Source: a virus
Taxonomy: Duplodnaviria > Heunggongvirae > Uroviricota > Caudoviricetes
Direction: 5' to 3' (one strand)
Length of the DNA: 38,304 bases
IMG/VR virus record: IMGVR_UViG_2667527993_000018
In this document: one piece after another, positions 1 to 38,304 of the stretch
Layout of the letters: the number at the start of each line of letters is the position of its first letter
Numbering within the stretch: position 1 is the first letter of the stretch
Made by a program: the position numbers and the translations under genes
Notes under the pieces: generated by a model
Databases searched by the model: none
Seen by the model: only the letters and a program-made list of their open reading frames with translations
Told to the model about the DNA's origin: nothing

Positions 1-696
1 TCATTCATCCTCCTGATGCGTGGTAGCGGTCCCATTGAAGGGCAAAATAAAATCACCCAAACAGAAAACAGATTCTTCAGCCACGGATATAAGCTGCCCG
101 TTCAAACGCAGTGAAACGGGCGCAGAAGTTCGAATCGCAATACGCTGCGCGTCGAGCGTGACCTGTAATTCGCAGCCCTGCCAGAACAGAGGGAAAGACA
201 ACTGTTGCCACTGCTCCGGTAACGCCGGATTGAGATGTAATTCACCGTCACGCACGCTCACCCCGGCAAAACCCTGAATCGCCCCCAGCCAGATAGCGCC
301 AGTTGCGGCAGCGTGGATACCATCATCACAACTATGCGGATCAGCACCAAGATCGATTTCAGTCCCCTCGCGCCAGAACTGATAACTTTGGGTCAGCAGG
401 CCACAGCGTGCGGCAACAATGCCGTGGATTGCTTTACTTAATGACGAGTCGTGAATAGTGCGCGGTTCATAAAATTGCAGATTGGCAAGACACGATACCG
501 CTGAGAACTGCTCCGGCAGCATGTAATTGAGCATCACCACATCAGCTTGTTTGAGGATCTTATAGCGCGGCGATTTTTTTGATACCGATTTGCATTTCAT
601 TTGATACAGCTGAAAAACGCCGATACGCAACTTATTTGATACTAAATCGGCGCTTTTCTTTTGAGTTTTAGAATGAGTTTTTAAGCGCTCATTCAC
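1..696 (-). pseudogene. C-terminal fragment of a GH65-family glycoside hydrolase/phosphorylase, probable host gene interrupted by the prophage right end
   Basis: Translation from about 560 downward carries GH65-like C-terminal motifs (KQADVVML, YEPRTIHDSSLS, DDGIHAAATGAIW); stop codon at 1-3. The apparent ATG at 696 and first ~45 codons overlap the mom stop and putative phage end, so the true N-terminus is missing or phage-derived. Confidence 0.4.
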
Positions 697-1426
697 TCTC
701 TTTCAAACCAGCTTTAACTGTTTGTGGTTTTGGGTAAGGCTGGACTTTGAATAGCTTTGTGTTGAGGCGTTTTCTGGCCCTCTTGTTCAGAAACCGGATG
801 TAACGAAACTGTCGGAACTTATGCACACTGGCTCTGTCGATATTAGCCCTCAGATGTTCACCTCGTTGTCCGCCTCGTTTAATGGCATTCCTGCAAATCT
901 CGTGATACCACTCGCCATCAAGTTCATAGAATGTTGATTCATGGCTGCCTACATAATCAAAATTGCTGGCCTGATACACGACACCAAGACAGCCACAACG
1001 CTCATCTGCAAACGACTGAACCCACTGTACCTGCGGATAAAGCTGCCTGATTAGCTTGAGCGCGTAACTGATTGCCCTTGATTCGGAGTTTCTCGGCATA
1101 CAGTCATGCATCCATAGCCGGTTAAGCTCCATATATTCTCGGTTCTGCGTACCCGTTACGACGCGTGCACCACTGTTTGGGTTAAGGGCGTAACCCCATT
1201 GCATTACGCCAACAAGTTCCCGTTCTGAAAATATGCCCAGATGAAGGTAGGAATTATTTACGAAACGGTGGCTGTAATGTTTATTGACGATAACCAGTCT
1301 GGCCAGCCAGCAACTTATTGTCTCAACCCGCAACTCACGGGAGCCATAACCAACGATATTGTCGTTATAGCGAATAAGTTCAGGCGTGCTGATGATACGG
1401 GATGTGACTTGCTTTCTGTTCCCCAC
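689..1426 (-). CDS. mom: Mom-like DNA modification protein (anti-restriction adenine modification)
   Basis: 245-aa ORF at the extreme phage right end, directly downstream of and overlapping a Com-like zinc-finger ORF by ~47 nt, as in Mu com-mom. Not identified by sequence similarity I can verify; call rests on position and operon structure. Confidence 0.55.
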
Positions 1427-1580
1427 GACAGGATTTCCTTGTGTATGTGGGGTGCTCTGTGGCGCTCGGAGATGTGATTTGATTGAGGGTTTTACAGCGC
1501 GGACATTTTACTTCCAGATAACTGAAACTGGCCCGTGCCAGTAGCTTATTGCAGTGTCGGCACCGTATGTTTCGATACAT
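1380..1580 (-). CDS. com: Com-like zinc-finger translational activator of mom
   Basis: [14 protein letters not shown]...EVKCPRCK matches the Mu Com C-x2-C...C-x2-C core (Mu: IRCKNCNKLL...IRCPRCK). AGGAGG lies 9 nt upstream of the ATG at 1580; the ORF track's longer 1625 start is probably not used. Confidence 0.65.
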
Positions 1581-1624
1581 GGCCGCATAACCTCCTGCTT
1601 TGTTGTTGATGCCTTTCTCATGCA

Positions 1625-1770
1625 ATCGATCGACAAAAACGATCGATTCGATTTGTTTAATTGATACAACAAATAGATTTAAAAGTCATCAACAATGATT
1701 CAGGGCGGTGATTATTTACTTAAAGAAACGAAGAGTTAGGTGGTGAAAACGATCATAAAATGATCATTTT
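1625..1770 (-). promoter_or_regulatory. Putative mom promoter/operator region with a cluster of four GATC (Dam) sites
   Basis: GATC at 1628-1631, 1641-1644, 1751-1754 and 1762-1765 in AT-rich DNA just upstream of com. In Mu, Pmom has clustered GATC sites whose methylation state controls OxyR repression. Confidence 0.4.
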
Positions 1771-1987
1771 ATTGACTTTTTATACAGTGAAGGTAGGATC
1801 GCGCGTAGTATGTAGTATGTTTCAAATCAACAGGATACTACATAAAAGGGAAACCCAGCATAGCTGGAACTATGCTGGGTCAATCTGTAAAAACTTGCAT
1901 CAATGCTTTACTTCGAGCTCGTGGCGTATCCTATGATATTCCCCGGTCTCCTGTAAAGCAGAGATGCATAAAAAGGAGATCTTTATC

Positions 1988-2158
1988 ATGGATAAAGAGC
2001 CTGTTTGCCCTGCCTGTAAGACTCCCTTACAGCTCATCTATCGCCGTTCTCGATCTCAAAATGGCAAGACATACAAACCAAAAAATGCTTCCTGTTTCAG
2101 GATGCTGATATGTCCTGCCTGTTCTCCCCGGAGGGAAAATACACAAAACGTGCATTAA
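1988..2158 (+). CDS. Small zinc-ribbon protein (56 aa), unknown function
   Basis: Two CPAC motifs (CPACKT...CPACSP); AGGAG 9 nt upstream of the ATG at 1988; transcribed divergently from com and convergently with the esterase operon. Confidence 0.4.
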   Translation: MDKEPVCPACKTPLQLIYRRSRSQNGKTYKPKNASCFRMLICPACSPRRENTQNVH

Positions 2159-2167
2159 CAAATTCAC

Positions 2168-2198
2168 CCGGCAGGGAAACCTGCCGGTCGGTATTGTT
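2168..2198. terminator. Probable bidirectional rho-independent terminator
   Basis: Perfect 8-bp stem CCGGCAGG / CCTGCCGG with GAAA loop (2168-2187), T-rich flanks on both strands, between two convergent genes. Confidence 0.5.
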
Positions 2199-2442
2199 AC
2201 ATCATAGTACCGTCAGTTCCGGGCTGAACCGGCTCTGGTTGCTCTACGGGTTGAGGCTCATTTTCCGTGCTGTTTTCAGCCGGAGAACGACCAACCATTC
2301 GGGCCAGCACTTCATCAACATATGCGTCGATTTGTGCCTCAAAATCCTTGCGAACCTGCGCCTTCAGCACGCGGTTCACTTCTTCAGAATAAAGTGCCTG
2401 TTTGACAAGCTCTTCAGTAACCGTGCCTTTAATCTCTGGCAT
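2197..2442 (-). CDS. Hypothetical protein (81 aa), acidic proline-rich C-terminus
   Basis: AGGAG 8 nt upstream of the ATG at 2442; last gene of the esterase operon, immediately followed by the terminator hairpin. Confidence 0.5.
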   Translation of the reverse strand: MPEIKGTVTEELVKQALYSEEVNRVLKAQVRKDFEAQIDAYVDEVLARMVGRSPAENSTENEPQPVEQPEPVQPGTDGTMM

Positions 2443-2477
2443 GAATATTCTCCTTTCCTTTTCTGGTTCACAAAAAA

Positions 2478-2657
2478 TTAAATCTGACCGGAGTCTTTCG
2501 GCTGCGGCATTACAGCACCGCTTTTTATCTTTTCCTCGGCAGCTGCATCAATTTTATTTCGAAAATAATTGCGAATAATTTTATAACCACCGCTGACAAG
2601 CAACAGACAACAAACCACCGTGCAGAAATACAGCAGGCAGACGTTTATATATGTCAT
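2478..2657 (-). CDS. Small membrane protein (59 aa, one predicted TM helix)
   Basis: Hand translation gives MTYINVCLLYFCTVVCCLLLVSGGYKIIRNYF... with a hydrophobic N-terminal segment; GTGAGG ~6 nt upstream of the ATG at 2657; below the 60-aa cut-off of the ORF track. Confidence 0.4.
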   Translation of the reverse strand: MTYINVCLLYFCTVVCCLLLVSGGYKIIRNYFRNKIDAAAEEKIKSGAVMPQPKDSGQI

Positions 2658-2714
2658 ATAAGCCTCACTCTTATTAACTGATGTTACAGCCGGATAAATT
2701 CCCGGCCGTCACGA

Positions 2715-4772
2715 TTATGCCGCAGGGGTATTAACCTCAAGGACAACGCTCTCAAAAGACACGCCATAAGTTGCCCCTTTGGTGACATCTGTCAGTGTCA
2801 GCGTATCTTTGGCAGGGGAAAGTGCATCTTTCACCATCTGGAATGCCTGGCCCGGAGTGCCATCCAGCACAGGCGTTACCTGGGCACTTCCCGCCGTAAA
2901 CTTCAGGACAAGTGTATGCCACTGGTTATTGTAGGCTCCAAATGATCCCAGTTTCGTATTCCCCCCTGTTTTATGGTGCATCAGATTTAACTGGCCGCCT
3001 GTTGTCTGGAGATAATACGCCATCAGGAACGGTGTGCCTGTACCACTCATGGTTACACCTTCCGGGACCGTATCGGTGTGGAGGTAAATACCCAGAGCAA
3101 ACTGGCCTTCTTTTACTTCACCTGACAGACGGAATTTACAGGTCAACTGACCACCATGCTTCAGAAGTTCACCGGCTGCATCAGTTCCATGGGTAAGCGC
3201 CCAGGTTTTTCCGCTTTGTTTGGATACGGTCAACGCTTTACCTTCGTCCGTCAGCTGGATTGTACCATCTGTAATTTTCCAGCCCTGAGCCGGGGCTTCT
3301 CCTGCTGATGCTTTAAGTGAAAGCAGCGTACGGAGTGACGGGGATGTCGGATGGGGGGACTCACTGCCTCCTGGCTGACTACCTGTCGGCGCTTCCGGTT
3401 TCCCACCCGGCGCGGGCTGAGGCAGGGCTTCACCATCAGGGGCCACACCGGCAATAAATGCAGAGGTCAGACCTGCATATTTAAGAATTGCTGATGCAAA
3501 ACGATCTGAGACCAGAAAACGGCGCGCCCAGGAGCTAAAATGGGTTGCCCTGGATGCTGTTGTCCAGTTGCCATCTCCCCGTGATTCCGCACCATAATAC
3601 CCGGCAGAAGCGATATCCGGGTCGTGCTCCGGCAGGTTGGTCGCGGTTTTATTACCGAACTCATCGTGCATCAGTGGAACAAAGTGAATGTTCTCGGAAG
3701 CCCGGTTTTTATATCCGCTATAAATGGTTTCATATGCCGCCGGGTTCTTCTCTTTCCAGTCATAGGTTGTGTCACCACATAACCACGGCACACTGTCTGA
3801 TGAACCACCAATACACTGACCGGAGAAAGCACCAAGATCCGCACGGAATTTTTTCACCATCGCAGTAAACTGGGCACCATGCTGGGCCGGGGTCGCTTTA
3901 AGGTCTCCTTCCCCCTGAATCCATACGACAGATAACAGCACATTCTTTGGATTCGCCTCAAGTGCCGCTTTAGTTCGACTGACAAGATCCTGATACAGTG
4001 GGGTATCCACTCCCCAGCGTAGTGACGCCTCGGCTGCACCACTTGCCGGATCGAATGAGCCAACTGCGCCGGTTGTAAAAGCAGAGCCGCCACGGGCACA
4101 GGGAACCAGTAAAATCCCGGCATCAGCAGGAATCACCGGTAATACTTTTTTCGCAATATGAAGTCCCTGCCCCACACAACCATACTGCCCTTTTTTCAGG
4201 TCTGCTTTTGGATGGTTCAGCAGACTCATATTCTGAACATCATGAAGGCAGTGATCTGCTGGAATGATTTCATTGTATTTGCAGGGAATACCTCCGGGGG
4301 TTTGTGTATTCCTGCGTGCCAGCTGCATAATACGTGGATCAGGACGATCATAAGAATCCGGAAGGGGCAACCCTTCACCATAAGATGAAGCATTGGACTG
4401 GCCGGCTATAACAATCACGTAATACCAGGAAGGGGAGCTGGAAGCCGTTTCATTTCCTGCCGGACGGGTATGTGTTTCTGCATTATCCCAGTCTGACGGT
4501 TCAGTAGTACCGGCAACATCAGCACTTAACGGAATGACAGCACCAATACCCGCTCCGGTAATTTCCACGTTCGGATCACCGGATACTGGCCTTACCCACA
4601 GGCAATCCTGTGTATTAAAACTGATGAGACAGTCAGCAAATGTCATTCCTCCTTTCGTTTCAGCAGGAGGAAAGGGAGCCTCAAGAAATGCCGCTGTACC
4701 ACCGGAAACTTTAACGGTAAAGTTTCCGGGCATTGATGATAGTTGAACCCATTTGGACGTCATAATATTCAT
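2715..4772 (-). CDS. SASA/SGNH-type carbohydrate esterase with N-terminal unknown domain and C-terminal lectin-like (ConA/LamG-like) beta domain
   Basis: 685-aa ORF with VIVIAGQSNASSYGEG (GQSN motif of the sialate O-acetylesterase-like SGNH family); ~110-aa N-terminal region with no signal-peptide-like hydrophobic stretch; beta-rich C-terminal ~230 aa; AGGAACAGG upstream of the ATG at 4772. Confidence 0.7.
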   Translation of the reverse strand: MNIMTSKWVQLSSMPGNFTVKVSGGTAAFLEAPFPPAETKGGMTFADCLISFNTQDCLWVRPVSGDPNVEITGAGIGAVIPLSADVAGTTEPSDWDNAETHTRPAGNETASSSPSWYYVIVIAGQSNASSYGEGLPLPDSYDRPDPRIMQLARRNTQTPGGIPCKYNEIIPADHCLHDVQNMSLLNHPKADLKKGQYGCVGQGLHIAKKVLPVIPADAGILLVPCARGGSAFTTGAVGSFDPASGAAEASLRWGVDTPLYQDLVSRTKAALEANPKNVLLSVVWIQGEGDLKATPAQHGAQFTAMVKKFRADLGAFSGQCIGGSSDSVPWLCGDTTYDWKEKNPAAYETIYSGYKNRASENIHFVPLMHDEFGNKTATNLPEHDPDIASAGYYGAESRGDGNWTTASRATHFSSWARRFLVSDRFASAILKYAGLTSAFIAGVAPDGEALPQPAPGGKPEAPTGSQPGGSESPHPTSPSLRTLLSLKASAGEAPAQGWKITDGTIQLTDEGKALTVSKQSGKTWALTHGTDAAGELLKHGGQLTCKFRLSGEVKEGQFALGIYLHTDTVPEGVTMSGTGTPFLMAYYLQTTGGQLNLMHHKTGGNTKLGSFGAYNNQWHTLVLKFTAGSAQVTPVLDGTPGQAFQMVKDALSPAKDTLTLTDVTKGATYGVSFESVVLEVNTPAA

Positions 4773-4862
4773 CCTGTTCCTGAATAAACAGAATTATCAT
4801 ATCCACAGACCGATAAACGCCATTTTGCGTTAATTCAGTAAAGGCCCAACAAAGGGAGCGTC

Positions 4863-5423
4863 TTATTTTTCCGAAACGCTCGCAGGATAATAACGATAAA
4901 GGGTTGAAAGGCCGATATCAAAAATAAGTGCCACCTGTCTTCGACTGACACCCCCGGCCAGTAAACGCCCGACCTGCTCGTATTGTTCCTGCGTGAGACG
5001 ACGGGGTCTGCCGCCGGTTCGTCCCCTTTCACGGGCAGCTGCAAGACCAGCCCGTGTCCGTTCGACAATTAATTCACGCTCCATTTCTGCCAGCGCACCC
5101 ATTATGTGAAAAAAGAAGCGCCCCATGGGGGTTGACGTATCAATGTTGTCAGTAAGACTACGAAAATTTATCCCCTGTTGCTGTAATTCATCTGTCAGCG
5201 CAACAAGGTGGCGCATACTGCGCCCCAGCCTGTCCAGTTTCCAGACCATCAGTGTGTCACCGGGTTTTAGTTTCTTCAGTGCCCGCTTCAGTCCCGGCCG
5301 CTGTGTCGTTTTACCACTCATTTTGTCTTCAAAAATCTGCTCACATCCTGCACATTCCAGCGCATTTCTTTGTAAACCGGTGTTCTGGTCATTTGTTGAT
5401 ACGCGTATATAGCCAATCAGCAT
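4863..5423 (-). CDS. gin: Gin/Hin/Pin/Cin-family serine DNA invertase
   Basis: MLIGYIRVSTNDQ...GRSMRHL... resolvase/invertase catalytic domain plus C-terminal HTH; sits immediately beside the invertible tail-fibre segment. Confidence 0.9.
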   Translation of the reverse strand: MLIGYIRVSTNDQNTGLQRNALECAGCEQIFEDKMSGKTTQRPGLKRALKKLKPGDTLMVWKLDRLGRSMRHLVALTDELQQQGINFRSLTDNIDTSTPMGRFFFHIMGALAEMERELIVERTRAGLAAARERGRTGGRPRRLTQEQYEQVGRLLAGGVSRRQVALIFDIGLSTLYRYYPASVSEK

Positions 5424-5477
5424 GTATTTACCTTCCTTAAAAAGAGGTGGAAAGGCCTTTTAAAGCAGATATACGGC

Positions 5478-5503
5478 ATCCCTGAAACCTCGGTTTACGG
5501 GAT
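5478..5503. other. gix-like crossover site (gin-proximal)
   Basis: ATCCCTGAAACC-TC-GGTTTACGGGAT closely resembles the Mu gix site as I recall it (TTATCCAAAACC-TC-GGTTTACAGGAA); core dinucleotide TC at 5490-5491. Confidence 0.6.
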
Positions 5504-5848
5504 ACTGTAAACAGGGCCGCGAATGCCCTGCCATCGAACGGAACGGCTGTTGCAGCGAATAAACTCGCCACTCCAAGAAATATTAATGGTGTCCCATTTG
5601 ACGGAACGCAGGATATAAATATTACATCGGGGATGACGCAGTCTGTGGCTGACTCACGTTATGTTCAAAGCATTCGAAGAGGTTCAAGGTCAACGATTGG
5701 AATGCAATATAATATTTTTGAAGTTCCTGACGGATGCGTACTTACAGGGCTTGATGTCGCTGGTGATGGTAATGCAACGGTAACCGCATATTATCGACCT
5801 GTTCAGTTTCTGATAGATGGTTCGTGGAAAACAGCTTCCAGCGCATAA
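5486..5848 (+). CDS. Alternative tail-fibre C-terminal segment (S'v), promoterless and start-less in the current orientation
   Basis: Frame opens right after a TGA at 5483-5485 and encodes NLGLRDTVNRAANALPSNGTAVAANKLATPRNINGVPFDGTQDINITSGMTQS..., nearly identical to S residues 176-230, then diverges to a different tip; inversion would fuse it in frame to the constant part of S. Confidence 0.65.
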   Translation, partial: NLGLRDTVNRAANALPSNGTAVAANKLATPRNINGVPFDGTQDINITSGMTQSVADSRYVQSIRRGSRSTIGMQYNIFEVPDGCVLTGLDVAGDGNATVTAYYRPVQFLIDGSWKTASSA

Positions 5849-5866
5849 AAGTGCAGTAGTTCAAAA
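5490..5866. repeat. Gin-proximal arm of a ~165-bp imperfect inverted repeat flanking the invertible segment
   Basis: About 5478-5650 on the plus strand aligns at roughly 80% identity (hand alignment) with the reverse complement of about 6705-6878. The coordinates given here are approximate; the repeat starts at the gix site. Confidence 0.4.
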
Positions 5867-5927
5867 AACAGATTATCTGAATAAATATATGATGATTTTG
5901 TCTTTTCAACAAAAACAAGGTGAAATA

Positions 5928-6449
5928 ATGGAGCTTATTAACGTAAAACGATATTACCCGGAACACAAACCCTATGGTGAGGATGTTCAGTATTTCCAGA
6001 GTGAGGACGGAAGGGATTTTTATGAATCTATCCCGCTTTTCACAAAGAAATACAAACTCTGTATTTCGCCTGTAACGGGTATTATCTGCTCTGTTGCTGA
6101 AGATGTCTCTGCTTTATATCCGGCAGGTTTTACTGTTGTTGAAGTGGACGAACTGCCGGAAGGTGTGAATATTGACGGTAACTGGCAGTGTTCTGATGGC
6201 CTGATATCAAAGGTGCCGGTAAACTGGAAGACGGTTGCTGAAAAGCGTCGCTCATCGCTGCTCCAGGAAGCCAACGAAACCGTGGATGACTGGAAAACAG
6301 AATTAAAACTGGACATGATTAGCGATGAAAATAAATTACAGCTGACGCGCTGGATGGCGTATATCCGACAGCTTAAAGAAATGCACTTTAATGATATTGC
6401 CAGTGAGGGGCATTACCAGGCGATTCCCTGGCCGGAAAAACCGGAATAA
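5928..6449 (+). CDS. Tail-fibre assembly chaperone (U'), partner of S'v
   Basis: 174-aa ORF with AAGGTG upstream of the ATG at 5928, directly downstream of S'v on the same strand; size and C-terminal features typical of Tfa/U proteins; AT-richer than neighbouring phage DNA. Confidence 0.7.
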   Translation: MELINVKRYYPEHKPYGEDVQYFQSEDGRDFYESIPLFTKKYKLCISPVTGIICSVAEDVSALYPAGFTVVEVDELPEGVNIDGNWQCSDGLISKVPVNWKTVAEKRRSSLLQEANETVDDWKTELKLDMISDENKLQLTRWMAYIRQLKEMHFNDIASEGHYQAIPWPEKPE

Positions 6450-6454
6450 TTCAG

Positions 6455-6480
6455 AGGGTGCATTCAGCACCCTTTTCTGT
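6455..6480 (+). terminator. Probable rho-independent terminator after U'
   Basis: Stem GAGGGTGC / GCACCCTT with ATTCA loop followed by TTTCTG. Confidence 0.4.
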
Positions 6481-6483
6481 GGT

Positions 6484-7395
6484 TTACACTGAACTTACCG
6501 TTCTCCAGGCATTATTAATATAAATCTGAACCGGGCGATAATAGACCCCACCGATATTGTCCGCAGACCGGGAGCCGGTTTCCTGCACGTTAATACCGGA
6601 AAGCATACAACCGGAAGGTGCGCTGTAATTCCATGATATTTCATTGCCTCCGGGTGAATGATAGCTCTGTGCTCCAAGCTGAACATTCTGTACATACCGG
6701 CCATCTGCGGTTGACTGCGTCATTCCTGACGTGATGTTGATATCCTGCGTTCCGTCAAAAGGAACGCCATTAATATTTCTTGGGGTGGCGAGTCTGTTTG
6801 CTGCCACGGCGGTTCCACCCGATGGCAGGGCATCAGCAGCCTTATTTACCGTTTCCCGTAAACCGACGTTATCGATAAAAGCGCCTTTATCCGGAATGTC
6901 TGCGCCGTTCTGCTCCCTGCGCAGGTAACGGTTATCACCTTCGCTTTTGCTGTAAACATCCAGATTATTACGGGCGGTTCCCGCATTCTCCAGGTCGGCA
7001 AGGTTCTGATCCTTCGCCAGAGCATTAACGTCACCGGGACCAAGACTGTTTTTTGTGGCAAGCGCCCCAAGACCAAGATAACCACGGGCAAGACGCTGGG
7101 CTTCCGCACCGGCATCAGCAATTTCTTTCAGGTTGTTTTTCCGGGAAAAGGCATTCGCAGCGATAATGGCTTTAATGGACAGCGTAAGCTGGTTTAACTG
7201 CGCCTTATCCGGCTGAATACTGGCTTCAGCCAGAATATTCAGCAGTTCGGCCTGGAGAATATTCAGCCAGTCCTGACCAATCCAGCTGATACCTTTTTGT
7301 CCGTCACCTTCGGTAAACCAGGTGGTGGTATTACTCTGCGCCGGTGCCAGCGCAGGCATATTCGCCACGCCGGAATTATTATCAACATGAAACAT
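6484..7395 (-). CDS. Tail fibre protein S (constant N-terminal part plus currently expressed variable C-terminus Sv)
   Basis: 303-aa ORF after the baseplate genes, start overlapping the stop of the upstream gene (TAATG); C-terminal third lies inside the invertible segment and is paralogous to S'v. Confidence 0.8.
   Translation of the reverse strand: MFHVDNNSGVANMPALAPAQSNTTTWFTEGDGQKGISWIGQDWLNILQAELLNILAEASIQPDKAQLNQLTLSIKAIIAANAFSRKNNLKEIADAGAEAQRLARGYLGLGALATKNSLGPGDVNALAKDQNLADLENAGTARNNLDVYSKSEGDNRYLRREQNGADIPDKGAFIDNVGLRETVNKAADALPSGGTAVAANRLATPRNINGVPFDGTQDINITSGMTQSTADGRYVQNVQLGAQSYHSPGGNEISWNYSAPSGCMLSGINVQETGSRSADNIGGVYYRPVQIYINNAWRTVSSV
6853..6878. other. gix-like crossover site inside S (gin-distal)
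   Basis: Minus-strand reading TTATCGATAACG-TC-GGTTTACGGGAA; crossover falls in S codons D-N-V-G-L-R and preserves reading frame on inversion. Confidence 0.6.
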
Positions 7396-7955
7396 TAAAT
7401 AGTCTCCTCTTCATGGCTGTTTGCATACACGTAAATAAACGTCTGCCATGCAGGCTTATAACGGTTCAGAATACATTCCAGCGCACCGCCTTCATAAATA
7501 CGCAGCGGCGTGAGAATATCATCCAGCACATTCATATTCCGGTAGCCGGTTTCACTGTTAATCGTGACAATACTGACCCACTGTGAATCCGGTGATGGCT
7601 GAATATCTATTTCATAACCAAACTCTGCCGCAAACCGGATATAAAATTCACGGTTAAGAGAGGGTTTCATCCGGTATTTATTCCCGGCATAACGCTGACG
7701 CTCCTGAATTGTTGCGCCGGTCATATCACATTCCGGTAACCCCAGATAACGCTCCCAGTCTTCCAGCAGCAGACGGGATGAATCAGGAAAACGTTCTGCC
7801 AGCATCTGGTTACCGGTCCAGGAAACACGCTCCGTGGAATGACTGAGGCCCAGGCACAAAGCCGCAAGAACGGATGACGGCCGCTTATCCCATGCCAGCC
7901 CGTCAGGCAGCAACTGCAACAGGGCACGCTGATGCGGGGTCAGGGTTACAGCCAT
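7395..7955 (-). CDS. Tail protein, Mu gp48-like
   Basis: 186-aa ORF between the baseplate J-like gene and S; N-terminal LLPDGLAWDK motif typical of this family. Confidence 0.65.
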   Translation of the reverse strand: MAVTLTPHQRALLQLLPDGLAWDKRPSSVLAALCLGLSHSTERVSWTGNQMLAERFPDSSRLLLEDWERYLGLPECDMTGATIQERQRYAGNKYRMKPSLNREFYIRFAAEFGYEIDIQPSPDSQWVSIVTINSETGYRNMNVLDDILTPLRIYEGGALECILNRYKPAWQTFIYVYANSHEEETI

Positions 7956-9031
7956 GTGATTTCCCCCACGGTCAGCAACTCTGTATCTCCGGCCATCACG
8001 GACTTCAGCGGGCTGCGAACTTCAAAATCCTCCAGTCCTTTCACCCCTGCAACAGCCCGCCAGAATGATGAAGGCAATACAAGTCCACCCGGCCGCGATT
8101 CGTTATAAAGCAGGTCCGTTAATGCCTGTTTTACGGCAGCCTGATTTTCCGGCGTTTTGGGTACAATCCTGATCTCAAACGCCACCGGCTTATTGGTCAG
8201 CTTAAACACGCTGATTGTCGGCCCAAGTGGCTGACCAACGGGCTGGCCCGTCGCCGGATCATCATGACTGCGGATATAATCCGCCACCCGCTTCACATCA
8301 CCTTCTCCGGGGAAAATGTCAGGGTTATTATCCTGAACAAAAGTCACACCAACACTACCCGCCTCAGGCCATTCAGGCTTACACCATGCCCGCGTCACGC
8401 CCGGTACTTCCCGTGCCCAGCGTTCAAAATCATACTGTGTTCCCCCTGATGGCGGGTTCTGTACCCGGAATACCAGCCTGGACAGCAACTCCGGCACCGT
8501 TTCCACATCCGCACCACCGGTGAGTCCCGTGCCGGTGACCGTGGCTGTCTGGTTGATGCCCGCCTGTGGCGTGATAAAGGACAGGCGGGTTCCGGTCGGG
8601 GTATTTCCAGCGCGCCCCGCACTTTCCGCCTCCACATTAACATTCAGTGTTCCGGCTTTTCCGGTCGCAGAGCCGGTGATGCGGTACACAACACCATCGC
8701 TTCGCTGAAGGAGTACGCCTTCCGTGATCCCTGCATCCGTGGTCAGCATCAGTTGTACCGGTCCGTCAGCGCGGGAAGCCGGTTTACGGATGACACCCCA
8801 GAATGCGCAGTGTTTCAGGAGTTCGGCTTCATCAGCTTCTGTCGGAATTATCTGCCGGGAGATCCAGGCCAGATGTTCATGCTCCTGTGCTGACAGACCC
8901 GCCAGTGCATACGCAATGGCATTCAGGGTGGTTTCATTCACGCCCGGCTGCGAACCGGGCAGGCGCTGGCTGATATCCTGTTGTGTCTGTGTGATCAGTT
9001 GCGCCAGTGGTAAGGGCTGATAAGGCATCAT
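7946..9031 (-). CDS. Baseplate J-like protein, Mu gp47-like
   Basis: 361-aa ORF in conserved baseplate position; overlapping start/stop with neighbours. Confidence 0.75.
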   Translation of the reverse strand: MMPYQPLPLAQLITQTQQDISQRLPGSQPGVNETTLNAIAYALAGLSAQEHEHLAWISRQIIPTEADEAELLKHCAFWGVIRKPASRADGPVQLMLTTDAGITEGVLLQRSDGVVYRITGSATGKAGTLNVNVEAESAGRAGNTPTGTRLSFITPQAGINQTATVTGTGLTGGADVETVPELLSRLVFRVQNPPSGGTQYDFERWAREVPGVTRAWCKPEWPEAGSVGVTFVQDNNPDIFPGEGDVKRVADYIRSHDDPATGQPVGQPLGPTISVFKLTNKPVAFEIRIVPKTPENQAAVKQALTDLLYNESRPGGLVLPSSFWRAVAGVKGLEDFEVRSPLKSVMAGDTELLTVGEITWL

Positions 9032-9462
9032 TCCCCCTTCATATCAGCATAAAAAATCATCGGATGTCTGCTTCCGTCCGGCAGGGTGATTTTCACGGAA
9101 AGCGAAAGGCGAGCATGCCCCACACGCATGGCATGACATACCACGGATGTGGCAGCACCGCTTTTATGCAGCCACGCCAGCGCTTCATCAGCATAGGCCT
9201 GTGCACGGCTGACCACGGAGGACAGCGTCTTTTCACGGCTTAACAGCCAGAGACGGGAGCCAACGGGGCGCTCCCGGAAACTGTCTCCCCACCATCCCCG
9301 ACGGTCACGGGTGCCGTCAGGGATTTCATCGGAATCCAGCGCCCGCCTGTCCGTAAACAGTGAAATAATGACCGCAGTCAGCAGGCTGTTATCCGTCAGA
9401 AGATCTGCGCCGTTCAGTTGCAGGGAACCGCAACCCTGATCCCAGACGACAGCAATATCAGC
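9028..9462 (-). CDS. Baseplate protein, Mu gp46-like
   Basis: Likely start at internal ATG (MADIAVVWDQ...) because the upstream part of the 216-aa ORF overlaps the preceding gene; conserved position between the gp45-like and J-like genes. Confidence 0.6.
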   Translation of the reverse strand, partial: ADIAVVWDQGCGSLQLNGADLLTDNSLLTAVIISLFTDRRALDSDEIPDGTRDRRGWWGDSFRERPVGSRLWLLSREKTLSSVVSRAQAYADEALAWLHKSGAATSVVCHAMRVGHARLSLSVKITLPDGSRHPMIFYADMKGE

Positions 9463-10072
9463 CATTCTCTGGTCCTCCCGTTTTGCTGCCTTCACCGTTA
9501 TCGTGATGCACATGACCTGAATAGGTGATCCCGGCAATAACCGCTTCGGACATCGTGAACGTCCCCTGTGATCTTCCGGTGCCGTCAATGGACACATTGC
9601 CTTTGACATGCAGGTTCTTATCCACTGTGACATTACCGGTAAAGTGAGCCTCCGGTGTATCCACCTGAACACCTTCATCGGCGTAAATCTCCAGCGTCTT
9701 ACAGGTCACAATGATCCGGCCGTTCTTTGTCAGACGTATACGGTGCCCCTCATGGTGATACACGCCGGTATCTCCGGCGGTAAGTCCGGTCGGGCGACTG
9801 CGGCGGTCTTCCACCACAAGCACCACGGCCTGATCCCGTTGTCCGCCAGCACAGGCCAGAAAAACTTCCGCACCAGGCAGGGGGACGCTGATTTGCCCGT
9901 ACTGCTGGGGGCGTTCAACGTCATCAAAGGTTTCACCATCCATACCGGTGATTTGCACATTCTGGATTTTCAGCGTGTCCGTTGTGCCGGTCAGTACACC
10001 ACGCCCGAACAGCAGACGAACACCCCGCATCACGGGGGCCAGAAGGCGGCTGATGACTTCGTCATTCATCAT
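9458..10072 (-). CDS. Baseplate assembly/spike protein, Mu gp45-like
   Basis: 204-aa ORF, position and size as in Mu-like baseplate clusters. Confidence 0.65.
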   Translation of the reverse strand: MMNDEVISRLLAPVMRGVRLLFGRGVLTGTTDTLKIQNVQITGMDGETFDDVERPQQYGQISVPLPGAEVFLACAGGQRDQAVVLVVEDRRSRPTGLTAGDTGVYHHEGHRIRLTKNGRIIVTCKTLEIYADEGVQVDTPEAHFTGNVTVDKNLHVKGNVSIDGTGRSQGTFTMSEAVIAGITYSGHVHHDNGEGSKTGGPENG

Positions 10073-11186
10073 TGAATTTAATCCCCTGTTTTTTCATCTG
10101 TGCCCGCACGAAGGCGTCCACGTCACCCGCATTTCCGCTTCCGCTGTTTCCCGGCTCTGCCGGAACAATAAAGCCGTCACGGGGTGCCAGAATCAGACGG
10201 GTGGTTTCGCCGTGATTTGCATCCAGCGAAAACTCCACCTGACAGACAAGAAGATCACGCTCTTCCACTCCGGTGCGGGGAGCCGTGACAGCCGTCAGCA
10301 GGTTGATATCCCACAACTGGCCGTTCTCCCGAAACCAGTGCCGCACGGTGGCTGTCAGGCGCACAGAGCGGGCAACCGCCCGGCGCATTTCCCGGACAGC
10401 CCTCTGGCGTGCACCGTCTGCATCAACAGCATGATCCGCCAGCACAATTTTCGGTCTGTAACGGTGGATGGCACTGTCTGTCACCGTACCAACGGGTGCG
10501 GCCAGCGTTCCGGCTGTCAGTGCATCCCCGGCATGACCACCACCACGCCCGTGCCCCCGTACACGGTATTCACTGTGGCGCAGACGGTGATCCACGTTGT
10601 GATCCAAATCCAGCAGATTTTCGCCCAGCGTCAGCGTGTCGCCACGCTGACTGCCGGCCTGAGTGAAAACCAGTTCACCGGCGGCATTACTGGTTACCAG
10701 GACGCCTCTGTGTCTCGCGGCCCGTGTCAGCGCATCTGCCACGGTTTCTGAGTTTTCCAGTGTGAAGGTGGAAAAGGGCCGGGCTGCCGTTGCATCATTT
10801 ACCTGCCAGCGCACCGTGACCCCGAACGGAGCACACAAATCTGAAGCAATGTGCTCCAGCGTGCGGTTCCTCCACTGGCTGCCCGGATGAATGGCTGAAC
10901 AGTCCACCAGGTCACCGGTTTTATCCCGTCCGCTGAGCGTGATCTGAAAACGCGTGGCGCTGATGCGCTGCCGGACCTGATCCAGCCAGCCAGTGATCAC
11001 AGGCTGACCGTCAATGCGCAATTCCAGAGACTGACCGGCACGGACGGATGACGGAAGGCGTACACCGGGCATCATTACCCCCAGTTCAAAGGAGCCCGCC
11101 AGATGTTCAAGAGAGCGACGAACACTCACCGTCAGCCAGCCGGAAAAAATCTCACCGCCCAGATACAGTTCAACCCTGCTGCTCAC
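10062..11186 (-). CDS. Baseplate hub protein, Mu P (gp44)-like
   Basis: 374-aa ORF downstream of the N-like gene, overlapping it by 17 nt. Confidence 0.7.
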   Translation of the reverse strand: MSSRVELYLGGEIFSGWLTVSVRRSLEHLAGSFELGVMMPGVRLPSSVRAGQSLELRIDGQPVITGWLDQVRQRISATRFQITLSGRDKTGDLVDCSAIHPGSQWRNRTLEHIASDLCAPFGVTVRWQVNDATAARPFSTFTLENSETVADALTRAARHRGVLVTSNAAGELVFTQAGSQRGDTLTLGENLLDLDHNVDHRLRHSEYRVRGHGRGGGHAGDALTAGTLAAPVGTVTDSAIHRYRPKIVLADHAVDADGARQRAVREMRRAVARSVRLTATVRHWFRENGQLWDINLLTAVTAPRTGVEERDLLVCQVEFSLDANHGETTRLILAPRDGFIVPAEPGNSGSGNAGDVDAFVRAQMKKQGIKFNDE

Positions 11187-12540
11187 TAATCACCTCCACT
11201 GAATGGCCTCCGGGAATGAACAGCGGATCAACAATACCGTTACGGCGCACAAAACGTTGCCAGCCGGTACTGTTCCCGGTGGCACGGTACAGGGTCACCA
11301 GTGCAGGCTCGGTGGTACGTACAGTCACTACTGTTGCACCGGGTAGCTGAACTCCCCGTGTATTCAGATCCTCTGTCAGTGCCAGTCTGGCATCACGAAG
11401 CGTCAGCGCCGTGGCGGTATACCCCTGCCCGGACAGTGTCATCACCTGCCGTTCGAGCGCTTCGCTTAAGTCACGGTTAATGCGCTGAAGATCAACTGAA
11501 CTTTCCAGCCAGACAGGCCAGGTACGGTGGGCTGCGTCACTGTCCGGCAGGGTTTCCTGACTGAGAACCTGATCCAGCAGTTTTCCCACGGTCTGTGCCT
11601 GGGCCACCACGGCAGCACTCTGCATTACCGCCCGTATCAGACGAATATTCTTTTGTGCTGCCGGTGTCAGACCGATGAGAGTCTGCGGATTATCCTGCTC
11701 ATCCAGCACGTAACGCAGGGAAGATAATGTCCTGTACAGTTGCGGCATTCCCTGAGAGAAGGCGGATGTCGTCCGGCCGATACTGCCACCGGGCCGGGTA
11801 TTCAGGCCTCCTGAAGACAGTGACGGCAGCGATGGCAGGGTGATCAGGGCACTGAAAAGCCCCGCAAAAGATGAGGCCATGCGGGAAGGTGCTGTCAGTA
11901 ATGCCGTGGCATTCCCTTTCAGCGCCGTGAACGTGGCAGTAAAGGCACTGATATCCTGTACAATCCCCATGCCGGAAACGGCATTTTCCAGGGCGGACAC
12001 CTTATCGCTGATGGTTTCGGTCATTGCCTGGACATCGTGCATTCCGTCAGAAATCACCGTCCAGCCCGCTTCCAGGGTTTCAAAAACCTTCCCGAGCGCG
12101 GTGGTACTCTTCTGCTCCAGAATGGCGGCCGTGTCCTGTGTGACAGCAGGTGCGGTATCATCACTTACCGGCGTGACATTAATGGTGAACTCAACCACGC
12201 CCTGTTCAGCAGCGTTATAACGACTTTCAAAGCTGTTTATCAGCACATTTAACGTGCCGTAATCCGGGTGAAGCAGCTCCCCGGCACCGGGAGCACGAAG
12301 GGCATCACGCAGACGATTTCGCTGTGTCTGAACATCATCCCCCATCACAAGTACACTGAACGTAAATTCAGCCAGTTTAGGTCCCAGATCGTCTGCACCA
12401 CCGGTTTCCCGTAACGGATATTCCCGACGGACAATGTTTCGCCCGCCACGTTCGCGCTGCTCACGCCAGACGAGGAACGGCACACCACGGAACGCACCAC
12501 GACCGTCACCAGAGGCCATAATTCCCTCCGTTCCAGACAT
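11170..12540 (-). CDS. DNA circularisation protein N-like (gp43)
   Basis: 456-aa ORF directly after the tape measure gene; N-terminal region matches the DNA-circularisation N-terminal domain pattern (FRGVPFLV...REYPLRETGG). Confidence 0.75.
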   Translation of the reverse strand: MSGTEGIMASGDGRGAFRGVPFLVWREQRERGGRNIVRREYPLRETGGADDLGPKLAEFTFSVLVMGDDVQTQRNRLRDALRAPGAGELLHPDYGTLNVLINSFESRYNAAEQGVVEFTINVTPVSDDTAPAVTQDTAAILEQKSTTALGKVFETLEAGWTVISDGMHDVQAMTETISDKVSALENAVSGMGIVQDISAFTATFTALKGNATALLTAPSRMASSFAGLFSALITLPSLPSLSSGGLNTRPGGSIGRTTSAFSQGMPQLYRTLSSLRYVLDEQDNPQTLIGLTPAAQKNIRLIRAVMQSAAVVAQAQTVGKLLDQVLSQETLPDSDAAHRTWPVWLESSVDLQRINRDLSEALERQVMTLSGQGYTATALTLRDARLALTEDLNTRGVQLPGATVVTVRTTEPALVTLYRATGNSTGWQRFVRRNGIVDPLFIPGGHSVEVISEQQG

Positions 12541-14581
12541 TCACATCCAGTCCGTGACCGGACGTGTCATCAATATCAATACTGCGAGCCTGCCACCCTT
12601 CCGGGGCAACCAGCTCCACACGGGCAGAGGCTTTTTGTACCGCCTGTCCACTGCTTTCATCATCACTGCCCCGTAATTTCTGCCAGGCTTCAGTCAGCCA
12701 TCCCCCCAGATAGTTACCGAGATAGCTGCCCACCGTAGAACCAATGGCAATCCCCACAGGTCCGGCTGCCGCCCCCAGCGCACCACCGGCAATACTGCCT
12801 GCAAGAGAGCCGACCGCTTCTCCCTTGTCTGTGGCACTGGCGCTGCCATCCAGCAGAACCGGGGCTGCCATCGCGCCAGCCCACAGGGCACCGCCACCCA
12901 GCCGGCCGGCCAGTCCACCGGCACTGCGGAAAAAGCCGGAGAAACGCCCCAGCCCCATGCGGCTACCGACAGACGAAAGTAACCCACCGGCGCGCCCCAT
13001 CATGCGCCCCCAGAACCCTGCCCCACCAGAAGAGGGAGACGGTGGCACTGGGGACGGTGGCAGGGGAGGCGTGACCGGTCTTCCGCGCCCCGGTCCGCGT
13101 TTCCTGCGGCCCCGCCCCTGACGTCCGCCTGAGGAAGTATCGGTCGCGCCGGTGCCGGACAGTCCTCCTGTGGGCCAGTTTGTTACAAGTACTGGCTGAA
13201 CGGCTGCCGGATTTACCCCGGTAAGAAAGTTTATAAAACGTTGCCCTCGTCCCTGAGATGTGCCTGGTGGTGTTCCGGCCGGAGGAGAGCGCCGGAAAGG
13301 TGAAGTCAGGAAGGCCGCCGCTGATAATCCGTATCCCAGCAATGCAGCACCCGGACGTATAATCCCCGTTCCGACAGCCCGCGCCATTTTCAGGGCACGG
13401 GTGGCGAGATACATGTACAGCAGGTATTTCGCGGCGGTCTGTGCCCCCTGACCAATGCGATCCAGCGCATCACCATAGCCCGCATCCCGCAGAGCCTGAA
13501 GCGTGTCGCGTACCTTTCTGATCGCCTGATAAAACCCTGTCACTGCATCACGGGCATACTCAAAGCCCTGGTTCATGGCTGATGCCGTGCTTTCCGCCAG
13601 GGAATGGTAACTGCCATCAGATTTGGCACTGTCAACCCATGAAAGAAATCCCCTGAGATTACCCTTCAGTTTTTCAAATGGCCCACTGTCCATCACATCC
13701 CGGGCAAACTGATCCCAGACGTCACCCATCATGGCCGTCAGGCCACTCCAGGAATTCATTGCGTCCTTTTGTGCTCCCCTGGCCTGTTCCGCCAGCGTCT
13801 GAAATAACAGGCGAATACTGTCCGGCCCAAGCAGCCCTTTTTCACCAAGTTTTCTGACCACTTTCTGGTCCACACCCAGACGATCAGCCAGCACGCGGTA
13901 GGCATTAATGCCGTAGGTGGCAAGAATATTTGCATCCGCCGCCTGAATACTGCCTCTTGCATACATCTGTTTCAGTTGCAGGGATGCCCCCTGTGCATCG
14001 GACAGTGACCAGCCGCCCACGGCACCCTGATCCTGAAGCATGGTGACAAAATTTCGGGCCTCCCTGTCACTCATACCAAAGCCCAGACTGGACGTATATT
14101 CCTGCATGACGCCAGCCAGCCCCCAGGTGGTTTCCTTCGCATTCTGTATTGCCCACCTGCGGACATCATCAGTTTTCGCCCGATCCCCTTTGTAAAGGGA
14201 GTTCAGGCGAATCATATAGGTTTCCATCTCCGCTGCCGGGCGAATAAATCCCCGGTTAAAGCCATATACAGCAGCACCACCGGCCAGCATTCCGTAAAGA
14301 TTGCTGATCCGCCCGATGGTGCCGGTAATACTGCCCTGAAGACGGTCAAAATCAGAAGTGACATGGCGGATACTGCCCCGCACCCCGGCCAGCGTGCGCT
14401 GCATCCTGCTTCCGAGTACATCTGTTTCCTGCCCGGCACGGCGGGCAGCATTTCCCAGGCCACCCAGCCCCGCCTGGCCGGAGCGTGAGAATGCCCCCAG
14501 CTCCTGTGACCACTGGCGGGATTTGGCTGAGATATTGCCGAGCAAATCAACTATCAGAGATGCTCTGAGATTTCGGGCCAT
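12506..14581 (-). CDS. Tail tape measure protein
   Basis: 691-aa ORF downstream of tube and chaperone; Gly/Pro-rich low-complexity tracts (PLPPSPVPPSPSSGG; G/A-rich runs) typical of tape measure proteins. Confidence 0.8.
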   Translation of the reverse strand: MARNLRASLIVDLLGNISAKSRQWSQELGAFSRSGQAGLGGLGNAARRAGQETDVLGSRMQRTLAGVRGSIRHVTSDFDRLQGSITGTIGRISNLYGMLAGGAAVYGFNRGFIRPAAEMETYMIRLNSLYKGDRAKTDDVRRWAIQNAKETTWGLAGVMQEYTSSLGFGMSDREARNFVTMLQDQGAVGGWSLSDAQGASLQLKQMYARGSIQAADANILATYGINAYRVLADRLGVDQKVVRKLGEKGLLGPDSIRLLFQTLAEQARGAQKDAMNSWSGLTAMMGDVWDQFARDVMDSGPFEKLKGNLRGFLSWVDSAKSDGSYHSLAESTASAMNQGFEYARDAVTGFYQAIRKVRDTLQALRDAGYGDALDRIGQGAQTAAKYLLYMYLATRALKMARAVGTGIIRPGAALLGYGLSAAAFLTSPFRRSPPAGTPPGTSQGRGQRFINFLTGVNPAAVQPVLVTNWPTGGLSGTGATDTSSGGRQGRGRRKRGPGRGRPVTPPLPPSPVPPSPSSGGAGFWGRMMGRAGGLLSSVGSRMGLGRFSGFFRSAGGLAGRLGGGALWAGAMAAPVLLDGSASATDKGEAVGSLAGSIAGGALGAAAGPVGIAIGSTVGSYLGNYLGGWLTEAWQKLRGSDDESSGQAVQKASARVELVAPEGWQARSIDIDDTSGHGLDVNVWNGGNYGLW

Positions 14582-14707
14582 ACTTACTGCTTCGTTCTGA
14601 TGATTTTTTCTGTCTGTCGGCAGTGCCGGTAAAGTTGCGACAGGGGGAGGTTAAGCGCCCATTCCGGACCGCTTTTTGTCACCATCCCCAGGATAATTGC
14701 CGCTTCT

Positions 14708-15184
14708 TCAATCTGATCCCGACACTGCGCCTGATCGCCCCCGGTCAGCTGCCAGCTTTCCGGCAAGCGCGGTATCCAGCAGGCTGACCGCTGCCATCAG
14801 GCGGGAGAGATCGCGCTCGCTTAACTGTCCAATCTGACGGGGTGACAACGGACCTTCAATGTCTCCCACTGCGGCAATCTGACGGCGCAGCAGTGCAACA
14901 CCGCGTAACGACGGAGACGCTATCAGCATCGGGCCATTGTTTGTCTCCACCACGCGCTCGGCTTCTGCTTCTGCGTCAATACTGTCTTTCGCTGTCAGTT
15001 CCCGGAACGTGACACGATATTCACGGGTCTCACCAAACGGCAGACCATCAAGCAGATCCACATATCCCTTTGCCAGTTGCTCTGTCAGCCCGGCAGTGCG
15101 TGGATCAGCCCCCTCAAGTGCTTCCCGGATTGCCTCCATCACGGCTGCCTCGGAAACTGCCGTTTTTTTCTTACGTGTGGTCAT
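14708..15184 (-). CDS. Tail assembly chaperone, Mu gp41-like
   Basis: ORF between tube and tape measure; AGGAAA 6 nt upstream of the ATG at 15184 (the ORF track's 15202 start is a GTG overlapping the tube stop). Confidence 0.55.
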   Translation of the reverse strand: MTTRKKKTAVSEAAVMEAIREALEGADPRTAGLTEQLAKGYVDLLDGLPFGETREYRVTFRELTAKDSIDAEAEAERVVETNNGPMLIASPSLRGVALLRRQIAAVGDIEGPLSPRQIGQLSERDLSRLMAAVSLLDTALAGKLAADRGRSGAVSGSD

Positions 15185-15198
15185 TTTATTTTTCCTGA

Positions 15199-15564
15199 TC
15201 ACTGAACACGGGTACTGGAGGCGCTGGCGAACTTCACGGAGATCTCCCCGCCACCGTCAAGCGAGGCCGGTTCACTGCTCCAGGCCTTCGTCATCATGTG
15301 GACTTCGCCGGTATCCGCCACAAACTCGATAGTGACCGCAGTCCAGTTGTTGATTTCATCGGCGGCTGGTGAACCTTCTCCGCCTGCCGGAAATTTGCAG
15401 TCCAGCGTCGCTTCACGTGGTTTCTGGCGGTAACCATAGACTTTTGCGCCTTTCACCACTTCACGTTCAAAACCAGACGGAGAAAATGTAGCCCCCTCAA
15501 GCGTCTCGTATTCCTGACCGTTCACACGGATAGTGGCCGTACCCTGATACTGTTTTCCGCTCAT
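15199..15564 (-). CDS. Tail tube protein, Mu M-like
   Basis: 121-aa ORF immediately after the sheath gene. Confidence 0.7.
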   Translation of the reverse strand: MSGKQYQGTATIRVNGQEYETLEGATFSPSGFEREVVKGAKVYGYRQKPREATLDCKFPAGGEGSPAADEINNWTAVTIEFVADTGEVHMMTKAWSSEPASLDGGGEISVKFASASSTRVQ

Positions 15565-15572
15565 GCCTTACC

Positions 15573-17075
15573 TCACAAAATGAAACGGATCTGTGCTGCC
15601 AGGAAGCGGAACTGGTTAACCAGATCCGGCGTGCATAACACGTCAAGACGGTTTCGATCTGACGCATTACGCTCCACAAGCAGATTCTTTTTAAAGGTGT
15701 CCAGATTTTCGACCAGCCCGAGTTCCACCCACTCTTCACCCAGCGAAATTAACTGAAGCTTCATGATCTCCGGCGTCACGATATTCTGACCGGCACGAAC
15801 GGGCGTCCCGTCATCAGCCAGTTTATGGCGCGGAAAACGTTGTGTGATAAAAGTACGCAGGGAATAACGCAGCCAGGAGAGGGTGTAGATGGTTTCCACA
15901 TCCAGATAGCTGGGATCACTTTCGCCGTACACGTTCTGGCGATACATGGTCACCTGACGTTCGATCTGAACCACATCACCGGCAGCCACACTGACCGTGG
16001 CAATCCCTCCCCACAGCAGACTGTTACGCTCTTCACGCGTCAGACGATCGGCCGGAGCCGGGGCCATGCGTGACGGAAGCGCCAGCGTCTGAAGCGGACG
16101 CGCAGGATCTGCTCCCAGAGAGGGTGCACAGGTGGCACAGACCGCCGCTGCCCAGAGGTAATCCGGTTCAGGGGCTTTGGGAATGGATGTGCAGGTCGCC
16201 AGAAAATCATTGCGTTTTGCCCCGAATGCCTGCACCTCACCAAACGTGCCGGTATGTGCCAGCCACAGCACGCCGTCAGACATTTTGGCCGGTCCCCAGC
16301 GTTTCAGAAGCTCATCACTGATGATTTTCAGGTTTGCATCATCCTTATAGGGCATGACGACATAGTTGTACTGGCGATCGCCCATACCCGCCACGCTTCG
16401 GGTGATATCCGGGTTAGCCGCTTTTTGTTTCGGATAGGCTATAGCGACCTGTATTCCTTCCGGGGTTGCTTCCCCGTCGTGATAGTTCAGGCGCACATCA
16501 TGAACGGAGCATTCACCGGTAAAGCGGGCGGTGATCCCCAGAGACCCTTTCAGACCTGCGCCATTATCACCACTTCCTGCACCAGAGGAGGCCGTGAAGG
16601 GCGCGTCAGGATCGGCATTGATCAGCGCGGCCAGCTCGTCGGTCAGTTCTTTGCCTTTCTTACCTTTTGGTGCCGGGAGTGTATAACGCCGCCCCCCCAC
16701 GCAGGCATAAACAATCCCGTCACGGGTGACCGTTCCGGTCAGATTCATGGCCGCAGCCGTTGCCTGTCCGGTGCCGTTCCCCTGAGCAATGGCATACAGT
16801 TCAGCATCAGGATTGATGGCGATAAATTCCGCCACCATCAGGGCAATCATGGAGCCGCGCCCCCAGAGTTCTGTTGCCTGAGACGCACGGGTGATCCTGA
16901 CCGGAACATCCAGAACACCGGCACCGTCCACGGCATTCTCTTTCATTCTCGCCTGACCAAACAGCAGCACACACTGACGCTGTGCCGGAGTGCCGGTGAC
17001 AGCCATGGAGTTATTAAACTCAACCTCAATCAGCGGTATACGGCGGTCATTACCGATCCCGTCAAAATTAATCAT
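15573..17075 (-). CDS. Contractile tail sheath protein, Mu L-like
   Basis: 500-aa ORF; size and position as in Mu-like tail clusters. Confidence 0.85.
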   Translation of the reverse strand: MINFDGIGNDRRIPLIEVEFNNSMAVTGTPAQRQCVLLFGQARMKENAVDGAGVLDVPVRITRASQATELWGRGSMIALMVAEFIAINPDAELYAIAQGNGTGQATAAAMNLTGTVTRDGIVYACVGGRRYTLPAPKGKKGKELTDELAALINADPDAPFTASSGAGSGDNGAGLKGSLGITARFTGECSVHDVRLNYHDGEATPEGIQVAIAYPKQKAANPDITRSVAGMGDRQYNYVVMPYKDDANLKIISDELLKRWGPAKMSDGVLWLAHTGTFGEVQAFGAKRNDFLATCTSIPKAPEPDYLWAAAVCATCAPSLGADPARPLQTLALPSRMAPAPADRLTREERNSLLWGGIATVSVAAGDVVQIERQVTMYRQNVYGESDPSYLDVETIYTLSWLRYSLRTFITQRFPRHKLADDGTPVRAGQNIVTPEIMKLQLISLGEEWVELGLVENLDTFKKNLLVERNASDRNRLDVLCTPDLVNQFRFLAAQIRFIL

Positions 17076-17317
17076 TGCGGTTTCTCCTTATCGGATGCCG
17101 GTTGGGCGACCGGTTTTTCTGTCGCAGTCGTTGCATCCGCAGATACAGCCGGAGCCTCTTCAGCGGCTTTTTCAGCCTGAATGACATCGCCGTCATCAAG
17201 ACGCCGACACCAGAACGGCGTAAAGGGCTTTTCCTCCCCCTCCTGTGCCAGCGGGCGCATTGTGTCGGGATCACGAATCAGGCGTCCCGGCGCGGGTTTG
17301 ATAAAGATGGTTTTCAT
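17072..17317 (-). CDS. Hypothetical head-tail region protein, Mu gp38-like
   Basis: 81-aa ORF with overlapping start/stop in conserved position before the sheath gene. Confidence 0.5.
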   Translation of the reverse strand: MKTIFIKPAPGRLIRDPDTMRPLAQEGEEKPFTPFWCRRLDDGDVIQAEKAAEEAPAVSADATTATEKPVAQPASDKEKPQ

Positions 17318-17878
17318 TTACAGTTCCTCCGGCGGTTCGACCGCCGTTGTCGTGTTCCCCGGCAAATCAATATGTGCCTCAAACGGCGGCGTACCGGGCG
17401 GCTCCACAAAGGTTTCGTAATGACGCAGGAAGTCGTCCAGCGAGCTGGTATCGGTCAGCGGTGCGATCATTTCCTCGCAGGAGAAATAAAGCGCATACAT
17501 CACCGCACCACTGTCCGCCTGGGTTTCGGTGTAACCGTTGACCGCCTTTTCAAAGTAAAGCGGTGAGGTTTTTTCTGTTCTGAAGCCGTTAAGCACGGCA
17601 ATCAGCCGGGCCACAATCTGATACAGTCCGGGACGGCTGGCCTCACGCCCGTTGAGCATGTCGCCGATGACGTAGAACACCCAGTGACTGACCAGGCGAC
17701 CACGGGTACGGCCTTCACCGGCACCCAGCCAGGCAACGTAGATCGCCGGGGCGTTAATCAGCATGGTGCGCAGTACGCTGTCGCTCCAGTCGCCGGGATG
17801 CGTGTCAACAGACACCAGTTCATTCCCGAAATACTCACGGATACGGGCGATGTATGCCTGTTCGGTTTCCGTAATCAT
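17318..17878 (-). CDS. Head-tail joining/tail completion protein, Mu gp37-like
   Basis: 186-aa ORF in conserved position. Confidence 0.55.
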   Translation of the reverse strand: MITETEQAYIARIREYFGNELVSVDTHPGDWSDSVLRTMLINAPAIYVAWLGAGEGRTRGRLVSHWVFYVIGDMLNGREASRPGLYQIVARLIAVLNGFRTEKTSPLYFEKAVNGYTETQADSGAVMYALYFSCEEMIAPLTDTSSLDDFLRHYETFVEPPGTPPFEAHIDLPGNTTTAVEPPEEL

Positions 17879-18294
17879 ATGAAGCCCTTCTGGTTGCGCC
17901 CGAATACCGCTGCATCAGACTGAACCTGTGGTAAATCCCCGGATTCAGGGGCCGCACCGTTCGTATCCACACCGACCGGCACATTGCCGTTCATGACATC
18001 TTTCAGCCAGGCCAGCGCTTCACGGTAACGGTCACGCGCCTGATCGGAGGCTCGCTGATCGCACAGGTAATAAAAGGCAATCGCGCAACAGTGCTGAACA
18101 AGAACGGCCGGAATAACCTCCAGCGGCAACGTGTAACGGGCGGACAGATAGCTGTCGATAAGGGCTGACGCATCTGTCAGCGCCCGGTTCAGCTTGCGCG
18201 TGTCCGGCTCATCCGAACGGGGCACAGCCAGTAACGGCCTGAGCAAATCCTCGCGGTAACGCGCCCGCATATCGGTTTCAGTGGCGTAATTCAT
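17875..18294 (-). CDS. Head-tail connector protein, Mu gp36-like
   Basis: 139-aa ORF in conserved position. Confidence 0.55.
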   Translation of the reverse strand: MNYATETDMRARYREDLLRPLLAVPRSDEPDTRKLNRALTDASALIDSYLSARYTLPLEVIPAVLVQHCCAIAFYYLCDQRASDQARDRYREALAWLKDVMNGNVPVGVDTNGAAPESGDLPQVQSDAAVFGRNQKGFI

Positions 18295-18683
18295 GCACGG
18301 GCCTGTTCCGCTTTGTTACCGGTCTTTTTCCGGGGAGCATCCTGTCCGGCTTCGGCTTCGGCTTCGGCTTCGGCTTCGGCTTCGGCTTCGGCTTCGGCTT
18401 CGGCTAAATCTGTACCGGCCACTGCATGAACCACACCCGCCACGCTCCCCGCATCATCAGCAGACGTCTGTAGTATTCGCACAGTGAGGCATGGCTCCTC
18501 CTCCAGTCGGGCAAGCTGCTCCGGGGTGACCTCAACCTGCTGACGTCCACGCGTGAACAGGAACCCCGCACGACGAAACGCCGAACGACTGCAACGCACT
18601 TCTGCCAGCACCGTGACAGAATTGTCACCACTGACCTGAAGACCTGAATCATCTGTTGCTGCCACAGTGTGATGTTCATTCAT
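18291..18683 (-). CDS. Head-associated protein with (Glu-Ala)n repeat tract, Mu gp35-position
   Basis: 130-aa ORF immediately after the major head gene; contains an in-frame run of about nine EA dipeptides. Confidence 0.5.
   Translation of the reverse strand: MNEHHTVAATDDSGLQVSGDNSVTVLAEVRCSRSAFRRAGFLFTRGRQQVEVTPEQLARLEEEPCLTVRILQTSADDAGSVAGVVHAVAGTDLAEAEAEAEAEAEAEAEAEAGQDAPRKKTGNKAEQARA
18347..18404. repeat. Perfect tandem hexanucleotide repeat (GGCTTC), ~9.7 copies
   Basis: Directly visible in sequence; encodes the EA tract on the minus strand; unit length is a multiple of 3. Confidence 0.95.
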
Positions 18684-18726
18684 ATTTGCCCTCCGCAGGG
18701 GCCGGGCCGTAAGCCCGGCTCACCGT

Positions 18727-19674
18727 TTACAGATAATCCGCGACAACCAGCTCCAGCTTACCCTTCATCTCGTTAGAGACGGTTGCGTTTCCGTCTGCGA
18801 ACAGTTCACGCTCCAGCAGCTGCACCGCCTGTTTTTCCAGCGAGGTGGGGACAACAATATGGGTGGGTTTAATGCCGAGTTTGCGGCCACCGTCAGCGGT
18901 AAATTCGCGCATGGCTGACCAGCCGTGCCACAGTGCATCCAGCGTCAGCGGTGACTGCATCATGTAGGCCATCTGCCAGAAGCCGTAGCCCACATTGCGA
19001 CGGGCGGATGCACCAAACACAAATTCGTTATCGGTGAATGCGCGACCTTCATCGACTTTGGTCTGGGCAACCAGTTCAGCCTTACGGCGATCCTGATAAA
19101 TCAGCGGTTTTACCGCGCGGGAGCAGTCAAGCAGATACCAGGCCGGACCGCTGTAATCAGCCTGTGCGCCGACAGAGCCGGTTTTTGCCACAAACATATT
19201 GCTGACCATCTGCGCATCCCCGGAGCCATCCACTTTGGGGTAAACCGGATGTTCGGTATCAAAGAAGTTCTGACCGTCATAGCAGGCCGCACTGATCCCG
19301 TCACGCAGGGCAGCAAAGACCAGCTCATCCGGTTGTACCGCCGCAGCGCGCCCCATCTCCTGGAACAACGGGGAATAAATACCGAGGTTGTCGTCTTCGA
19401 AGTCATCGCGGCTAATGGCGACAGTGCCTTCAAAAGTTTTGTTCACGATGGCATAGCCATAGGCTTTCATCTTCTCGATGACGCGGGAGCCGATCCACTC
19501 ACGGAACTGCGGGAACTGCCCCAGCCAGCCGTAGGTGTTGGATTTCGATGTGGAGGGCACGGTCATCGCAATTTTTTTATACTGCGACGGGGCCATGGAC
19601 ATCCCGGCCTGAAAATCAGAACGGTAGCCCGTCATCAGGGCTGTGATCATCGCCGGTGTAATCGGGGTAGGCAT
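18727..19674 (-). CDS. Major head (capsid) subunit, Mu T-like
   Basis: 315-aa ORF directly after the protease/scaffold gene with ATG overlapping its stop. Confidence 0.8.
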   Translation of the reverse strand: MPTPITPAMITALMTGYRSDFQAGMSMAPSQYKKIAMTVPSTSKSNTYGWLGQFPQFREWIGSRVIEKMKAYGYAIVNKTFEGTVAISRDDFEDDNLGIYSPLFQEMGRAAAVQPDELVFAALRDGISAACYDGQNFFDTEHPVYPKVDGSGDAQMVSNMFVAKTGSVGAQADYSGPAWYLLDCSRAVKPLIYQDRRKAELVAQTKVDEGRAFTDNEFVFGASARRNVGYGFWQMAYMMQSPLTLDALWHGWSAMREFTADGGRKLGIKPTHIVVPTSLEKQAVQLLERELFADGNATVSNEMKGKLELVVADYL

Positions 19675-20798
19675 TATTGCATTTCCTCTTTCATTTTCAG
19701 GAACTCGGCTTCGGTTTTACCCAGCAGTTTGGCGGCCGCGATATCTTCAGCCGACAGCGCAGCGGTGGCAGTCTTTTTATCCGGCACGGTCACGGTGTCG
19801 GTCTGAAGAGAGGTCAGGGCCGCAACCGGCTGGCGGGCGTCAAGCTGTGCAGAAAGTGCCGCAACGCCAATCTGCCCGCCCAGTTGTTCCAGATAGCCGC
19901 GTTCGCTTTTGAAGATGCGCCCTTCGGATTCAGCCTTGTCCAGCACCTGCTCCAGCGTGGTGCTGCCGTGCTGCGCCGACAGCGCAACGTATTCGGTACG
20001 CAGGGCGTTATACGTTTCAACGGGCACGTATTTCGTCAGATCAATAATGCCGCCAGCCGGTGTGCCTTTTGCGGTTTCCAGCTCTGCCGACAGACTGGCG
20101 ACCTGTGTTTTCAGGTTGTCGTGTGCATCCGCACGGGTTTTGATCCCGGTGAGGGCAGACAGCGCCGCCGTGCCCAGCTCCGGCGTAAATTCGTCACCGT
20201 CAGCCACGGTCAGACCGAGCGCCGTCAGCAACTGGCGTAATTGCTCATTCATGGAGGTATCCTTTAAAGGAGGGTTTAAGGCGTTATAAAGGTCATCCGC
20301 CGACAGCGCGGCGACAGGATTCATGCCGGTCAGACCGGGGTCACCGGTAATAGCCAGCATCCGAAGTTCGACAGGTTCGCCGGTGTTCTCGTCATAGCCA
20401 ATCACCGGTGAAAACCAGGGGAATTCGTTATTACGCAGATGTTCAAGGGCCGGAGGGTTCCACTTCGGGCGCACCTCGAAGCCACGCTCTTCACTGAAGC
20501 GAAAATTCTCCGGTGAGGCCATCACAAAACCGGCAGCCGGTGCCTGATGCCCCTTAATCAGGGTCTGGTGGTTGTAGTCAATTTTCACCGGCTGATTGAG
20601 CGCCACAACCCGGGATACCATGCGCTCAACGGTCGCACGGTTAATCAGCCAGCCCTCGGCCGGTTTTTCCGGGCGACCGTCACGGGCCTTTACCCGACCG
20701 GCTGGCATGATCTGACACCAGTCACCGTCCCCGTCTGCGGACAGGCTGATGGCATTCAGAATGGCATAAGCAAGTTTGGGCGTGTTTTTCGTCTTCAT
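19674..20798 (-). CDS. Head maturation protease / scaffold, Mu I-like (with in-frame Z-like C-terminal part)
   Basis: 374-aa ORF upstream of the major head gene; Ala/Leu-rich coiled C-terminal half consistent with scaffold. Confidence 0.8.
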   Translation of the reverse strand: MKTKNTPKLAYAILNAISLSADGDGDWCQIMPAGRVKARDGRPEKPAEGWLINRATVERMVSRVVALNQPVKIDYNHQTLIKGHQAPAAGFVMASPENFRFSEERGFEVRPKWNPPALEHLRNNEFPWFSPVIGYDENTGEPVELRMLAITGDPGLTGMNPVAALSADDLYNALNPPLKDTSMNEQLRQLLTALGLTVADGDEFTPELGTAALSALTGIKTRADAHDNLKTQVASLSAELETAKGTPAGGIIDLTKYVPVETYNALRTEYVALSAQHGSTTLEQVLDKAESEGRIFKSERGYLEQLGGQIGVAALSAQLDARQPVAALTSLQTDTVTVPDKKTATAALSAEDIAAAKLLGKTEAEFLKMKEEMQ

Positions 20799-20974
20799 TC
20801 CGGCAGCATAAGCCGGGAATTTTCAGGGCGGGTTTTGCGGGATTTCAGGAAGTGCTTCCAGGGGAAAAATACAAAGGCGCTTCACGCAGATTTTAAAGCC
20901 CGTTAAATACAGGTTAGAAAATCACGACACGCGCCTGAAGGGGGTAAGGTAATGCATTTGCATACCTTAAACAA
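20799..20974 (-). promoter_or_regulatory. G-I intergenic region: candidate late promoter and possible strong gyrase site analogue
   Basis: 176-bp non-coding gap in an otherwise tightly packed late region; contains inverted repeat AAGGTA...TACCTT (around 20945-20970) and a hairpin over the I start region. In Mu the equivalent gap holds the I promoter and the central strong gyrase site. Confidence 0.35.
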
Positions 20975-21448
20975 TTAAGGCGTTTCTGTGGCCTTTTTAA
21001 AGCGTTTTCTGATTTCGTCCATGATCTCCTGCTCTGCCACCTGATCAAAGCCCATATACGGGCGTGCGCCAATGGCCGCCGGTCCCGGTGGCATACCAGG
21101 CAGGCCACCCCACTGATGAATGGCCGCATAAGGCTCATTTGATCCAATCAGCGCCCAGGTATCGCCATAATCCGTGGTCAGGCGTCGGGCCAGATCGCCG
21201 TTCAGCGTCAGGATTTTGCCGGGCATGTATCCCTTACGGGTACGCCACTTGCGGTAAGGATCTGACCAGTCATGCCAGCGTTCGCCGTCCGGCTCTTTTT
21301 CCTGTTCAAACGCCATTTCTGACGATGACAGAAGACTCGCCGCCACACTGCGGGCCAGGTCTTTCCCTCCACCCACAAACTGAAGCCGGGCAAAGACCCG
21401 CTGGAGACGCGTAACGTCAACAACGACAGCGGCATCAATGGATGACAT
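20975..21448 (-). CDS. Virion morphogenesis protein, Mu G-like
   Basis: 157-aa ORF between the F-like and I-like genes. Confidence 0.7.
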   Translation of the reverse strand: MSSIDAAVVVDVTRLQRVFARLQFVGGGKDLARSVAASLLSSSEMAFEQEKEPDGERWHDWSDPYRKWRTRKGYMPGKILTLNGDLARRLTTDYGDTWALIGSNEPYAAIHQWGGLPGMPPGPAAIGARPYMGFDQVAEQEIMDEIRKRFKKATETP

Positions 21449-21569
21449 ATTGCCTCCGCATAAAGGATGAATATAAAATAAACAGGCGGTCAGTGTACGC
21501 TTAACTGGTAAAGTCGGTGCCTGCCTCCGGGTGGATCATGTATGCGGGTTCAACCCCCGCCACTGACCG

Positions 21570-22901
21570 TTAATCAATATCTCCTTCCAGTACCTCAAGC
21601 ATTCCACCCCGGATATCCGATTTCAGCTTATCCATATTGATAACCCGGTAAGCATTCACAATCACATCCAGTTTATCCGGCTGACGCTTCAGGCTGTACG
21701 GCGCATTAACGGCAATCTGCACACTGCTATCCTTACTTTCCACGATATACATCAGATTGTTGTGGCGTTTGTCCCACAGCACCGCTTTTGGCTTTGCCAG
21801 CATTGCCGGTAATCGACCGAAATCCTCCGGCGTCAGGGCGATACCGTCATTCTGATGTTTCATGCTGTCCGCATGGAGCACATTTTTACCGCTCATCGCC
21901 AGCAGGCGGGCCGGTGGCGTTCCCGTCCGGCTTTCCACCGCCTGCGCAATGCTTTCGGTCATAAAGCCCAGCGTGCGGATATCGTTACCGCCTCGCCGGG
22001 TTTTCATGATGTTTTTTGCCCAGATGCGGAACGCCAGCTGCCGCTCCGGGCTGTTGTTCATCTCCTGCACTACCATTTCCCGCAGCGCCGGGCTTTTCAC
22101 CTCGATCAGTTTACGGATCAACGCCTGGTCTGTGCCGAACGCCGCCGAGCCGGGGTTATATGACCAGCCCACATCCGGTGTCATGGTTCTGGTGCCATCT
22201 GAATATGTGGTCACCGGCATTTCTCTGACTTCTCCGGTCTGCTTATCCACGCCAGCCTCAACATTGCGGGTGGAAAGATGATCCTGACCGGATGAAACGG
22301 ATAACCCCATTGCATCCAGACGGGTCTGAGACAATGGCCGGACACGGCAGCGGCAGTTCCAGCCATTGGGTGGGTAGTGTGTATTCCAGAACGGATCGTC
22401 ATAGCGGAATACCTGCCCGTTAAGGGCGGAATGCGCCGGGCGGGTGCGGCTGTCCATCACCGCCACATACTGCCAGAACGGATGCGTGTCCGTGTTGTTC
22501 ATCATCTGCGTGTAACGCCCGGCATTGTAAGCCACGCGGGTGTTCACGTTGTAAATCAGCGCCAGACGGCGGGGACTGCCCAGTTGCACTTCTTCTGCGT
22601 TACCGGCGCTGTCCACCACAATCTGCTTTCCCCACCATCCCAGCTTTTGCAGGCGGGGTGTCAGTGTGCGGATAAATGCTTTCTGTGAAATCCCCTCATC
22701 AACAGCACGCTGCACTTCCGCCTGTAGTGTGGTCAGTACGTCCAGGCGTGCCACTTTTGCCGCCGTGAATGAACGGGCATGAACATCCGCGTCTGTTTCG
22801 AACCAGTTCCAGCTGATATGCGCCCCTTTGGCGCGGAAGTATGCCACCGCCTCTTTTGAGGGAAGCGTGGCGGCATAACCTAAATCAATCCCCTGTGCCA
22901 T
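21570..22901 (-). CDS. Head morphogenesis protein, Mu F (gp30)-like
   Basis: 443-aa ORF after the portal gene; contains NGWNCRCRV motif typical of the F / SPP1 gp7 family. Confidence 0.8.
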   Translation of the reverse strand: MAQGIDLGYAATLPSKEAVAYFRAKGAHISWNWFETDADVHARSFTAAKVARLDVLTTLQAEVQRAVDEGISQKAFIRTLTPRLQKLGWWGKQIVVDSAGNAEEVQLGSPRRLALIYNVNTRVAYNAGRYTQMMNNTDTHPFWQYVAVMDSRTRPAHSALNGQVFRYDDPFWNTHYPPNGWNCRCRVRPLSQTRLDAMGLSVSSGQDHLSTRNVEAGVDKQTGEVREMPVTTYSDGTRTMTPDVGWSYNPGSAAFGTDQALIRKLIEVKSPALREMVVQEMNNSPERQLAFRIWAKNIMKTRRGGNDIRTLGFMTESIAQAVESRTGTPPARLLAMSGKNVLHADSMKHQNDGIALTPEDFGRLPAMLAKPKAVLWDKRHNNLMYIVESKDSSVQIAVNAPYSLKRQPDKLDVIVNAYRVINMDKLKSDIRGGMLEVLEGDID

Positions 22902-24483
22902 CCAGCATCCCCTTCATTTCCGCAGCAAACATGGCATCACTGAGCAGCGTCATCAGGCGGGAATCATCCATTTCACGGTAAAGGGCAGGCAGGTCTGCCA
23001 GTGCCTCCGCCAGCCCCCGCGTTCTGATGGCTTCAATGACCGGCTCCAGTACCGGGTCGATGGCCTCCTGTAACCGGCGGGCAGGCACCGCATCCCCCAT
23101 GTCGTCCAGTTCATCTCGGGGGCTGCTCTTCGCTTCCGGCAGTCTGGCAGCCAGCGCTGTCTGCTCTGTCTTCTCCTGTTTTTCCGGTGGCATCTCTTTG
23201 TCTGTCTGAGCAGGTTCATTGCCACTCTGACGGACACGGAAGATGGCTTCACCGGGGGCAGGCTGTGGAATACCGGTCTGCTCCCGCACCCAGGGATCAG
23301 GAATATCCATCCCCGTACTGAGCTGCATCACCGCACTGGTGATTTTGGTGATATCCCCCGGCTCTTTTGTCTGGAAACAGATACGCGGCAGGCGACGGAT
23401 ATCAATGGCGTGGGCGGTGTTCAGGGCATACAGCGGATACACCAGATCGCGGTTCAGCGTGGCGGCCAGCTGACGTAAATCAGAATCCCTGATTTCCCGG
23501 CGCACCTCGTTATGCACTTCACCCAGCGAACGTGCGCCCTTGTCTCCGGCTTCCGTGGTCAGCGTGCCGCCGAGGATAGCTTTGGAGATGGAACGCTCCC
23601 CCCACGAAATCATGGTTTCAAACGGATCGGCCTGACCGTTCGCTGCCGCCTGAAACTCCAGCGACATCCCGGCCGGGATGATCCCGCCTGTACGTCGCCC
23701 GATATCCATCACCGCCCGCATCAGGGCGCTTTTCTGCTCCGGTGTTGCCCCGGACGGGTATTTACCGACCTTCATCGGCAGGCCGTACACCTCCAGAAAT
23801 TCAGCCAGATCGCGCACGGAATAGTTTTTGAAAATGAACGGCCAGATAAGCGTTCTGACAAGCCCCGTCGCACCACCGTAGCCAGTGCGTGAACGCGACT
23901 GATGCACTATCCAGCCAAAGGGCTGAAACGCCACCCCGGCATGGCTGCCGTCACGCAGCCGCAGTTCGCTCAAATCATCCGGGTTAAGGCAGAAATGCCC
24001 GCTGTCACGCCAGCGGATGGCGCGGATGATGTGCATTTTACCGAGCATCCCGTGCTCAATCTCCATGCAGGAATAGCCTTTCAGGATGGCATCGGTGGCA
24101 TCAAACAGCATGGCATCAAACCAGTCGGCGGAATGCAGGTATTCGTCGAGCATTTCCGCGTCCTTTTTCTCATTCGCGCTGGCGTTCGGGGGCGGCTCAA
24201 TACTCCAGGGCACCCCCTGAATGGCAAGACGTCGCTTGCCCAGCTCTGCAAAAAGATGGGTATCCTTTTCTTCAATGTCAGCGGCCAGATCGGACTGGGC
24301 AATCAGATCGCCACGTTCAGCCCCGCGAAGGCACTGTGCCGCCCGGTTCGGGGTGATACCCGAGGCCGGATGTTCAATATAACGGCTGGCAATCTGCGGA
24401 ATATCCAGCACGGCACTCTGCATCTCCGGGTCAAAGGAGAAAGGTTTTCCGTCAAGATCAATTATGCGTCCCACTACCAGCAC
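22885..24483 (-). CDS. Portal protein, Mu H (gp29)-like
   Basis: 532-aa ORF directly downstream of the large terminase gene. Confidence 0.85.
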   Translation of the reverse strand: MLVVGRIIDLDGKPFSFDPEMQSAVLDIPQIASRYIEHPASGITPNRAAQCLRGAERGDLIAQSDLAADIEEKDTHLFAELGKRRLAIQGVPWSIEPPPNASANEKKDAEMLDEYLHSADWFDAMLFDATDAILKGYSCMEIEHGMLGKMHIIRAIRWRDSGHFCLNPDDLSELRLRDGSHAGVAFQPFGWIVHQSRSRTGYGGATGLVRTLIWPFIFKNYSVRDLAEFLEVYGLPMKVGKYPSGATPEQKSALMRAVMDIGRRTGGIIPAGMSLEFQAAANGQADPFETMISWGERSISKAILGGTLTTEAGDKGARSLGEVHNEVRREIRDSDLRQLAATLNRDLVYPLYALNTAHAIDIRRLPRICFQTKEPGDITKITSAVMQLSTGMDIPDPWVREQTGIPQPAPGEAIFRVRQSGNEPAQTDKEMPPEKQEKTEQTALAARLPEAKSSPRDELDDMGDAVPARRLQEAIDPVLEPVIEAIRTRGLAEALADLPALYREMDDSRLMTLLSDAMFAAEMKGMLDGTGD

Positions 24484-26138
24484 CCCCGATCAAATTCATG
24501 ATATGCCTCATCGTCATCACGATAACCGCCCTCCATGGCCCGCGACCGCTCCGGCAGCGCCTGGCAGGCTGATTCATCCAGGATAAAGCCCTCCATGTAT
24601 GACGCCCGGTTTGCCATACAGAGCGCCACGGCAAAATCACCATGGCGGCGGGCGTTCACAGCTGTTGCGTTCTGGTCCTTCGTACGCCCCTTGTCGATTT
24701 GCGGGATACCGTTCACCACCTTCACATGGCGCAAATCATCAAGCGTGGTCTGATGGCGGGCGACGAGGATATTCTGATCCTCAAACTCGGCCTTCAGTTT
24801 TGGCATCCACTCGCCGTACCACTTCGGCGATAACATCACGCAGTCGATGATGTCCGGGCCAAAGGCCAGCAGCGCGGCTTCGGCCAGATAGCCGCCGTTA
24901 CCGGTGGCGTCGAACGCCGCACCGACCAGCGCCGGAACGCGGGTCAGGATGTACATCATCACCTGCTCCTGCTGGGCATACGGCAGGTTGCGCAGCTCCA
25001 CGCGAAACACCTCGCGTTTTGCCAGGGATTCAGTGATTTCCAGCAGCACAAAGCAGGAGAGGTCACCGGTGCGGGCAAAGTCTTCCCCGAAGCTGAAGCG
25101 GGAACGGGGATTTAACGCCTCTAAAAGCGGTTTTAAATGTTCTTCACACCAGGTTAAAACCTCCGATTCACGCAGCCATGCGGCACGGCTGATGAAGTCG
25201 TCCGGGGCTTCAAACGTCAGAATCGGGATGTCGCGGATCATCGCCATTTCAATAAGCGCGTGAGGAATATAGGCACCGCCGGATTTTTTCGGGATACAGC
25301 CGTATTCCTCGTCGGCATCCTCACGGGTCGGGGCGTTTTTGTAGAGATCATCACGCCACTTCTGCTCGCTTTCCGGTGACCATTCGCGGCCGGTGACATA
25401 ACAGATACGACGGTACAGCCCGTCCGCAATGGCATCATCCAGGGTTATGCGGTGGACACTGTAATCCTTGCGTCCCTCGCGGGCTTCCTGAATGTACTGA
25501 TTAAACAGATTATCGACGCCGTTATGCGTGGAGATAATACGCACGCGCGCGCCCCACATGGTGAGCGCCATTGCCGCCTTGAGAAGCTCATCCAGTGACT
25601 CGTGGAACGCGGCTTCATCAATCACCACATCCCCCTGAAGGCCGCGCAGGTTTGACGGACGGGAAGACAGTGCCTGAATTTTGAATCCACTGTTCGGAAA
25701 GCGGATCATGTAGGTCAGAATTTCTTCTTTTTTATCCCGATCCCAGAAGGTCTGCTCATACACATCAGCATCGGCCAGCTGGTTAAAGGCACGGGAGAAC
25801 AGTGCGCAGGCAGAAATATATTCCAGCGCCATCTCCTGCTTTGACCCCACATAAAACACATTACGGCCACCACGACGCTTAGGCTTTGCGGCGGTAATGA
25901 CGTTACGCCCGGCTTCCGCCCAGGTAAGCCCGGTGCGGCGGGATTTTTCCGCGATGCAGACCTCACTTTCATCCTCAAACCAGCGGGCCTGATAATCCAG
26001 AAACACCGGCATATCACCGGGCAAATCAAGGCTGTCCGGCACATCCACGCCCAGCAGGGCTTTTTCACCGGCCAGATCAATTTTGCGGGTGGAGACGGTA
26101 TTCGTCAGTAAGGGGGAGAGTTCTTCGGCGTTATTCAT
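24474..26138 (-). CDS. Terminase large subunit, Mu E (gp28)-like
   Basis: 554-aa ORF preceded by a small-subunit-like gene and followed by portal. Confidence 0.85.
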   Translation of the reverse strand: MNNAEELSPLLTNTVSTRKIDLAGEKALLGVDVPDSLDLPGDMPVFLDYQARWFEDESEVCIAEKSRRTGLTWAEAGRNVITAAKPKRRGGRNVFYVGSKQEMALEYISACALFSRAFNQLADADVYEQTFWDRDKKEEILTYMIRFPNSGFKIQALSSRPSNLRGLQGDVVIDEAAFHESLDELLKAAMALTMWGARVRIISTHNGVDNLFNQYIQEAREGRKDYSVHRITLDDAIADGLYRRICYVTGREWSPESEQKWRDDLYKNAPTREDADEEYGCIPKKSGGAYIPHALIEMAMIRDIPILTFEAPDDFISRAAWLRESEVLTWCEEHLKPLLEALNPRSRFSFGEDFARTGDLSCFVLLEITESLAKREVFRVELRNLPYAQQEQVMMYILTRVPALVGAAFDATGNGGYLAEAALLAFGPDIIDCVMLSPKWYGEWMPKLKAEFEDQNILVARHQTTLDDLRHVKVVNGIPQIDKGRTKDQNATAVNARRHGDFAVALCMANRASYMEGFILDESACQALPERSRAMEGGYRDDDEAYHEFDRGCW

Positions 26139-26719
26139 CAGGCTTTACCCAACAGAATTCCCTTAATACGGGACTCAAGCTGTTCACTCATCCCGTCCAC
26201 GCCGCGCAGCTCGTCGGTAACCGCGTTTGCCATCTCTTCAGCAAATGCAGCCCGGATTTCTTTTTCACGTTTAATGCTGCGCTCGGCGGCACTTTCCGCA
26301 CGCTGTGCTGACAGGAGGATGTCCTTAATAAGACGCATATCCACGTCGCTGTCACTGTTCAGGGATTCGGTCGCGGCACGCAGACGGCGGTACATCAGGG
26401 CGCGGGACATCTCCAGAATCAGTGCCGTGGTTTCACCGGTCGGCTTGTCCCCCAGTTCGGCCATCATGGCTTTTGTCTGCTCGCGTAAATCACGCAGGTT
26501 ACGGGCAATCAGCTCATTACGGGAGGCTTCCCGGCTGATGGCCGCCGGTGAAAGCTGCTGCTCTTCCGGCAGGCCTGCCTCGCGGATCAGACGGTTGATT
26601 TCCTCGCGGATCTGGACCTGCGTCAGACGTTTTTCACGCAGCATTTCCAGCAGTGGCTTACGGATGCTGTCGGGGAGCAAATCCACCTTGCGCACGCGGC
26701 CACGCGTCGGCTTGTCCAT
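26138..26719 (-). CDS. Terminase small subunit-like protein, Mu D (gp27)-like
   Basis: 193-aa basic/acidic helical protein immediately upstream of and overlapping the large terminase start. Confidence 0.6.
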   Translation of the reverse strand: MDKPTRGRVRKVDLLPDSIRKPLLEMLREKRLTQVQIREEINRLIREAGLPEEQQLSPAAISREASRNELIARNLRDLREQTKAMMAELGDKPTGETTALILEMSRALMYRRLRAATESLNSDSDVDMRLIKDILLSAQRAESAAERSIKREKEIRAAFAEEMANAVTDELRGVDGMSEQLESRIKGILLGKA

Positions 26720-26721
26720 CG

Positions 26722-27012
26722 CTACCCCCTTGCGCGTGGTTTCTTCACACCCGGAACGGTGGCGCGGCCTTCCGCCACATCCTGACCCCGGCCGGTCAGT
26801 TCAGCGATGAAATAACCATTAACGAGCGTGCGCTTACGCACCAGCCCCTGCTCGGCAAGCCAGGCAATATGAGTATGAACGGTGTCGCGGGACACGCGGT
26901 GACCGTAATCATCCAGACAGTCCTGGAGCACGGATTCACCCAGTTCGCCGTTGTAATCCGCCAGCGACCGCAGAATGACAAGACGCTGATCTTCAGTAAT
27001 GAAATCACTCAT
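26722..27012 (-). CDS. Hypothetical protein, Mu gp26-position
   Basis: 96-aa ORF, conserved position before the terminase genes. Confidence 0.45.
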   Translation of the reverse strand: MSDFITEDQRLVILRSLADYNGELGESVLQDCLDDYGHRVSRDTVHTHIAWLAEQGLVRKRTLVNGYFIAELTGRGQDVAEGRATVPGVKKPRARG

Positions 27013-27317
27013 TGTGTTTTTTTCCTTACCGCCTGCTCCAGCAGCAGTTCGTTCTGATAGGAGACAGAGCGGAGCGTGGCGTTCGTGGTTTTCAGTTCAC
27101 CCCGCAGGGTCACGATTTCCACATTCAGACGGTTGACCTCGGCTTCTGTCGGCAGTGACGACAGGCGGGTTTCCACCTTCTCAACGCGGTCGGAGAGTTT
27201 TTCAAAGGCCTCGCGGGGGACAAACGTTTTGCGCATCAGCGCCATGAATATCCCGCCAGCGGTTGCCGTCGCCGAAAGGATCGGCACAACATAATCTTTA
27301 ACGATGCTGACCCACAT
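27009..27317 (-). CDS. Membrane protein, Mu gp25-like (candidate endolysin release factor)
   Basis: 102 aa; N-terminal hydrophobic segment (VVPILSATATAGGIFMAL) followed by a coiled-coil-like region; position downstream of the lysis genes as for Mu gp25. Confidence 0.45.
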   Translation of the reverse strand: MWVSIVKDYVVPILSATATAGGIFMALMRKTFVPREAFEKLSDRVEKVETRLSSLPTEAEVNRLNVEIVTLRGELKTTNATLRSVSYQNELLLEQAVRKKTQ

Positions 27318-27525
27318 GACGGGCCTCCATGATGTTCTGGCAGTTCACACAACGGATGGCATCCGGCACAGCAACAAGACGTGCGGCGGGGATCTCTCCG
27401 CCACAGTCCGCGCAGACACGTCTGCCCGGAGCATCCATTGCCCGGCGCTTACGTGTCAGCCGGTTACAAAGGGCGCGTTCTGATCCCCGCTCCATCACAG
27501 CCTGAGCACGATCTGAATCATCCAT
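27298..27525 (-). CDS. TraR/DksA-type C4 zinc-finger protein
   Basis: CADCGGEIP...AIRCVNCQ four-cysteine motif; AAGGAAAAAGG upstream of the ATG at 27525. Confidence 0.6.
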   Translation of the reverse strand: MDDSDRAQAVMERGSERALCNRLTRKRRAMDAPGRRVCADCGGEIPAARLVAVPDAIRCVNCQNIMEARHVGQHR

Positions 27526-27535
27526 ACCTTTTTCC

Positions 27536-27907
27536 TTACTTCGTCTTTCCTGCCGGAACAGCAGGCGTTCCGGCCATATCAGTAAATTCATGTTGTCGCC
27601 GCGCCTCCAGACGACGAATACTGGCCTTGTCCACGTTGCAGTTCTTGATCACCGCCAGCAGTTGCAGGTTGTAAGTGACCGATGCCCCAAACGTGAACGG
27701 CTCCGGCGCAGGAGGGACCAGGCAGTCAGCCAGCCATTCAGCGGGGATCGGCACCGGCTTCACAGGCACGTATTTCACAGACGGCCCGGCGCACCCGATC
27801 AGCCACATCATCAGGAACAGGGGCAGAGGCCGCAGGCACTGCCTCCAGCGACCGGCGGACAACGCTCTGCTGCCCCTCGCTGTGCTGAATGTTCTGTTGT
27901 TTTTCAT
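27536..27907 (-). CDS. Putative o-spanin (outer-membrane lipoprotein, Rz1-like)
   Basis: Frame overlapping the i-spanin 3' half; lipobox-like LIGC followed by a proline-rich stretch (PVKPVPIP...PPAPEP); start codon uncertain. Confidence 0.35.
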   Translation of the reverse strand: MKNNRTFSTARGSRALSAGRWRQCLRPLPLFLMMWLIGCAGPSVKYVPVKPVPIPAEWLADCLVPPAPEPFTFGASVTYNLQLLAVIKNCNVDKASIRRLEARRQHEFTDMAGTPAVPAGKTK

Positions 27908-28238
27908 TCGTGGCCGCCTCACTGATTTGTGAAATGAGTTGCAGGGTGTGCTGCTGATTTGCCAGCACCTGACGCGCCTCATCCCGCTCACGCACAAGCA
28001 CCTGATTATTGTCTTCAAGGCGCTGCGTCTTCTGGTGCATTCCCCATATAGCGGCAACCAGTACAGCGATAATCCCCAGCGCCGCCATGCACGCCCCGGC
28101 AATCAGGGCCGGTAAGGCATTATTCACCGCAGCCACAGGACACCCCGTAACAGCAGTACCGCACACAGCAGCGCTATCATGAGCGGTCGCCAGAAGCGGT
28201 TCAGACTTTCGGCAAGTCGTAGCGACATAACCATTCAT
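27738..28238 (-). CDS. Putative i-spanin (Rz-like)
   Basis: Hydrophobic TM segment (ALPALIAGACMAALGIIAVLVAAIWG) followed by Gln/Arg-rich coiled-coil region; directly downstream of endolysin; start uncertain. Confidence 0.45.
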   Translation of the reverse strand: MNGYVATTCRKSEPLLATAHDSAAVCGTAVTGCPVAAVNNALPALIAGACMAALGIIAVLVAAIWGMHQKTQRLEDNNQVLVRERDEARQVLANQQHTLQLISQISEAATNEKQQNIQHSEGQQSVVRRSLEAVPAASAPVPDDVADRVRRAVCEIRACEAGADPR

Positions 28239-28701
28239 CCGCCGAACGGCGGGCCTCAAGGCCGGGGAGTTTCACCCCCTTTGAATAAATCCAGCGGATA
28301 TACTGCTTACAGGACGCGGGCATCTGCCCGGCATTGATCAGGCGCAGAAGCGTGGAGTTGCGAAAGTTCGTTTCACCGGCCCAGAAGATCCACGAAGCCA
28401 GCGCCACCGTCTGACCACGGGTAAGCGGCACCTGAACACGCCGATCAATGGCCGCAAAGGCCCATTTCATGTCCTTTTCCAGTAGTTCCAGGCATTCTTC
28501 ATCTGTCAGGGTCATACCCGGTTTCACATCCGGGCCGGTATGGCCGTAACAGATGGTGGGTGTACCGGTGGGATCGATATACGTGGAGTTTTCTTTCCCT
28601 TCCCAGTAACCGGTGTAATGCGTGGCAATCGTGAACGTCCCGGCACCGGCCAGAACAAGGGCAATCAGCTTTTTACGCAGTGGTGCGGGGAGTTTTGGCA
28701 T
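28201..28701 (-). CDS. Endolysin (lysozyme family) with N-terminal SAR-like signal-anchor
   Basis: 166 aa; N-terminal Gly/Ala-rich weakly hydrophobic segment (LIALVLAGAGTFTIATHY) then a lysozyme-like catalytic region beginning YWEGKENSTYIDPTGTPTICYGHT. Confidence 0.75.
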   Translation of the reverse strand: MPKLPAPLRKKLIALVLAGAGTFTIATHYTGYWEGKENSTYIDPTGTPTICYGHTGPDVKPGMTLTDEECLELLEKDMKWAFAAIDRRVQVPLTRGQTVALASWIFWAGETNFRNSTLLRLINAGQMPASCKQYIRWIYSKGVKLPGLEARRSADEWLCRYDLPKV

Positions 28702-28772
28702 TGTTACGCTGTCTCATGATGTTCTCTGAGTCAGCGTAACGGTGAAGGAGAGGCGGCAGGCTTTGCGGAATA

Positions 28773-29198
28773 TCAGAAAAGTGGCGGTTGCGTTCTTGCC
28801 AGATGCAGACGGCGCTGTTCGCGTATGACGGTATAAATCTGGGTTTCTGACATCCGGTAATGGCGGCGAAGGGATTCAATTTTCTCGCCCCGGTCCCAGC
28901 GCGAAAATATCTCATTGTTTCGCAGCTCGGCAAAGAGAGATTCCCCGACCGGCAGGTAATAACCCCGTCCGCCCATATAGGCTGCCTGAGCCGCAGCCAC
29001 CTTGCGTGCCAGTTTACCGGCCAGTACCGGCTCAATCCCCTGACGCTGAAGTTCTGCGCCGGTGACTTCAACCAGTTCTGACAGGGTCCGCGGCCAGTTC
29101 TTTTTGAGAACATCATCAGGGATGTCATCAAGGCGGTCGATAAGGGCGTGCAGTTGCTCACTGTCACCACCAAACATGCTCATCTGAGTTTCTGCCAT
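28773..29198 (-). CDS. Mor/C-family transcriptional activator of middle/late genes
   Basis: 141 aa; GGAGG 6 nt upstream of the ATG at 29198; located between gemA and the lysis genes as Mor/C are in Mu. Cannot distinguish Mor from C. Confidence 0.7.
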   Translation of the reverse strand: MAETQMSMFGGDSEQLHALIDRLDDIPDDVLKKNWPRTLSELVEVTGAELQRQGIEPVLAGKLARKVAAAQAAYMGGRGYYLPVGESLFAELRNNEIFSRWDRGEKIESLRRHYRMSETQIYTVIREQRRLHLARTQPPLF

Positions 29199-29228
29199 AT
29201 CAGCCTCCGGTTCTCGCGTTCCCGGTAA

Positions 29229-29262
29229 GTTTAAAATAAAAATCCCGCGTTGTGGCGGGATT
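29229..29262 (-). terminator. Rho-independent terminator after gemA
   Basis: Perfect 8-bp stem AATCCCGC / GCGGGATT with 6-nt loop, followed on the minus strand by TTTATTTTAAAC. Confidence 0.55.
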
Positions 29263-29267
29263 TGGGG

Positions 29268-29777
29268 TTAACGGGGAAGTGATTTTTCATACTGCCTGCA
29301 AACGGCGTCATACCCCATCAGCGTGCGTTCGGGCATTCCCATCGCGGCCAGCATTTTGCGGCGGTGCCATCGCTTGAGACGCTCCAGCACATCTGAGGCC
29401 AGGGCGGGGTGTTGCTCCAGCCACTGCCAGTTTGCCACACCTTCGCCGCCGTTCTGCGCGGCCGTCTGCGATTTCACCCAGCGGTTAAGAGCGGTTTCCG
29501 CACCATCAGAGATAAAGCCCTGCCGGTGCATCACTTTCCAGATGGCGCGAATTTTGGCGGTCACCGTACCCGGTTTTAAGGCCCGGTTAACCGGTTTCTG
29601 ACGCACTTTAAAACCGCGTTTTTTGAAAACATCCAGCACGCGGGATAACTCACCGGGTGACATATCCCGGCAGCTGGTTTTGCCGGTGGCTGCCAGTAGT
29701 ACGAATGTGTAGGTCTCATCATCCAGGGCAAGCTCGCGCTTTGCCACATGAATAGCGGATATCAGTTTCCCTCTCAT
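29268..29777 (-). CDS. GemA-like protein (Mu gp16 family)
   Basis: 169 aa; N-terminus MRGKLISAIHVAKRELALDDETY...TGKTSCRDMSPGEL matches the pattern I recall for the gp16/GemA family; position just upstream of Mor/C. Confidence 0.65.
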   Translation of the reverse strand: MRGKLISAIHVAKRELALDDETYTFVLLAATGKTSCRDMSPGELSRVLDVFKKRGFKVRQKPVNRALKPGTVTAKIRAIWKVMHRQGFISDGAETALNRWVKSQTAAQNGGEGVANWQWLEQHPALASDVLERLKRWHRRKMLAAMGMPERTLMGYDAVCRQYEKSLPR

Positions 29778-30070
29778 GCTGTATCAACACTCCTGCTGAT
29801 ATGATAGATATTACTTTCCCGATCGAGCTGAACCCGATACTCCGGAGGAATCACAAAAATATTAAAACCATCATCAGTTTTTATTCTTGAGTAGTATTCC
29901 CCCTTATGATATCTGGCAAGTGCATTAATCAGAGAAGTCGCCGCCAGCCCAATCAGGTATTTTTTATGAAAAATACTGATAACTTTCCGGCACAGCCATC
30001 GTGTAATGACGAATGCACCGAAAAACGATGTGATATATAAACACCAGAACAACTGCGAACTACTGTCCAT
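29774..30070 (-). CDS. Hypothetical membrane protein (98 aa)
   Basis: N-terminal TM segment (LFWCLYITSFFGAFVITRWL); part of an AT-rich four-gene block with overlapping starts and stops. Confidence 0.45.
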   Translation of the reverse strand: MDSSSQLFWCLYITSFFGAFVITRWLCRKVISIFHKKYLIGLAATSLINALARYHKGEYYSRIKTDDGFNIFVIPPEYRVQLDRESNIYHISRSVDTA

Positions 30071-30257
30071 TATCTTTCTCCTTATTCAGTCTTCTGCGAC
30101 ATTCGGCACAGTCATCAGGGCTTTCAAATGTATCCGGCTCGCGATTATGAGCCAGATATAACCACCGCCTACATATACTGATATTATCGCCAGTTTTAAA
30201 AAAATGATGCTTCTTAGCCATCAGAGGGCGCGCCCATCCAGCGGGTAGACTATTCAT
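30060..30257 (-). CDS. Hypothetical small protein (65 aa), Cys/His-containing
   Basis: ORF overlapping both neighbours; AT-rich. Confidence 0.4.
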   Translation of the reverse strand: MNSLPAGWARPLMAKKHHFFKTGDNISICRRWLYLAHNREPDTFESPDDCAECRRRLNKEKDNGQ

Positions 30258-30624
30258 TTGCTTTATCCTCCATACTGGACAAAATCATCTGTATTAATGT
30301 CGGGCGTGGAGATATACGCATTTCATTAAGCGTCTGAAGGGCAGCAACAGCTGCCTGTTTATCGGTGCCTTTGGCAATTTCCGCAAGAGAATGCACAATC
30401 CATAACGGACTTAACGCCACGACTGAATCCAGAATCATGTCATCCATAATAATTTCTGACACATCCCGCTTATCACATTCCTTATCCATAAAAGAAACGA
30501 TTTTTTCCACATCTTCCGGTTTCATGCCTCCGGCGATAAGAAATTTGCGATACTCATAAGACGATCTTAATTCAATACTCATATTCATCTCCTGTAACTC
30601 TGACAAGGACGTGATTTTTCTCAT
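30250..30624 (-). CDS. Hypothetical acidic protein (124 aa)
   Basis: ORF in the AT-rich block (~38-45% GC by eye versus ~55-60% in the phage body). Confidence 0.45.
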   Translation of the reverse strand: MRKITSLSELQEMNMSIELRSSYEYRKFLIAGGMKPEDVEKIVSFMDKECDKRDVSEIIMDDMILDSVVALSPLWIVHSLAEIAKGTDKQAAVAALQTLNEMRISPRPTLIQMILSSMEDKANE

Positions 30625-30806
30625 TTATGTTTTCCAGTAATACGGATATATATGTCGATAAGAAGATTCATAATAAACAGGAAGAGCGACATCCTGATAA
30701 AGAACCAAATATCTGGCATCATGGACAGGTTTCCTGTAATCGCAAATATAAAACCAACCCCCAACACCGGAACGAAAATTGCGAAAAATACAAGTCTCTT
30801 TATCAT
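30621..30806 (-). CDS. Hypothetical small membrane protein (61 aa, two predicted TM helices)
   Basis: Strongly hydrophobic (FFAIFVPVLGVGFIFAITG ... FFIRMSLFLFIMNLLIDIYI); first gene of the AT-rich block. Confidence 0.45.
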   Translation of the reverse strand: MIKRLVFFAIFVPVLGVGFIFAITGNLSMMPDIWFFIRMSLFLFIMNLLIDIYIRITGKHK

Positions 30807-31354
30807 GGCGTTAACTCCCGTAATACAGCGTCCTCGGCAGTCCGGCGATGGTGATAAATAAAATTCACCGTACTCTCGGATAATTCAAATTTCTCGCCGA
30901 TTTCCCTAAAGGTAAGACGCCGTGGTGATTCAGCATCCCGTAATTCACGAATAAGATGAACATCATCGTCAGGTATGCGGGTAAAAGGCAGTAATTCTCC
31001 GTATTTTTTCATGCTTACGCCAATATATCGCGCCCGATTGTGGACAGAATCCCGGTCTCGCCCCAGATATTCTCCTATTTGCTTACCTGTCATCGTCCTG
31101 GCATTTTTTCGGATAAATTTATCTTCATCAGGTTTAAATCTGAGGCGTTTGCATTTGAGCAACTCCGGGTAAGTACCGCGTAATAAAACAATCCGGTTAT
31201 GTACACCCCAGAAACTTCTTTTTATCCTGACAGCAATATCCTTAACCGGGGTGGATGGATAAAGCGCAATCAGCAGCGCATCTTCTTCAGGTGTCCACGC
31301 ACGGACATGAGCGGGTGCACGGCCTTTTCGCCCCATGGGTTGTAAAATCATCAT
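30803..31354 (-). CDS. Hypothetical DNA-binding protein (183 aa) with HTH-like segments
   Basis: W-x-PEED-x-LLI segment near N-terminus and a C-terminal stretch (LTFREIGEKFELSESTVNFIYHHRR) resembling a sigma-region-4/HTH motif; assignment by pattern only. Confidence 0.4.
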   Translation of the reverse strand: MMILQPMGRKGRAPAHVRAWTPEEDALLIALYPSTPVKDIAVRIKRSFWGVHNRIVLLRGTYPELLKCKRLRFKPDEDKFIRKNARTMTGKQIGEYLGRDRDSVHNRARYIGVSMKKYGELLPFTRIPDDDVHLIRELRDAESPRRLTFREIGEKFELSESTVNFIYHHRRTAEDAVLRELTP

Positions 31355-31357
31355 ACA

Positions 31358-31873
31358 TCACCCCCTGACTCGCTTTTCAGCAGCATAAAACTCATCAGAC
31401 AGAATTTCGGTCATTTTCCGTTTTGCGGAATCATCTTCGCACTGAAGGTAAATAACATCGTCAACGCAGAACCACTTCACGGGACCATGCAATATTGCTG
31501 AAAAGTCAATGCCCAGCCAGAACAACAGGGCATCGGTTCTGGCATACGTGACGGGCGAATATTCACGCCACAGACTGTTAAGTTCGTCAGAGGCAACGCG
31601 CAGGGCTTTGGGAATACGTGATGTGCGCGGTGTGCAGCTCCAGCCATTCGACGCAGTCGGTTTTCGCCATAAGTCGCGATGAAAAGGATATTTGTCATCC
31701 ATAAAGCGCAGCCCTTTAAAACAAAAGCCACTGATACCGGATACAAATACCGACCGGCACGCAACATTCAGCACGGCCTCAAGGCGTTTTGCCTCATCCT
31801 TAACTTTCTGGCAGTCCTGCTGATATTTTTTCCACGCGGCCAGCGCGGAAGGGTTTGATGTTTTAAAGAACAT
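31358..31873 (-). CDS. Hypothetical early-region protein (171 aa)
   Basis: ORF in operon context with overlapping start/stop. Confidence 0.45.
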   Translation of the reverse strand: MFFKTSNPSALAAWKKYQQDCQKVKDEAKRLEAVLNVACRSVFVSGISGFCFKGLRFMDDKYPFHRDLWRKPTASNGWSCTPRTSRIPKALRVASDELNSLWREYSPVTYARTDALLFWLGIDFSAILHGPVKWFCVDDVIYLQCEDDSAKRKMTEILSDEFYAAEKRVRG

Positions 31874-32406
31874 TACGCCACCTCCGCAGATATCCCGGCA
31901 GGCGCGGCCGTCCGGTCAACAATCAGGTAACGCAGAACACGCGCGGTGATATTCCAGCCGCTTAAACCGCAGATGATGACACCCAGGCGTATGTCGATAT
32001 ACGCCATCACAAACTGGGGCACGCCTTCTTTCATGGCCTGCTCATCAACTTCAGCCACCACATAAACGGTTTCACAGGTCAGAACGCCCTGAGCAAATTC
32101 CCACGCCATTGACGGAATATCATGCCCCTCAATCCACGGCAGGGATTTTCTGAAGCTGCACCACTGAACATCATCAGCCGCACCTTCCTGGCTGCATTTG
32201 CGACGAACCGGCTGCACCGGGCGGGGACGCGGAATATCATAAAAACCGTTACATTCCGTCAGCACCCCGGCATCGACCGCATCACGCAGAAAATAAACCA
32301 TCGAGGATGGCGGCATATTCATTTTTTCAGCCAGAATGCCGCAGGTCAGACGCCCGTAAATACTCAGCCAGTTTTTAACCCCTTCAAGCACTTTTGCATC
32401 AATCAT
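31873..32406 (-). CDS. Hypothetical early-region protein (177 aa)
   Basis: ORF in operon context. Confidence 0.45.
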   Translation of the reverse strand: MIDAKVLEGVKNWLSIYGRLTCGILAEKMNMPPSSMVYFLRDAVDAGVLTECNGFYDIPRPRPVQPVRRKCSQEGAADDVQWCSFRKSLPWIEGHDIPSMAWEFAQGVLTCETVYVVAEVDEQAMKEGVPQFVMAYIDIRLGVIICGLSGWNITARVLRYLIVDRTAAPAGISAEVA

Positions 32407-32409
32407 GAA

Positions 32410-32952
32410 TTATTCCTCCGTCAGCGCCACATATTCAGAATGTTTAATTTCCTGGCATTCTTCAGGAATACACCCGTTTATTTCCCTGCCATAAGCGCCT
32501 ACTTTAAACACCACGCACAGGGCATCACGGGAGAGTGACGGGGTCCACCAGGAGTCCGTGTTAAACATGGAGGGGATTCTCATTACCCCCAGCTTTTCAC
32601 AGAGCCAGACAAGGAAATCAGGACGCTTTCTTAACTCGCGTTCAGCGGCTTCAATCATTGCGGCAATCGCCGGTCCTTCAGGGCATGACTCATCAGGTCT
32701 GGCAATAAAGCACGGTCCGTCCCCGATAAAAGCCACATCATCGCGCTTACGCCAGCCCGCAGGCAGAGCACCAGAAAAATAAAACTCACTGATTACGTCC
32801 ATGGCAAACGGCTTTAAGCGCAATCCGGCAGCGCCTGTATTTTTCAGTAATGCCCGAAGAATACTGTTGCGTAGCGGTAAAACAGTCTGTTGATATTTGG
32901 TGAAATATTTATTTGTCTGCACACGGTCTAATTTGAAATAAAAATATGCCAT
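32410..32952 (-). CDS. Hypothetical early-region protein (180 aa)
   Basis: ORF in operon context downstream of gam. Confidence 0.45.
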   Translation of the reverse strand: MAYFYFKLDRVQTNKYFTKYQQTVLPLRNSILRALLKNTGAAGLRLKPFAMDVISEFYFSGALPAGWRKRDDVAFIGDGPCFIARPDESCPEGPAIAAMIEAAERELRKRPDFLVWLCEKLGVMRIPSMFNTDSWWTPSLSRDALCVVFKVGAYGREINGCIPEECQEIKHSEYVALTEE

Positions 32953-33049
32953 ATATCCTGTTCCTTATTTTCAGTTTACAGGCGCAGGCAGTCCCCTGAC
33001 GCGAGCGCCATACTTAAAACGATGTGATATTTAAAGATTTAATGCGATG

Positions 33050-33580
33050 TTATTTGTTCAGTCCGGCGTCCTGTTCAAAAGGCTCGACATAAAAACTTTC
33101 AGCGCCTTTATTCACCTTAATACCGGCAATCCCTTTCACCGCATCCGGCTCCGCCAGGACCGCTTCCTTGTTCACTTCCTCTTTCGTGCGGATGAATCGC
33201 TCAAGACCCATACGGCGCAGCATTTCAATCACACCTTCCACATCACGGCTGACGCTGCATGATGGCGTTCCCAGCCGCCATGACACCGTTCCGGTGGTCA
33301 GATTGGCAGTTTTTGTTTTGCCGCCGTTCGTCAGCTCATCGCGGTTGGTTTTGCACCAGTCCTGAATCCCCTTAAAAAGCACTTTGATTTCTTTTTTAAG
33401 GTTTTCAATCTGCGGCGTATAACGGGCGGTGATTTCTGCCACCTCGTCATTCATCGCTGTTTCCAGGCGCAGCGCCTCTCGCTGAATATCGCCCAGGGTG
33501 CGGATATCGCGGCTGACTTCTTCGCGGGTCTGCGGTGCCGCCTCTGCTGCGGCCTTTAATTTTGTAACGCGTTTTGCCAT
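33050..33580 (-). CDS. gam: Gam-like host-nuclease inhibitor (DNA-end binding protein)
   Basis: 176 aa; MAKRVTKLKAAA...IRTLGDIQREALRLETAMNDEVAEIT...NRDELTNGGKTKTANLTTGTVSWR...ERFIRTKEEVNKEA closely matches the Mu Gam sequence as I recall it. Confidence 0.85.
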   Translation of the reverse strand: MAKRVTKLKAAAEAAPQTREEVSRDIRTLGDIQREALRLETAMNDEVAEITARYTPQIENLKKEIKVLFKGIQDWCKTNRDELTNGGKTKTANLTTGTVSWRLGTPSCSVSRDVEGVIEMLRRMGLERFIRTKEEVNKEAVLAEPDAVKGIAGIKVNKGAESFYVEPFEQDAGLNK

Positions 33581-33591
33581 TTTGTTTTTCC

Positions 33592-33885
33592 TTATTGCAA
33601 TGTATCTGGTCCGTTCTGAACAGAACGGCGTTCAACGGAGCTGCTTACCCCCATGGCCTGCATGGAACCCTGTAGTTCATCTGTCAGAAACTGAATGATT
33701 GTGGGGCTGTGATATTTAAGAATTTGTGCATAAACATCACAGGGTCCTGCCGGTCTGTTCTCTGTATCACGTTCGATTTTTACCGTGGCAGTAACCCCCT
33801 CCGTGATTTCCTCACTGTCATTACCGGCTGGCTTTACTTCATGCATTACGTGGTCAAATTCAAAAATAACGCGTACTTTGCTCAT
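33592..33885 (-). CDS. Hypothetical protein, paralogue B of a tandem pair
   Basis: Start at internal ATG (MSKVRVIFEFDHVMHEV...) with AGGGG upstream; N-terminus resembles the adjacent upstream ORF. Confidence 0.45.
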   Translation of the reverse strand: MSKVRVIFEFDHVMHEVKPAGNDSEEITEGVTATVKIERDTENRPAGPCDVYAQILKYHSPTIIQFLTDELQGSMQAMGVSSSVERRSVQNGPDTLQ

Positions 33886-33889
33886 GGAA

Positions 33890-34162
33890 TTACCCCTGCT
33901 GATTAAATTCATTACCTTTAATAACCCCGGAACTCATGTCCATATCTTTCATGAGCGCACTGGCTTTCATTGCCACAAGTTCAGTAAAGTCTCTGCTTTC
34001 CGCGAGCATAACCACCCCAAAAATCATGGCAGGTCCATCACCTTTCTGCTTTATCCCGGTTGAACGTATGTCCAGACTTACCCCCATGCGCACTGTTCCA
34101 TCCGCGTTTTTATGGATAACGTGCTCCTTGTATTCGAAAATAATGCGTACAACTTTACTCAT
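33890..34162 (-). CDS. Hypothetical protein, paralogue A of a tandem pair
   Basis: MSKVVRIIFEYKEHVIHK... N-terminus similar to the next ORF. Confidence 0.45.
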   Translation of the reverse strand: MSKVVRIIFEYKEHVIHKNADGTVRMGVSLDIRSTGIKQKGDGPAMIFGVVMLAESRDFTELVAMKASALMKDMDMSSGVIKGNEFNQQG

Positions 34163-34440
34163 CCTCTGGTCCTCGTTCTGTTTGGATAACTGACCCGGCG
34201 TCTGACCTCACGGCAGAACCGAATCATGGCATTAAAGGCTTCTTCCTCCGTCACCGCTTCCGGTATCCCCGGAACCAGTAACTGCTCCTGTTCATCACGT
34301 CCATGACGCGCCATAACCTCAATCACATGCCGTACCGTGGCAGGCTTTCCGGCAACTATCGGTAATGCACCTTCCGGCAGGACGTAACCAAACTCAATAA
34401 GACCACTCGACCACGCCCATGCAATGAGATTTTTTTTCAC
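34159..34440 (-). CDS. Hypothetical early-region protein (93 aa)
   Basis: ORF with overlapping start/stop in the early operon. Confidence 0.4.
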   Translation of the reverse strand: MKKNLIAWAWSSGLIEFGYVLPEGALPIVAGKPATVRHVIEVMARHGRDEQEQLLVPGIPEAVTEEEAFNAMIRFCREVRRRVSYPNRTRTRG

Positions 34441-34441
34441 C

Positions 34442-34708
34442 TCATACCTCCCAGTAAACCGTGCAGCCGCTGATGCGGGTGGCCTTCACACGGCGACGCA
34501 GGCCGTTGGTCTGTATGGTGATTTCAATTTCACCGGTTCCCTGCACGTTGCCTACCGGCGGCGTGGTTTTCAGTGCAAAACGTTGCGGATAGCGCTTACT
34601 GCGTTCCAGTACCGCACCGGCAAGTTCGGTCAGACGGCGCGCGCTGTTCAGGGAGTCGAATAAATTCATTTTGTTACCGCAGGATTGAATATTCATATAA
34701 CACCTCAT
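34442..34708 (-). CDS. Hypothetical early-region protein (88 aa; start uncertain)
   Basis: ORF in early operon. Confidence 0.4.
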   Translation of the reverse strand: MRCYMNIQSCGNKMNLFDSLNSARRLTELAGAVLERSKRYPQRFALKTTPPVGNVQGTGEIEITIQTNGLRRRVKATRISGCTVYWEV

Positions 34709-34936
34709 TTAGCTGACTTGTTTCGCACCAACAGAACGGCATATTCCGCTGTAAACGTCTGTCGCACCTTCGCGATCAAGTCCGGCAGATATCACCATTC
34801 GTGTGCGGTCATTAAATTCAAAAAGTAAATCGCCACATTCTTTATTTTCGGCCAGTGAAATCACCTTCACGTTATCGAAATTAACCAGGTAAAAGCGTCC
34901 GTAAATATCAGGAATATTAAATACCGCCATAATCAC
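34709..34936 (-). CDS. Hypothetical small protein in the position of Mu kil
   Basis: 75-aa ORF immediately downstream of B, overlapping its stop; call is positional only. Confidence 0.4.
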   Translation of the reverse strand: MIMAVFNIPDIYGRFYLVNFDNVKVISLAENKECGDLLFEFNDRTRMVISAGLDREGATDVYSGICRSVGAKQVS

Positions 34937-35865
34937 ACCTGTGAGAGTAATTCAGGGTTGGTATAAACCTCTTTAAAGGCCGCATTAATATGTTTTTCTG
35001 TCAGCGCCGCGCCTTCACCGCTGGCGGTGAGCCACGCCTGGTTAAGCGTATGTGTCAGAACGCGTAACGCTCCCGGCTTTTCAGCGATAGCCTGCATGAC
35101 GGCCAGCTCGGCCTCACCACTGATCCCCCACGCCCTGGCAATGGCCAGCACATCCGCCTTTTTGGCCTTGCGAAGTTGTTTTGTACGGGCAAGACGGCTG
35201 AACAGGCGCGATAAATCATCAAAGGCGCGGCGTCCACCTTTAAACAATCCGCGTGGGTTACCAATAAGCACCATCCCGATCCCCGTGGCGTCCTGAATTG
35301 CCCGGAGTTGCTCCAGACCGTCAATACCAAGATGATCCGCCTCATCCACAATCACCAGTCCACGCGTTCCCATCAGGCGACGGCGGATGGCGCGGGATAA
35401 TGCCCCTTTGTTCGCGCGGGTGTAATCAATCCCCAGCGCATCGGCCAGCTCCAGCAGACACTCCGTGACGCTGGAGTGCGCGGGTGACAGGGTGATCATC
35501 CAGGTGTTTGGTTGCTCCTGGCAGTAATTACGGGCAGTGGCCGTTTTACCCACACCCGGTACGCCCACGATGACGTTAATACAGCCCATCAGGCGAACCG
35601 CCTGAAACAGTGCGCGCAGCTCCTGGACTGTCTGCGTTTCCACAAACTGCGGCGGTTCCGGCAGTGCGCTTTGTTTATTCCAGTTCTCATACCAGGAGCG
35701 CAGGGAAGCAGCCACAGCAGCGTTATCGCCTTTATATTTCCCCTTGCGGAAAGCCGATAATGTGCCGTCGGAAATTCCCGCCTCTCTGGCGATGGCATAC
35801 TGCGTCAGTACGCCGCCATCAATAAGTTCATCAATGGTCTTGATTACATCGTTAATATCAGTCAT
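34933..35865 (-). CDS. B: Transposition ATPase B (MuB-like target DNA activator)
   Basis: 310 aa; N-terminal HTH then AAA+ ATPase with Walker A GVPGVGKT and Walker B LVIVDEADHL; directly downstream of the transposase. Confidence 0.9.
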   Translation of the reverse strand: MTDINDVIKTIDELIDGGVLTQYAIAREAGISDGTLSAFRKGKYKGDNAAVAASLRSWYENWNKQSALPEPPQFVETQTVQELRALFQAVRLMGCINVIVGVPGVGKTATARNYCQEQPNTWMITLSPAHSSVTECLLELADALGIDYTRANKGALSRAIRRRLMGTRGLVIVDEADHLGIDGLEQLRAIQDATGIGMVLIGNPRGLFKGGRRAFDDLSRLFSRLARTKQLRKAKKADVLAIARAWGISGEAELAVMQAIAEKPGALRVLTHTLNQAWLTASGEGAALTEKHINAAFKEVYTNPELLSQV

Positions 35866-35936
35866 ATTATTAACCTCTCATTTGATACCTTGTTTAATCA
35901 AATAACCTGAGTCGCCGCTCGGGTTATTTTTTTATT

Positions 35937-38027
35937 TCAGGCCAGCGGGTCATTTTCTTTTAATTTCGCTTCCAGCAACTGCAATCCCCGCTGGAAATTA
36001 CGCTCGTATTCTTCATCAGGCTCATCATCAACGGCAGGTTGCTGAACGGCCACCGTATTACCTAACGGGCGATAGATGTTTTCCAGCCACGGCTCCTGCG
36101 GCTTGTGCTCCAGCACGTTGACCACCTCATCCTCGGCATCGCGGATTTTTTCCTCTGCGCGTTTACGCATGCCTTTAAGGCGTTGCTGCTGTTTGTAGTA
36201 TTCCGCGCTGACCGGGAAGGCTTCGCGTTTATTGCCGTCCCATACCGCCTCGCAAATCACGCTGCCATCCAGGCGACGCACGGTAATTCGTTCGGCATCA
36301 TGAATGTCATAGCTGATAAGCACCTTACGACCATGCTCGTCACGCAGCTCGGGCGCGTAGTAAATATTATTCAGCCAGCGTATTTCACAGCGTCTTACAG
36401 GGCGTTCCACCATCGGCCGGAACATATCCCGCAGCTCAACATCGGACAGCCATTCAATTTCCGTGTCCTCTTCCGCCAGGCGTTTTTTTCTGAACTCCGC
36501 CGGGCTGTAATGTTTACCGTTCGGCTTCATCGGTAATTCATCGTGCGGCCGGTTGTTGTACCACTCAACACCGTCACGAATGGCATCAATCAGTTCAGCC
36601 CAGGACGGTAAATCACGCATCGCTGACTGTTGCCGGGCGTTCAGCCGTTTGCCCTGTTGCAGGGCGGTAAATGCCGAGCGTAAATCGCGGTTGGTTTTGC
36701 GTAACGTCTCGCGATCTGCACCTTTCCCGAAATAGGTGCGGTATTTACGGGCTATGCGCATCGGTAATGTGCGGTTAAGCCGTTCGATAATGCCTCGCCC
36801 CTGCGGATTACCGGCAATCCCGGTCGGGTGATTAATCCCCAGTCGCGGCAGTATCCCCACAACCTCCTTATCCAGGACGTCGGCGGTTTCCCCGGAGCCG
36901 TTATCCGAGTAATACAGAAACGGTTTGCCGTGATGGCGAATGCCGTGCTGTATGGCACCGGCTACGGCGAAAACATTTTCAGCCAGGTCAAGGCTCCAGC
37001 CCACCACAAAGCGCGTGCCACCGTCGATAACAAAGGTCACTTCCGGTGCAAATGGCCGACCGTGAACCGGGTGTGCGCATTTCAGCTTCATGCCGTGACC
37101 GTCACCAATCCAGACATAATTCACCGGCATTCTGGACCAGTCGCGGCGCGTGAATCCCTCAAGCTGGCGGTATTCACTGCCGGTCACCCGGCCTTTTTGT
37201 TTCACCACTTCCGGCAGTTTCTTCATTGCGCGGCGAATGGTGTCATAAGACGGCATGATATCGAGCATATAAGGCTCATCAGCGTGCCGGTGCTGCCATT
37301 CAGCGACAAAATCCTCGTAAGCCTCGGTCATTGGTCGGCCGTTTGACTGGCGATACTGCGCCAGAAATTCGGGCAGCCAGTTAATATCTTCGGCTTTTAT
37401 TTCCTGGCGCTTACCCGGTGCCAGTAAAAGCAGGCGTTCAGCGGCGTTCTGCGCCTTGTTAAAGGCCGCAATCCAGCGTTTCAGCGTTATTTCACTCAAC
37501 GCACGGCTGTTTCCCTTTTTGGCGTTCGCCGTCTCAACCATTGCCACAATGCGCTCGTCCAGTTGCGAACGTGCCAGGTTGTCAACGATAAACCGGATAG
37601 CTTTCGCACAGCTGAAACCGGGTTGTTGCGCGACTTTCATCACTTCGCTGACGATCGCGATTCGTGCATCAGCCACCTGGCGCTGGTTTTCAGTCAGGGC
37701 ATTAAGGCGTTCAACCATCAGTTGTGGTGATCCGCGATATGCCTCCACCGCATCAACCACGGCAGGCGAGCGTCTGGCCTTTGTCACCACCGGAGCCGGT
37801 GATTCATCAGCTTTTTGCGTCATCAGTTGAAGGGCATAACGTTCACGCAATACTTGTTGCGCGCCAGAAGGCAAACAATCGATATTAAATTCGATTGCTT
37901 TTGTCCCCTTACGTTTGCGTAACATGGCTGCATTTCCCGCAGCTGCTTTTGTGAGTCGATGGCGAATGTTATGTTCCATCATTGGTAAATCAGGAAGACC
38001 AACACATTCTTTTGCTGTTACCCACAT
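35937..38027 (-). CDS. A: DDE transposase A (MuA-like)
   Basis: ~696-aa ORF; N-terminus MWVTAKECVGLPDLP parallels MuA (MELWVSPKECANLPGLP); central region has a DDE-type core; the ATG at 38027 avoids overlap with ner (the ORF track starts at 38048). Confidence 0.9.
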   Translation of the reverse strand: MWVTAKECVGLPDLPMMEHNIRHRLTKAAAGNAAMLRKRKGTKAIEFNIDCLPSGAQQVLRERYALQLMTQKADESPAPVVTKARRSPAVVDAVEAYRGSPQLMVERLNALTENQRQVADARIAIVSEVMKVAQQPGFSCAKAIRFIVDNLARSQLDERIVAMVETANAKKGNSRALSEITLKRWIAAFNKAQNAAERLLLLAPGKRQEIKAEDINWLPEFLAQYRQSNGRPMTEAYEDFVAEWQHRHADEPYMLDIMPSYDTIRRAMKKLPEVVKQKGRVTGSEYRQLEGFTRRDWSRMPVNYVWIGDGHGMKLKCAHPVHGRPFAPEVTFVIDGGTRFVVGWSLDLAENVFAVAGAIQHGIRHHGKPFLYYSDNGSGETADVLDKEVVGILPRLGINHPTGIAGNPQGRGIIERLNRTLPMRIARKYRTYFGKGADRETLRKTNRDLRSAFTALQQGKRLNARQQSAMRDLPSWAELIDAIRDGVEWYNNRPHDELPMKPNGKHYSPAEFRKKRLAEEDTEIEWLSDVELRDMFRPMVERPVRRCEIRWLNNIYYAPELRDEHGRKVLISYDIHDAERITVRRLDGSVICEAVWDGNKREAFPVSAEYYKQQQRLKGMRKRAEEKIRDAEDEVVNVLEHKPQEPWLENIYRPLGNTVAVQQPAVDDEPDEEYERNFQRGLQLLEAKLKENDPLA

Positions 38028-38037
38028 ACATCCCCCA

Positions 38038-38304
38038 TCAAGCCACATCTCTGGCGTCCACCTGGTATCTGCTGGGCCAGATTACAGCAGGTTCAACCCC
38101 TATTTTTTCGGCGATGGCGGCTTCGTATTTACGGCACTGGCGGTAAAACACATTGCGCATTGATCCGCTTTTTAATCCTAACTCCCTTTCCAGTTCAGGG
38201 AGGTCTGTGCCTTTGTTTTCAAGGGCTGCATATACCGCTTTAGCAGACCAGTCACACCCCTCTCGAACAAACAAATTATTCGATGCTTGTCTGGATACCC
38301 TCAT
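38038..38304 (-). CDS. ner: Ner-like DNA-binding transcriptional regulator
   Basis: C-terminal ...EPAVIWPSRYQ matches the Ner/Nlp family signature; the ATG coincides with the window edge, so the true start may lie outside the window. Confidence 0.75.
   Translation of the reverse strand: MRVSRQASNNLFVREGCDWSAKAVYAALENKGTDLPELERELGLKSGSMRNVFYRQCRKYEAAIAEKIGVEPAVIWPSRYQVDARDVA

Follow-up and report, generated by a model that had tools for sequence, protein, structure and literature searches.

A NanS-p-type esterase operon between gin and com, conserved in Sp18-type Mu-like phages and probably expressed late

The 38,304-nucleotide stretch of DNA analysed here (the window; IMG/VR record IMGVR_UViG_2667527993_000018) carries, between gin and com of a Mu-like phage, a predicted operon that encodes a NanS-p-like sialate O-acetylesterase and two small companion proteins. 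The distance between the two genes is 3,282 bp, compared with 94 bp in phage Mu, where gin ends at position 35673 and com starts at 35768. On the basis of sequence comparisons, the operon appears to be an accessory trait conserved in the lineage of Sp18-type Mu-like phages and not to have been inserted recently; it is probably transcribed late in lytic growth, and its esterase would be released by cell lysis. We assign this explanation, taken as a whole, a probability of about 0.7. The features on which it is based are collected in Table 1.

Table 1. Features of the gin to com-mom interval and of its boundaries, in window coordinates
Feature	Position	Strand	Properties
mom	689-1426	-	downstream boundary; Pfam Mom E 6e-77
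com	1380-1580	-	downstream boundary; Pfam Zn_ribbon_Com E 3e-12
com-mom control region	1581..1851	-	AT-rich (G+C 0.38), GATC-rich; not cargo
strong intrinsic terminator	1852..1881	-	13-bp stem and T-run; -21.5 kcal/mol, z -6.3
56-aa double-CPAC zinc-ribbon ORF	1988..2158	+	basic, pI 9.8; AGGAG at 1975-1979
G+C-rich hairpin between DUF826 and zinc-ribbon ORF	2163..2186	.	8 G+C-rich pairs; -22 kcal/mol
DUF826 gene	2197..2442	-	81 aa; Pfam PF05696 E 3e-15; phrog_311 E 5e-30
exchanged allele block (esterase, lectin domain, DUF1378)	2450..4435	-	from comparison of window and Sakai Sp18 DNA
DUF1378 gene	2478..2657	-	59 aa; Pfam PF07125 E 9e-24; phrog_494 E 4e-29
nanS-p-like gene, predicted three-domain sialate O-acetylesterase	2715..4772	-	685 aa; phrog_143 E 3e-273
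C-terminal lectin-like jelly-roll domain	2727..3332	-	aa 481-682; Pfam DUF6645 (PF20350) E 8e-26
NanS-type SGNH/SASA esterase domain	3477..4451	-	aa 108-432; GQSN (Ser126), RATH (His411)
N-terminal domain	4458..4772	-	aa 1-105; all-beta core ~aa 8-82, then disordered Ser/Pro linker
late-promoter-like element, gin/nanS-p spacer	4796..4837	-	box TGAATTAACGCAAA (4824-4837) and -10-like TATGAT (4796-4801)
gin (G-segment DNA invertase)	4863..5423	-	upstream boundary; Pfam Resolvase E 1.4e-51, HTH_7 E 1.7e-14

An earlier note on this DNA had described four open reading frames in the interval, all foreign to the Mu gene set, and both statements stand: the four are present and Mu itself lacks them. 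Profile searches matched the minus-strand proteins to the Pfam families SASA, DUF6645, DUF1378 and DUF826 and to structures in the PDB, and with Pfam E-values of 1.6e-13 to 8e-26 and PDB E-values of 4e-110 and 1e-41 these reading frames are not products of chance. The 59-aa DUF1378 protein has the single, strongly hydrophobic N-terminal transmembrane segment (KD19 2.46) that had been read from its sequence, and the 81-aa DUF826 protein is indeed acidic (pI 4.4). The interval is bounded by a Gin protein 75% identical to that of Mu on one side and by com and mom, which PGAP also annotates on the identical sequence, on the other. The com-mom control region is shared at 92–96% with Mu-like prophages that bear other cargo, clusters of GATC occur at the equivalent place in Mu, and the terminator at its edge is conserved across slot types. 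The part of the interval nearest to com, some 270–385 bp (1581 to ~1965), consists of this conserved terminator and a GATC-rich mom control region and does not belong to the cargo. The terminator, read from 1881 to 1852, is probably the canonical end of the nanS-p operon and an insulator of the mom promoter.

The gene order gin, N-domain-esterase, DUF1378, DUF826, variable slot, com, mom recurs in Sakai Sp18, FORC_043 and M18, and it is found in about 210 of 5,426 complete E. coli genomes (roughly 4%) and in 34 IMG/VR viral contigs. A Salmonella Mu-like prophage encodes, downstream of gin, a 27%-identical N-domain fused to an esterase. The esterase module has the same order and place in all the Sp18-type Mu-like prophages that were examined, and it is found in three lineages, a Salmonella one among them, with N-domains only 27–58% identical. 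The idea of a recent insertion or a moron, for which a comparison with other Mu-like prophages had been suggested as a check, is not supported by this distribution: the cassette is absent from Mu but present in all Sp18-type prophages looked at, diverged lineages included. Nor were direct repeats or IS ends found flanking the interval, and the G+C content of nanS-p (0.51, compared with 0.54 for the phage) does not mark its composition as foreign.

The assignment of the 685-aa protein to the SASA/SGNH esterases is borne out at the family level (Pfam SASA, E 1.6e-13) and can be made more specific. Its central domain matches E. coli NanS (YjhS; PDB 3PT5) with an E-value of 3.7e-110 in a phmmer search of the PDB, and its C-terminal domain matches that of NanS-p (PDB 6YP6) with an E-value of 1e-41, identifying the protein as a NanS-p homologue in which a NanS-like SGNH catalytic domain is followed by a lectin-like jelly-roll domain. 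PGAP names it only 'DUF6645 domain-containing protein', and the start codon kept among its relatives is the ATG at 4763, which would yield 682 aa. Neither Ser126 nor His411 varies among the aligned sequences, and the RATH motif around the latter corresponds to the esterase block IV, for which the variants RSSH, RASH and RPTH have been described (PMC10462455). The lectin domain is a diverged allele, only 39–41% identical to other alleles. Four aromatic residues have been proposed as sugar-binding (PMC10462455); in the alignment with 6YP6 three of these are kept, with Phe in one case, and the fourth lies opposite a gap. Because this domain is such an outlier (~40%) and misses one of the proposed sugar-binding residues, substrate targeting may differ. 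Deacetylation of Neu5,9Ac2 and of mucin sialic acids has been published only for lambdoid NanS-p alleles (PMC8065619); literature searches returned no expression or enzyme data for the window protein or for its Sp18 counterpart ECs_4993. The two downstream genes are the usual companions of NanS-p in Stx phages (PMC10462455), and both are also present in BP-4795, in which a DUF1378 gene comes after nanS-p.

The window was also compared with Sakai Sp18. The two DNA sequences are 96–100% identical outside the exchanged block and 35–75% identical inside it, with sharp edges, one at the junction between the N-domain and the esterase and the other just before the start of DUF826. The window allele, present in 43–47 of the 5,426 E. 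coli genomes, is a swap of exactly the esterase, the lectin domain and DUF1378, and the N-domain stays with the phage backbone while these three are exchanged as a block.

The N-domain itself is a rare all-beta domain of ~80 residues that stands in place of DUF1737, the N-terminal domain of lambdoid NanS-p that binds phi24B capsids (bioRxiv 10.64898/2026.04.10.717836, a 2026 preprint), and is unrelated to it. A Pfam search with residues 1–110 gave no match at E 0.1, whereas DUF1737 gave matches in BP-4795 (E 1.7e-15) and a P2-like phage (E 7e-7), and hhalign of the N-domain with DUF1737 gave a probability of 0.06%. An extension of the preferred explanation, which does not exclude it, is that the N-domain anchors the esterase to the head or tail of the Mu-type particle, as DUF1737 does in gp84, a NanS-p of phi24B and a capsid decoration protein that is processed near SSP motifs (bioRxiv 10.64898/2026.04.10.717836). 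The N-domain occupies the same position as DUF1737 and is followed by a disordered linker that ends in SSSP; it is seen only in Mu-like prophages, keeps to the phage backbone when the enzyme is swapped precisely at the domain junction, has a fold that resembles small stand-alone phage proteins and is probably expressed together with structural genes. However, the T=7 head of Mu carries no decoration protein (PMC11915804), and the window and FORC_043 prophages share 97.8% identity in the major head protein but only ~58% in the N-domain, so that there is no co-variation with the capsid; the N-domain diverges instead together with the linked tail-fibre/gin block. We regard a virion-borne enzyme, which the earlier note had also named as an option and which the gp84 result makes more plausible, as a tentative possibility. 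By analogy with DUF1737, the ~80-residue beta-barrel might then be a previously unrecognised virion-anchoring module that is functionally convergent with it, which we consider possible but not probable; if so, the attachment of this mucus-processing enzyme to virions would have arisen independently in two unrelated groups of phages.

The timing of expression was approached through the gin/nanS-p spacer, in which no sigma-70 consensus promoter was found. The sequence TGAnnTnnCGCAAA, a box derived from the comparison of only two reference promoters, occurs three times in the window (0.10 expected), in front of lys, the I protease gene and the nanS-p-like gene, and in the FORC_043 prophage it occurs at the same three places only (0.14 expected). 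A -10-like hexamer follows the box by 21–22 nt; in the nanS-p element, TATGAT lies 21 nt after CGCAAAA, a spacing 1 nt shorter than in the others. The combined pattern CGCAAAR-N20-23-TAYGMT, which was relaxed after the nanS-p site had been seen, is likewise found three times compared with 0.05 expected. Both the box and its spacing are kept in the gin/nanS-p spacer, which has otherwise diverged between the window and FORC_043 prophages. An equivalent of Mu PP with the box was not found, and the box is missing from the region upstream of com-mom. Because the sole promoter-like element upstream of nanS-p is the box that is common to the lysis and head operons, the nanS-p operon is probably a late gene cluster, as nanS-p is in Stx phages (PMC8065619). 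The box is assumed, from where it lies and from the analogy of Mu Plys and PI, to be an activator site, and some transcription could also read through from gin into the operon. The one Mor/C-family activator gene seen in the lineage (28773-29198) adjoins lys, just upstream of it.

In the explanation that we favour, the operon would be transcribed late in lytic growth, presumably driven by this single Mor/C-family activator, since the nanS-p promoter carries the upstream box of the lysis and head-protease operons, and transcription would end at the 1881-1852 terminator, shielding the mom promoter. As the 685-aa protein has neither a hydrophobic N-terminus nor a signal peptide, the enzyme would be freed at cell lysis, perhaps riding on the virion. 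It would then O-deacetylate mucin sialic acids, Neu5,9Ac2 among them, making these usable by surviving sibling lysogens, helping virions in mucus, or both.

The remaining reading frame, on the opposite strand, lies in a hypervariable slot of 230 bp (~1966-2196), between DUF826 and the terminator, that is the only part to vary among close relatives and that holds unrelated small genes in other Mu-like prophages. It might function as a gene, perhaps for a small regulator that binds nucleic acids or for an exclusion factor, and be expressed from the prophage in antisense to the end of the nanS-p transcript. The double CxxC and the strong Shine-Dalgarno sequence first described are present, as two CPAC motifs and an AGGAG placed 8 nt before the ATG at 1988, and the predicted protein is basic. 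In other Mu-like prophages the slot is occupied by small genes that lie mostly on the opposite strand and include another zinc-ribbon gene, and an identical copy of the reading frame exists in prophages (L039, L040) whose nanS-p is of another type. Its standing as a gene is weak, as it is an ORFan, without homologues outside this locus in these prophages, without a Pfam match above threshold and without similarity to Com, and three of its six alleles are damaged, two by frameshifts and one by the replacement of the zinc ligand Cys7 with Tyr. It also lacks a consensus promoter, the best candidate being TTTACT-19-TATGAT, PGAP reads the region as a frameshifted pseudogene, and the 154-aa Sakai protein ECs_4996 is the product of a 1-nt insertion in it. 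An alternative start at 1964 would give 64 aa (1964-2158). Its function is thus doubtful and we consider a working gene improbable, although the slot may be a hot spot for small prophage-expressed genes. The hairpin next to it, proposed as a terminator shared by the converging genes, does exist (z -4.1 on one strand and -3.8 on the other), but a proper T-run is missing from both strands and the terminator scan does not list the hairpin; it is part of the variable cargo, in the portion not common to other slot types.

Least likely of all is the main suggestion of the earlier note, that a prophage-expressed moron cassette alters host surface acetylation or blocks other phages: its absence from Mu, its location at the right end beside the tail-fibre genes, where accessory genes are often found, and the growth benefit on Neu5,9Ac2 that NanS-p gives to lysogens (PMC8065619) speak for it, but none of the four proteins matches a PADLOC model, an enzyme without signal peptide would not leave the cytoplasm as long as the lysogen is intact, the only promoter-like element, a late-type box in a spacer devoid of a sigma-70 consensus, points to lytic expression, and the cassette is conserved across the whole lineage, not sporadic, with a composition that is not foreign.

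The cassette of NanS-p and two small proteins is already known from Shiga-toxin phages and is not a new kind of system. [quoted passage not shown] The Mu-like copy, which in Sakai Sp18 and in the E. coli genomes that carry it still goes under the label 'hypothetical' or 'DUF6645', is an uncounted allele in STEC, with a very diverged lectin domain. The clean replacement of DUF1737 by a Mu-lineage-specific domain offers a natural experiment on the role of the NanS-p N-terminus, and through the shared promoter box the control of late genes in Sp18-type phages can be studied directly.

Among known systems, Mu activates its late operons at Plys, PI, PP and Pmom through C. The lys and I operons of the window lie at the places of Mu Plys and PI; however, no operon separates gin from com in Mu, the Mu box CCCGCACCT and its spacing differ from those of the window, and the presence of only one Mor/C-family gene sets the window lineage apart. 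Sp18 of Sakai O157:H7 (ECs_4993-ECs_4996, all four annotated only as hypothetical proteins) is a prophage of the same type with the same position and gene order, 96% identical in the N-domain, 99–100% in DUF826 and 98–100% in the zinc-ribbon region, but it carries the other allele of the esterase (68% identity to the window), lectin domain (39%) and DUF1378 (59%). Chromosomal NanS (YjhS) of E. coli K-12 is homologous to the catalytic domain along its whole length (3PT5); it is a single domain of ~330 residues, whereas the window protein is phage-encoded and adds domains at both ends. NanS belongs to the nan regulon and is exported to the periplasm. The lambdoid NanS-p proteins share with the window protein a catalytic GQSN/RxxH SGNH/SASA domain, a lectin-like C-terminal domain, neighbouring DUF1378 and DUF826 genes, the absence of a signal peptide and, probably, late expression. 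The window protein is only 50–62% identical to them overall and has an unrelated all-beta N-domain in place of DUF1737. The lambdoid genes lie between stx/Q and the holin gene, an arrangement seen in BP-4795, and are transcribed from pR', whereas the gene described here lies between gin and com of a transposable Mu-like myovirus, behind a putative promoter of the phage's own late (Mor/C) type.

A minus-strand Mu-like prophage fills the window, with an invertible tail-fibre segment beyond gin followed by the remaining Mu gene order up to the transposase. The gap between gin and com measures 3,282 bp, against 94 bp in phage Mu; the exact Mu/window junction upstream of com cannot be placed in an alignment of the two, as the DNA is too diverged. 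An earlier note had described four ORFs in this gap (685, 59, 81 and 56 aa), and its observation is confirmed, since all four are present with the lengths and orientations it claimed. A copy of the prophage in UTAK-15 is 100% identical over the compared 3.7 kb (window 1400-5100) but is inserted in araG; the two insertion sites, GH65 at the window end (1-696) versus araG, fit random Mu-type transposition.

Features of the prophage and of the 685-aa esterase (nucleotide positions in the window, or residues where indicated)
Feature	Position	Basis or remark
Host GH65 gene, disrupted by prophage right end	1 to about 590	Pfam Glyco_hydro_65m + 65C
mom	689-1426	
com	1380-1580	
gin	4863-5423	
Transposase	35937-38048	
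Unassigned domain of the esterase	residues 1 to about 107	no Pfam, NCBIfam or significant PHROG match
NanS-type esterase domain	residues 108-432	E. coli NanS/YjhS (PDB 3PT5), E 3.7e-110
Lectin-like C-terminal domain	residues 481-682	C-terminal domain of phage NanS-p (PDB 6YP6), E 1e-41
Late-promoter-like box upstream of esterase gene	TGAATTAACGCAAA	within gin/esterase spacer

The 685-aa protein contains the Pfam domains SASA and DUF6645, and the structural match of its catalytic part, PDB 3PT5 (NanS/YjhS), is a 9-O-acetyl-N-acetylneuraminate esterase. In the alignment with relatives, the nucleophile Ser126 (GQSN) and His411 are invariant, the latter within the RxxH block, which reads RATH here and for which the variants RSSH, RASH and RPTH have been reported (PMC10462455). 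When the lectin domain is aligned with 6YP6, three of the four proposed sugar-binding aromatics, named after PMC10462455, are kept (one as Phe), and the fourth falls in a gap. The 59-aa protein, with a single transmembrane segment, belongs to DUF1378 and the acidic 81-aa protein to DUF826, two families that in Stx phages are reported to separate nanS-p from the holin gene (PMC10462455); in BP-4795, DUF1378 is present at that place. Because of these domain and companion identities, the operon is the same nanS-p cassette that lambdoid Shiga-toxin phages carry, and the earlier reading of the interval as an accessory esterase module was right. The Mu-like prophage is a host phage type new for the cassette, which is combined here with a novel N-terminal domain and is probably under late control by the phage itself. 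The searchable literature holds no mention of NanS-p with Mu-like phages, of ECs4993-4996 or of NanS with Sp18, the Mu-like prophage of E. coli O157:H7 Sakai. In the P2-like phage vB_EcoM-705R2 (Peduoviridae; L046, 5800-7050), a DUF1737-SASA esterase gene lies directly 3' of the lysis genes, in a record that stops inside the gene and so leaves its C-terminal end out of view; since this phage carries such a gene, the NanS-p module also occurs outside lambdoid and Mu-like phages.

Lambdoid NanS-p starts with DUF1737, which the Pfam model detects in BP-4795 (E 1.7e-15) and in the esterase-bearing P2-like phage (E 7e-7). The same model finds no match in the window N-terminus or in that of one diverged relative, and the domain occupying this position here (the N-domain) is the new feature of the window's NanS-p. 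A relationship to DUF1737 was rejected, the profile-profile probability being 0.06% and the Pfam model silent, and so was a separate N-domain for each phage type, as the P2-like phage uses DUF1737. The earliest homologue search returned fragments only. When 1.84 billion representative proteins were searched exhaustively with phmmer, five hits emerged, three of which are enterobacterial fragments of the same N-domain-esterase fusion, the fourth an identical 26-residue fragment and the fifth a repeat protein that is likely spurious; extending the search to 5.8 billion proteins with a profile brought in only fragments from E. coli, Shigella and Salmonella, and a scan of species-representative genomes found nothing. 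AlphaFold, run on a shallow alignment of only 7 sequences, yields a confident all-beta core (residues 8-82, pLDDT 82-89); a disordered linker with SSSP at its end, directly before the esterase, comes after this core. The fold assignment is limited to a generic cupin/jelly-roll. Two N-domain types share about 58% identity, and a third (27% identical), from a Salmonella Mu-like prophage, is likewise fused to the esterase and likewise downstream of gin.

The arrangement gin, N-domain-esterase, DUF1378, DUF826, short variable slot, com, mom is shared by the Sakai prophage Sp18 (ECs_4993 to ECs_4996, all labelled 'hypothetical'), by strains FORC_043 and M18, by a Mu-like phage that has integrated into Stx phages and by all 34 IMG/VR loci of sufficient length to display it; among 5,426 complete E. 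coli genomes, about 210 contain the module. No direct repeats or IS-like ends were found flanking it, and its G+C (0.51) is near that of the phage (0.54). Although an accessory when set against Mu, the module is an old, fixed part of this Mu-like branch; given the constant order and place across relatives, the lack of flanking repeats or IS ends and the G+C value, the idea of a recent moron or insertion is not supported. Individual loci depart from the common arrangement. Mu_JNE082796 (L001, 2963-4015; in Stx phages LC727881 and LC727895) has a 350-aa C5-cytosine DNA methyltransferase (PF00145, E 2e-42) after com, replacing mom, and three loci (L015, L020, L041) keep a com match with no mom match. 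In E. coli SMN013SH2 (L008, NZ_CP023673) a chromosomal rearrangement has split the esterase gene, the N-terminal part adjoining gin and the remainder lying about 4 kb off in opposite orientation, abutting a truncated integrase gene. In the Salmonella enterica prophage (L010, 7426-7910), two additional ORFs of 58 and 87 aa separate gin from the N-domain-esterase gene, which shows that cargo can also enter on the gin side of the junction.

Comparison with Sp18 reveals a recombination block inside the module. DNA identity is 96-100% on both flanks and drops sharply to 35-75% at about 2450-4435, the left edge of the block lying just before the DUF826 start and the right edge at the N-domain/esterase junction, about residue 111. 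Given these sharp edges, the payload of the window (esterase, lectin domain and DUF1378) has been replaced, while the N-domain and DUF826 belong to the phage backbone. The window payload allele is present in 43-47 genomes; other alleles share only about 40% identity with it in the lectin domain.

The 56-aa zinc-ribbon ORF occupies a slot of roughly 230 bp (about 1966-2196) that differs between relatives, the whole DUF826-com interval ranging from 462 to 1,049 bp. Alternative slots (L005, L006, L011, L022, L024, L041, L042) hold unrelated small ORFans, mostly on the opposite strand, among them a 175-aa zinc-ribbon membrane protein, a protein of 97-101 aa and a pair of 66-78 aa and 68-76 aa. Pfam and PADLOC recognise none of these ORFans, except for a weak zinc-ribbon motif hit of the 175-aa protein. 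A good ribosome-binding site precedes the 56-aa ORF. No homologues of this ORF were found outside these prophages, its Trm112p and phrog_9584 matches are sub-threshold, and a Com-like identity was rejected for want of similarity to Com. It matches no PADLOC defence model, and the exclusion function once proposed for the region finds no support there. Among six alleles, one has an A-run frameshift and one a Cys7 to Tyr change; in the Sakai-type allele a 1-nt insertion breaks the ORF and joins the remainder to the upstream frame, and it is because of this fused 154-aa ECs_4996 that PGAP labels the window copy 'frameshifted'. The 154-aa ORF was rejected as a true gene, since its upstream half extends across both the terminator hairpin and the control region of mom, and Mu_JNE082796 has a broken version of the frame. 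That the 56-aa ORF is a gene is possible yet doubtful. PADLOC, NCBIfam, Rfam and tRNA searches were all negative, with no tRNA found by ARAGORN anywhere in the window; the PGAP annotation of the FORC_043 prophage does include a 'tRNA-OTHER' (L045, 18536-18615), located between G and the head morphogenesis gene.

Building on the domain identities, conserved catalytic residues, gene order, distribution and recombination block established here, we propose that the esterase, devoid of a signal peptide, would be made in the cytoplasm and freed at lysis, its predicted activity being the one published for lambdoid alleles, removal of O-acetyl groups from the sialic acids of mucin. The N-domain might anchor the enzyme to the phage particle, by analogy with DUF1737 of phi24B gp84, which forms hexamers on capsid hexons in an enzyme processed near SSP motifs (bioRxiv 10.64898/2026.04.10.717836). 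The N-domain replaces exactly the DUF1737 position, is linked to the phage backbone and is followed by the SSSP-ending linker, all of which would suit a virion anchor, but Mu heads are without a decoration protein (PMC11915804). Nor does the N-domain co-vary with the major head protein (18727-19674): identity is 97.8% for the head protein against about 58% for the N-domain, which lends capsid binding no support, in a comparison obscured by mosaicism. We consider such anchoring less likely than not.

No consensus sigma-70 promoter was found in the gin/esterase spacer. Two regions, one separating the Mor/C-family gene from lys and the other preceding the head protease, correspond by position to Mu Plys and PI, respectively. 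They have in common the motif TGAnnTnnCGCAAAR, with TAYGCT 22 nt later, and the same box precedes the esterase gene, with TATGAT 21 nt later. In the window, TGAnnTnnCGCAAA occurs exactly three times (0.10 expected), upstream of lys, head protease and esterase and in gene orientation, for a motif derived from two promoters with one search pattern relaxed after the esterase site had been viewed. In the FORC_043 prophage, whose gin/esterase spacer is otherwise diverged, the box is found exactly three times (0.14 expected) in the same three places. As the box is common to the three upstream regions, the cassette is probably transcribed as a late unit, its dependence on an activator being assumed; nanS-p is a late gene in Stx phages (PMC8065619). 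With this late-type box as the sole promoter-like element, and an esterase lacking a signal peptide, the suggested role in lysogenic conversion is not supported. A box-bearing equivalent of the Mu PP promoter was not found.

Transcription would be late, starting from the boxed promoter and ending at 1881-1852. The hairpin at 2163-2186, previously taken as a shared terminator, is real but has no T-run, and the canonical terminator lies instead at 1881-1852, directly before a GATC-rich, AT-rich com-mom control region that is conserved among relatives regardless of cargo. Whereas Mu has two activators, Mor and C, a single Mor/C-family activator gene is seen in this prophage type (window 28773-29198; 10651-11073 in FORC_043), directly upstream of lys. 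At 1624-1648, immediately ahead of the ribosome-binding site of com, lies a near-perfect GATC-rich palindrome, AATCGATCG-N7-CGATCGATT, with more GATC sites at about 1751, 1762 and 1797, and together these resemble the Dam/OxyR-controlled mom region of Mu.

Follow-up and report, generated by a model that had tools for sequence, protein, structure and literature searches.

The stretch of DNA analysed here, called the window below, spans 38,304 nucleotides of what its gene content identifies as an Sp18/Mu-like prophage of E. coli. Its Mu-type genes encode Mom, Com, Gin, gp45/46/47/48, the MCP gpT, Mor, Gam, and the Mu transposase. The gene order of interest is tail fibre, gin, nanS-p, DUF1378, DUF826, com, and mom, in which nanS-p heads a nanS-p/DUF1378/DUF826 cassette whose insertion separates the tail-fibre/gin module from com-mom (Table 1). 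E. coli strain 6817 and further strains carry an identical locus, with differing insertion sites. Mitomycin is reported not to induce prophages of the Mu-like kind (PMC2669165). An initial annotation of this DNA had placed the gene outside the tail gene cluster, which is incorrect, because nanS-p comes next after gin and the invertible tail-fibre segment and shares the strand of the tail genes. In a relative that retains a mere remnant of gin, the esterase gene lies directly 3' of the tail-fibre assembly gene. The intergenic region upstream of nanS-p, with its conserved sequence blocks, is possibly the gene's own candidate promoter; matches to a sigma-70 promoter upstream of nanS-p were weak (9/12) and not above shuffled expectation.

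Table 1. Features of the nanS-p locus and of the encoded protein, in window coordinates
Feature	Position	Strand	Remarks
Tail-fibre gene reading into invertible segment	6484-7395	-	
Invertible G-like segment	5486..6870	.	182-nt inverted repeats; alternative tail-fibre tips and tail-fibre assembly gene
gin-type serine invertase gene	4863..5423	-	immediately 5' of nanS-p
gin-nanS-p intergenic region	4773..4862	-	blocks CTGAATTnnCGCAAAA, TATnnTnA, and ACAGG Shine-Dalgarno kept across divergent Mu-type lineages
nanS-p-type CDS	2715..4772	-	685 aa as longest ORF; stop codon 2715-2717; probable start ATG 4763, giving 682 aa
N-terminal domain, predicted small cupin-like beta-barrel	4488..4763	-	aa 4-95; outside Pfam families; putative distant PHROG 4772 member
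Linker 1, disordered	4437..4487	-	aa 96-112; free of evolutionary constraint (pN about equal to pS)
Catalytic SASA/SGNH domain	3474..4436	-	aa 113-433; homologous to E. coli NanS/YjhS
Block I motif GQSN, nucleophile Ser126	4392..4403	-	aa 124-127
His411 codon, RATHFSS block	3540..3542	-	catalytic His block; invariant in homologue alignment
Linker 2, Pro/Gly/Ser-rich, disordered	3336..3473	-	aa 434-479
C-terminal lectin-like jelly-roll domain (Pfam DUF6645)	2718..3335	-	aa 480-685; homologous to NanS-p C-domain 6YP6
DUF1378 small membrane protein gene	2478..2657	-	moves together with nanS-p, as it does in lambdoid phages
DUF826 gene	2197..2442	-	last in nanS-p/DUF1378/DUF826 cassette
Strong terminator-like hairpin	1852..1881	-	13-bp stem and T run; 3' of cassette, before com-mom
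com	1380-1580	-	right-end gene of Mu-like prophage
mom	689-1426	-	right-end gene of Mu-like prophage

ORF analysis of the window yielded a single, intact minus-strand reading frame for nanS-p, whose RefSeq entry is WP_077787235.1, a "DUF6645 domain-containing protein." Translation probably begins at the second ATG (MTSKW...), since the orthologue at locus L003 lacks the first ATG, the spacing of the conserved ACAGG Shine-Dalgarno suits the second, and the majority of homologues begin there. AF2 models divide the protein into a beta domain (aa 9-81), a disordered linker (aa 82-112), an alpha/beta domain (aa 116-432), a second disordered linker (aa 435-478), and a beta-sandwich (aa 480-681). Pfam matches agree with this layout, with SASA at aa 119-315 (E 1.6e-13) and DUF6645 at aa 537-647 (E 8e-26). 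The C-terminal end of the first linker reads ASSSPSW, a junction motif shared by proteins that carry an N-terminal DUF1737 domain (SSEPEW). Signal peptides and transmembrane segments are absent, as evidenced by a maximal Kyte-Doolittle score of 0.85 in the first 60 aa (15-residue window) and of 1.44 anywhere in the protein (19-residue window).

Comparison with known structures identifies the enzyme. A phmmer search of the PDB matched aa 108-432 to E. coli NanS (3PT5; E 3.7e-110) and aa 481-682 to the NanS-p C-domain of Stx phage phi24B (6YP6; E 1e-41). Structure prediction and a Foldseek search recovered a NanS-type SGNH/SASA fold, with a TM score of 0.83 to 3PT5 and of 0.87 to 6YP6. The protein also matches PHROG 143 (E 3e-273), and Ser126, Q286-G287-E288, D290, R408, and H411 are invariant in 15 homologues; the SGNH blocks of NanS-p, including the "RSSH/RASH" His block, have been described previously (PMC10462455). 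Because it matches both NanS and 6YP6 and keeps Ser126 (GQSN), the QGE block, and His411 intact, we assign the protein to the already described NanS-p family of 9-O-acetyl-sialate esterases, with a predicted activity. That activity would be directed at Neu5,9Ac2 and mucin O-glycans, to judge from 54-68% identity to characterised relatives. The documented substrate of NanS-p is the 9-O-acetylated sialic acid of mucins, and release of the enzyme is thought to occur at phage lysis (PMC8065619, PMC10462455). NanS-p removes the 9-O-acetyl groups of Neu5,9Ac2 and mucin O-glycans (PMC8065619), and the sialic acid therefore becomes usable for E. coli.

These results bear out much of the initial annotation, which had described a three-domain esterase ORF, read an SGNH-type carbohydrate O-acetylesterase from the GQSN motif, proposed a beta-rich, carbohydrate-binding C terminus, and noted the missing signal peptide. 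The intact ORF, the Pfam matches, and the AF2 models support the first of these claims, the SASA match and the similarity to 3PT5 the second, DUF6645 and 6YP6 the third, and the hydropathy profile the last. While its esterase class, lectin-like domain, and lack of a secretion signal thus stand, its interpretation was too vague, as the protein belongs to a known family.

The N-terminal domain is another matter. Judged by its sequence and predicted fold, it is unrelated to the DUF1737 domain of canonical NanS-p, whose place it takes. Residues 1-116 have no Pfam match, even at E<=10. The idea that the domain is a distant DUF1737 was rejected on this ground and on an hhalign probability of 0.1%; moreover, the predicted fold is all-beta, unlike DUF1737, which has been described as a helix and three strands (10.64898/2026.04.10.717836). 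This is a real domain of roughly 90 aa under purifying selection, because the AF2 pLDDT is 86-90 over aa 11-70 and dN/dS is 0.13-0.38 (pairs with unsaturated dS), below that of the adjacent linker (about 1 or more).

Relatives of the domain outside the esterases are scarce. A phmmer search with the domain against 1.8 billion representatives returned only esterase-fused fragments and a low-complexity repeat protein (P0126), which we regard as noise, and a word-index search returned three fragment clusters only. A scan of GTDB species representatives found nothing, and tblastn against INPHARED found the domain only within Mu-like inserts of two Stx-phage records; apart from these, no isolated phage in that collection carries the protein. 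Elsewhere in the prophage, no paralogue of the domain, such as a structural protein, was detected at E<0.4. When 5,426 complete E. coli genomes were screened at >=95% nucleotide identity, 205 proved to carry the lineage of this N-terminal domain, and many of the carriers listed are O157:H7, O26, or O111 strains of cattle or human origin. We also observed only 4-5 lineages of the domain, with the whole backbone diverging in concert, so that covariation of the domain with the major capsid protein as against tail proteins would not discriminate.

Profile comparisons point to a family of small phage proteins as kin. The domain matches PHROG 4772 weakly (E 0.005; profile positions 11-77 of 79), intermediate fused forms match it at E 8e-6 and 4e-4, and hhalign pairs the domain with separate small ORFs that are PHROG 4772 members at a probability of 86.7% (E 4e-6). 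The direct sequence link is weak on its own, and this kinship, apparently a distant one, draws on the intermediates and one profile-profile match. PHROG 4772-type homologues of the domain also exist as separate genes of 72-81 aa directly 5' of esterases that lack an N-terminal domain (L053, L057, L058, and L059); these split-gene loci are lambdoid and lie between tail-fibre and tail-assembly-chaperone genes. Another member of the PHROG, ORF168 of Dickeya phage LIMEstone1 (Ackermannviridae), adjoins a tail-needle gene and shares a late promoter transcript with a confirmed structural "tail needle knob," although ORF168 itself carries no confirmed-structural flag.

To relate the N-terminal domain to phage type, we compared 134 esterase loci, assembled by searching for homologues rather than by unbiased sampling. 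In upstream marker genes, the class of the N-terminal domain followed the phage backbone without exception. The window-type domain is fused to the esterase in 48/134 loci, with a Mu tail-fibre-assembly gene upstream in 42 and Gin upstream in 37 of the 48, and none of these 48 loci has a Q or P2 marker. Conversely, the DUF1737-type loci (n=76) fall into a lambdoid group, with holin S at 41 loci, and a P2-like group, with LysB at 26, and a Mu marker is found in 0/76.

Other modules of the locus appear to have been shuffled. When L003 is compared with the window, the N-terminal domain (97%), Gin (100%), and DUF826 (99%) show high identity, whereas the catalytic domain (67%), the C-terminal domain (38%), and DUF1378 (59%) show low identity. 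[quoted passage not shown] Copies of nanS-p evidently recombine across phage families, and this shuffling of modules appears to leave the N-terminal domain with the phage backbone. The pairing of domain and backbone could, however, reflect nothing more than recombination breakpoints inside the conserved catalytic domain.

We propose that this NanS-p is cargo of a Mu-like prophage and that its N-terminal barrel is a phage-type-specific virion adaptor near the tail-fibre/baseplate end, a proposal that we believe and doubt in about equal measure. On this reading, the Sp18/Mu-like prophage carries a sialate 9-O-acetylesterase, and the barrel would be a functional equivalent, though no relative, of the DUF1737 capsid anchor. 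Through the barrel, the esterase would be held on the Mu-like particle, with the tail-fibre/baseplate end as the likeliest site, and a flexible linker would give the enzyme and lectin domains access to surrounding mucin or to other glycans that are sialylated or acetylated. A precedent is phi24B gp84, which binds capsid hexons via DUF1737, docked as a hexamer in the hexon pore (preprint 10.64898/2026.04.10.717836). Time-dependent autoproteolysis has also been reported for gp84. Given such capsid anchoring and the strict pairing of module with phage type, the module in the window is predicted to anchor to a different particle. By analogy, the virion-docking N-terminal domain suggested in the initial annotation is plausible.

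Morons classically insert at late-operon ends, so adjacency to tail genes is no proof of a structural role. It is a tentative but real possibility that nanS-p is purely a moron for lysogen fitness, encoding a soluble enzyme that is freed solely by lysis and never particle-bound, with the barrel as an accessory whose association with Mu-like backbones arose by chance through descent and recombination. In that case the barrel might be a second carbohydrate-binding module, or it might mediate oligomerisation, dimers being common among cupin domains. The position of nanS-p between gin and com-mom, with a conserved upstream region and a terminator of its own, is a typical moron slot, and LIMEstone1 ORF168 is no confirmed structural protein. 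Furthermore, the gin-mom region of SfMu is 1.5 kb, with classical Mu-type phages described without an intervening gene (PMC4406740), and NanS-p enzymes are documented growth-promoting esterases for lysogens (PMC8065619). However, a moron of this kind leaves unexplained why each backbone has an N-terminal module of its own and why such modules also exist as small phage genes in their own right. For one of them, DUF1737, experiments have shown a role as capsid anchor (10.64898/2026.04.10.717836), and split versions occur within tail-fibre loci, between fibre and chaperone genes.

If the esterase is indeed anchored to the tail, its target might be bacterial rather than mucosal. By de-O-acetylating a glycan of the cell surface, whether O-antigen, capsule, or LPS that is sialylated or acetylated, the enzyme could unmask or abolish the receptor of the phage. 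In favour of this, nanS-p closes the tail-fibre module, split homologues are flanked by side-tail-fibre and tail-assembly-chaperone genes, and a review has raised the removal of LPS O-acetyl groups by NanS-p as a possibility (PMC8065619). We nevertheless consider this role unlikely, as the catalytic domain is 54% identical to the sialate-specific NanS, Neu5,9Ac2 and mucin glycans are the substrates of those family members that have been assayed (PMC8065619), and the same catalytic and lectin core serves phi24B as a capsid, not a tail, protein. The initial annotation had likened the protein to esterase tail proteins of some podoviruses, but the generic SASA core was the only region in which we found homology to tailspike esterases. 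The sole "tail" PHROG match (phrog_25867, "tail protein"; E 1e-6) falls at aa 211-315, within that core, and the AF2 model has no coiled-coil, trimerisation, or beta-helix features. As an alternative, the same annotation offered a cytoplasmic substrate. That the enzyme works inside the cell on an acetylated compound, be it in lysogeny or in infection, is highly improbable. The missing signal peptide is the only point in favour of this reading, which is at odds with the lectin-like carbohydrate-binding domain, with homology to NanS, which processes exogenous Neu5,9Ac2, and with the activity of the family on mucin glycans and its release by lysis (PMC8065619).

Regardless of how the barrel functions, the NanS-p enzyme core travels on Mu-like and P2-like prophages as well. 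Strains have several nanS-p copies, and the enzymes unlock O-acetylated sialic acids of mucin as a carbon source. By recombining across phage families, the multiple copies may act as a driver of mosaic prophages and of rearranged chromosomes in STEC. Returning to the proposed virion adaptor, we are tempted to generalize, with somewhat more hesitation than conviction, that NanS-p proteins at large are displayed on virions to process mucus, each by way of an N-terminal "plug" that is interchangeable and fitted to the particle. Were this true, DUF1737 would serve lambdoid and P2-like heads, a PHROG 4772-type plug would serve Mu-like phages and some lambdoid siphoviruses at the tail-fibre/baseplate end, and PHROG 895 would be a further plug. 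The uncharacterised family PHROG 4772 thereby receives a candidate role; its first function would be that of an adaptor associated with the tail, either fused or as a separate subunit. Also, Mu-like prophages of STEC would yield particles armed with a sialate esterase and a lectin.

Several known systems resemble the window protein in part. The SGNH-esterase tailspikes of podoviruses, such as gp63.1 of phage G7C, are virion-borne O-acetylesterases with an N-terminal particle-binding part, and their substrate is O-antigen, whereas the core of the window protein is of the sialate-specific NanS type. Chromosomal NanS (YjhS, 3PT5) has a homologous catalytic domain (54% identity by structural alignment) with the same SGNH-variant blocks. 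It is, however, a single-domain protein with a crystallised chain of 337 residues and neither N- nor C-terminal extensions, unlike the three-domain, prophage-encoded window protein; NanS undergoes export, and its gene belongs to the nanCMS operon rather than to a prophage. The small proteins of PHROG 4772 appear to belong to the same predicted beta-barrel family as the N-terminal domain and are always found beside tail genes or a NanS-p-like esterase, but they are free-standing (72-104 aa), whereas the domain in the window is fused to the esterase via a 17-aa linker.

The closest counterparts are other prophage-encoded NanS-p proteins. Searchable literature presents nanS-p as genes of Stx/lambdoid prophages with a DUF1737-SASA-CTR architecture, and we found in it no paper linking nanS-p with Mu-like prophages. 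The one paper there that pairs a Mu-like prophage with an acetylesterase describes an Acinetobacter baumannii genome, and nanS-p is not its topic. Variants from P2-like prophages (P0086, P0094, and P0097) share the catalytic and lectin core and have the C-terminal domains closest to that of the window protein (56-57%); they differ in having a divergent DUF1737 N-terminal domain and in lying between lysis genes and the tail-completion genes gpR/gpS, without DUF1378 or DUF826. The Stx/lambdoid proteins (933W L0105/z1466; phi24B gp84, also vb_24B_21) have the same SASA domain (63-68% to DUF1737-type representatives) and the same lectin-like DUF6645 C-terminal domain (46-59%), and they likewise lack a signal peptide. 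The DUF1378 and DUF826 companions and the pre-catalytic junction motif are common to both. Nevertheless, Stx/lambdoid NanS-p has the capsid-binding DUF1737 domain where the window protein has a beta-barrel, and its gene sits between Q/stx and holin S, whereas that of the window sits between gin and com-mom. What sets the window protein apart from the described NanS-p proteins is the Mu-like host element and an N-terminal domain other than DUF1737.

The esterase encoded in the window belongs to a known, structurally characterized family. Residues 108 to 432 match NanS (YjhS), the 9-O-acetyl-N-acetylneuraminate esterase of E. coli O157:H7 (PDB 3PT5; E = 3.7e-110), and residues 481 to 682 match the entry termed "NanS-p," the C-terminal domain of vb_24B_21 (gp84) from Stx phage phi24B (PDB 6YP6; E = 1e-41). 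An AlphaFold2 model based on 15 aligned sequences returned the same two structures in a Foldseek search (TM scores of 0.83 and 0.87, respectively), followed by ConA-like lectins (for example, VIP36, ERGIC-53, and calreticulin) and the mammalian sialic acid esterase SIAE. PHROG 143 covers residues 65 to 684 (E = 3e-273). Invariant across 15 aligned homologues are Ser126 of the GQSN motif (residues 124 to 127), Q286-G287-E288-D290, and R408/H411 of the RxxH block, and these three blocks are the SGNH-variant blocks of NanS and NanS-p (PMC10462455). NanS-p enzymes de-O-acetylate Neu5,9Ac2 as well as mucin glycans with mono-, di-, and tri-O-acetylation, and they support the growth of EHEC on Neu5,9Ac2 and O-acetylated mucin glycans (PMC8065619). 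Together, the PDB, Foldseek, and PHROG matches, the invariant blocks, and the published activity of the family make it nearly certain that the predicted protein is a NanS-p family esterase. The initial annotation, which had called an esterase from its SGNH-type motif and proposed structure prediction as a check, was therefore right on this point. It had also suggested a tail enzyme that modifies a bacterial O-antigen or capsule receptor; this is possible but less likely, as the core is close to the sialate-specific NanS and no likeness to known tailspike esterases was found past the SASA domain.

The gene is a single unbroken ORF of 685 codons, which RefSeq holds in identical form as WP_077787235.1, a "DUF6645 domain-containing protein" found in numerous genomes, that of E. 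coli strain 6817 among them. Translation probably starts at the second ATG (position 4763; MTSKW...), giving 682 residues, because the upstream ATG is absent from the orthologue at another esterase locus, L003, because the spacing of a conserved ACAGG Shine-Dalgarno sequence fits the second ATG, and because most homologues start there. Pfam detects SASA at residues 119 to 315 (E = 1.6e-13) and DUF6645 at residues 537 to 647 (E = 8e-26), with no match at E ≤ 10 in the first ~116 residues. The AlphaFold2 model has a beta domain (residues 9 to 81), an alpha/beta domain (116 to 432), and a beta-sandwich (480 to 681), separated by disordered linkers (82 to 112 and 435 to 478), in agreement with the three-domain layout and beta-rich C terminus noted initially. 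The reported absence of a signal peptide also holds, since there is no hydrophobic N terminus (maximum KD(15) of 0.85 over the first 60 residues); nor is there a transmembrane segment over the whole length (maximum KD(19) of 1.44).

The real difference from canonical NanS-p is a swapped N-terminal module. Canonical proteins begin with DUF1737 (PMC10462455). The 120 best homologues fall into two classes: one has the architecture DUF1737-SASA-DUF6645 (mostly 612 to 657 residues), and the other (656 to 735 residues) has an N terminus 51 to 98% identical to that of the window protein. By hhalign, the window-type N terminus and DUF1737 are unrelated (probability of 0.1%). Modeled by itself, the domain is a compact all-beta barrel (pLDDT of 86 to 90 over residues 11 to 70). 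It is under purifying selection (dN/dS of 0.13 to 0.38 in comparisons with unsaturated dS), and the linker that follows evolves freely (pN ~ pS). In an exhaustive phmmer search of 1.8 billion representatives, the domain turned up solely as a fusion to this esterase, including a 27%-identical version from Salmonella and Serratia.

Read on its minus strand, the window is a prophage of the Sp18/Mu-like type (see the table). It encodes Mor, Gam, a B-like ATPase, Mu transposase, and ner, along with baseplate proteins of the Mu gp45/46/47/48 type, tape measure, sheath, tube, and a Mu-like major head subunit, gpT. Flanked by gin and com, the esterase gene is the first one past the tail-fibre/gin module. 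In lambdoid prophages, the gene order is Q antiterminator, nanS-p, DUF1378, DUF826, and holin; the nanS-p/DUF1378/DUF826 trio is the same, so the Mu-like genome here carries a cassette familiar from lambdoid phages. The gin-nanS-p intergenic region contains the conserved blocks CTGAATTnnCGCAAAA, TATnnTnA, and ACAGG, which are kept across Mu-type lineages whose N-domains are just 51 to 66% identical. This conservation suggests a candidate regulatory element or promoter, and no convincing sigma-70 -35 element was found in the region. At its right end, the prophage adjoins a truncated host gene, presumably the C-terminal part of a glycoside-hydrolase/phosphorylase-like protein. An identical prophage in strain 6817 disrupts an SDR oxidoreductase gene instead, and the differing junctions fit an element that inserts by transposition at more than one site.

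Features of the window and of the compared esterase loci (L numbers)
Feature	Position	Strand	Remark
ORF at right end	1-696	-	runs from Mu-end sequence into host gene
mom	689-1426	-	Pfam Mom, E = 6e-77
com	1380-1580	-	
DUF826-com interval	1626-2196		~570 nt
Frameshifted hypothetical ORF	1695-2158	+	RefSeq pseudogene
Terminator-like hairpin, strong	1852-1881	-	after DUF826
Cys-rich ORF, 64 aa	1964-2158	+	CPAC...CPAC; inside the frameshifted pseudogene
DUF826 gene	2197-2442	-	downstream of DUF1378
DUF1378 gene	2478-2657	-	downstream of esterase gene; one predicted hydrophobic helix
Esterase gene	2715-4772	-	
gin-nanS-p intergenic region	4773-4862		
Gin-type invertase	4863-5423	-	
Invertible tail-fibre segment	repeats 5486-5667 and 6689-6870		182-nt inverted repeats, 79% complementary
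Alternative tip and assembly genes of G-like segment	5633-5848, 5817-6449	+	
Tail-fibre ORF	6484-7395	-	intact in segment orientation seen
Region with Mu-type N-domain nanS-p	L026:763-3734; L038:3554-6520		IMG/VR
P2-like NanS-p genes	L048, L050, L051: 7001-~8900 each		N terminus SKNFALITAM...
Separate N-domain homologue	L053:1255-1497; L057:9992-10213; L058:9675-10204; L059:~9680-9929		
Esterase with different N-terminal module	L055:6750-9071		module of ~60 aa

All window-type lineages that were looked up (proteins P0016, P0050, P0090, P0102, and P0123, plus 34 IMG/VR contigs) are in Mu-like prophages at the same gene position; in one of these lineages, where only a 3'-end remnant of gin is left, the esterase gene comes after the tail-fibre assembly gene. 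DUF1737-type proteins sit in lambdoid prophages, and a divergent DUF1737 subtype is carried by P2-like prophages, a third phage family with NanS-p, between the lysis genes and gpR/gpS. Three such P2-like loci (L048, L050, and L051) have the gene between holin, endolysin, and LysB on one side and the tail-completion genes gpR/gpS on the other; DUF1378 and DUF826 accompany nanS-p in lambdoid and Mu-like prophages, not in P2-like ones. Across 134 esterase loci, a sample biased by the way it was collected, backbone-side markers upstream gave zero exceptions to the pairing of N-domain class and phage backbone. Of the 48 loci with the window-type domain fused, 42 have a Mu tail-fibre assembly gene upstream, 37 have Gin upstream, 38 have Com downstream, and none has a Q or P2 marker. 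Among the 76 DUF1737-fused loci, holin S is downstream in 41, P2 LysB is upstream in 26, and the Mu markers Gin, gp48, and Com occur in none.

Downstream, two fused loci (L026 and L038) are exceptions, running on into a lambdoid holin S. They have Gin or Mu baseplate genes upstream, lambdoid-type DUF1378/DUF826 downstream (45 to 51% identical to those of the window), and a holin S 97 to 99% identical to the lambdoid one, and could reflect recombination between the nanS-p copies of Mu-like and lambdoid prophages or an assembly chimera. L003 and the window are nearly identical in N-domain (97%), Gin (100%), and DUF826 (99%) and differ in catalytic domain (67%), C-domain (38%), and DUF1378 (59%); DUF1378 was swapped along with the enzyme core, while DUF826 stayed. 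The window C-domain is nearest to those of DUF1737-type proteins (56 to 59%, versus 31 to 44% for other Mu-type proteins). These identities indicate that the enzyme core has been exchanged between phage families and that the N-domain is kept by the backbone.

An IMG/VR search with the Salmonella intermediate as the query recovered a fused form in a more divergent Mu-like phage (L052) and, in five loci (L053, L057, L058, L059, and L060), the N-domain as a separate ORF of 72 to 81 residues. This ORF stops 10 to 90 nt before an esterase gene that has its own ATG and no N-domain; L058 has a tandem duplicate, with a second copy of 104 residues upstream. Several pairs are in lambdoid prophage contigs. 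Where flanks were identifiable (L053, L057, and L058), the pairs come after a tail-fibre and/or DUF4376-type fibre-assembly gene. A tail-assembly chaperone gene is downstream in L057 and L058, and lambda-type tail gene I is retained upstream in L058 and L059. The small ORFs match PHROG 4772 (E = 1e-17 to 5e-29), and the fused N-domains do so more weakly (Salmonella, 8e-6; L052, 4e-4; window, 5e-3). Profile-profile comparison aligns the two groups over 65 columns (86.7% probability; E = 4e-6), and, by sequence, the split pairs are the apparent fusion/fission counterpart of the Mu-type protein. Separately, L055 has a gin homologue upstream of an esterase whose different N-terminal module matches PHROG 895 (E = 7e-10), and a short-N-terminus esterase in L054 has a macro-domain-like ORF close by in the tail-fibre region.

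Further members of PHROG 4772 are ORF168 of the Dickeya phage LIMEstone1 (E = 1.5e-37) and the orthologous proteins of other Ackermannviridae. The genes for ORF168 and for a "tail needle knob," a confirmed structural protein, make up a unit of two that has its own late promoter and terminator; ORF168 itself is outside that phage's confirmed structural set. The latter fact, and the status of late-operon ends as classic moron sites, favor a soluble lysogen-fitness moron whose N-domain is an extra carbohydrate-binding or oligomerization module, which is the main rival explanation and a credible one, though less likely than not.

The phi24B virion contains the full-length protein, which is anchored as a hexamer through DUF1737 in the pores of capsid hexons and is cut at its linkers at a later stage (preprint 10.64898/2026.04.10.717836). 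By analogy, the N-domain may anchor the window protein to the virion as a counterpart of DUF1737 for another particle, a tentative proposal to which we give not quite an even chance. Arguing for an anchor are the strict pairing of N-module and backbone, the retention of the N-module while the enzyme core was swapped, the fact that each of the three module types also exists as a small phage protein on its own, and the fusion/fission relation with esterases within tail-fibre loci. The gene neighborhood weakly favors the tail-fibre or baseplate end over the capsid as the attachment site. NanS-p becomes extracellular through phage-induced lysis, and the esterase removes 9-O-acetyl groups from the sialic acids of mucin glycans (PMC8065619). 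The window enzyme combines a NanS-type catalytic domain, its catalytic residues intact, with a lectin-like domain and two flexible linkers and has no export signal; a cytoplasmic role is very unlikely.

Of 5,426 complete E. coli genomes, 38 contain the exact 3.1-kb locus and 205 contain the N-domain lineage (≥95% nucleotide identity); the listed carriers of the lineage are in many cases O157:H7, O26, or O111 strains of bovine or human origin. None of the isolated phages in INPHARED has it, save for Mu-like inserts within two Stx-phage records. These Stx-converting phage genomes (LC727881.1 and LC727895.1; L002) each contain a whole inserted Mu-like phage, annotated with a 4-bp target duplication and bearing its own Mu-type nanS-p allele, 96 to 97% identical to the window in the N-domain and 67% in the catalytic domain.

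Our literature search found no paper that ties nanS-p to Mu-like prophages and no description of the window-type N-terminal module, although earlier mention of either is possible. The interest of the protein lies in this swapped module and its tail-associated relatives. In conjunction with the phi24B result, they turn the idea that virions display NanS-p through exchangeable anchors into a concrete, testable hypothesis. With NanS-p, the window protein has in common the catalytic domain, the catalytic blocks, the lectin domain, a prophage origin, and the absence of a signal peptide, whereas it differs from canonical members in lacking DUF1737 and in its non-lambdoid location; with known tailspike esterases, the likeness found is confined to the SASA core. 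The protein is best regarded as a member of the known NanS-p family with a new variant architecture.

Follow-up and report, generated by a model that had tools for sequence, protein, structure and literature searches.

Invertible tail-fibre cassettes are textbook examples of host-range bet-hedging by phages. The locus described here uses the same site-specific system as the G segment of Mu with its invertase Gin (found also in D108 and SfMu) and the C segment of P1 with its invertase Cin, in which the invertase gene lies just outside the invertible segment. In Mu, a segment of ~3 kb holds Sv-U and U'-S'v, with each tfa chaperone gene 2 nt after its fibre gene; SfMu carries S-U and U'-S' as well. 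As cited in passages of PMC8174754, a requirement for Tfa in the folding or trimerisation of the fibre tip is documented for Mu, and the Mu Tfa is reported there to remain on the fibre and to aid LPS binding.

Three further systems are relevant. The P segment of e14 with its invertase PinE resembles our locus in its Gin-family invertase, its exchange of tail-fibre tips and its residence in an E. coli prophage, and its inversion has been observed in sequenced strains (PMC12529663); it differs in that each orientation has its own tfa gene (tfaP or tfaE) and in its setting, which is that of a lambdoid side fibre. P2-like regions also combine a Hin/Gin-type invertase with alternative fibre C-termini, and one such tail-fibre region with three inverted repeats is known from EPEC E2348/69 (Goldberg et al. 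2014, PMC4272514). A third is Sp18, the Mu-like prophage that E. coli O157:H7 Sakai carries, the DNA of which is reported to be efficiently packaged (PMC2669165). The invertible region of Sp18-type prophages was already noted in 2009 (Asadulghani et al.), and the switch described here is therefore a variant of a known one; the portions of that account on which we draw make no mention of a single chaperone gene or of the orientation problem that it poses.

A Gin-type invertible segment in a Mu-like prophage of E. coli O157:H7

The window, by which we mean the whole stretch of 38,304 nt that was analysed (IMG/VR record IMGVR_UViG_2667527993_000018), is a prophage of the Sp18 type: over 2.7 kb it matches O157:H7 chromosomes at 100% identity, and in GenBank records the equivalent region is described as an inserted Mu-like phage. 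Scans of the window for tRNAs and Rfam families found nothing. The parts of the switch are as follows.

4863..5423, minus strand: gene for a gin-like serine DNA invertase of 186 aa, located beyond the invertible segment (Pfam)
5478..5503: gix-like crossover site beside gin, ATCCCTGAAACC-TC-GGTTTACGGGAT, core TC at 5490-5491 (comparison with Mu gix)
5486..5667: left arm of an inverted repeat, 182 nt, 79% complementary to 6689-6870
5486..5848, plus strand: S'v, silent alternative tip, 119 codons past the crossover, without a start codon of its own (translation)
5492..6864: invertible segment between the core dinucleotides, 1373 bp (in-silico inversion, public genomes)
6484..6864, minus strand: Sv, variable 3' part of S expressed at present, 127 codons (translation)
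6689..6870: right arm of the inverted repeat, 182 nt, pairing with 5486-5667
6853..6878: gix-like crossover site within S, in S sense TTATCGATAACG-TC-GGTTTACGGGAA (comparison with Mu gix)
6867..7395, minus strand: Sc, 176 codons at the 5' end of the tail-fibre gene S that stay constant (Mu S alignment)

The gin product matches the Pfam families Resolvase (PF00239, E 1.4e-51) and HTH_7 (PF02796, E 1.7e-14), so that a serine recombinase with a resolvase catalytic domain and a C-terminal HTH adjoins the segment. It is 75% identical to SfMu Gin at the amino acid level, and at the nucleotide level gin is only ~77-80% identical to Mu gin over the first 120 nt. In Mu, a Fis-dependent recombinational enhancer acts in cis from within the 5' part of gin. 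The two ~26-bp gix-like sites lie in inverted orientation and have in common a 13-nt block, TCGGTTTACGGGA, with the TC core; read on the plus strand, the core of the S-internal site is GA at 6865-6866. Both align with Mu gix, TTATCCAAAACC-TC-GGTTTACAGGAA (taken from NC_000929), which occupies the same position in S, and the codon context of the S-internal site matches that of Mu gixL (NVGLRETVN vs NLGLQETVN). The initial annotation had placed one site within S and the other 55 bp from gin, a distance that holds when counted from the gin ATG (5423).

In-silico inversion converts S of 303 aa into S' of 295 aa, open in frame, and thereby fuses the alternative 3' part to the same constant Sc, as in Mu; 127 codons are exchanged for 119, where the annotation had put the replaced end at ~128 residues. 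Both variable parts begin with ~61 conserved residues, which are encoded by the repeat arms (53/61 identical at the protein level). Only ~65-70 codons truly differ between the two; S'v and Sv are 50% identical in the last 22 aa and 23% identical in the middle part. Sc matches phrog_1833 over its full length. In alignments with Mu S, residues 1-198 of S correspond to 1-191 of the Mu protein (E 1e-48) and tip residues 228-302 to 434-503, which makes both the N-terminal baseplate-attachment region and the C-terminal tip homologous to those of Mu S; the middle part of the Mu protein, ~240 residues, is absent, S being 303 aa long as compared to 504 aa in Mu.

Inversion is real and precise. We surveyed IMG/VR and the complete genomes of E. 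coli for relatives (a scan of genome contigs returned one locus only). Among the complete E. coli genome records in which at least 80% of the query was covered, 182 carry the window orientation and 23 the predicted inverted sequence, which puts ~89% of the copies in the window orientation. The top 16 records for the inverted query match in one piece at 100% coverage, 14 of them at 99.0-99.4% identity. Strain SMN197SH3 carries one copy in each orientation: 42 scattered SNPs aside, core-to-core inversion of one gives the other, and no breakpoint outside the identical TCGGTTTACGGGA block fits as well as one inside it. Furthermore, 12 of 49 related IMG/VR contigs have an end that lies at the S-side site, up to ~150 nt from it or within the inverted repeat (L011, L021, L025, L030, L031, L034-L037 and L043 among them), as is expected from mixed reads. 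The earlier assignment of a Gin-type invertible tail-fibre segment thus holds for the invertase, the sites, the in-frame swap and the presence of both orientations in public genomes: the segment actively flips, swapping the tail-fibre tip, in a Mu-like prophage of E. coli O157:H7.

One chaperone gene and the spacer before it

At 1.37 kb, the segment is shorter than that of Mu, and its contents besides the two tips are the following.

5849..5927, plus strand: AT-rich spacer from the S'v stop to the tfa ATG, 79 nt, GC 0.26, candidate site of an independent tfa promoter
5928..6449, plus strand: tfa, gene for a Tfa/U-type tail-fibre assembly chaperone, 173 aa (Pfam, PHROG, Mu U)
6453..6475: G+C-rich hairpin in the gap where tfa and S end convergently (sequence)

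By sequence, the tfa product is a member of the Tfa / Caudo_TAP chaperones, which include Mu U, lambda Tfa and P2 G (Caudo_TAP PF02413, E 5e-18; phrog_136, E 3e-56; Mu U 5yvq_B, E 3e-14). The gene follows S'v on the same strand at 79 nt; it is co-oriented with and downstream of S'v only, and convergent with Sv. A phmmer search with eight diverse Tfa seeds gave no second homologue in the whole window. Behind the complete S gene, only 34 nt lie between the stops of S (6484) and tfa (6449), and these contain the hairpin, which on the tfa strand resembles a terminator and has a T-run, and which is weaker on the S strand; a relative (L012) has a similar hairpin-forming sequence at the matching place. 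As candidates for a hidden chaperone after Sv we considered the only minus-strand ORFs in the segment besides S, of 98 aa (6020-6316) and 74 aa (5742-5966); they run antisense to tfa and S'v, match no PHROG family and were rejected. The asymmetric content described in the initial annotation, with no chaperone gene after S on the minus strand, is therefore confirmed on re-examination. Mu and SfMu place a tfa gene of its own directly after the expressed tip in each orientation (S-U, S'-U') and this locus does not; that arrangement is a trait of the Mu archetype, not of the recombination system.

Single and paired tfa genes differ in the length of the spacer before them. Of the 34 gaps between tip and tfa in two-tfa segments, 31 measure -28 to +14 nt (2/2 nt in Mu, 2/1 nt in SfMu), and the H-G gap of P2, which has no invertible segment, is 3 nt; every single-tfa family, by comparison, has an AT-rich spacer of 51-121 nt before tfa. 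The spacer in the window contains a -10-like TATGAT ending 34 nt before the tfa ATG. The three Mu-like spacer types are mutually non-homologous, and AT richness alone could have produced the -10-like hexamers at -30 to -35. A sigma-70 consensus scan of the plus strand between gin and tfa found no promoter, and a weighted scan upstream of tfa scored 5.3-6.1 against a background mean of 5.2 and 95th percentile of 6.05, so the best sigma-70-like match is at background level. The Mu C-protein box, which we take to be TTAT-N6-ATAA, has no match in the window; our version of the box may be wrong or the activator different. K-mers common to the tfa upstream region and other intergenic regions amounted to a few 13-mers with two mismatches, which is chance level.

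The spacer of the P2-like family, on the other hand, contains a conserved dyad, TGTGTKATTACTCACACA, centred ~55 nt upstream of a predicted start, with the same geometry as the annotated late activator sites of P2. The comparison uses only the common dyad character and the -55 geometry: TGT-N12-ACA, which we had assumed to be the P2 late-promoter consensus, was set aside, as the annotated P2 sites read TGTG...AGCCA or TGT-N11-ACA. No counterpart of this dyad was found in the Mu-like window. The 75 nt upstream of tfa diverge by 4-8% in most pairs (up to 15% in pairs with L044), as compared to 17-54% at tfa third positions in most pairs. This low divergence is suggestive but confounded by mosaic recombination, evident in two relatives (L019 and L059) with identical spacers and tfa genes that differ at 22 positions, and for that reason we do not treat it as main evidence.

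Relatives, a locked lineage and competing explanations

The one-tfa layout is kept across tfa alleles 60-63% identical, a gin 81% identical and several tip alleles, and it is also found in a Mu-like prophage of Citrobacter braakii. Nine P2-like loci have three tips and one tfa, and both orientations are seen. In the P2-like L085 family of IMG/VR, which we do not equate with the EPEC element, H-tipA is followed by tfa, tipB and tipC on the opposite strand; it has one tfa in both orientations, and hence the same chaperone asymmetry as the window, but differs in its P2 H/G virion module, its three sites and three tips and the P2-type late-promoter dyad before tfa. Two cis tips with no more than ~36% identity between them occur with one and the same tfa allele, and one trans tip accompanies tfa alleles ~60% identical; since alleles of tfa and tips pair this loosely, the specificity of Tfa looks low. 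A relative (L039, Sc 64% identical) retains the canonical S-U / U'-S' layout, and one tfa was therefore probably lost at some point in the past of the lineage studied here. As a recent defect, such a loss, which the initial annotation had offered as one option, is at odds with the persistence of the layout across ~60%-identical tfa alleles, in Citrobacter and in the P2-like family.

Among the relatives is a gin-less derivative, carried for example by strain S1-CAM-01-A. A deletion from S'v into the 3' end of gin has left it one gix site, with S and tfa locked convergent as in the window. It disrupts four host genes in four strains (bcsA, flgK, flgL and an xdhA-like gene), and one copy is a complete prophage save for an IS5-family insertion (ISKpn26) in the early region. 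All locked copies that were fully covered have an intact tfa gene (five distinct alleles were examined, and three more by tblastn), with pairwise dN/dS of 0.11-0.23 and dS up to 0.43, although the recombination seen in the L019/L059 pair weakens this argument as well as that from spacer conservation. The adjoining gene of 685 aa encodes a NanS-p-type esterase and no fibre, which leaves S as the only plausible Tfa client. The locked prophages could, in principle, have spread with help from co-resident relatives.

Taken together, these comparisons suggest that the single chaperone serves both tips, not one alone. We favour, with moderate confidence, the reading as a whole: a compact switch of the G-segment type in which one tfa with an expression signal of its own serves both tips. 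This fourth option had been left out of the initial annotation, which offered a tip that needs no chaperone, a lost chaperone gene or poorly infective particles; judged by the sequences compared, it fits best. Of the claim that only one orientation supplies a chaperone, the gene asymmetry stands; the functional conclusion is not supported, given the conserved one-tfa layout and the tfa kept by the locked lineage, and neither are two of the three consequences offered with it. Were one chaperone indeed shared, the asymmetry would be one of gene arrangement and not of chaperone supply.

Could Sv instead fold without Tfa, the single tfa serving S'v only and being used in the inverted state alone? 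By arrangement tfa is the operon partner of S'v only, and chaperone-independent fibres are known elsewhere, as in Alteromonas phage A5 (PMC10579305). We nevertheless consider this unlikely: the S' tip of SfMu, to which Sv is 60% identical, comes with a cognate tfa; the tip of Mu S that was crystallised together with Tfa is a homologue of both tips, and Sv aligns to it; and the tfa genes kept intact, with dN/dS of 0.11-0.23, in locked copies devoid of S'v are hard to reconcile with a tip that needs no chaperone.

Still less probable is a switch that is partly ON/OFF, with the window orientation defective in fibres or of low infectivity. While it would accord with tfa lying antisense to the late operon in the window state and with the lack of an above-background promoter match upstream of tfa, the window orientation is the majority state, which would be unexpected if its virions were dead, as new lysogens presumably descend from infective particles. 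The earlier suggestion of poor infectivity in the present orientation does not fit the locked lineage either, which sits at four independent insertion sites in prophages otherwise intact, and the arrangement recurs in unrelated phage families.

We give equally little credence to provision of Tfa in trans, from sister genomes in the other orientation inside one induced cell or from other resident prophages, which would dispense with an internal promoter. Both orientations do coexist in cultures, judging from the assembly breaks at the site and the two opposite copies in one genome, E. coli strains often carry several tfa-bearing prophages, and the apparently low specificity of Tfa is in keeping with it; yet supply in trans leaves unexplained both the intact tfa of the locked lineage's own and the long spacers that separate single from paired tfa genes. 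Finally, a decaying G segment, with gene U recently deleted and the switch heading for inactivation, is extremely improbable despite the S-U / U'-S' layout of L039, because all genes are intact, inversion is active, numerous alleles of tfa and of the tips have arisen within the one-tfa state, and Sp18 DNA is, as reported, packaged efficiently.

A proposed shared chaperone and what it would mean

The switch itself is established: the Gin-family invertase recombines the gix-like TC-core sites and flips the 1.37-kb segment, so that the short tail fibre S exchanges its receptor-binding tip and ends in Sv (303 aa) or in S'v (295 aa). On the shared-chaperone explanation, the one Tfa, encoded between the two convergent tips, would fold both, and would be made in both orientations from a late-type expression signal of its own, putatively located in the AT-rich spacer. 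In the S'v state tfa would in addition be co-transcribed with S'; in the Sv state, seen in the window, transcription of tfa and S would converge, and both transcripts would stop at the hairpin at 6453-6475. A more tentative extension, which we regard as doubtful, is that tfa has a dedicated promoter inside the invertible segment, head-on to the late operon in one state and co-directional in the other, and that the flip would set the chaperone-to-fibre ratio as well as the tip, by way of convergent or antisense transcripts that run over tfa and the common hairpin. How a late gene flipped against its own operon is expressed is the regulatory question that the layout raises.

For O157:H7 biology little follows in practice; Mu-like prophages of this type can probably infect in either state. 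The wider interest lies in receptor-binding modules. Where these are swapped to retarget phages, tailocins or delivery particles, a fibre is commonly regarded as inseparable from its chaperone; if our reading is true, a widespread natural design with one chaperone and two or three tips would show that the pairing can be relaxed, and a promiscuous Tfa together with its tip family could serve engineering. With Tfa common to both tips, host-range switching in such minimal segments would be carried by the tip alone. On the more tentative extension, one promiscuous Tfa capping two or three different receptor-binding tips would represent a general, undescribed design principle for compact invertible cassettes in Mu-like and P2-like phages.

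Layout of the prophage and its invertible segment

The window belongs to the Mu-like prophages of the Sp18 type. Over 2.7 kb around the invertible segment it is 100% identical to several E. coli O157:H7 chromosomes, and the corresponding region, 94% identical, is annotated in GenBank records as an inserted Mu-like phage. The tail-fibre gene S consists of a constant 5′ part (Sc) and the tip now expressed (Sv), S′v is the silent alternative tip, and tfa encodes a tail-fibre assembly chaperone of the Mu U type:

7946–9031, minus: Baseplate_J gene
7395–7955, minus: Mu gp48/YmfQ gene
6484–7395, minus: S (303 aa), downstream of the baseplate genes
5928–6449, plus: tfa (173 aa; Caudo_TAP, E 5e-18; homologue of Mu U in the 5YVQ complex, E 3e-14)
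5486–5848, plus: ORF fragment without a start codon (S′v), between S and gin
4863–5423, minus: Gin-family invertase gene (Resolvase, E 1.4e-51, and HTH_7), beyond the segment
2114–4772, minus: 685-aa protein (SASA esterase, C-terminal DUF6645), then DUF1378 and DUF826 ORFs, downstream of gin

Residues 1–198 of S align to Mu S 1–191 (E 1e-48) and its tip, residues 228–302, to Mu S 434–503; a middle part of ~240 residues of the Mu protein is missing. The segment is bracketed by a 182-nt inverted repeat (arms 5486–5667 and 6689–6870, 79% complementary) with a gix-like crossover site at each outer end: ATCCCTGAAACC-TC-GGTTTACGGGAT on the gin side and, within S and on the S-sense strand, TTATCGATAACG-TC-GGTTTACGGGAA. 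Mu carries its gix sites (TTATCCAAAACC-TC-GGTTTACAGGAA, from NC_000929) at equivalent codons of S. A 61-aa hypothetical protein at 5437–5622 (minus) in the RefSeq annotation of identical prophages (6638–6823 in one such locus, L001) runs antisense to S′v within the inverted repeat, and is probably the mirror image of the S reading frame rather than a gene.

The factual elements of the initial annotation were all correct. The first site lies 55 bp from the gin start codon, and flipping 5492–6864 in silico joins Sc in frame to the plus-strand fragment, yielding a 295-aa fusion (S′) with tfa downstream of it. In the present orientation no chaperone gene follows S: the S and tfa stop codons are only 34 nt apart, which leaves no room for a further gene, no second Tfa homologue was found anywhere in the window, and the antisense ORFs of the segment have no PHROG match. 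The two convergent stop codons flank a G+C-rich hairpin (6453–6475) that resembles a terminator: it has a T-run on the tfa strand, is weaker on the S strand, and could terminate both transcripts. L012, a gin-less relative, shows a comparable hairpin-forming sequence at the equivalent place.

The SASA domain of the 685-aa protein is a sialate-O-acetylesterase domain, and on this domain content the gene and the DUF1378/DUF826 ORFs form the NanS-p cargo module familiar from Stx phages, not a fibre; this Mu-like prophage carries it between gin and com/mom. Its esterase alleles are mosaic, being only 60% identical in prophages that are 100% identical across gin and the invertible segment, which places a sharp recombination boundary in the 90-nt gin–esterase spacer. 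Upstream of com/mom, 1626–1871 (minus) contains GATC clusters, e.g. GATCATTTTATGATCG and CGATCGTTTTTGTCGATCGATTG, recalling the Dam-dependent control of Mu mom.

Inversion in natural genomes

The segment does invert. At a threshold of at least 80% of the query, the window orientation was present in 182 complete E. coli genome records and the predicted inverted sequence in 23; the top 16 of the latter matched as single blast pieces with 100% query coverage, 14 of them at 99.0–99.4% identity. Several single strains harbour both states, one copy each. In strain SMN197SH3, copy 1 inverted at the cores equals copy 2 apart from 42 scattered SNPs, and mismatches climb once the assumed breakpoint exits the 13-nt identical block TCGGTTTACGGGA. 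Of 49 related IMG/VR contigs that were fetched, 12 stop either inside the inverted repeat or no more than ~150 nt from the S-side site, a signature expected of mixed orientations in the reads. Two prophage copies with oppositely oriented segments can be seen in NZ_CP024056 (loci L060 and L061), NZ_CP074994/NZ_CP074995 and NZ_CP062782.

As a recombination system the segment is typical of the Gin/gix family: an invertase, crossover sites, an in-frame fusion and both natural states were all found. Compared with the Mu archetype, the segment is minimal (1.37 kb, ~65–70 truly variable residues per tip) and its only tfa is uncoupled. An invertible region in Sp18 has been described before: published work notes a host-specificity region that inverts, with genes unlike those of Mu, and efficient packaging of Sp18 DNA (PMC2669165). 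Phase variation of an EPEC Mu prophage has been reported at read level (PMC4272514).

One chaperone gene in relatives and in a locked lineage

Among relatives fetched via Sc, the layout of Sc–Sv, a single convergent tfa, S′v upstream of tfa, and then gin recurs with tfa alleles 60–63% identical, gin 81% identical, several tips and both orientations. A Citrobacter braakii Mu-like prophage has an equal asymmetry (a 472-aa S and, within the segment, a single tfa of 229 aa), and nine P2-like IMG/VR loci combine three gix-like crossover sites and three alternative H tips with one tfa, antisense to H in four and co-directional in five:

L085 5100–7000; also L086–L088, L093, L096, L111, L130, L140: P2-like one-tfa family

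We therefore reject the asymmetry as a one-off defect. The canonical S–U/U′–S′ arrangement is, in contrast, retained in L039 (Sc 64% identical), Mu and SfMu, and because of this the second tfa was probably lost in the past of the lineage, the one-tfa state then persisting and diversifying; the suggestion of a recent loss runs counter to this conservation and diversification, and a decaying segment is scarcely credible. A canonical pair of convergent tfa genes occurs in ~18 other Gin-linked loci. L018 (5600–8110), with S split into 213 aa and a separate tip fragment and with gin split, is a decaying member of the family. In C. braakii ATCC 51113 (L006 6800–10900) we observed at least three gix-like sites (6819–6852, 8780–8856, 9190–9223) and, downstream of gin, a 320-aa protein with collagen-like repeats and, after it, a second tfa homologue, possibly an additional fibre lying outside the switch.

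A derivative without gin, the gin-side site and nearly all of S′v is present in 7 IMG/VR contigs and at least 7 complete E. coli genomes:

L012, L013, L014, L016, L019, L029, L033; L056–L059: locked lineage loci

The deletion runs from the S′v 3′ end to ~66 nt before the gin stop and leaves one gix site, so the lineage is locked in exactly the orientation of the window, in which S and tfa converge. In four strains, four different host genes are disrupted by locked copies (bcsA, flgK, lateral-flagellar flgL and an xdhA-like gene); the one checked end to end is a complete prophage flanked by the bcsA halves, except for an ISKpn26 (IS5-family) insertion in the early region. Two copies are present in one IMG genome. 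Independent insertion sites of a transposing phage in different strains indicate productive spread, and in complete genomes this orientation outnumbers the other ~8:1, the direction that would be expected if Sv virions are the ones founding new E. coli lysogens. Both observations speak against the proposal that the present orientation is poorly infective, and an ON/OFF-like switch with a defective state is, in our view, quite improbable. The locked lineage includes two different Sv tip alleles and could serve experiments directly as a naturally occurring locked mutant.

Wherever a locked copy was fully covered, its tfa was intact at 173 codons (checked in five distinct alleles, and in three more by tblastn), with pairwise dN/dS of 0.11–0.23 at dS up to 0.43. 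With the neighbouring NanS-p module containing no fibre, S is the only plausible Tfa client in these phages. Chaperone-independent folding of Sv, also raised initially, is unlikely given that tfa is kept where S′v is gone. On the simplest reading, an Sv-type tip would use Tfa supplied from the opposite-strand gene.

Proposed sharing and expression of a single Tfa

Sv and S′v both fall within the Mu S tip family and are 87% identical over the first 61 residues (encoded by the inverted repeat), 23% in the middle part and 50% over the last 22 residues (YYRPVQ..I...W.T.SS). One tfa allele (copies 98% identical) occurs with two cis tips only ~36% identical to each other, and one trans tip occurs with tfa alleles ~60% identical; these combinations argue for a low Tfa specificity. 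The N-terminal half of Mu Tfa is the fibre-binding domain (PMC9608196), and this half is the better conserved among the alleles compared.

In two-tfa segments the gap between tip stop and tfa start is −28 to +14 nt in 31 of 34 cases (2 and 2 nt in Mu, 2 and 1 nt in SfMu), as is typical of translational coupling; the P2 H–G pair, which has no invertible segment, has a 3-nt gap. Every single-tfa family has a long AT-rich spacer before tfa: 79 nt in the window (GC 0.26 versus 0.54 for the whole), 120–121 and 51 nt in other E. coli types, 69 nt in Citrobacter and 95 nt in the P2-like loci. The four Mu-like spacers are not homologous to each other, and each has a −10-like hexamer (at least 5/6 positions) ending 30–35 nt before the ATG. 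The P2-like spacer carries a dyad, TGTGTKATTACTCACACA, conserved in 9/9 loci and centred 75 nt before the tfa ATG; a TACGAT −10 predicts a start that lies ~55 nt downstream of this centre, and the annotated activator sites of the P2 record are likewise centred at about −55 and begin with TGTG. This is good circumstantial evidence that the P2-like tfa would have its own late promoter and, by analogy, the window tfa may have an independent one. For the window tfa, sigma-70 promoter scans stayed at background level, a presumed C-box pattern was absent, and k-mers common to its upstream region and other intergenic regions were at chance level only.

We consider it somewhat probable that one independently expressed Tfa is shared by both tips; supply of Tfa in trans seems improbable. 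The asymmetry noted initially is real, and unlike Mu; the notion that a chaperone is supplied in one orientation only is probably wrong functionally. In a limited literature search we found no paper on the shared single chaperone, on its repeated occurrence in P2-like and Citrobacter elements, or on the derivative locked in the convergent state. The finding overturns nothing and is not surprising enough to do so; the system is a clean example, open to testing, of a shared chaperone and of a late gene needing to work in both orientations.

Follow-up and report, generated by a model that had tools for sequence, protein, structure and literature searches.

The window analysed here, by which we mean the whole stretch of 38,304 nucleotides, was assigned to a Mu-like prophage because the genes on its minus strand are Mu-like head and tail genes. 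One of these genes carries a perfect hexanucleotide array near its 3′ end (Table 1). The gene lies between the gene for the major head subunit gpT and that for the gp36-type adaptor, which is the slot occupied by gene 35 in phage Mu when the window is compared with the curated Mu record AF083977. Its stop codon and the start codon of the adaptor gene share an ATGA overlap. An earlier note on this DNA had placed the repeat in a head-region protein. By gene position, with a major head protein and an adaptor as neighbours, this description holds, but 'head protein' can be used as a positional label only, because a cryo-EM study of the Mu virion did not resolve the homologue gp35 and observed a capsid without cement proteins (PMC11915804). 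AF083977 labels gp35 as a 'head-to-tail connector complex protein', and the term 'connector-related' for Mu gp35 is a published conjecture.

Between the gpT stop (18727) and the start of the gp35-like gene (18683) lie 43 nt that contain a GC-rich hairpin, GCCGGGC-ttacg-GCCCGGC (18701-18719, minus strand), with no T-run after it. At the same position after gene T, the curated Mu record carries a predicted terminator. The hairpin may act by attenuating transcription or by making the 3′ end of the mRNA more stable, and in this way set the ratio of the major head protein to the downstream products.

Table 1. Repeat array, repeat-bearing gene and neighbouring Mu-like genes in the window
Feature	Coordinates	Strand	Evidence
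Perfect hexanucleotide array	18347..18405	minus (coding)	Tandem Repeats Finder, direct reading, shuffles
Repeat-bearing CDS, 130 aa, Mu gp35 / FluMu HI1506 family	18291..18683	minus	ORF, Pfam, phrog_3622, 2OUT, RefSeq name
Folded N-terminal FluMu_N-type domain, residues ~24-75	18459..18614	minus	AlphaFold2, Foldseek, alignments
Lys/Arg-rich tail GQDAPRKKTGNKAEQARA, residues 113-130	18294..18347	minus	Sequence; predicted disordered
Shine-Dalgarno-like GGAGGG, 5 nt upstream of the ATG of the repeat-bearing gene	18689..18694	minus	Direct reading
Mu I-type protease/scaffold	19674..20798	minus	Domain / phrog matches
Mu-like major head subunit gpT, upstream neighbour	18727..19674	minus	PF10124, E 7e-119; phrog_371, major head protein
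Mu gp36-type head-tail adaptor, downstream neighbour	17875..18294	minus	PF07030, E 3.5e-35; phrog_195, head-tail adaptor
gp37-type protein	17318..17878	minus	Domain / phrog matches
Tail sheath	15573..17075	minus	Domain / phrog matches

Tandem Repeats Finder reported the array with a period of 6, 9.8 copies, 100% matches, no indels and a score of 118, while the second-best tandem array of the window scored 44. In a direct scan, the longest perfect period-6 run of the window was the 59 nt starting at 18347. When the window was shuffled 300 times, the longest period-6 run averaged 13.3 nt and never exceeded 18 nt; the 59-nt array is far above this chance expectation. On the plus strand the array reads as GGCTTC repeated 9.8 times, and the perfect GGCTTC microsatellite of about 9.7 copies at 18347-18404 that the earlier note had described is right in position and copy number to within one base. 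On the coding strand, nine exact GCC-GAA codon pairs (18351..18404) encode residues A94-E111, and GCC-GGA at 18345..18350 forms a tenth, terminal unit with one mismatch. The resulting peptide alternates between alanine and glutamate, (Ala-Glu)9-Ala, and covers residues 94-112. The C-terminal part of the open reading frame therefore reads ...TDL-(AE)9-A-GQDAPRKKTGNKAEQARA, with the residue order L93-(AE)9-A112-G113 around the tract, followed by QDAPRKKTGNKAEQARA. The array lies within the coding sequence, 54 nt short of its 3′ end, and outside any promoter. That the tract is an in-frame Glu-Ala repeat, as also proposed earlier, was borne out, with the GCC-GAA codon pairs in frame in a real gene that has a ribosome-binding site, the ATGA overlap and a FluMu_N domain. 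An open reading frame on the plus strand (18293..18487), which would translate the array into (Arg-Leu)n, was discarded as purely mechanical: it runs antisense to the conserved, domain-bearing coding sequence and is unsupported.

The family of the repeat-bearing protein was sought with several searches. Pfam FluMu_N (PF17891) was matched with an E value of 1e-8 and 35.2 bits against a gathering score of 25.8, and phrog_3622, annotated as of unknown function, with an E value of 8e-81. A structure has been solved for a single relative, HI1506 of the Haemophilus FluMu prophage (PDB 2OUT), which was matched by phmmer with an E value of 1.6e-4, and RefSeq names the repeat-bearing protein 'HI1506-related protein'. 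No NCBIfam model matched it. Among phage records, tblastn found weak similarity to Mu gp35 and its relatives in D108, SfMu and Yersinia (55.6% identity over residues 23-58). Its domain, fold and synteny place the repeat-bearing protein in the Mu gp35 / FluMu HI1506 family, and residues R38, A39 and G40, which are part of the RRAG motif, are invariant in the alignments.

The architecture of the window protein differs from that of the canonical members, for which Mu gp35, an Edwardsiella protein (P0084), an Erwinia protein (P0097) and many Salmonella members were aligned. Canonical members consist of a disordered N-terminus, the FluMu_N domain with the invariant RRAG, a short linker and, at the C-terminus, a second domain that spans about 55 residues and has the consensus DLNxRIR...NPxHFTxxGxPkVxAV...AAL. 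No Pfam family was found for this C-terminal domain, and DEK_C, the candidate that was considered, gave an insignificant match (E 0.09). The window protein shares with Mu gp35 and HI1506 the N-terminal domain, the RRAG motif and the gene slot between gpT and the gp36 adaptor, whereas it carries (AE)n and a basic tail of 18 residues in place of their C-terminal domain; it thus lacks the two-domain architecture of the HI1506 family. In two alignments the C-terminal domain was absent from the window protein and from its E. coli and Shigella relatives. The (AE)n tract opens after 'TDL', at the exact column where the C-terminal domain opens in Mu gp35, P0084 and the Salmonella and Erwinia members, and after the tract the E. 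coli and Shigella relatives have a Lys/Arg-rich tail of 18-21 residues and nothing else. Among about 100 canonical two-domain members, none carried a comparable tandem repeat.

An exhaustive search of representative proteins with the N-terminal domain gave 14 matches, one of which (P0088) was a spurious repeat protein. In two distant proteins with about 30% identity to the window protein, P0086 (106 aa) and P0094 (117 aa), an Ala/Glu/Lys-rich stretch of low-complexity or coiled sequence comes after the FluMu_N domain and closes with basic residues, and the C-terminal domain is likewise absent. Their tails differ from the tract of the window protein in being imperfect, with either AKAKADAKAKAEADAKAEAEAEAKAKAKADAGKK or a heptad-like coil. 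In two further distant relatives from this search, P0092 (183 aa) and P0096 (316 aa), the FluMu_N domain is present twice in tandem, with a GxRRAGFxF motif in both copies, and an HI1506-type C-terminal domain is lacking; the FluMu_N domain is therefore found in several architectures. A pattern scan of genome contigs for the short form outside Escherichia and Shigella was swamped by the AEAEAEAE tract and confirmed no relative. Rescanning the contigs with the tract left out gave a single distant match, from Elusimicrobia, and no sign of the short form beyond Escherichia and Shigella.

Structure prediction, which the earlier note had proposed as a check for a disordered linker, was carried out with AlphaFold2 on an alignment of 25 sequences. 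It gave a low-confidence segment beside a confident small domain. Residues ~21-70 were predicted with a pLDDT of 84-92, and the domain was modelled as a beta-hairpin of strands 25-38 and 41-52, a helix at 54-61 and a further strand at 66-73. Residues 79-130, which comprise the tract and the tail, had a pLDDT of 37-41 and no regular structure, and the prediction for these residues is consistent with intrinsic disorder. Foldseek ranked 2OUT first, with a probability of 1.00. In searches of PDB and BFVD, Foldseek returned no functionally annotated analogue besides 2OUT. The small N-terminal domain also resembles YqbF of the Bacillus subtilis skin prophage (PDB 2HJQ; Foldseek probability 0.82, rmsd 1.7 Å over 43 columns), but with a non-significant E value of 1.4 and no similarity in sequence we regard this resemblance as a lead and not as membership. 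The yqbF gene, too, sits just after the major capsid gene of a PBSX-like prophage. The flexible-linker reading of the earlier note stands as far as the predicted disorder is concerned. It does not stand for the linker itself: the segment joins one folded domain to a basic tail of 18 residues and not two domains, since the subfamily lacks the C-terminal domain of the canonical members.

Two alleles of the tail (18294-18320 in the window) were observed, one ending in ...NKAEQARA (the type of the window) and one ending in ...NKAKQAKKARA, which is three residues longer and more basic. Each of them is paired with short as well as long arrays. In a few database entries (P0052, P0054, P0073), the tail is frameshifted at an A5 run or the array is read as (KP)n; these readings are probably sequencing errors.

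The copy number of the array was compared across related prophages. Using megablast, the gene was found in 228 of 5426 complete E. coli genomes (~4%), and the carriers are mostly STEC of serogroups O157, O26, O111, O103, O121 and O145. Full-gene matches spanned 363, 369, 375, 381, 387, 393, 399, 405, 411, 417, 423, 429, 435 or 459 nt, and every span differs from the 393 nt of the gene in the window by a multiple of 6. Among finished genomes we counted 17 allele sizes (1, 3-16, 18 and 20 units), most of them inferred from the match spans and not read base by base. Nine complete-genome loci were read directly and contained the following numbers of exact GCC-GAA units: 1 in Z852, 3 in O103:H2 20151001, 6 in O26 RM10386, 9 in the window, 10 in STEC299, 11 in M3, 14 in strain 139, 15 in strain 118 and 20 in F1 E4. 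At these nine loci the gene outside the array was unchanged or nearly so. Prophage contigs from IMG/VR contributed alleles of 2, 4, 5, 7, 8, 13 and 16 units, and in two of the contigs (L011 and L019) the sequence ends within the array, after at least 12 units in one and at least 14 in the other. The earlier note had asked for this comparison, and the outcome, 1 to 20 units in whole 6-nt steps, is not the identical copy number everywhere that would have spoken against its proposal. All sequenced alleles keep the open reading frame, the tail and the ATGA overlap, in agreement with the earlier suggestion that a change in copy number spares the frame.

The array also varies in length on identical flanks. 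With a 5-kb query (15800-20800), records of 100.0% identity showed length offsets of -36, -30, 0, +30, +36 and +42 nt, and records of 99.7% identity showed offsets of up to +54 and +66 nt. At least six alleles are thus found on 5-kb flanks that are 100.0% identical. The finest step was seen in a near-clonal series of cattle isolates (CP0286xx, ~5,453,900 nt) with a common insertion site between folK and a fimbrial operon. In this series, 12 records have 14 units, and strain 118 has 15. Strains 118 and 139 (14 units) show no mismatch over 48,911 flanking bases, and for this single case an error of long-read assembly is possible. The two records, NZ_CP028665.1 (strain 118) and NZ_CP028620.1 (strain 139), are both exactly 5,453,897 nt long, and the coordinates of the upstream genes are offset by 6. 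As the lengths are equal despite the extra unit, strain 118 must have a compensating 6-nt loss elsewhere, possibly at another hexanucleotide VNTR.

With head-to-tail units above chance and whole-unit differences between strains on conserved flanks, the array is a variable-number tandem repeat. We consider it highly improbable that the polymorphism was produced by errors in the sequencing or assembly of low-complexity DNA. Short-read contigs do break in long arrays, as in L011 and L019, many proteins are annotated as 'partial', and a few records with differences of ±1 nt elsewhere in the 5-kb region demonstrate that assembly errors occur. All array differences, on the other hand, are exact multiples of 6, with 17 inferred sizes in independently finished genomes. 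Moreover, strains that were sequenced repeatedly agree (97-3250 with 97_3250, and 6535WT with 6535NalR), and 12 clonal records concur on 14 units.

The array shows signs of turnover at the DNA level. It is nucleotide-perfect (GCC-GAA) even where the flanks are only 86-92% identical, and these perfect units within diverged flanks indicate, as far as can be judged from sequence comparison, that turnover outpaces point substitution. Selection on the peptide alone would not be sufficient to account for this. Variant units that arose by single substitutions have been amplified as well: GCC-GGA gives AGAGAG in three proteins (P0001, P0005 and P0011), and ACC-GAA gives ETET in two IMG/VR contigs (L012 and L028). 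All six of the 1-unit alleles that were read have the identical tract GCC-GAA-GCC-GGA, on similar backgrounds in the IMG/VR contigs L013, L032-L034 and L036 and on a different background in Z852. The uniformity of the 1-unit tracts would be consistent with a length-dependent slippage that needs several units.

From these observations we infer slippage as the mechanism, and the reading that we consider likely is that of a replication-slippage VNTR in a length-tolerant acidic spacer that is probably near-neutral. Slipped-strand mispairing of the perfect GCC-GAA units would add or remove whole 6-nt units in prophage replication, either in the lysogen chromosome or during replicative transposition of the Mu type. 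As the unit corresponds to two codons (Ala-Glu), the frame, the basic tail and, with its overlapping start, the translationally coupled adaptor gene would stay intact. The array and the short Lys/Arg tail fill the place of the C-terminal domain of about 55 residues of canonical members. The length of the tract is probably near-neutral: it would be weakly constrained, because the tract lies in a predicted disordered tail and nothing folded depends on it. The array could then drift rapidly, with tracts of 1 to at least 20 dipeptides being tolerated. A phase-variable contingency locus was considered and rejected, given that the unit is 6 nt, i.e. two codons, that all alleles are in frame and that the array is not in a promoter.

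Whole units could also be exchanged by unequal homologous recombination or gene conversion between Mu-like copies or co-infecting phages, with slippage playing a minor part. We regard this as the main route as distinctly unlikely. The element occupies up to 4-6 places per genome, and two alleles were found together in one genome in F1273 (5 and 10 units) and in Show KS 470-1 (9 and 10 units), as would be expected for exchange between copies. Several genomes carry 2-6 prophage copies, and in these recombination and slippage would look alike. Most carriers, however, are single-copy (median of one place per genome) and yet show the full range of alleles. The one-unit step between strains 118 and 139 occurred in a clonal series with one place per record in the 5-kb search, and the length of a 6-nt unit falls well short of the homology that RecA usually requires.

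A functional effect of length stays a rival to near-neutral drift by slippage, because the net charge of the C-terminal segment swings with the number of units. It is about +6 for an allele with one unit and the long tail and -17 for one with 20 units, a difference that could matter if the basic tail is functional. The tract might then be a selected, tunable acidic spacer whose length is under diversifying or balancing selection and sets the reach or the charge of the basic tail. The protein would in that case be a neck- or DNA-associated virion component, and its variation would be contingency-like and not drift. The conserved Lys/Arg-rich tail always follows the acidic tract, and the charge of the segment shifts with the number of units as just described. 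P0086 and P0094 also have A/E/K-rich tails with basic ends in place of the C-terminal domain, and long arrays are kept in at least three sequence lineages. We nevertheless hold such a spacer, and the virion role that it implies, to be unlikely. The occurrence of 1-20 units on identical backgrounds, with no preferred length in the sample, is what drift would be expected to produce, and the exact identity of the units points to a process at the DNA level rather than to selection on the protein. In addition, the Mu homologue gp35 was not resolved in virions (PMC11915804).

A more far-reaching proposal, which we offer as a speculation with little chance of being correct, is that the E. coli subfamily has swapped the C-terminal domain for an electrostatic module, in which a slippage-driven acidic (Ala-Glu)n of changing length is combined with a fixed basic tail and copy-number changes act as a reversible, in-frame 'rheostat'. 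If this were true, the contact of a neck- or DNA-associated virion protein with packaged DNA or the connector could be tuned rapidly and heritably, and this would be a feature of a phage structural module that differs from an on/off switch as well as from neutral drift. Under the preferred reading of slippage in a length-tolerant spacer, the C-terminal half of gp35/HI1506 would be dispensable or replaceable, and it would tolerate an acidic tract that varies 1- to 20-fold in length. This tolerance constrains ideas on the role of a widely conserved, uncharacterised protein of the Mu module.

The element that carries the array is mobile. It was found at many chromosomal positions, at up to 4-6 places in one genome and once on a plasmid, and Mu-like copies are annotated inside Stx1a- and Stx2c-converting phages (LC727895.1, 26891-27265, and LC727881.1, 53841-54197). 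This distribution indicates that the Mu-like element is actively transposing in STEC. As a highly polymorphic marker on such a prophage, the array could be used to track the prophage or to split near-clonal isolates. Short-read assemblies can be expected to break at it, and this accounts for the frequent 'partial' proteins and for the contigs that stop within the array.

A further element of the window was noted at ~21487-21567 on the plus strand, between the open reading frames 20975..21448 and 21570..22901. Its equivalent in NZ_CP040307 is annotated by RefSeq as 'tRNA-OTHER', and it has a tRNA-like acceptor and T-arm (GGTCAGTG ... GCGGGTTCAACCCCCGC-CACTGACC). Across the window, neither ARAGORN nor Rfam at the gathering threshold reported a tRNA or another RNA family. 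The element may be a degenerate or unusual tRNA-like element that lies antisense to the late genes.

The closest known systems for the array itself are the MLVA typing loci of O157 and other STEC. No published description of the array, and no naming of it as an MLVA locus, was found in the full-text literature searched, in which primers and positions are absent from the papers on the Japanese 17/18-locus scheme. No 14-mer of the PulseNet primers matched the window, which is a weak negative. The array is possibly a typing locus that is already in use. In the Japanese scheme, EHC-5 and EHC-6 are often null in O157, and O157-10 was dropped for excessive variability (PMC10062581). By analogy, solely through this null or hypervariable behaviour, EHC-5, EHC-6 and O157-10 are candidate identities for the array. 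Unlike the MLVA loci, the array is carried by a mobile Mu-like prophage. This prophage is present in ~4% of the complete E. coli genomes and inserts at differing places in the chromosome, so that null alleles are expected in most strains.

In other respects the array and the MLVA loci are alike. The PulseNet loci have 6-bp units, and in-frame hexanucleotide VNTRs are familiar in O157-type genomes. The array shares with the PulseNet loci O157-3, -9, -17, -19, -25 and -37 and with the Japanese EH/EHC loci a perfect 6-bp unit that lies in frame within an open reading frame. In both, many alleles are found among closely related STEC, and single-unit steps separate clonal isolates, a behaviour that is documented for MLVA loci in STEC (PMC10062581). 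Our data therefore do not call for a new kind of mechanism: the array appears to be an ordinary slippage-prone repeat in a floppy tail, of a type that is well known in STEC.

Follow-up and report, generated by a model that had tools for sequence, protein, structure and literature searches.

The four small genes that lie directly ahead of gemA in a Mu-like prophage raise the question of whether they form a foreign cassette acquired as a unit, as the first-pass annotation proposed, and what their products might do for the phage. The window, that is, the whole stretch of 38,304 nucleotides analysed here (IMG/VR record IMGVR_UViG_2667527993_000018), is a Mu-like (Sp18-type) prophage of E. coli. 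The genes for the transposase, B ATPase, Gam, Mu Gp11_C, GemA, Mor and lysis proteins follow the Mu order (PGAP and Pfam annotation), and homologues of gp12, gp11 and a DUF5420-like protein were recognised by BLASTP. The Sp18-type family includes Mu-like prophages of O157:H7 and other STEC. A tRNA and Rfam search of the window gave zero matches.

The four genes are located in the early region, in an interval (hereafter, the slot) with the Mu gp12 homologue upstream and GemA and Mor downstream, on the strand shared with transposase A and B (Table 1). The gp12 homologue is 53% identical to Mu gp12 across 168 aa (BLASTP, E=1e-63) and belongs to phrog_2314, while GemA was identified by Pfam PF06252 (E=1e-29) and is named "gp16 family protein" by PGAP. 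The adjoining HTH protein matches phrog_323, "transcriptional regulator, D5-like" (E=1e-58), with weak matches to HTH Pfam models; its gene is missing from Mu and was found in every E. coli variant examined (L004–L007 among them).

Table 1. Features of the slot and its flanks (positions in the window).
Feature	Position	Strand	Description
Terminator-like hairpin and T-run	29240..29263	-	Just downstream of GemA
GemA (gp16 family)	29268..29777	-	Conserved right flank of the variable slot
p98	29774..30070	-	98 aa; N-terminal hydrophobic anchor, residues 7-23, then basic stretch RWLCRK
p65	30060..30257	-	65 aa, basic; phrog_2358, E=3e-33; widespread phage family
p110	30250..30582	-	110 aa, acidic, predicted all-helical cytoplasmic; phrog_1988; SfMu ORF14 homologue
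Spacer	30583..30620	-	38 nt with the AGGAG ribosome-binding site of p110; separates p61 and p110 if the Met15 start is used
p61	30621..30806	-	61 aa, basic, pI 10.4; ORF with two hydrophobic segments
HTH/Myb-like DNA-binding protein	30803..31354	-	183 aa; member of the low-GC3 block
Mu gp12 homologue	31358..31873	-	171 aa; conserved left flank of the variable slot

The AT-richness of the region 29774-30806, initially judged by eye, was confirmed by calculation. Its GC content is 40.5%, compared to 53.7% for the window, and no other stretch of this length is poorer in GC: in sliding 1,033-nt windows (mean 0.538, sd 0.048), the global minimum begins at 29776. In 400-nt windows, GC is 0.38-0.45 over 29600-31000 and 0.55-0.62 over 26000-29600, and GC3 is 0.40-0.44 in the four ORFs, 0.63 in GemA and 0.64-0.66 in the head genes. 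Hence, the composition is foreign to the late and GemA/Mor genes. The upstream contrast is weaker, however, as the entire early region (30-35 kb) has GC of just 0.42-0.50. The limits of the block also had to be revised: the adjoining HTH gene has GC3 of 0.408 and thus belongs to the same compositional block, which reaches 31354. No meaningful direct or inverted repeats were seen flanking the block, so that nothing points to a discrete mobile element.

The four proposed ORFs were confirmed at their positions, co-directional on the minus strand. They are genuine protein-coding genes, as all four evolve under purifying selection (dN/dS 0.07-0.43) and each product matches one PHROG family annotated as having unknown function (19804, 1988, 2358 and 17269). 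Starts and stops do overlap at most junctions, by 4 nt for HTH/p61, 8 nt for p110/p65, 11 nt for p65/p98 and 4 nt for p98/GemA; the exception is the p61/p110 junction, which has a spacer if p110 starts at Met15. A strict sigma-70 consensus scan of 28600-32000 found no promoter-like sites on the coding strand, although such a scan could miss weak or non-canonical promoters in AT-rich DNA, so that some expression in the lysogen could have escaped it. The hairpin after GemA is the sole terminator-like site on the coding strand in the same interval. Since no promoter or terminator belonging to the four genes was found, we infer that they are expressed from the early lytic operon.

Comparison of related prophages showed that the slot is mosaic. 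Its flanks were found in 232 of 5,426 complete E. coli genomes, the interval between them differing in coverage and length, and at least five gene architectures could be documented. The p65 and p98 alleles of the window are present in 62 genomes, and p61 in 109 of the 5,426. Breakpoints lie at the ribosome-binding site of p110 and within p98. One variant (L006) carries p98 without p61, another (L013) carries p61 with a different p98 allele, and in other variants the place of p61 is held by an unrelated gene of 103-110 aa. The product of this alternative gene ("family X") had been considered DUF551-like, which was rejected, as Pfam gave no support. In a relative belonging to Mu proper, a p110-like gene and a reverse-strand DUF2513-like gene precede GemA. 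Gene content thus varies among otherwise closely related prophages, and the genes assort independently, which contradicts acquisition of the four as a unit. That the genes are not core genes of Mu held up: none of them resembles Mu gp13-15, and only p110 has an SfMu-type homologue (37% identity). We regard the slot as a routine hot spot for phage accessory genes, in a prophage family that is already known, and its genes as probably four independently exchangeable modules rather than a functional cassette.

The two membrane proteins had been correctly described in outline. The hydrophobic segments of p61 span approximately residues 4-24 and 33-55 by hydropathy, and the protein is predicted to form an N-in/C-in hairpin in the inner membrane. 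It matches its family, phrog_19804, at E=1e-5 and has dN/dS of 0.20-0.43. Two transmembrane segments, small size and a charged C-terminus, as judged from hydropathy and sequence, give p61 the shape of a holin; in the same features it is similar to class II holins, pinholins and T4 Imm, without homology to them. However, class II holins sit in the lysis cassette, whereas p61 belongs to the early operon and is separated from the endolysin gene, 1.9 kb further downstream, by GemA and Mor, and a class II holin or pinholin was rejected; nor did p61 match holin families in Pfam and PHROGs. Mu-type lysis employs a SAR endolysin and a "releasin" instead of a holin.

As for p98, it has the single N-terminal hydrophobic segment that had been described, and the positive-inside rule puts the bulk of the protein in the cytoplasm, so that an N-out/C-in topology with a cytoplasmic C-terminal domain is predicted. 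The match to phrog_17269 is strong (E=9e-66). A word-indexed search yielded only six clusters of close homologues, every named one from E. coli, and p98 appears to be restricted to this species. Two alleles are ∼90% identical over residues 1-30 and ∼32% identical beyond, with dN/dS between them of 0.14-0.17; p98 thus combines a conserved transmembrane anchor with a swapped C-terminal domain. An N-terminal anchor followed by a domain of ∼75 aa is also found in T4 Sp, which is not homologous; moreover, Sp acts in the periplasm, whereas a cytoplasmic location is predicted for the domain of p98.

The acidic protein is indeed acidic (pI 4.8), but its length of 124 aa most likely has to be corrected to 110 aa, with the start at Met15 (position 30582). 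Four observations favour this start: AGGAG is located 6 nt upstream of the Met15 ATG, PGAP annotates 110 aa, the phrog_1988 alignment begins at residue 15 (E=5e-44), and similarity to a variant prophage whose upstream gene differs sets in just before the p110 ribosome-binding site. The alternative upstream ATG at 30624 would yield 124 aa. The BLASTP identity with SfMu gp14 is 37% (E=2e-15); homologues from SfMu-type and Yersinia Mu-like phages are 33-38% identical. Relatives of p110 occur in 43 viral contigs, with a Mu-type early-region context seen for one distant relative; a word-indexed search gave 13 homologues, all of them close. The dN/dS is 0.13-0.21. The AlphaFold model has six helices at pLDDT of 53, which makes it unreliable and too poor for a fold search. 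One p110 variant is named a HEAT-repeat protein by NCBI; this identity was rejected, as the HEAT Pfam model matched neither p110 nor P0035, P0034 or the SfMu-type homologues at E<=5. Conservation of p110 in Mu-like phages of E. coli, Shigella and Yersinia could signal a more phage-intrinsic role, for example in transposition or replication, and not an arms race.

The remaining protein, p65, was rightly noted for its cysteines and histidines, three of each. Its family has at least 982 cluster representatives at E<=1e-3 (clusters at 50% identity), while a word-indexed search retrieved 17 homologues, all close relatives. Across 147 diverse members, with identities of 28-61%, the only invariant columns are H18, C29, C50 and C53. 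Four invariant residues of the metal-ligand type in so divergent a family are what is expected of a His-Cys3 mini-domain, and we regard them as a putative zinc site. The AlphaFold model (pLDDT 76) has short strands and a C-terminal helix from residue 51, with the CxxC motif where this helix begins. The ligand-type residues H, C and CxxC are shared with small zinc-binding phage proteins of the zinc ribbon or treble-clef type, such as Mu Com and Mu gp13. In a profile search, p65 also gave a weak match to two mutants of BPTI (E=0.002), in which a beta-hairpin is likewise followed by a C-terminal helix. However, p65 does not conform to a Kunitz/BPTI domain, which is defined by six conserved Cys in three disulfides and the Kunitz fold, and the match, which found no structural confirmation, is retained as a lead only.

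The p65 family is found in Mu-like, lambdoid and lytic PB1-like phages. In a Mu-like prophage of Salmonella a homologue immediately precedes GemA, further ones are in lambdoid early or nin-like regions, and one is within an early-gene cluster of the lytic Pseudomonas phage 14-1. These differing contexts speak for the independence of p65 from the other slot genes. There is no Pfam family for p65, and a fusion check of long family members produced one DUF551 match and one weak match only. The dN/dS is 0.07-0.11; some copies are frameshifted (L016 and P0017). Judging from its sequence, p65 is the notable member of the slot, representing a very widespread and uncurated family of putative zinc-binding mini-proteins.

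The initial view that no function could be assigned still holds after Pfam, NCBIfam, PADLOC, PDB-sequence and fold searches. Scans of the four proteins against Pfam, NCBIfam and PADLOC gave nothing significant (for PADLOC, 0 families at E<=1), and neither did phmmer searches of p65, p110 and p98 against PDB sequences. No papers were found with the RefSeq accessions and PHROG identifiers of the four proteins. Six short motifs from them were absent from the supplementary files of an accessory-gene screen preprint, searched as exact strings, not by homology.

The same slot, after gp12 and directly before gemA, is occupied by gp13-15 (Mup13-15) in Mu and by ORF13-16 in SfMu, small genes also annotated as unknown. 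Mu has a GC dip at this place too, albeit milder (0.45 vs ∼0.52). By BLASTP, p110 and SfMu ORF14 are true homologues, and for ORF14 no counterpart is noted in Mu or D108 (PMC4406740), whereas p61, p65 and p98 are unlike any Mu or SfMu protein; against Mu gp13, gp14 and gp15, none of the four gave a match better than E=3. The Cys-rich, zinc-ribbon-like Mu gp13 is unrelated to p65, and Mu gp15 is encoded on the opposite strand.

The slot genes also resemble phage accessory genes of hypervariable regions (Silas et al.). Such genes are small (40-110 aa), turn over fast, lie between conserved genes and are not required for the core life cycle. A validated accessory gene from the same Mu early operon is gnarl2 (E6/Mup07), a small gene that alters the O-antigen on expression (PMC12373910); none of the four proteins is similar to Mup07 (BLASTP, E=1.9). 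Another point of comparison is the lambdoid moron, likewise a compositionally deviant, non-essential insert between conserved phage genes, and the base composition of the block does differ from that of neighbour genes. A moron is transcribed autonomously from the prophage, between a promoter and a terminator of its own. Unlike morons, the slot genes overlap their neighbours, and the consensus scan found neither a promoter nor a terminator of their own.

Taken together, these data lead us to favour, with some confidence, a reading in which the four genes are accessory modules of the early operon, most likely dispensable factors of host takeover or competition. The modules would have been acquired through recombination with a pool of phage genes richer in AT. 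Given the tight packing with flanking early genes and the lack of an own promoter or terminator, their products would be made right after infection or induction, along with the transposase, Gam and GemA, and the genes would be silent in the repressed lysogen. Each factor would bind a separate host or rival-phage target. The inner membrane would be the site of action for p61, as a two-TM hairpin, and for p98, with its anchored cytoplasmic domain; the acidic helical p110 and the small putative zinc protein p65 would act in the cytoplasm.

An alternative is lysogenic conversion or superinfection exclusion, in which p61, p98 or both are made in the lysogen and block the entry of incoming phage DNA. 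AT-rich inserts in temperate phages often bear genes of this type, and P22 SieA, HK97 gp15 and phi80 Cor block DNA entry of incoming phages. The small size of p61 and p98, their association with the membrane and their variability between related prophages would fit this alternative. We nevertheless consider it unlikely, as the coding strand has no promoter-like site, terminators flanking the genes are lacking, the junctions overlap early lytic genes, the bulk of p98 is predicted to lie in the cytoplasm, and none of the four proteins matches a family for exclusion or defence in PHROGs or PADLOC. Genes embedded in an early lytic operon, with no promoter of their own detected, are poor candidates for a role in the repressed lysogen but may act during lytic growth.

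In one such role, a p61/p98 pair would exclude other phages or shut down the host in the course of lytic growth, similar to the T4 early genes imm and sp, with p65 and p110 as unrelated passengers. The sizes and predicted topologies, comparable to those of Imm and Sp, and the early-operon location would fit. Still, no annotated family was found to be similar in sequence, and p61 and p98 occur apart (only p98 in L006, a different p98 allele in L013), which makes such a pair improbable. We assign about the same low likelihood to a more specific version of competition, in which the gp12-GemA interval would be a dedicated competition or anti-defence island, comparable to the anti-CRISPR locus in Mu-like phages of Pseudomonas, and the members of the p65 family, in Mu-like, lambdoid and lytic PB1-like phages alike, would be small proteins inhibiting a conserved bacterial factor. 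In this context, p65 might have a Kunitz-inhibitor-like topology of beta-hairpin and helix, with zinc instead of disulfides.

It is highly doubtful that the genes belong to the core or semi-core early functions of Mu, such as helpers of replicative transposition, and merely look AT-rich. They do lie inside the semi-essential early region, adjoining GemA, and p110 has its homologues in SfMu-type and Yersinia Mu-like phages, but all four are missing from Mu, their presence is polymorphic among near-identical prophages, and p65 is frameshifted in some copies. Finally, the low GC and the very short p61 and p65 might suggest that the ORFs are spurious and the DNA an AT-rich non-coding or regulatory stretch, such as an H-NS-bound spacer, but this is effectively refuted by dN/dS far under 1 for all four, strong PHROG profile matches, hundreds of homologous p65 clusters with four invariant residues, the presence of ribosome-binding sites and the PGAP calls.

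The swap of the p98 cytoplasmic domain behind a retained anchor is the pattern expected when a protein tracks a variable target. The slot between the gp12-like and HTH genes and GemA is fixed in position in Mu-like phages and easily recognised, so that its accessory genes could be harvested systematically for counter-defence and exclusion screens. The analysis also draws attention to p65, whose phage protein family is very broad, lacks annotation and is putatively zinc-binding, and one experiment on any member of this family would annotate hundreds of clusters.

The window carries a Mu-like Escherichia coli prophage, read on its minus strand, with the Mu gene order of A, B, Gam, a protein with the Gp11 C-terminal domain, gp12, GemA, Mor, endolysin, spanins, and head and tail genes. 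An annotated copy of the examined segment, 100% identical, is present in E. coli STEC2017-197, and many genomes of O157:H7 and further STEC strains contain related copies. In O157 Sakai, the Mu-like prophage has been named Sp18 and predicted to be intact (PMC2669165); through this literature name, the present prophage could be labelled Sp18-type.

Features of the prophage and the adjacent host gene
Feature	Position	Strand	Remark
Transposase A	35937-38048	minus
B ATPase	34933-35865	minus
Gam	33050-33580	minus
Protein with Mu Gp11 C-terminal domain	31873-32406	minus
gp12 homologue	31358-31873	minus
HTH/Myb-like protein, 183 aa	30803-31354		phrog_323 'transcriptional regulator, D5-like'
GemA	29268-29777	minus
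Terminator-like 9-bp G+C-rich hairpin, then TTATTTT	29240-29263	minus	in the 69-nt GemA-Mor gap
Mor	28773-29198	minus
Endolysin	28201-28701
Gin-like invertase	4863-5423
685-aa protein, SASA carbohydrate-esterase domain + DUF6645	2715-4772		between Mom and Gin-like invertase
Mom-family gene	689-1426		prophage right end
Host glycoside hydrolase family 65 (GH65) gene, C-terminal part	1-696		ORF

Several other features were noted in the prophage. Its insertion apparently disrupts the host GH65 gene, whose truncated ORF lies beyond Mom. For the 685-aa protein, a role as tail-fibre or receptor-modifying enzyme of the invertible host-range region is conceivable. The endolysin has a basic start and then a hydrophobic N-terminal stretch, LIALVLAGAGTFTIA, resembling the SAR (signal-anchor-release) endolysin of Mu; no holin-like gene was evident beside it. 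In the identical RefSeq prophage, PGAP calls a 'tRNA-OTHER' between the virion morphogenesis and minor head genes (window ~21489-21568; 790-869 in the fetched locus L001), where neither ARAGORN nor Rfam at the gathering threshold gave a match.

Four small minus-strand ORFs at 29774-30806, named p61, p110, p65, and p98 by length in amino acids, lie between the HTH gene and GemA. The first-pass annotation considered them an AT-rich cassette. The low GC-content was borne out, at 40.5% compared to 53.7% in the whole window, with the minimum over all 1,033-nt windows (mean 0.538, sd 0.048) starting at 29776. The early region overall is less GC-rich than the late one. The step is abrupt on the GemA side (GC3 of 0.40 in p98 vs. 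0.63 in GemA) and gradual upstream (0.41 in the HTH gene, 0.52 in gp12), and hence the block of deviant composition is better drawn at 29774-31354, with the HTH gene as the fifth member. The HTH protein has no Mu counterpart and is kept in all E. coli variants examined.

The ORFs are present as had been described, except that the third protein, given as 124 aa, should be 110 aa with the start at Met15. This codon is preceded by AGGAG 6 nt upstream, the PGAP call is 110 aa, the PHROG profile aligns from residue 15 onwards, and a variant prophage whose upstream gene is different becomes homologous exactly at the ribosome-binding site of p110. All four proteins hit PHROG families without an assigned function (E from 1e-5 to 9e-66). 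Pairwise Nei-Gojobori dN/dS against diverged copies was 0.20-0.43 for p61, 0.13-0.21 for p110, and 0.07-0.11 for p65; between the two alleles of p98, it was 0.14-0.17. All four are genuine genes.

The genes are not core Mu genes, as synteny and BLASTP comparisons demonstrate. Between gp12 and GemA, Mu carries unrelated gp13 (Cys-rich, 60 aa), gp14, and gp15, the latter on the opposite strand, and SfMu has an additional ORF14, which lacks homologues in Mu and D108 (PMC4406740). ORF14 is the only counterpart found, matching p110 (37% identity, E=2e-15); BLASTP yielded none in Mu or SfMu for p61, p65, and p98. An unannotated SfMu gap (NC_027382 7443-7956; L002 3779-4292) encodes a gp12 homologue with no intact in-frame start, probably a frameshifted or mis-annotated gene.

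The flanking genes are present in 232 of 5,426 complete E. coli genomes, and both the size and the gene content of the interval between them vary. In addition to the window type (p61, p110, p65, p98), we observed a 103-aa gene X and a 116-aa gene Y followed by p110, p65, and p98; X and Y with a p110 variant and a reverse-strand DUF2513 gene; X with a p98 allele; and X with a 95-aa ORF, Mu gp14-like by eye, and a reverse-strand 79-aa ORF. Among complete E. coli genomes, p61 occurs in 109, and the p65 and p98 alleles of the window in 62. Breakpoints coincide with the ribosome-binding site of p110 and also fall within p98, past the transmembrane segment. These differences in gene sets and counts, together with the breakpoints, refute a single cassette; what looked like one is a momentary state of a recombination hot spot. 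The block has no flanking repeats. Some p65 copies are frameshifted in a T-run, by a 1-nt deletion in T7 in the homologue P0017 and in IMG/VR contig 2654587996_000001 (L016, ~4600), and hence at least some prophages can do without p65.

Reverse-strand genes recur before GemA: gp15 in Mu, and DUF2513-type genes in some E. coli and Mu-proper relatives (L005 878-1288, L063 3250-3666). The Mu-proper viral contig carries a p110-like gene with the DUF2513-like one; its 252-aa ORF (L063 2217-2975) ends with the Cys-rich gp13 sequence and is either gp13 fused to a novel N-terminal domain or two genes merged by the ORF call.

The p65 family is broad: searching 1.84 billion representatives with a profile retrieved 982 clusters at E<=1e-3, mostly of stand-alone proteins of 60-75 aa, with no Pfam model. 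Across 147 aligned members of diverse sequence, only H18, C29, C50, and C53 are invariant, and G7, W8, K16, F20, and S27 nearly so; the former pattern is the signature of a putative structural zinc site. Homologues adjoin GemA directly upstream in a Salmonella Mu-like prophage. Others occupy the early and nin-like regions of lambdoid or P22-like phages, or are found with small genes encoding hypothetical proteins in the lytic Pseudomonas phage 14-1 (gp85) and in >100 other Pseudomonas phage records, mostly PB1-like. In the AlphaFold model (pLDDT 76), there are short strands, and a C-terminal helix begins at the CxxC. The model had no significant structural neighbours in PDB, and its only BFVD matches were uncharacterised proteins of the same family. 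The profile weakly matched two BPTI mutants in PDB sequences (E=0.002), with a beta-hairpin and helix in the same order, an unconfirmed lead only.

Only close relatives (84-100% identity) were found for p61, a basic protein (pI 10.4) that has two hydrophobic segments and ends in KHK, and which by the positive-inside rule may form an N-in/C-in hairpin. Acidic p110 is predicted to be all-helical, although the model is unreliable (pLDDT 53); its relatives occur in 43 viral contigs, and the one distant relative inspected had a Mu-type early-region context. In p98, with relatives found only in E. coli, a hydrophobic segment (residues 7-23) followed by RWLCRK suggests an N-out/C-in topology with a cytoplasmic domain of ~75 aa. 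Its two alleles are ~90% identical in the anchor and ~32% in the remainder.

The block would not be a moron-type autonomous unit: a consensus scan of 28600-32000 detected no promoter-like site on the coding strand, and the sole terminator-like hairpin on that strand is just past GemA. The genes run in the same direction as the early genes, with overlaps of 4 nt (HTH/p61 and p98/GemA), 8 nt (p110/p65), and 11 nt (p65/p98); since the scan also gave them no promoter or terminator of their own, we infer that they would be expressed with the rest of the early lytic operon, whose Mu counterpart is silenced by repression in lysogens. Exclusion in the lysogen is a possible role, but one that the absence of a promoter-like site counts against. 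Similarly, p61 could be a holin, although its early-operon position argues against this. A core transposition role is possible but disfavoured by the absence from Mu and the presence/absence polymorphism. In the textbook Mu layout, mor ends the early operon, whereas here the hairpin sits ahead of mor; if functional, it would attenuate early transcription before mor.

Hundreds of genomes already carry the four genes under hypothetical-protein annotations, and PHROGs lists them too. What is modestly new, at the level of description, is that the gp12-GemA interval behaves as a hot spot and that the p65 family is so broad and bears a His-Cys3 signature. The best-supported reading is that the four are dispensable genes of the early operon that can be exchanged independently of one another. 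If they resemble validated phage accessory genes, among them E6/Mup07 (gnarl2) of the same Mu operon (PMC12373910), their products would most likely act by binding factors of the host or of competitors at an early stage of the lytic cycle, two of them at the inner membrane and the other two in the cytoplasm.
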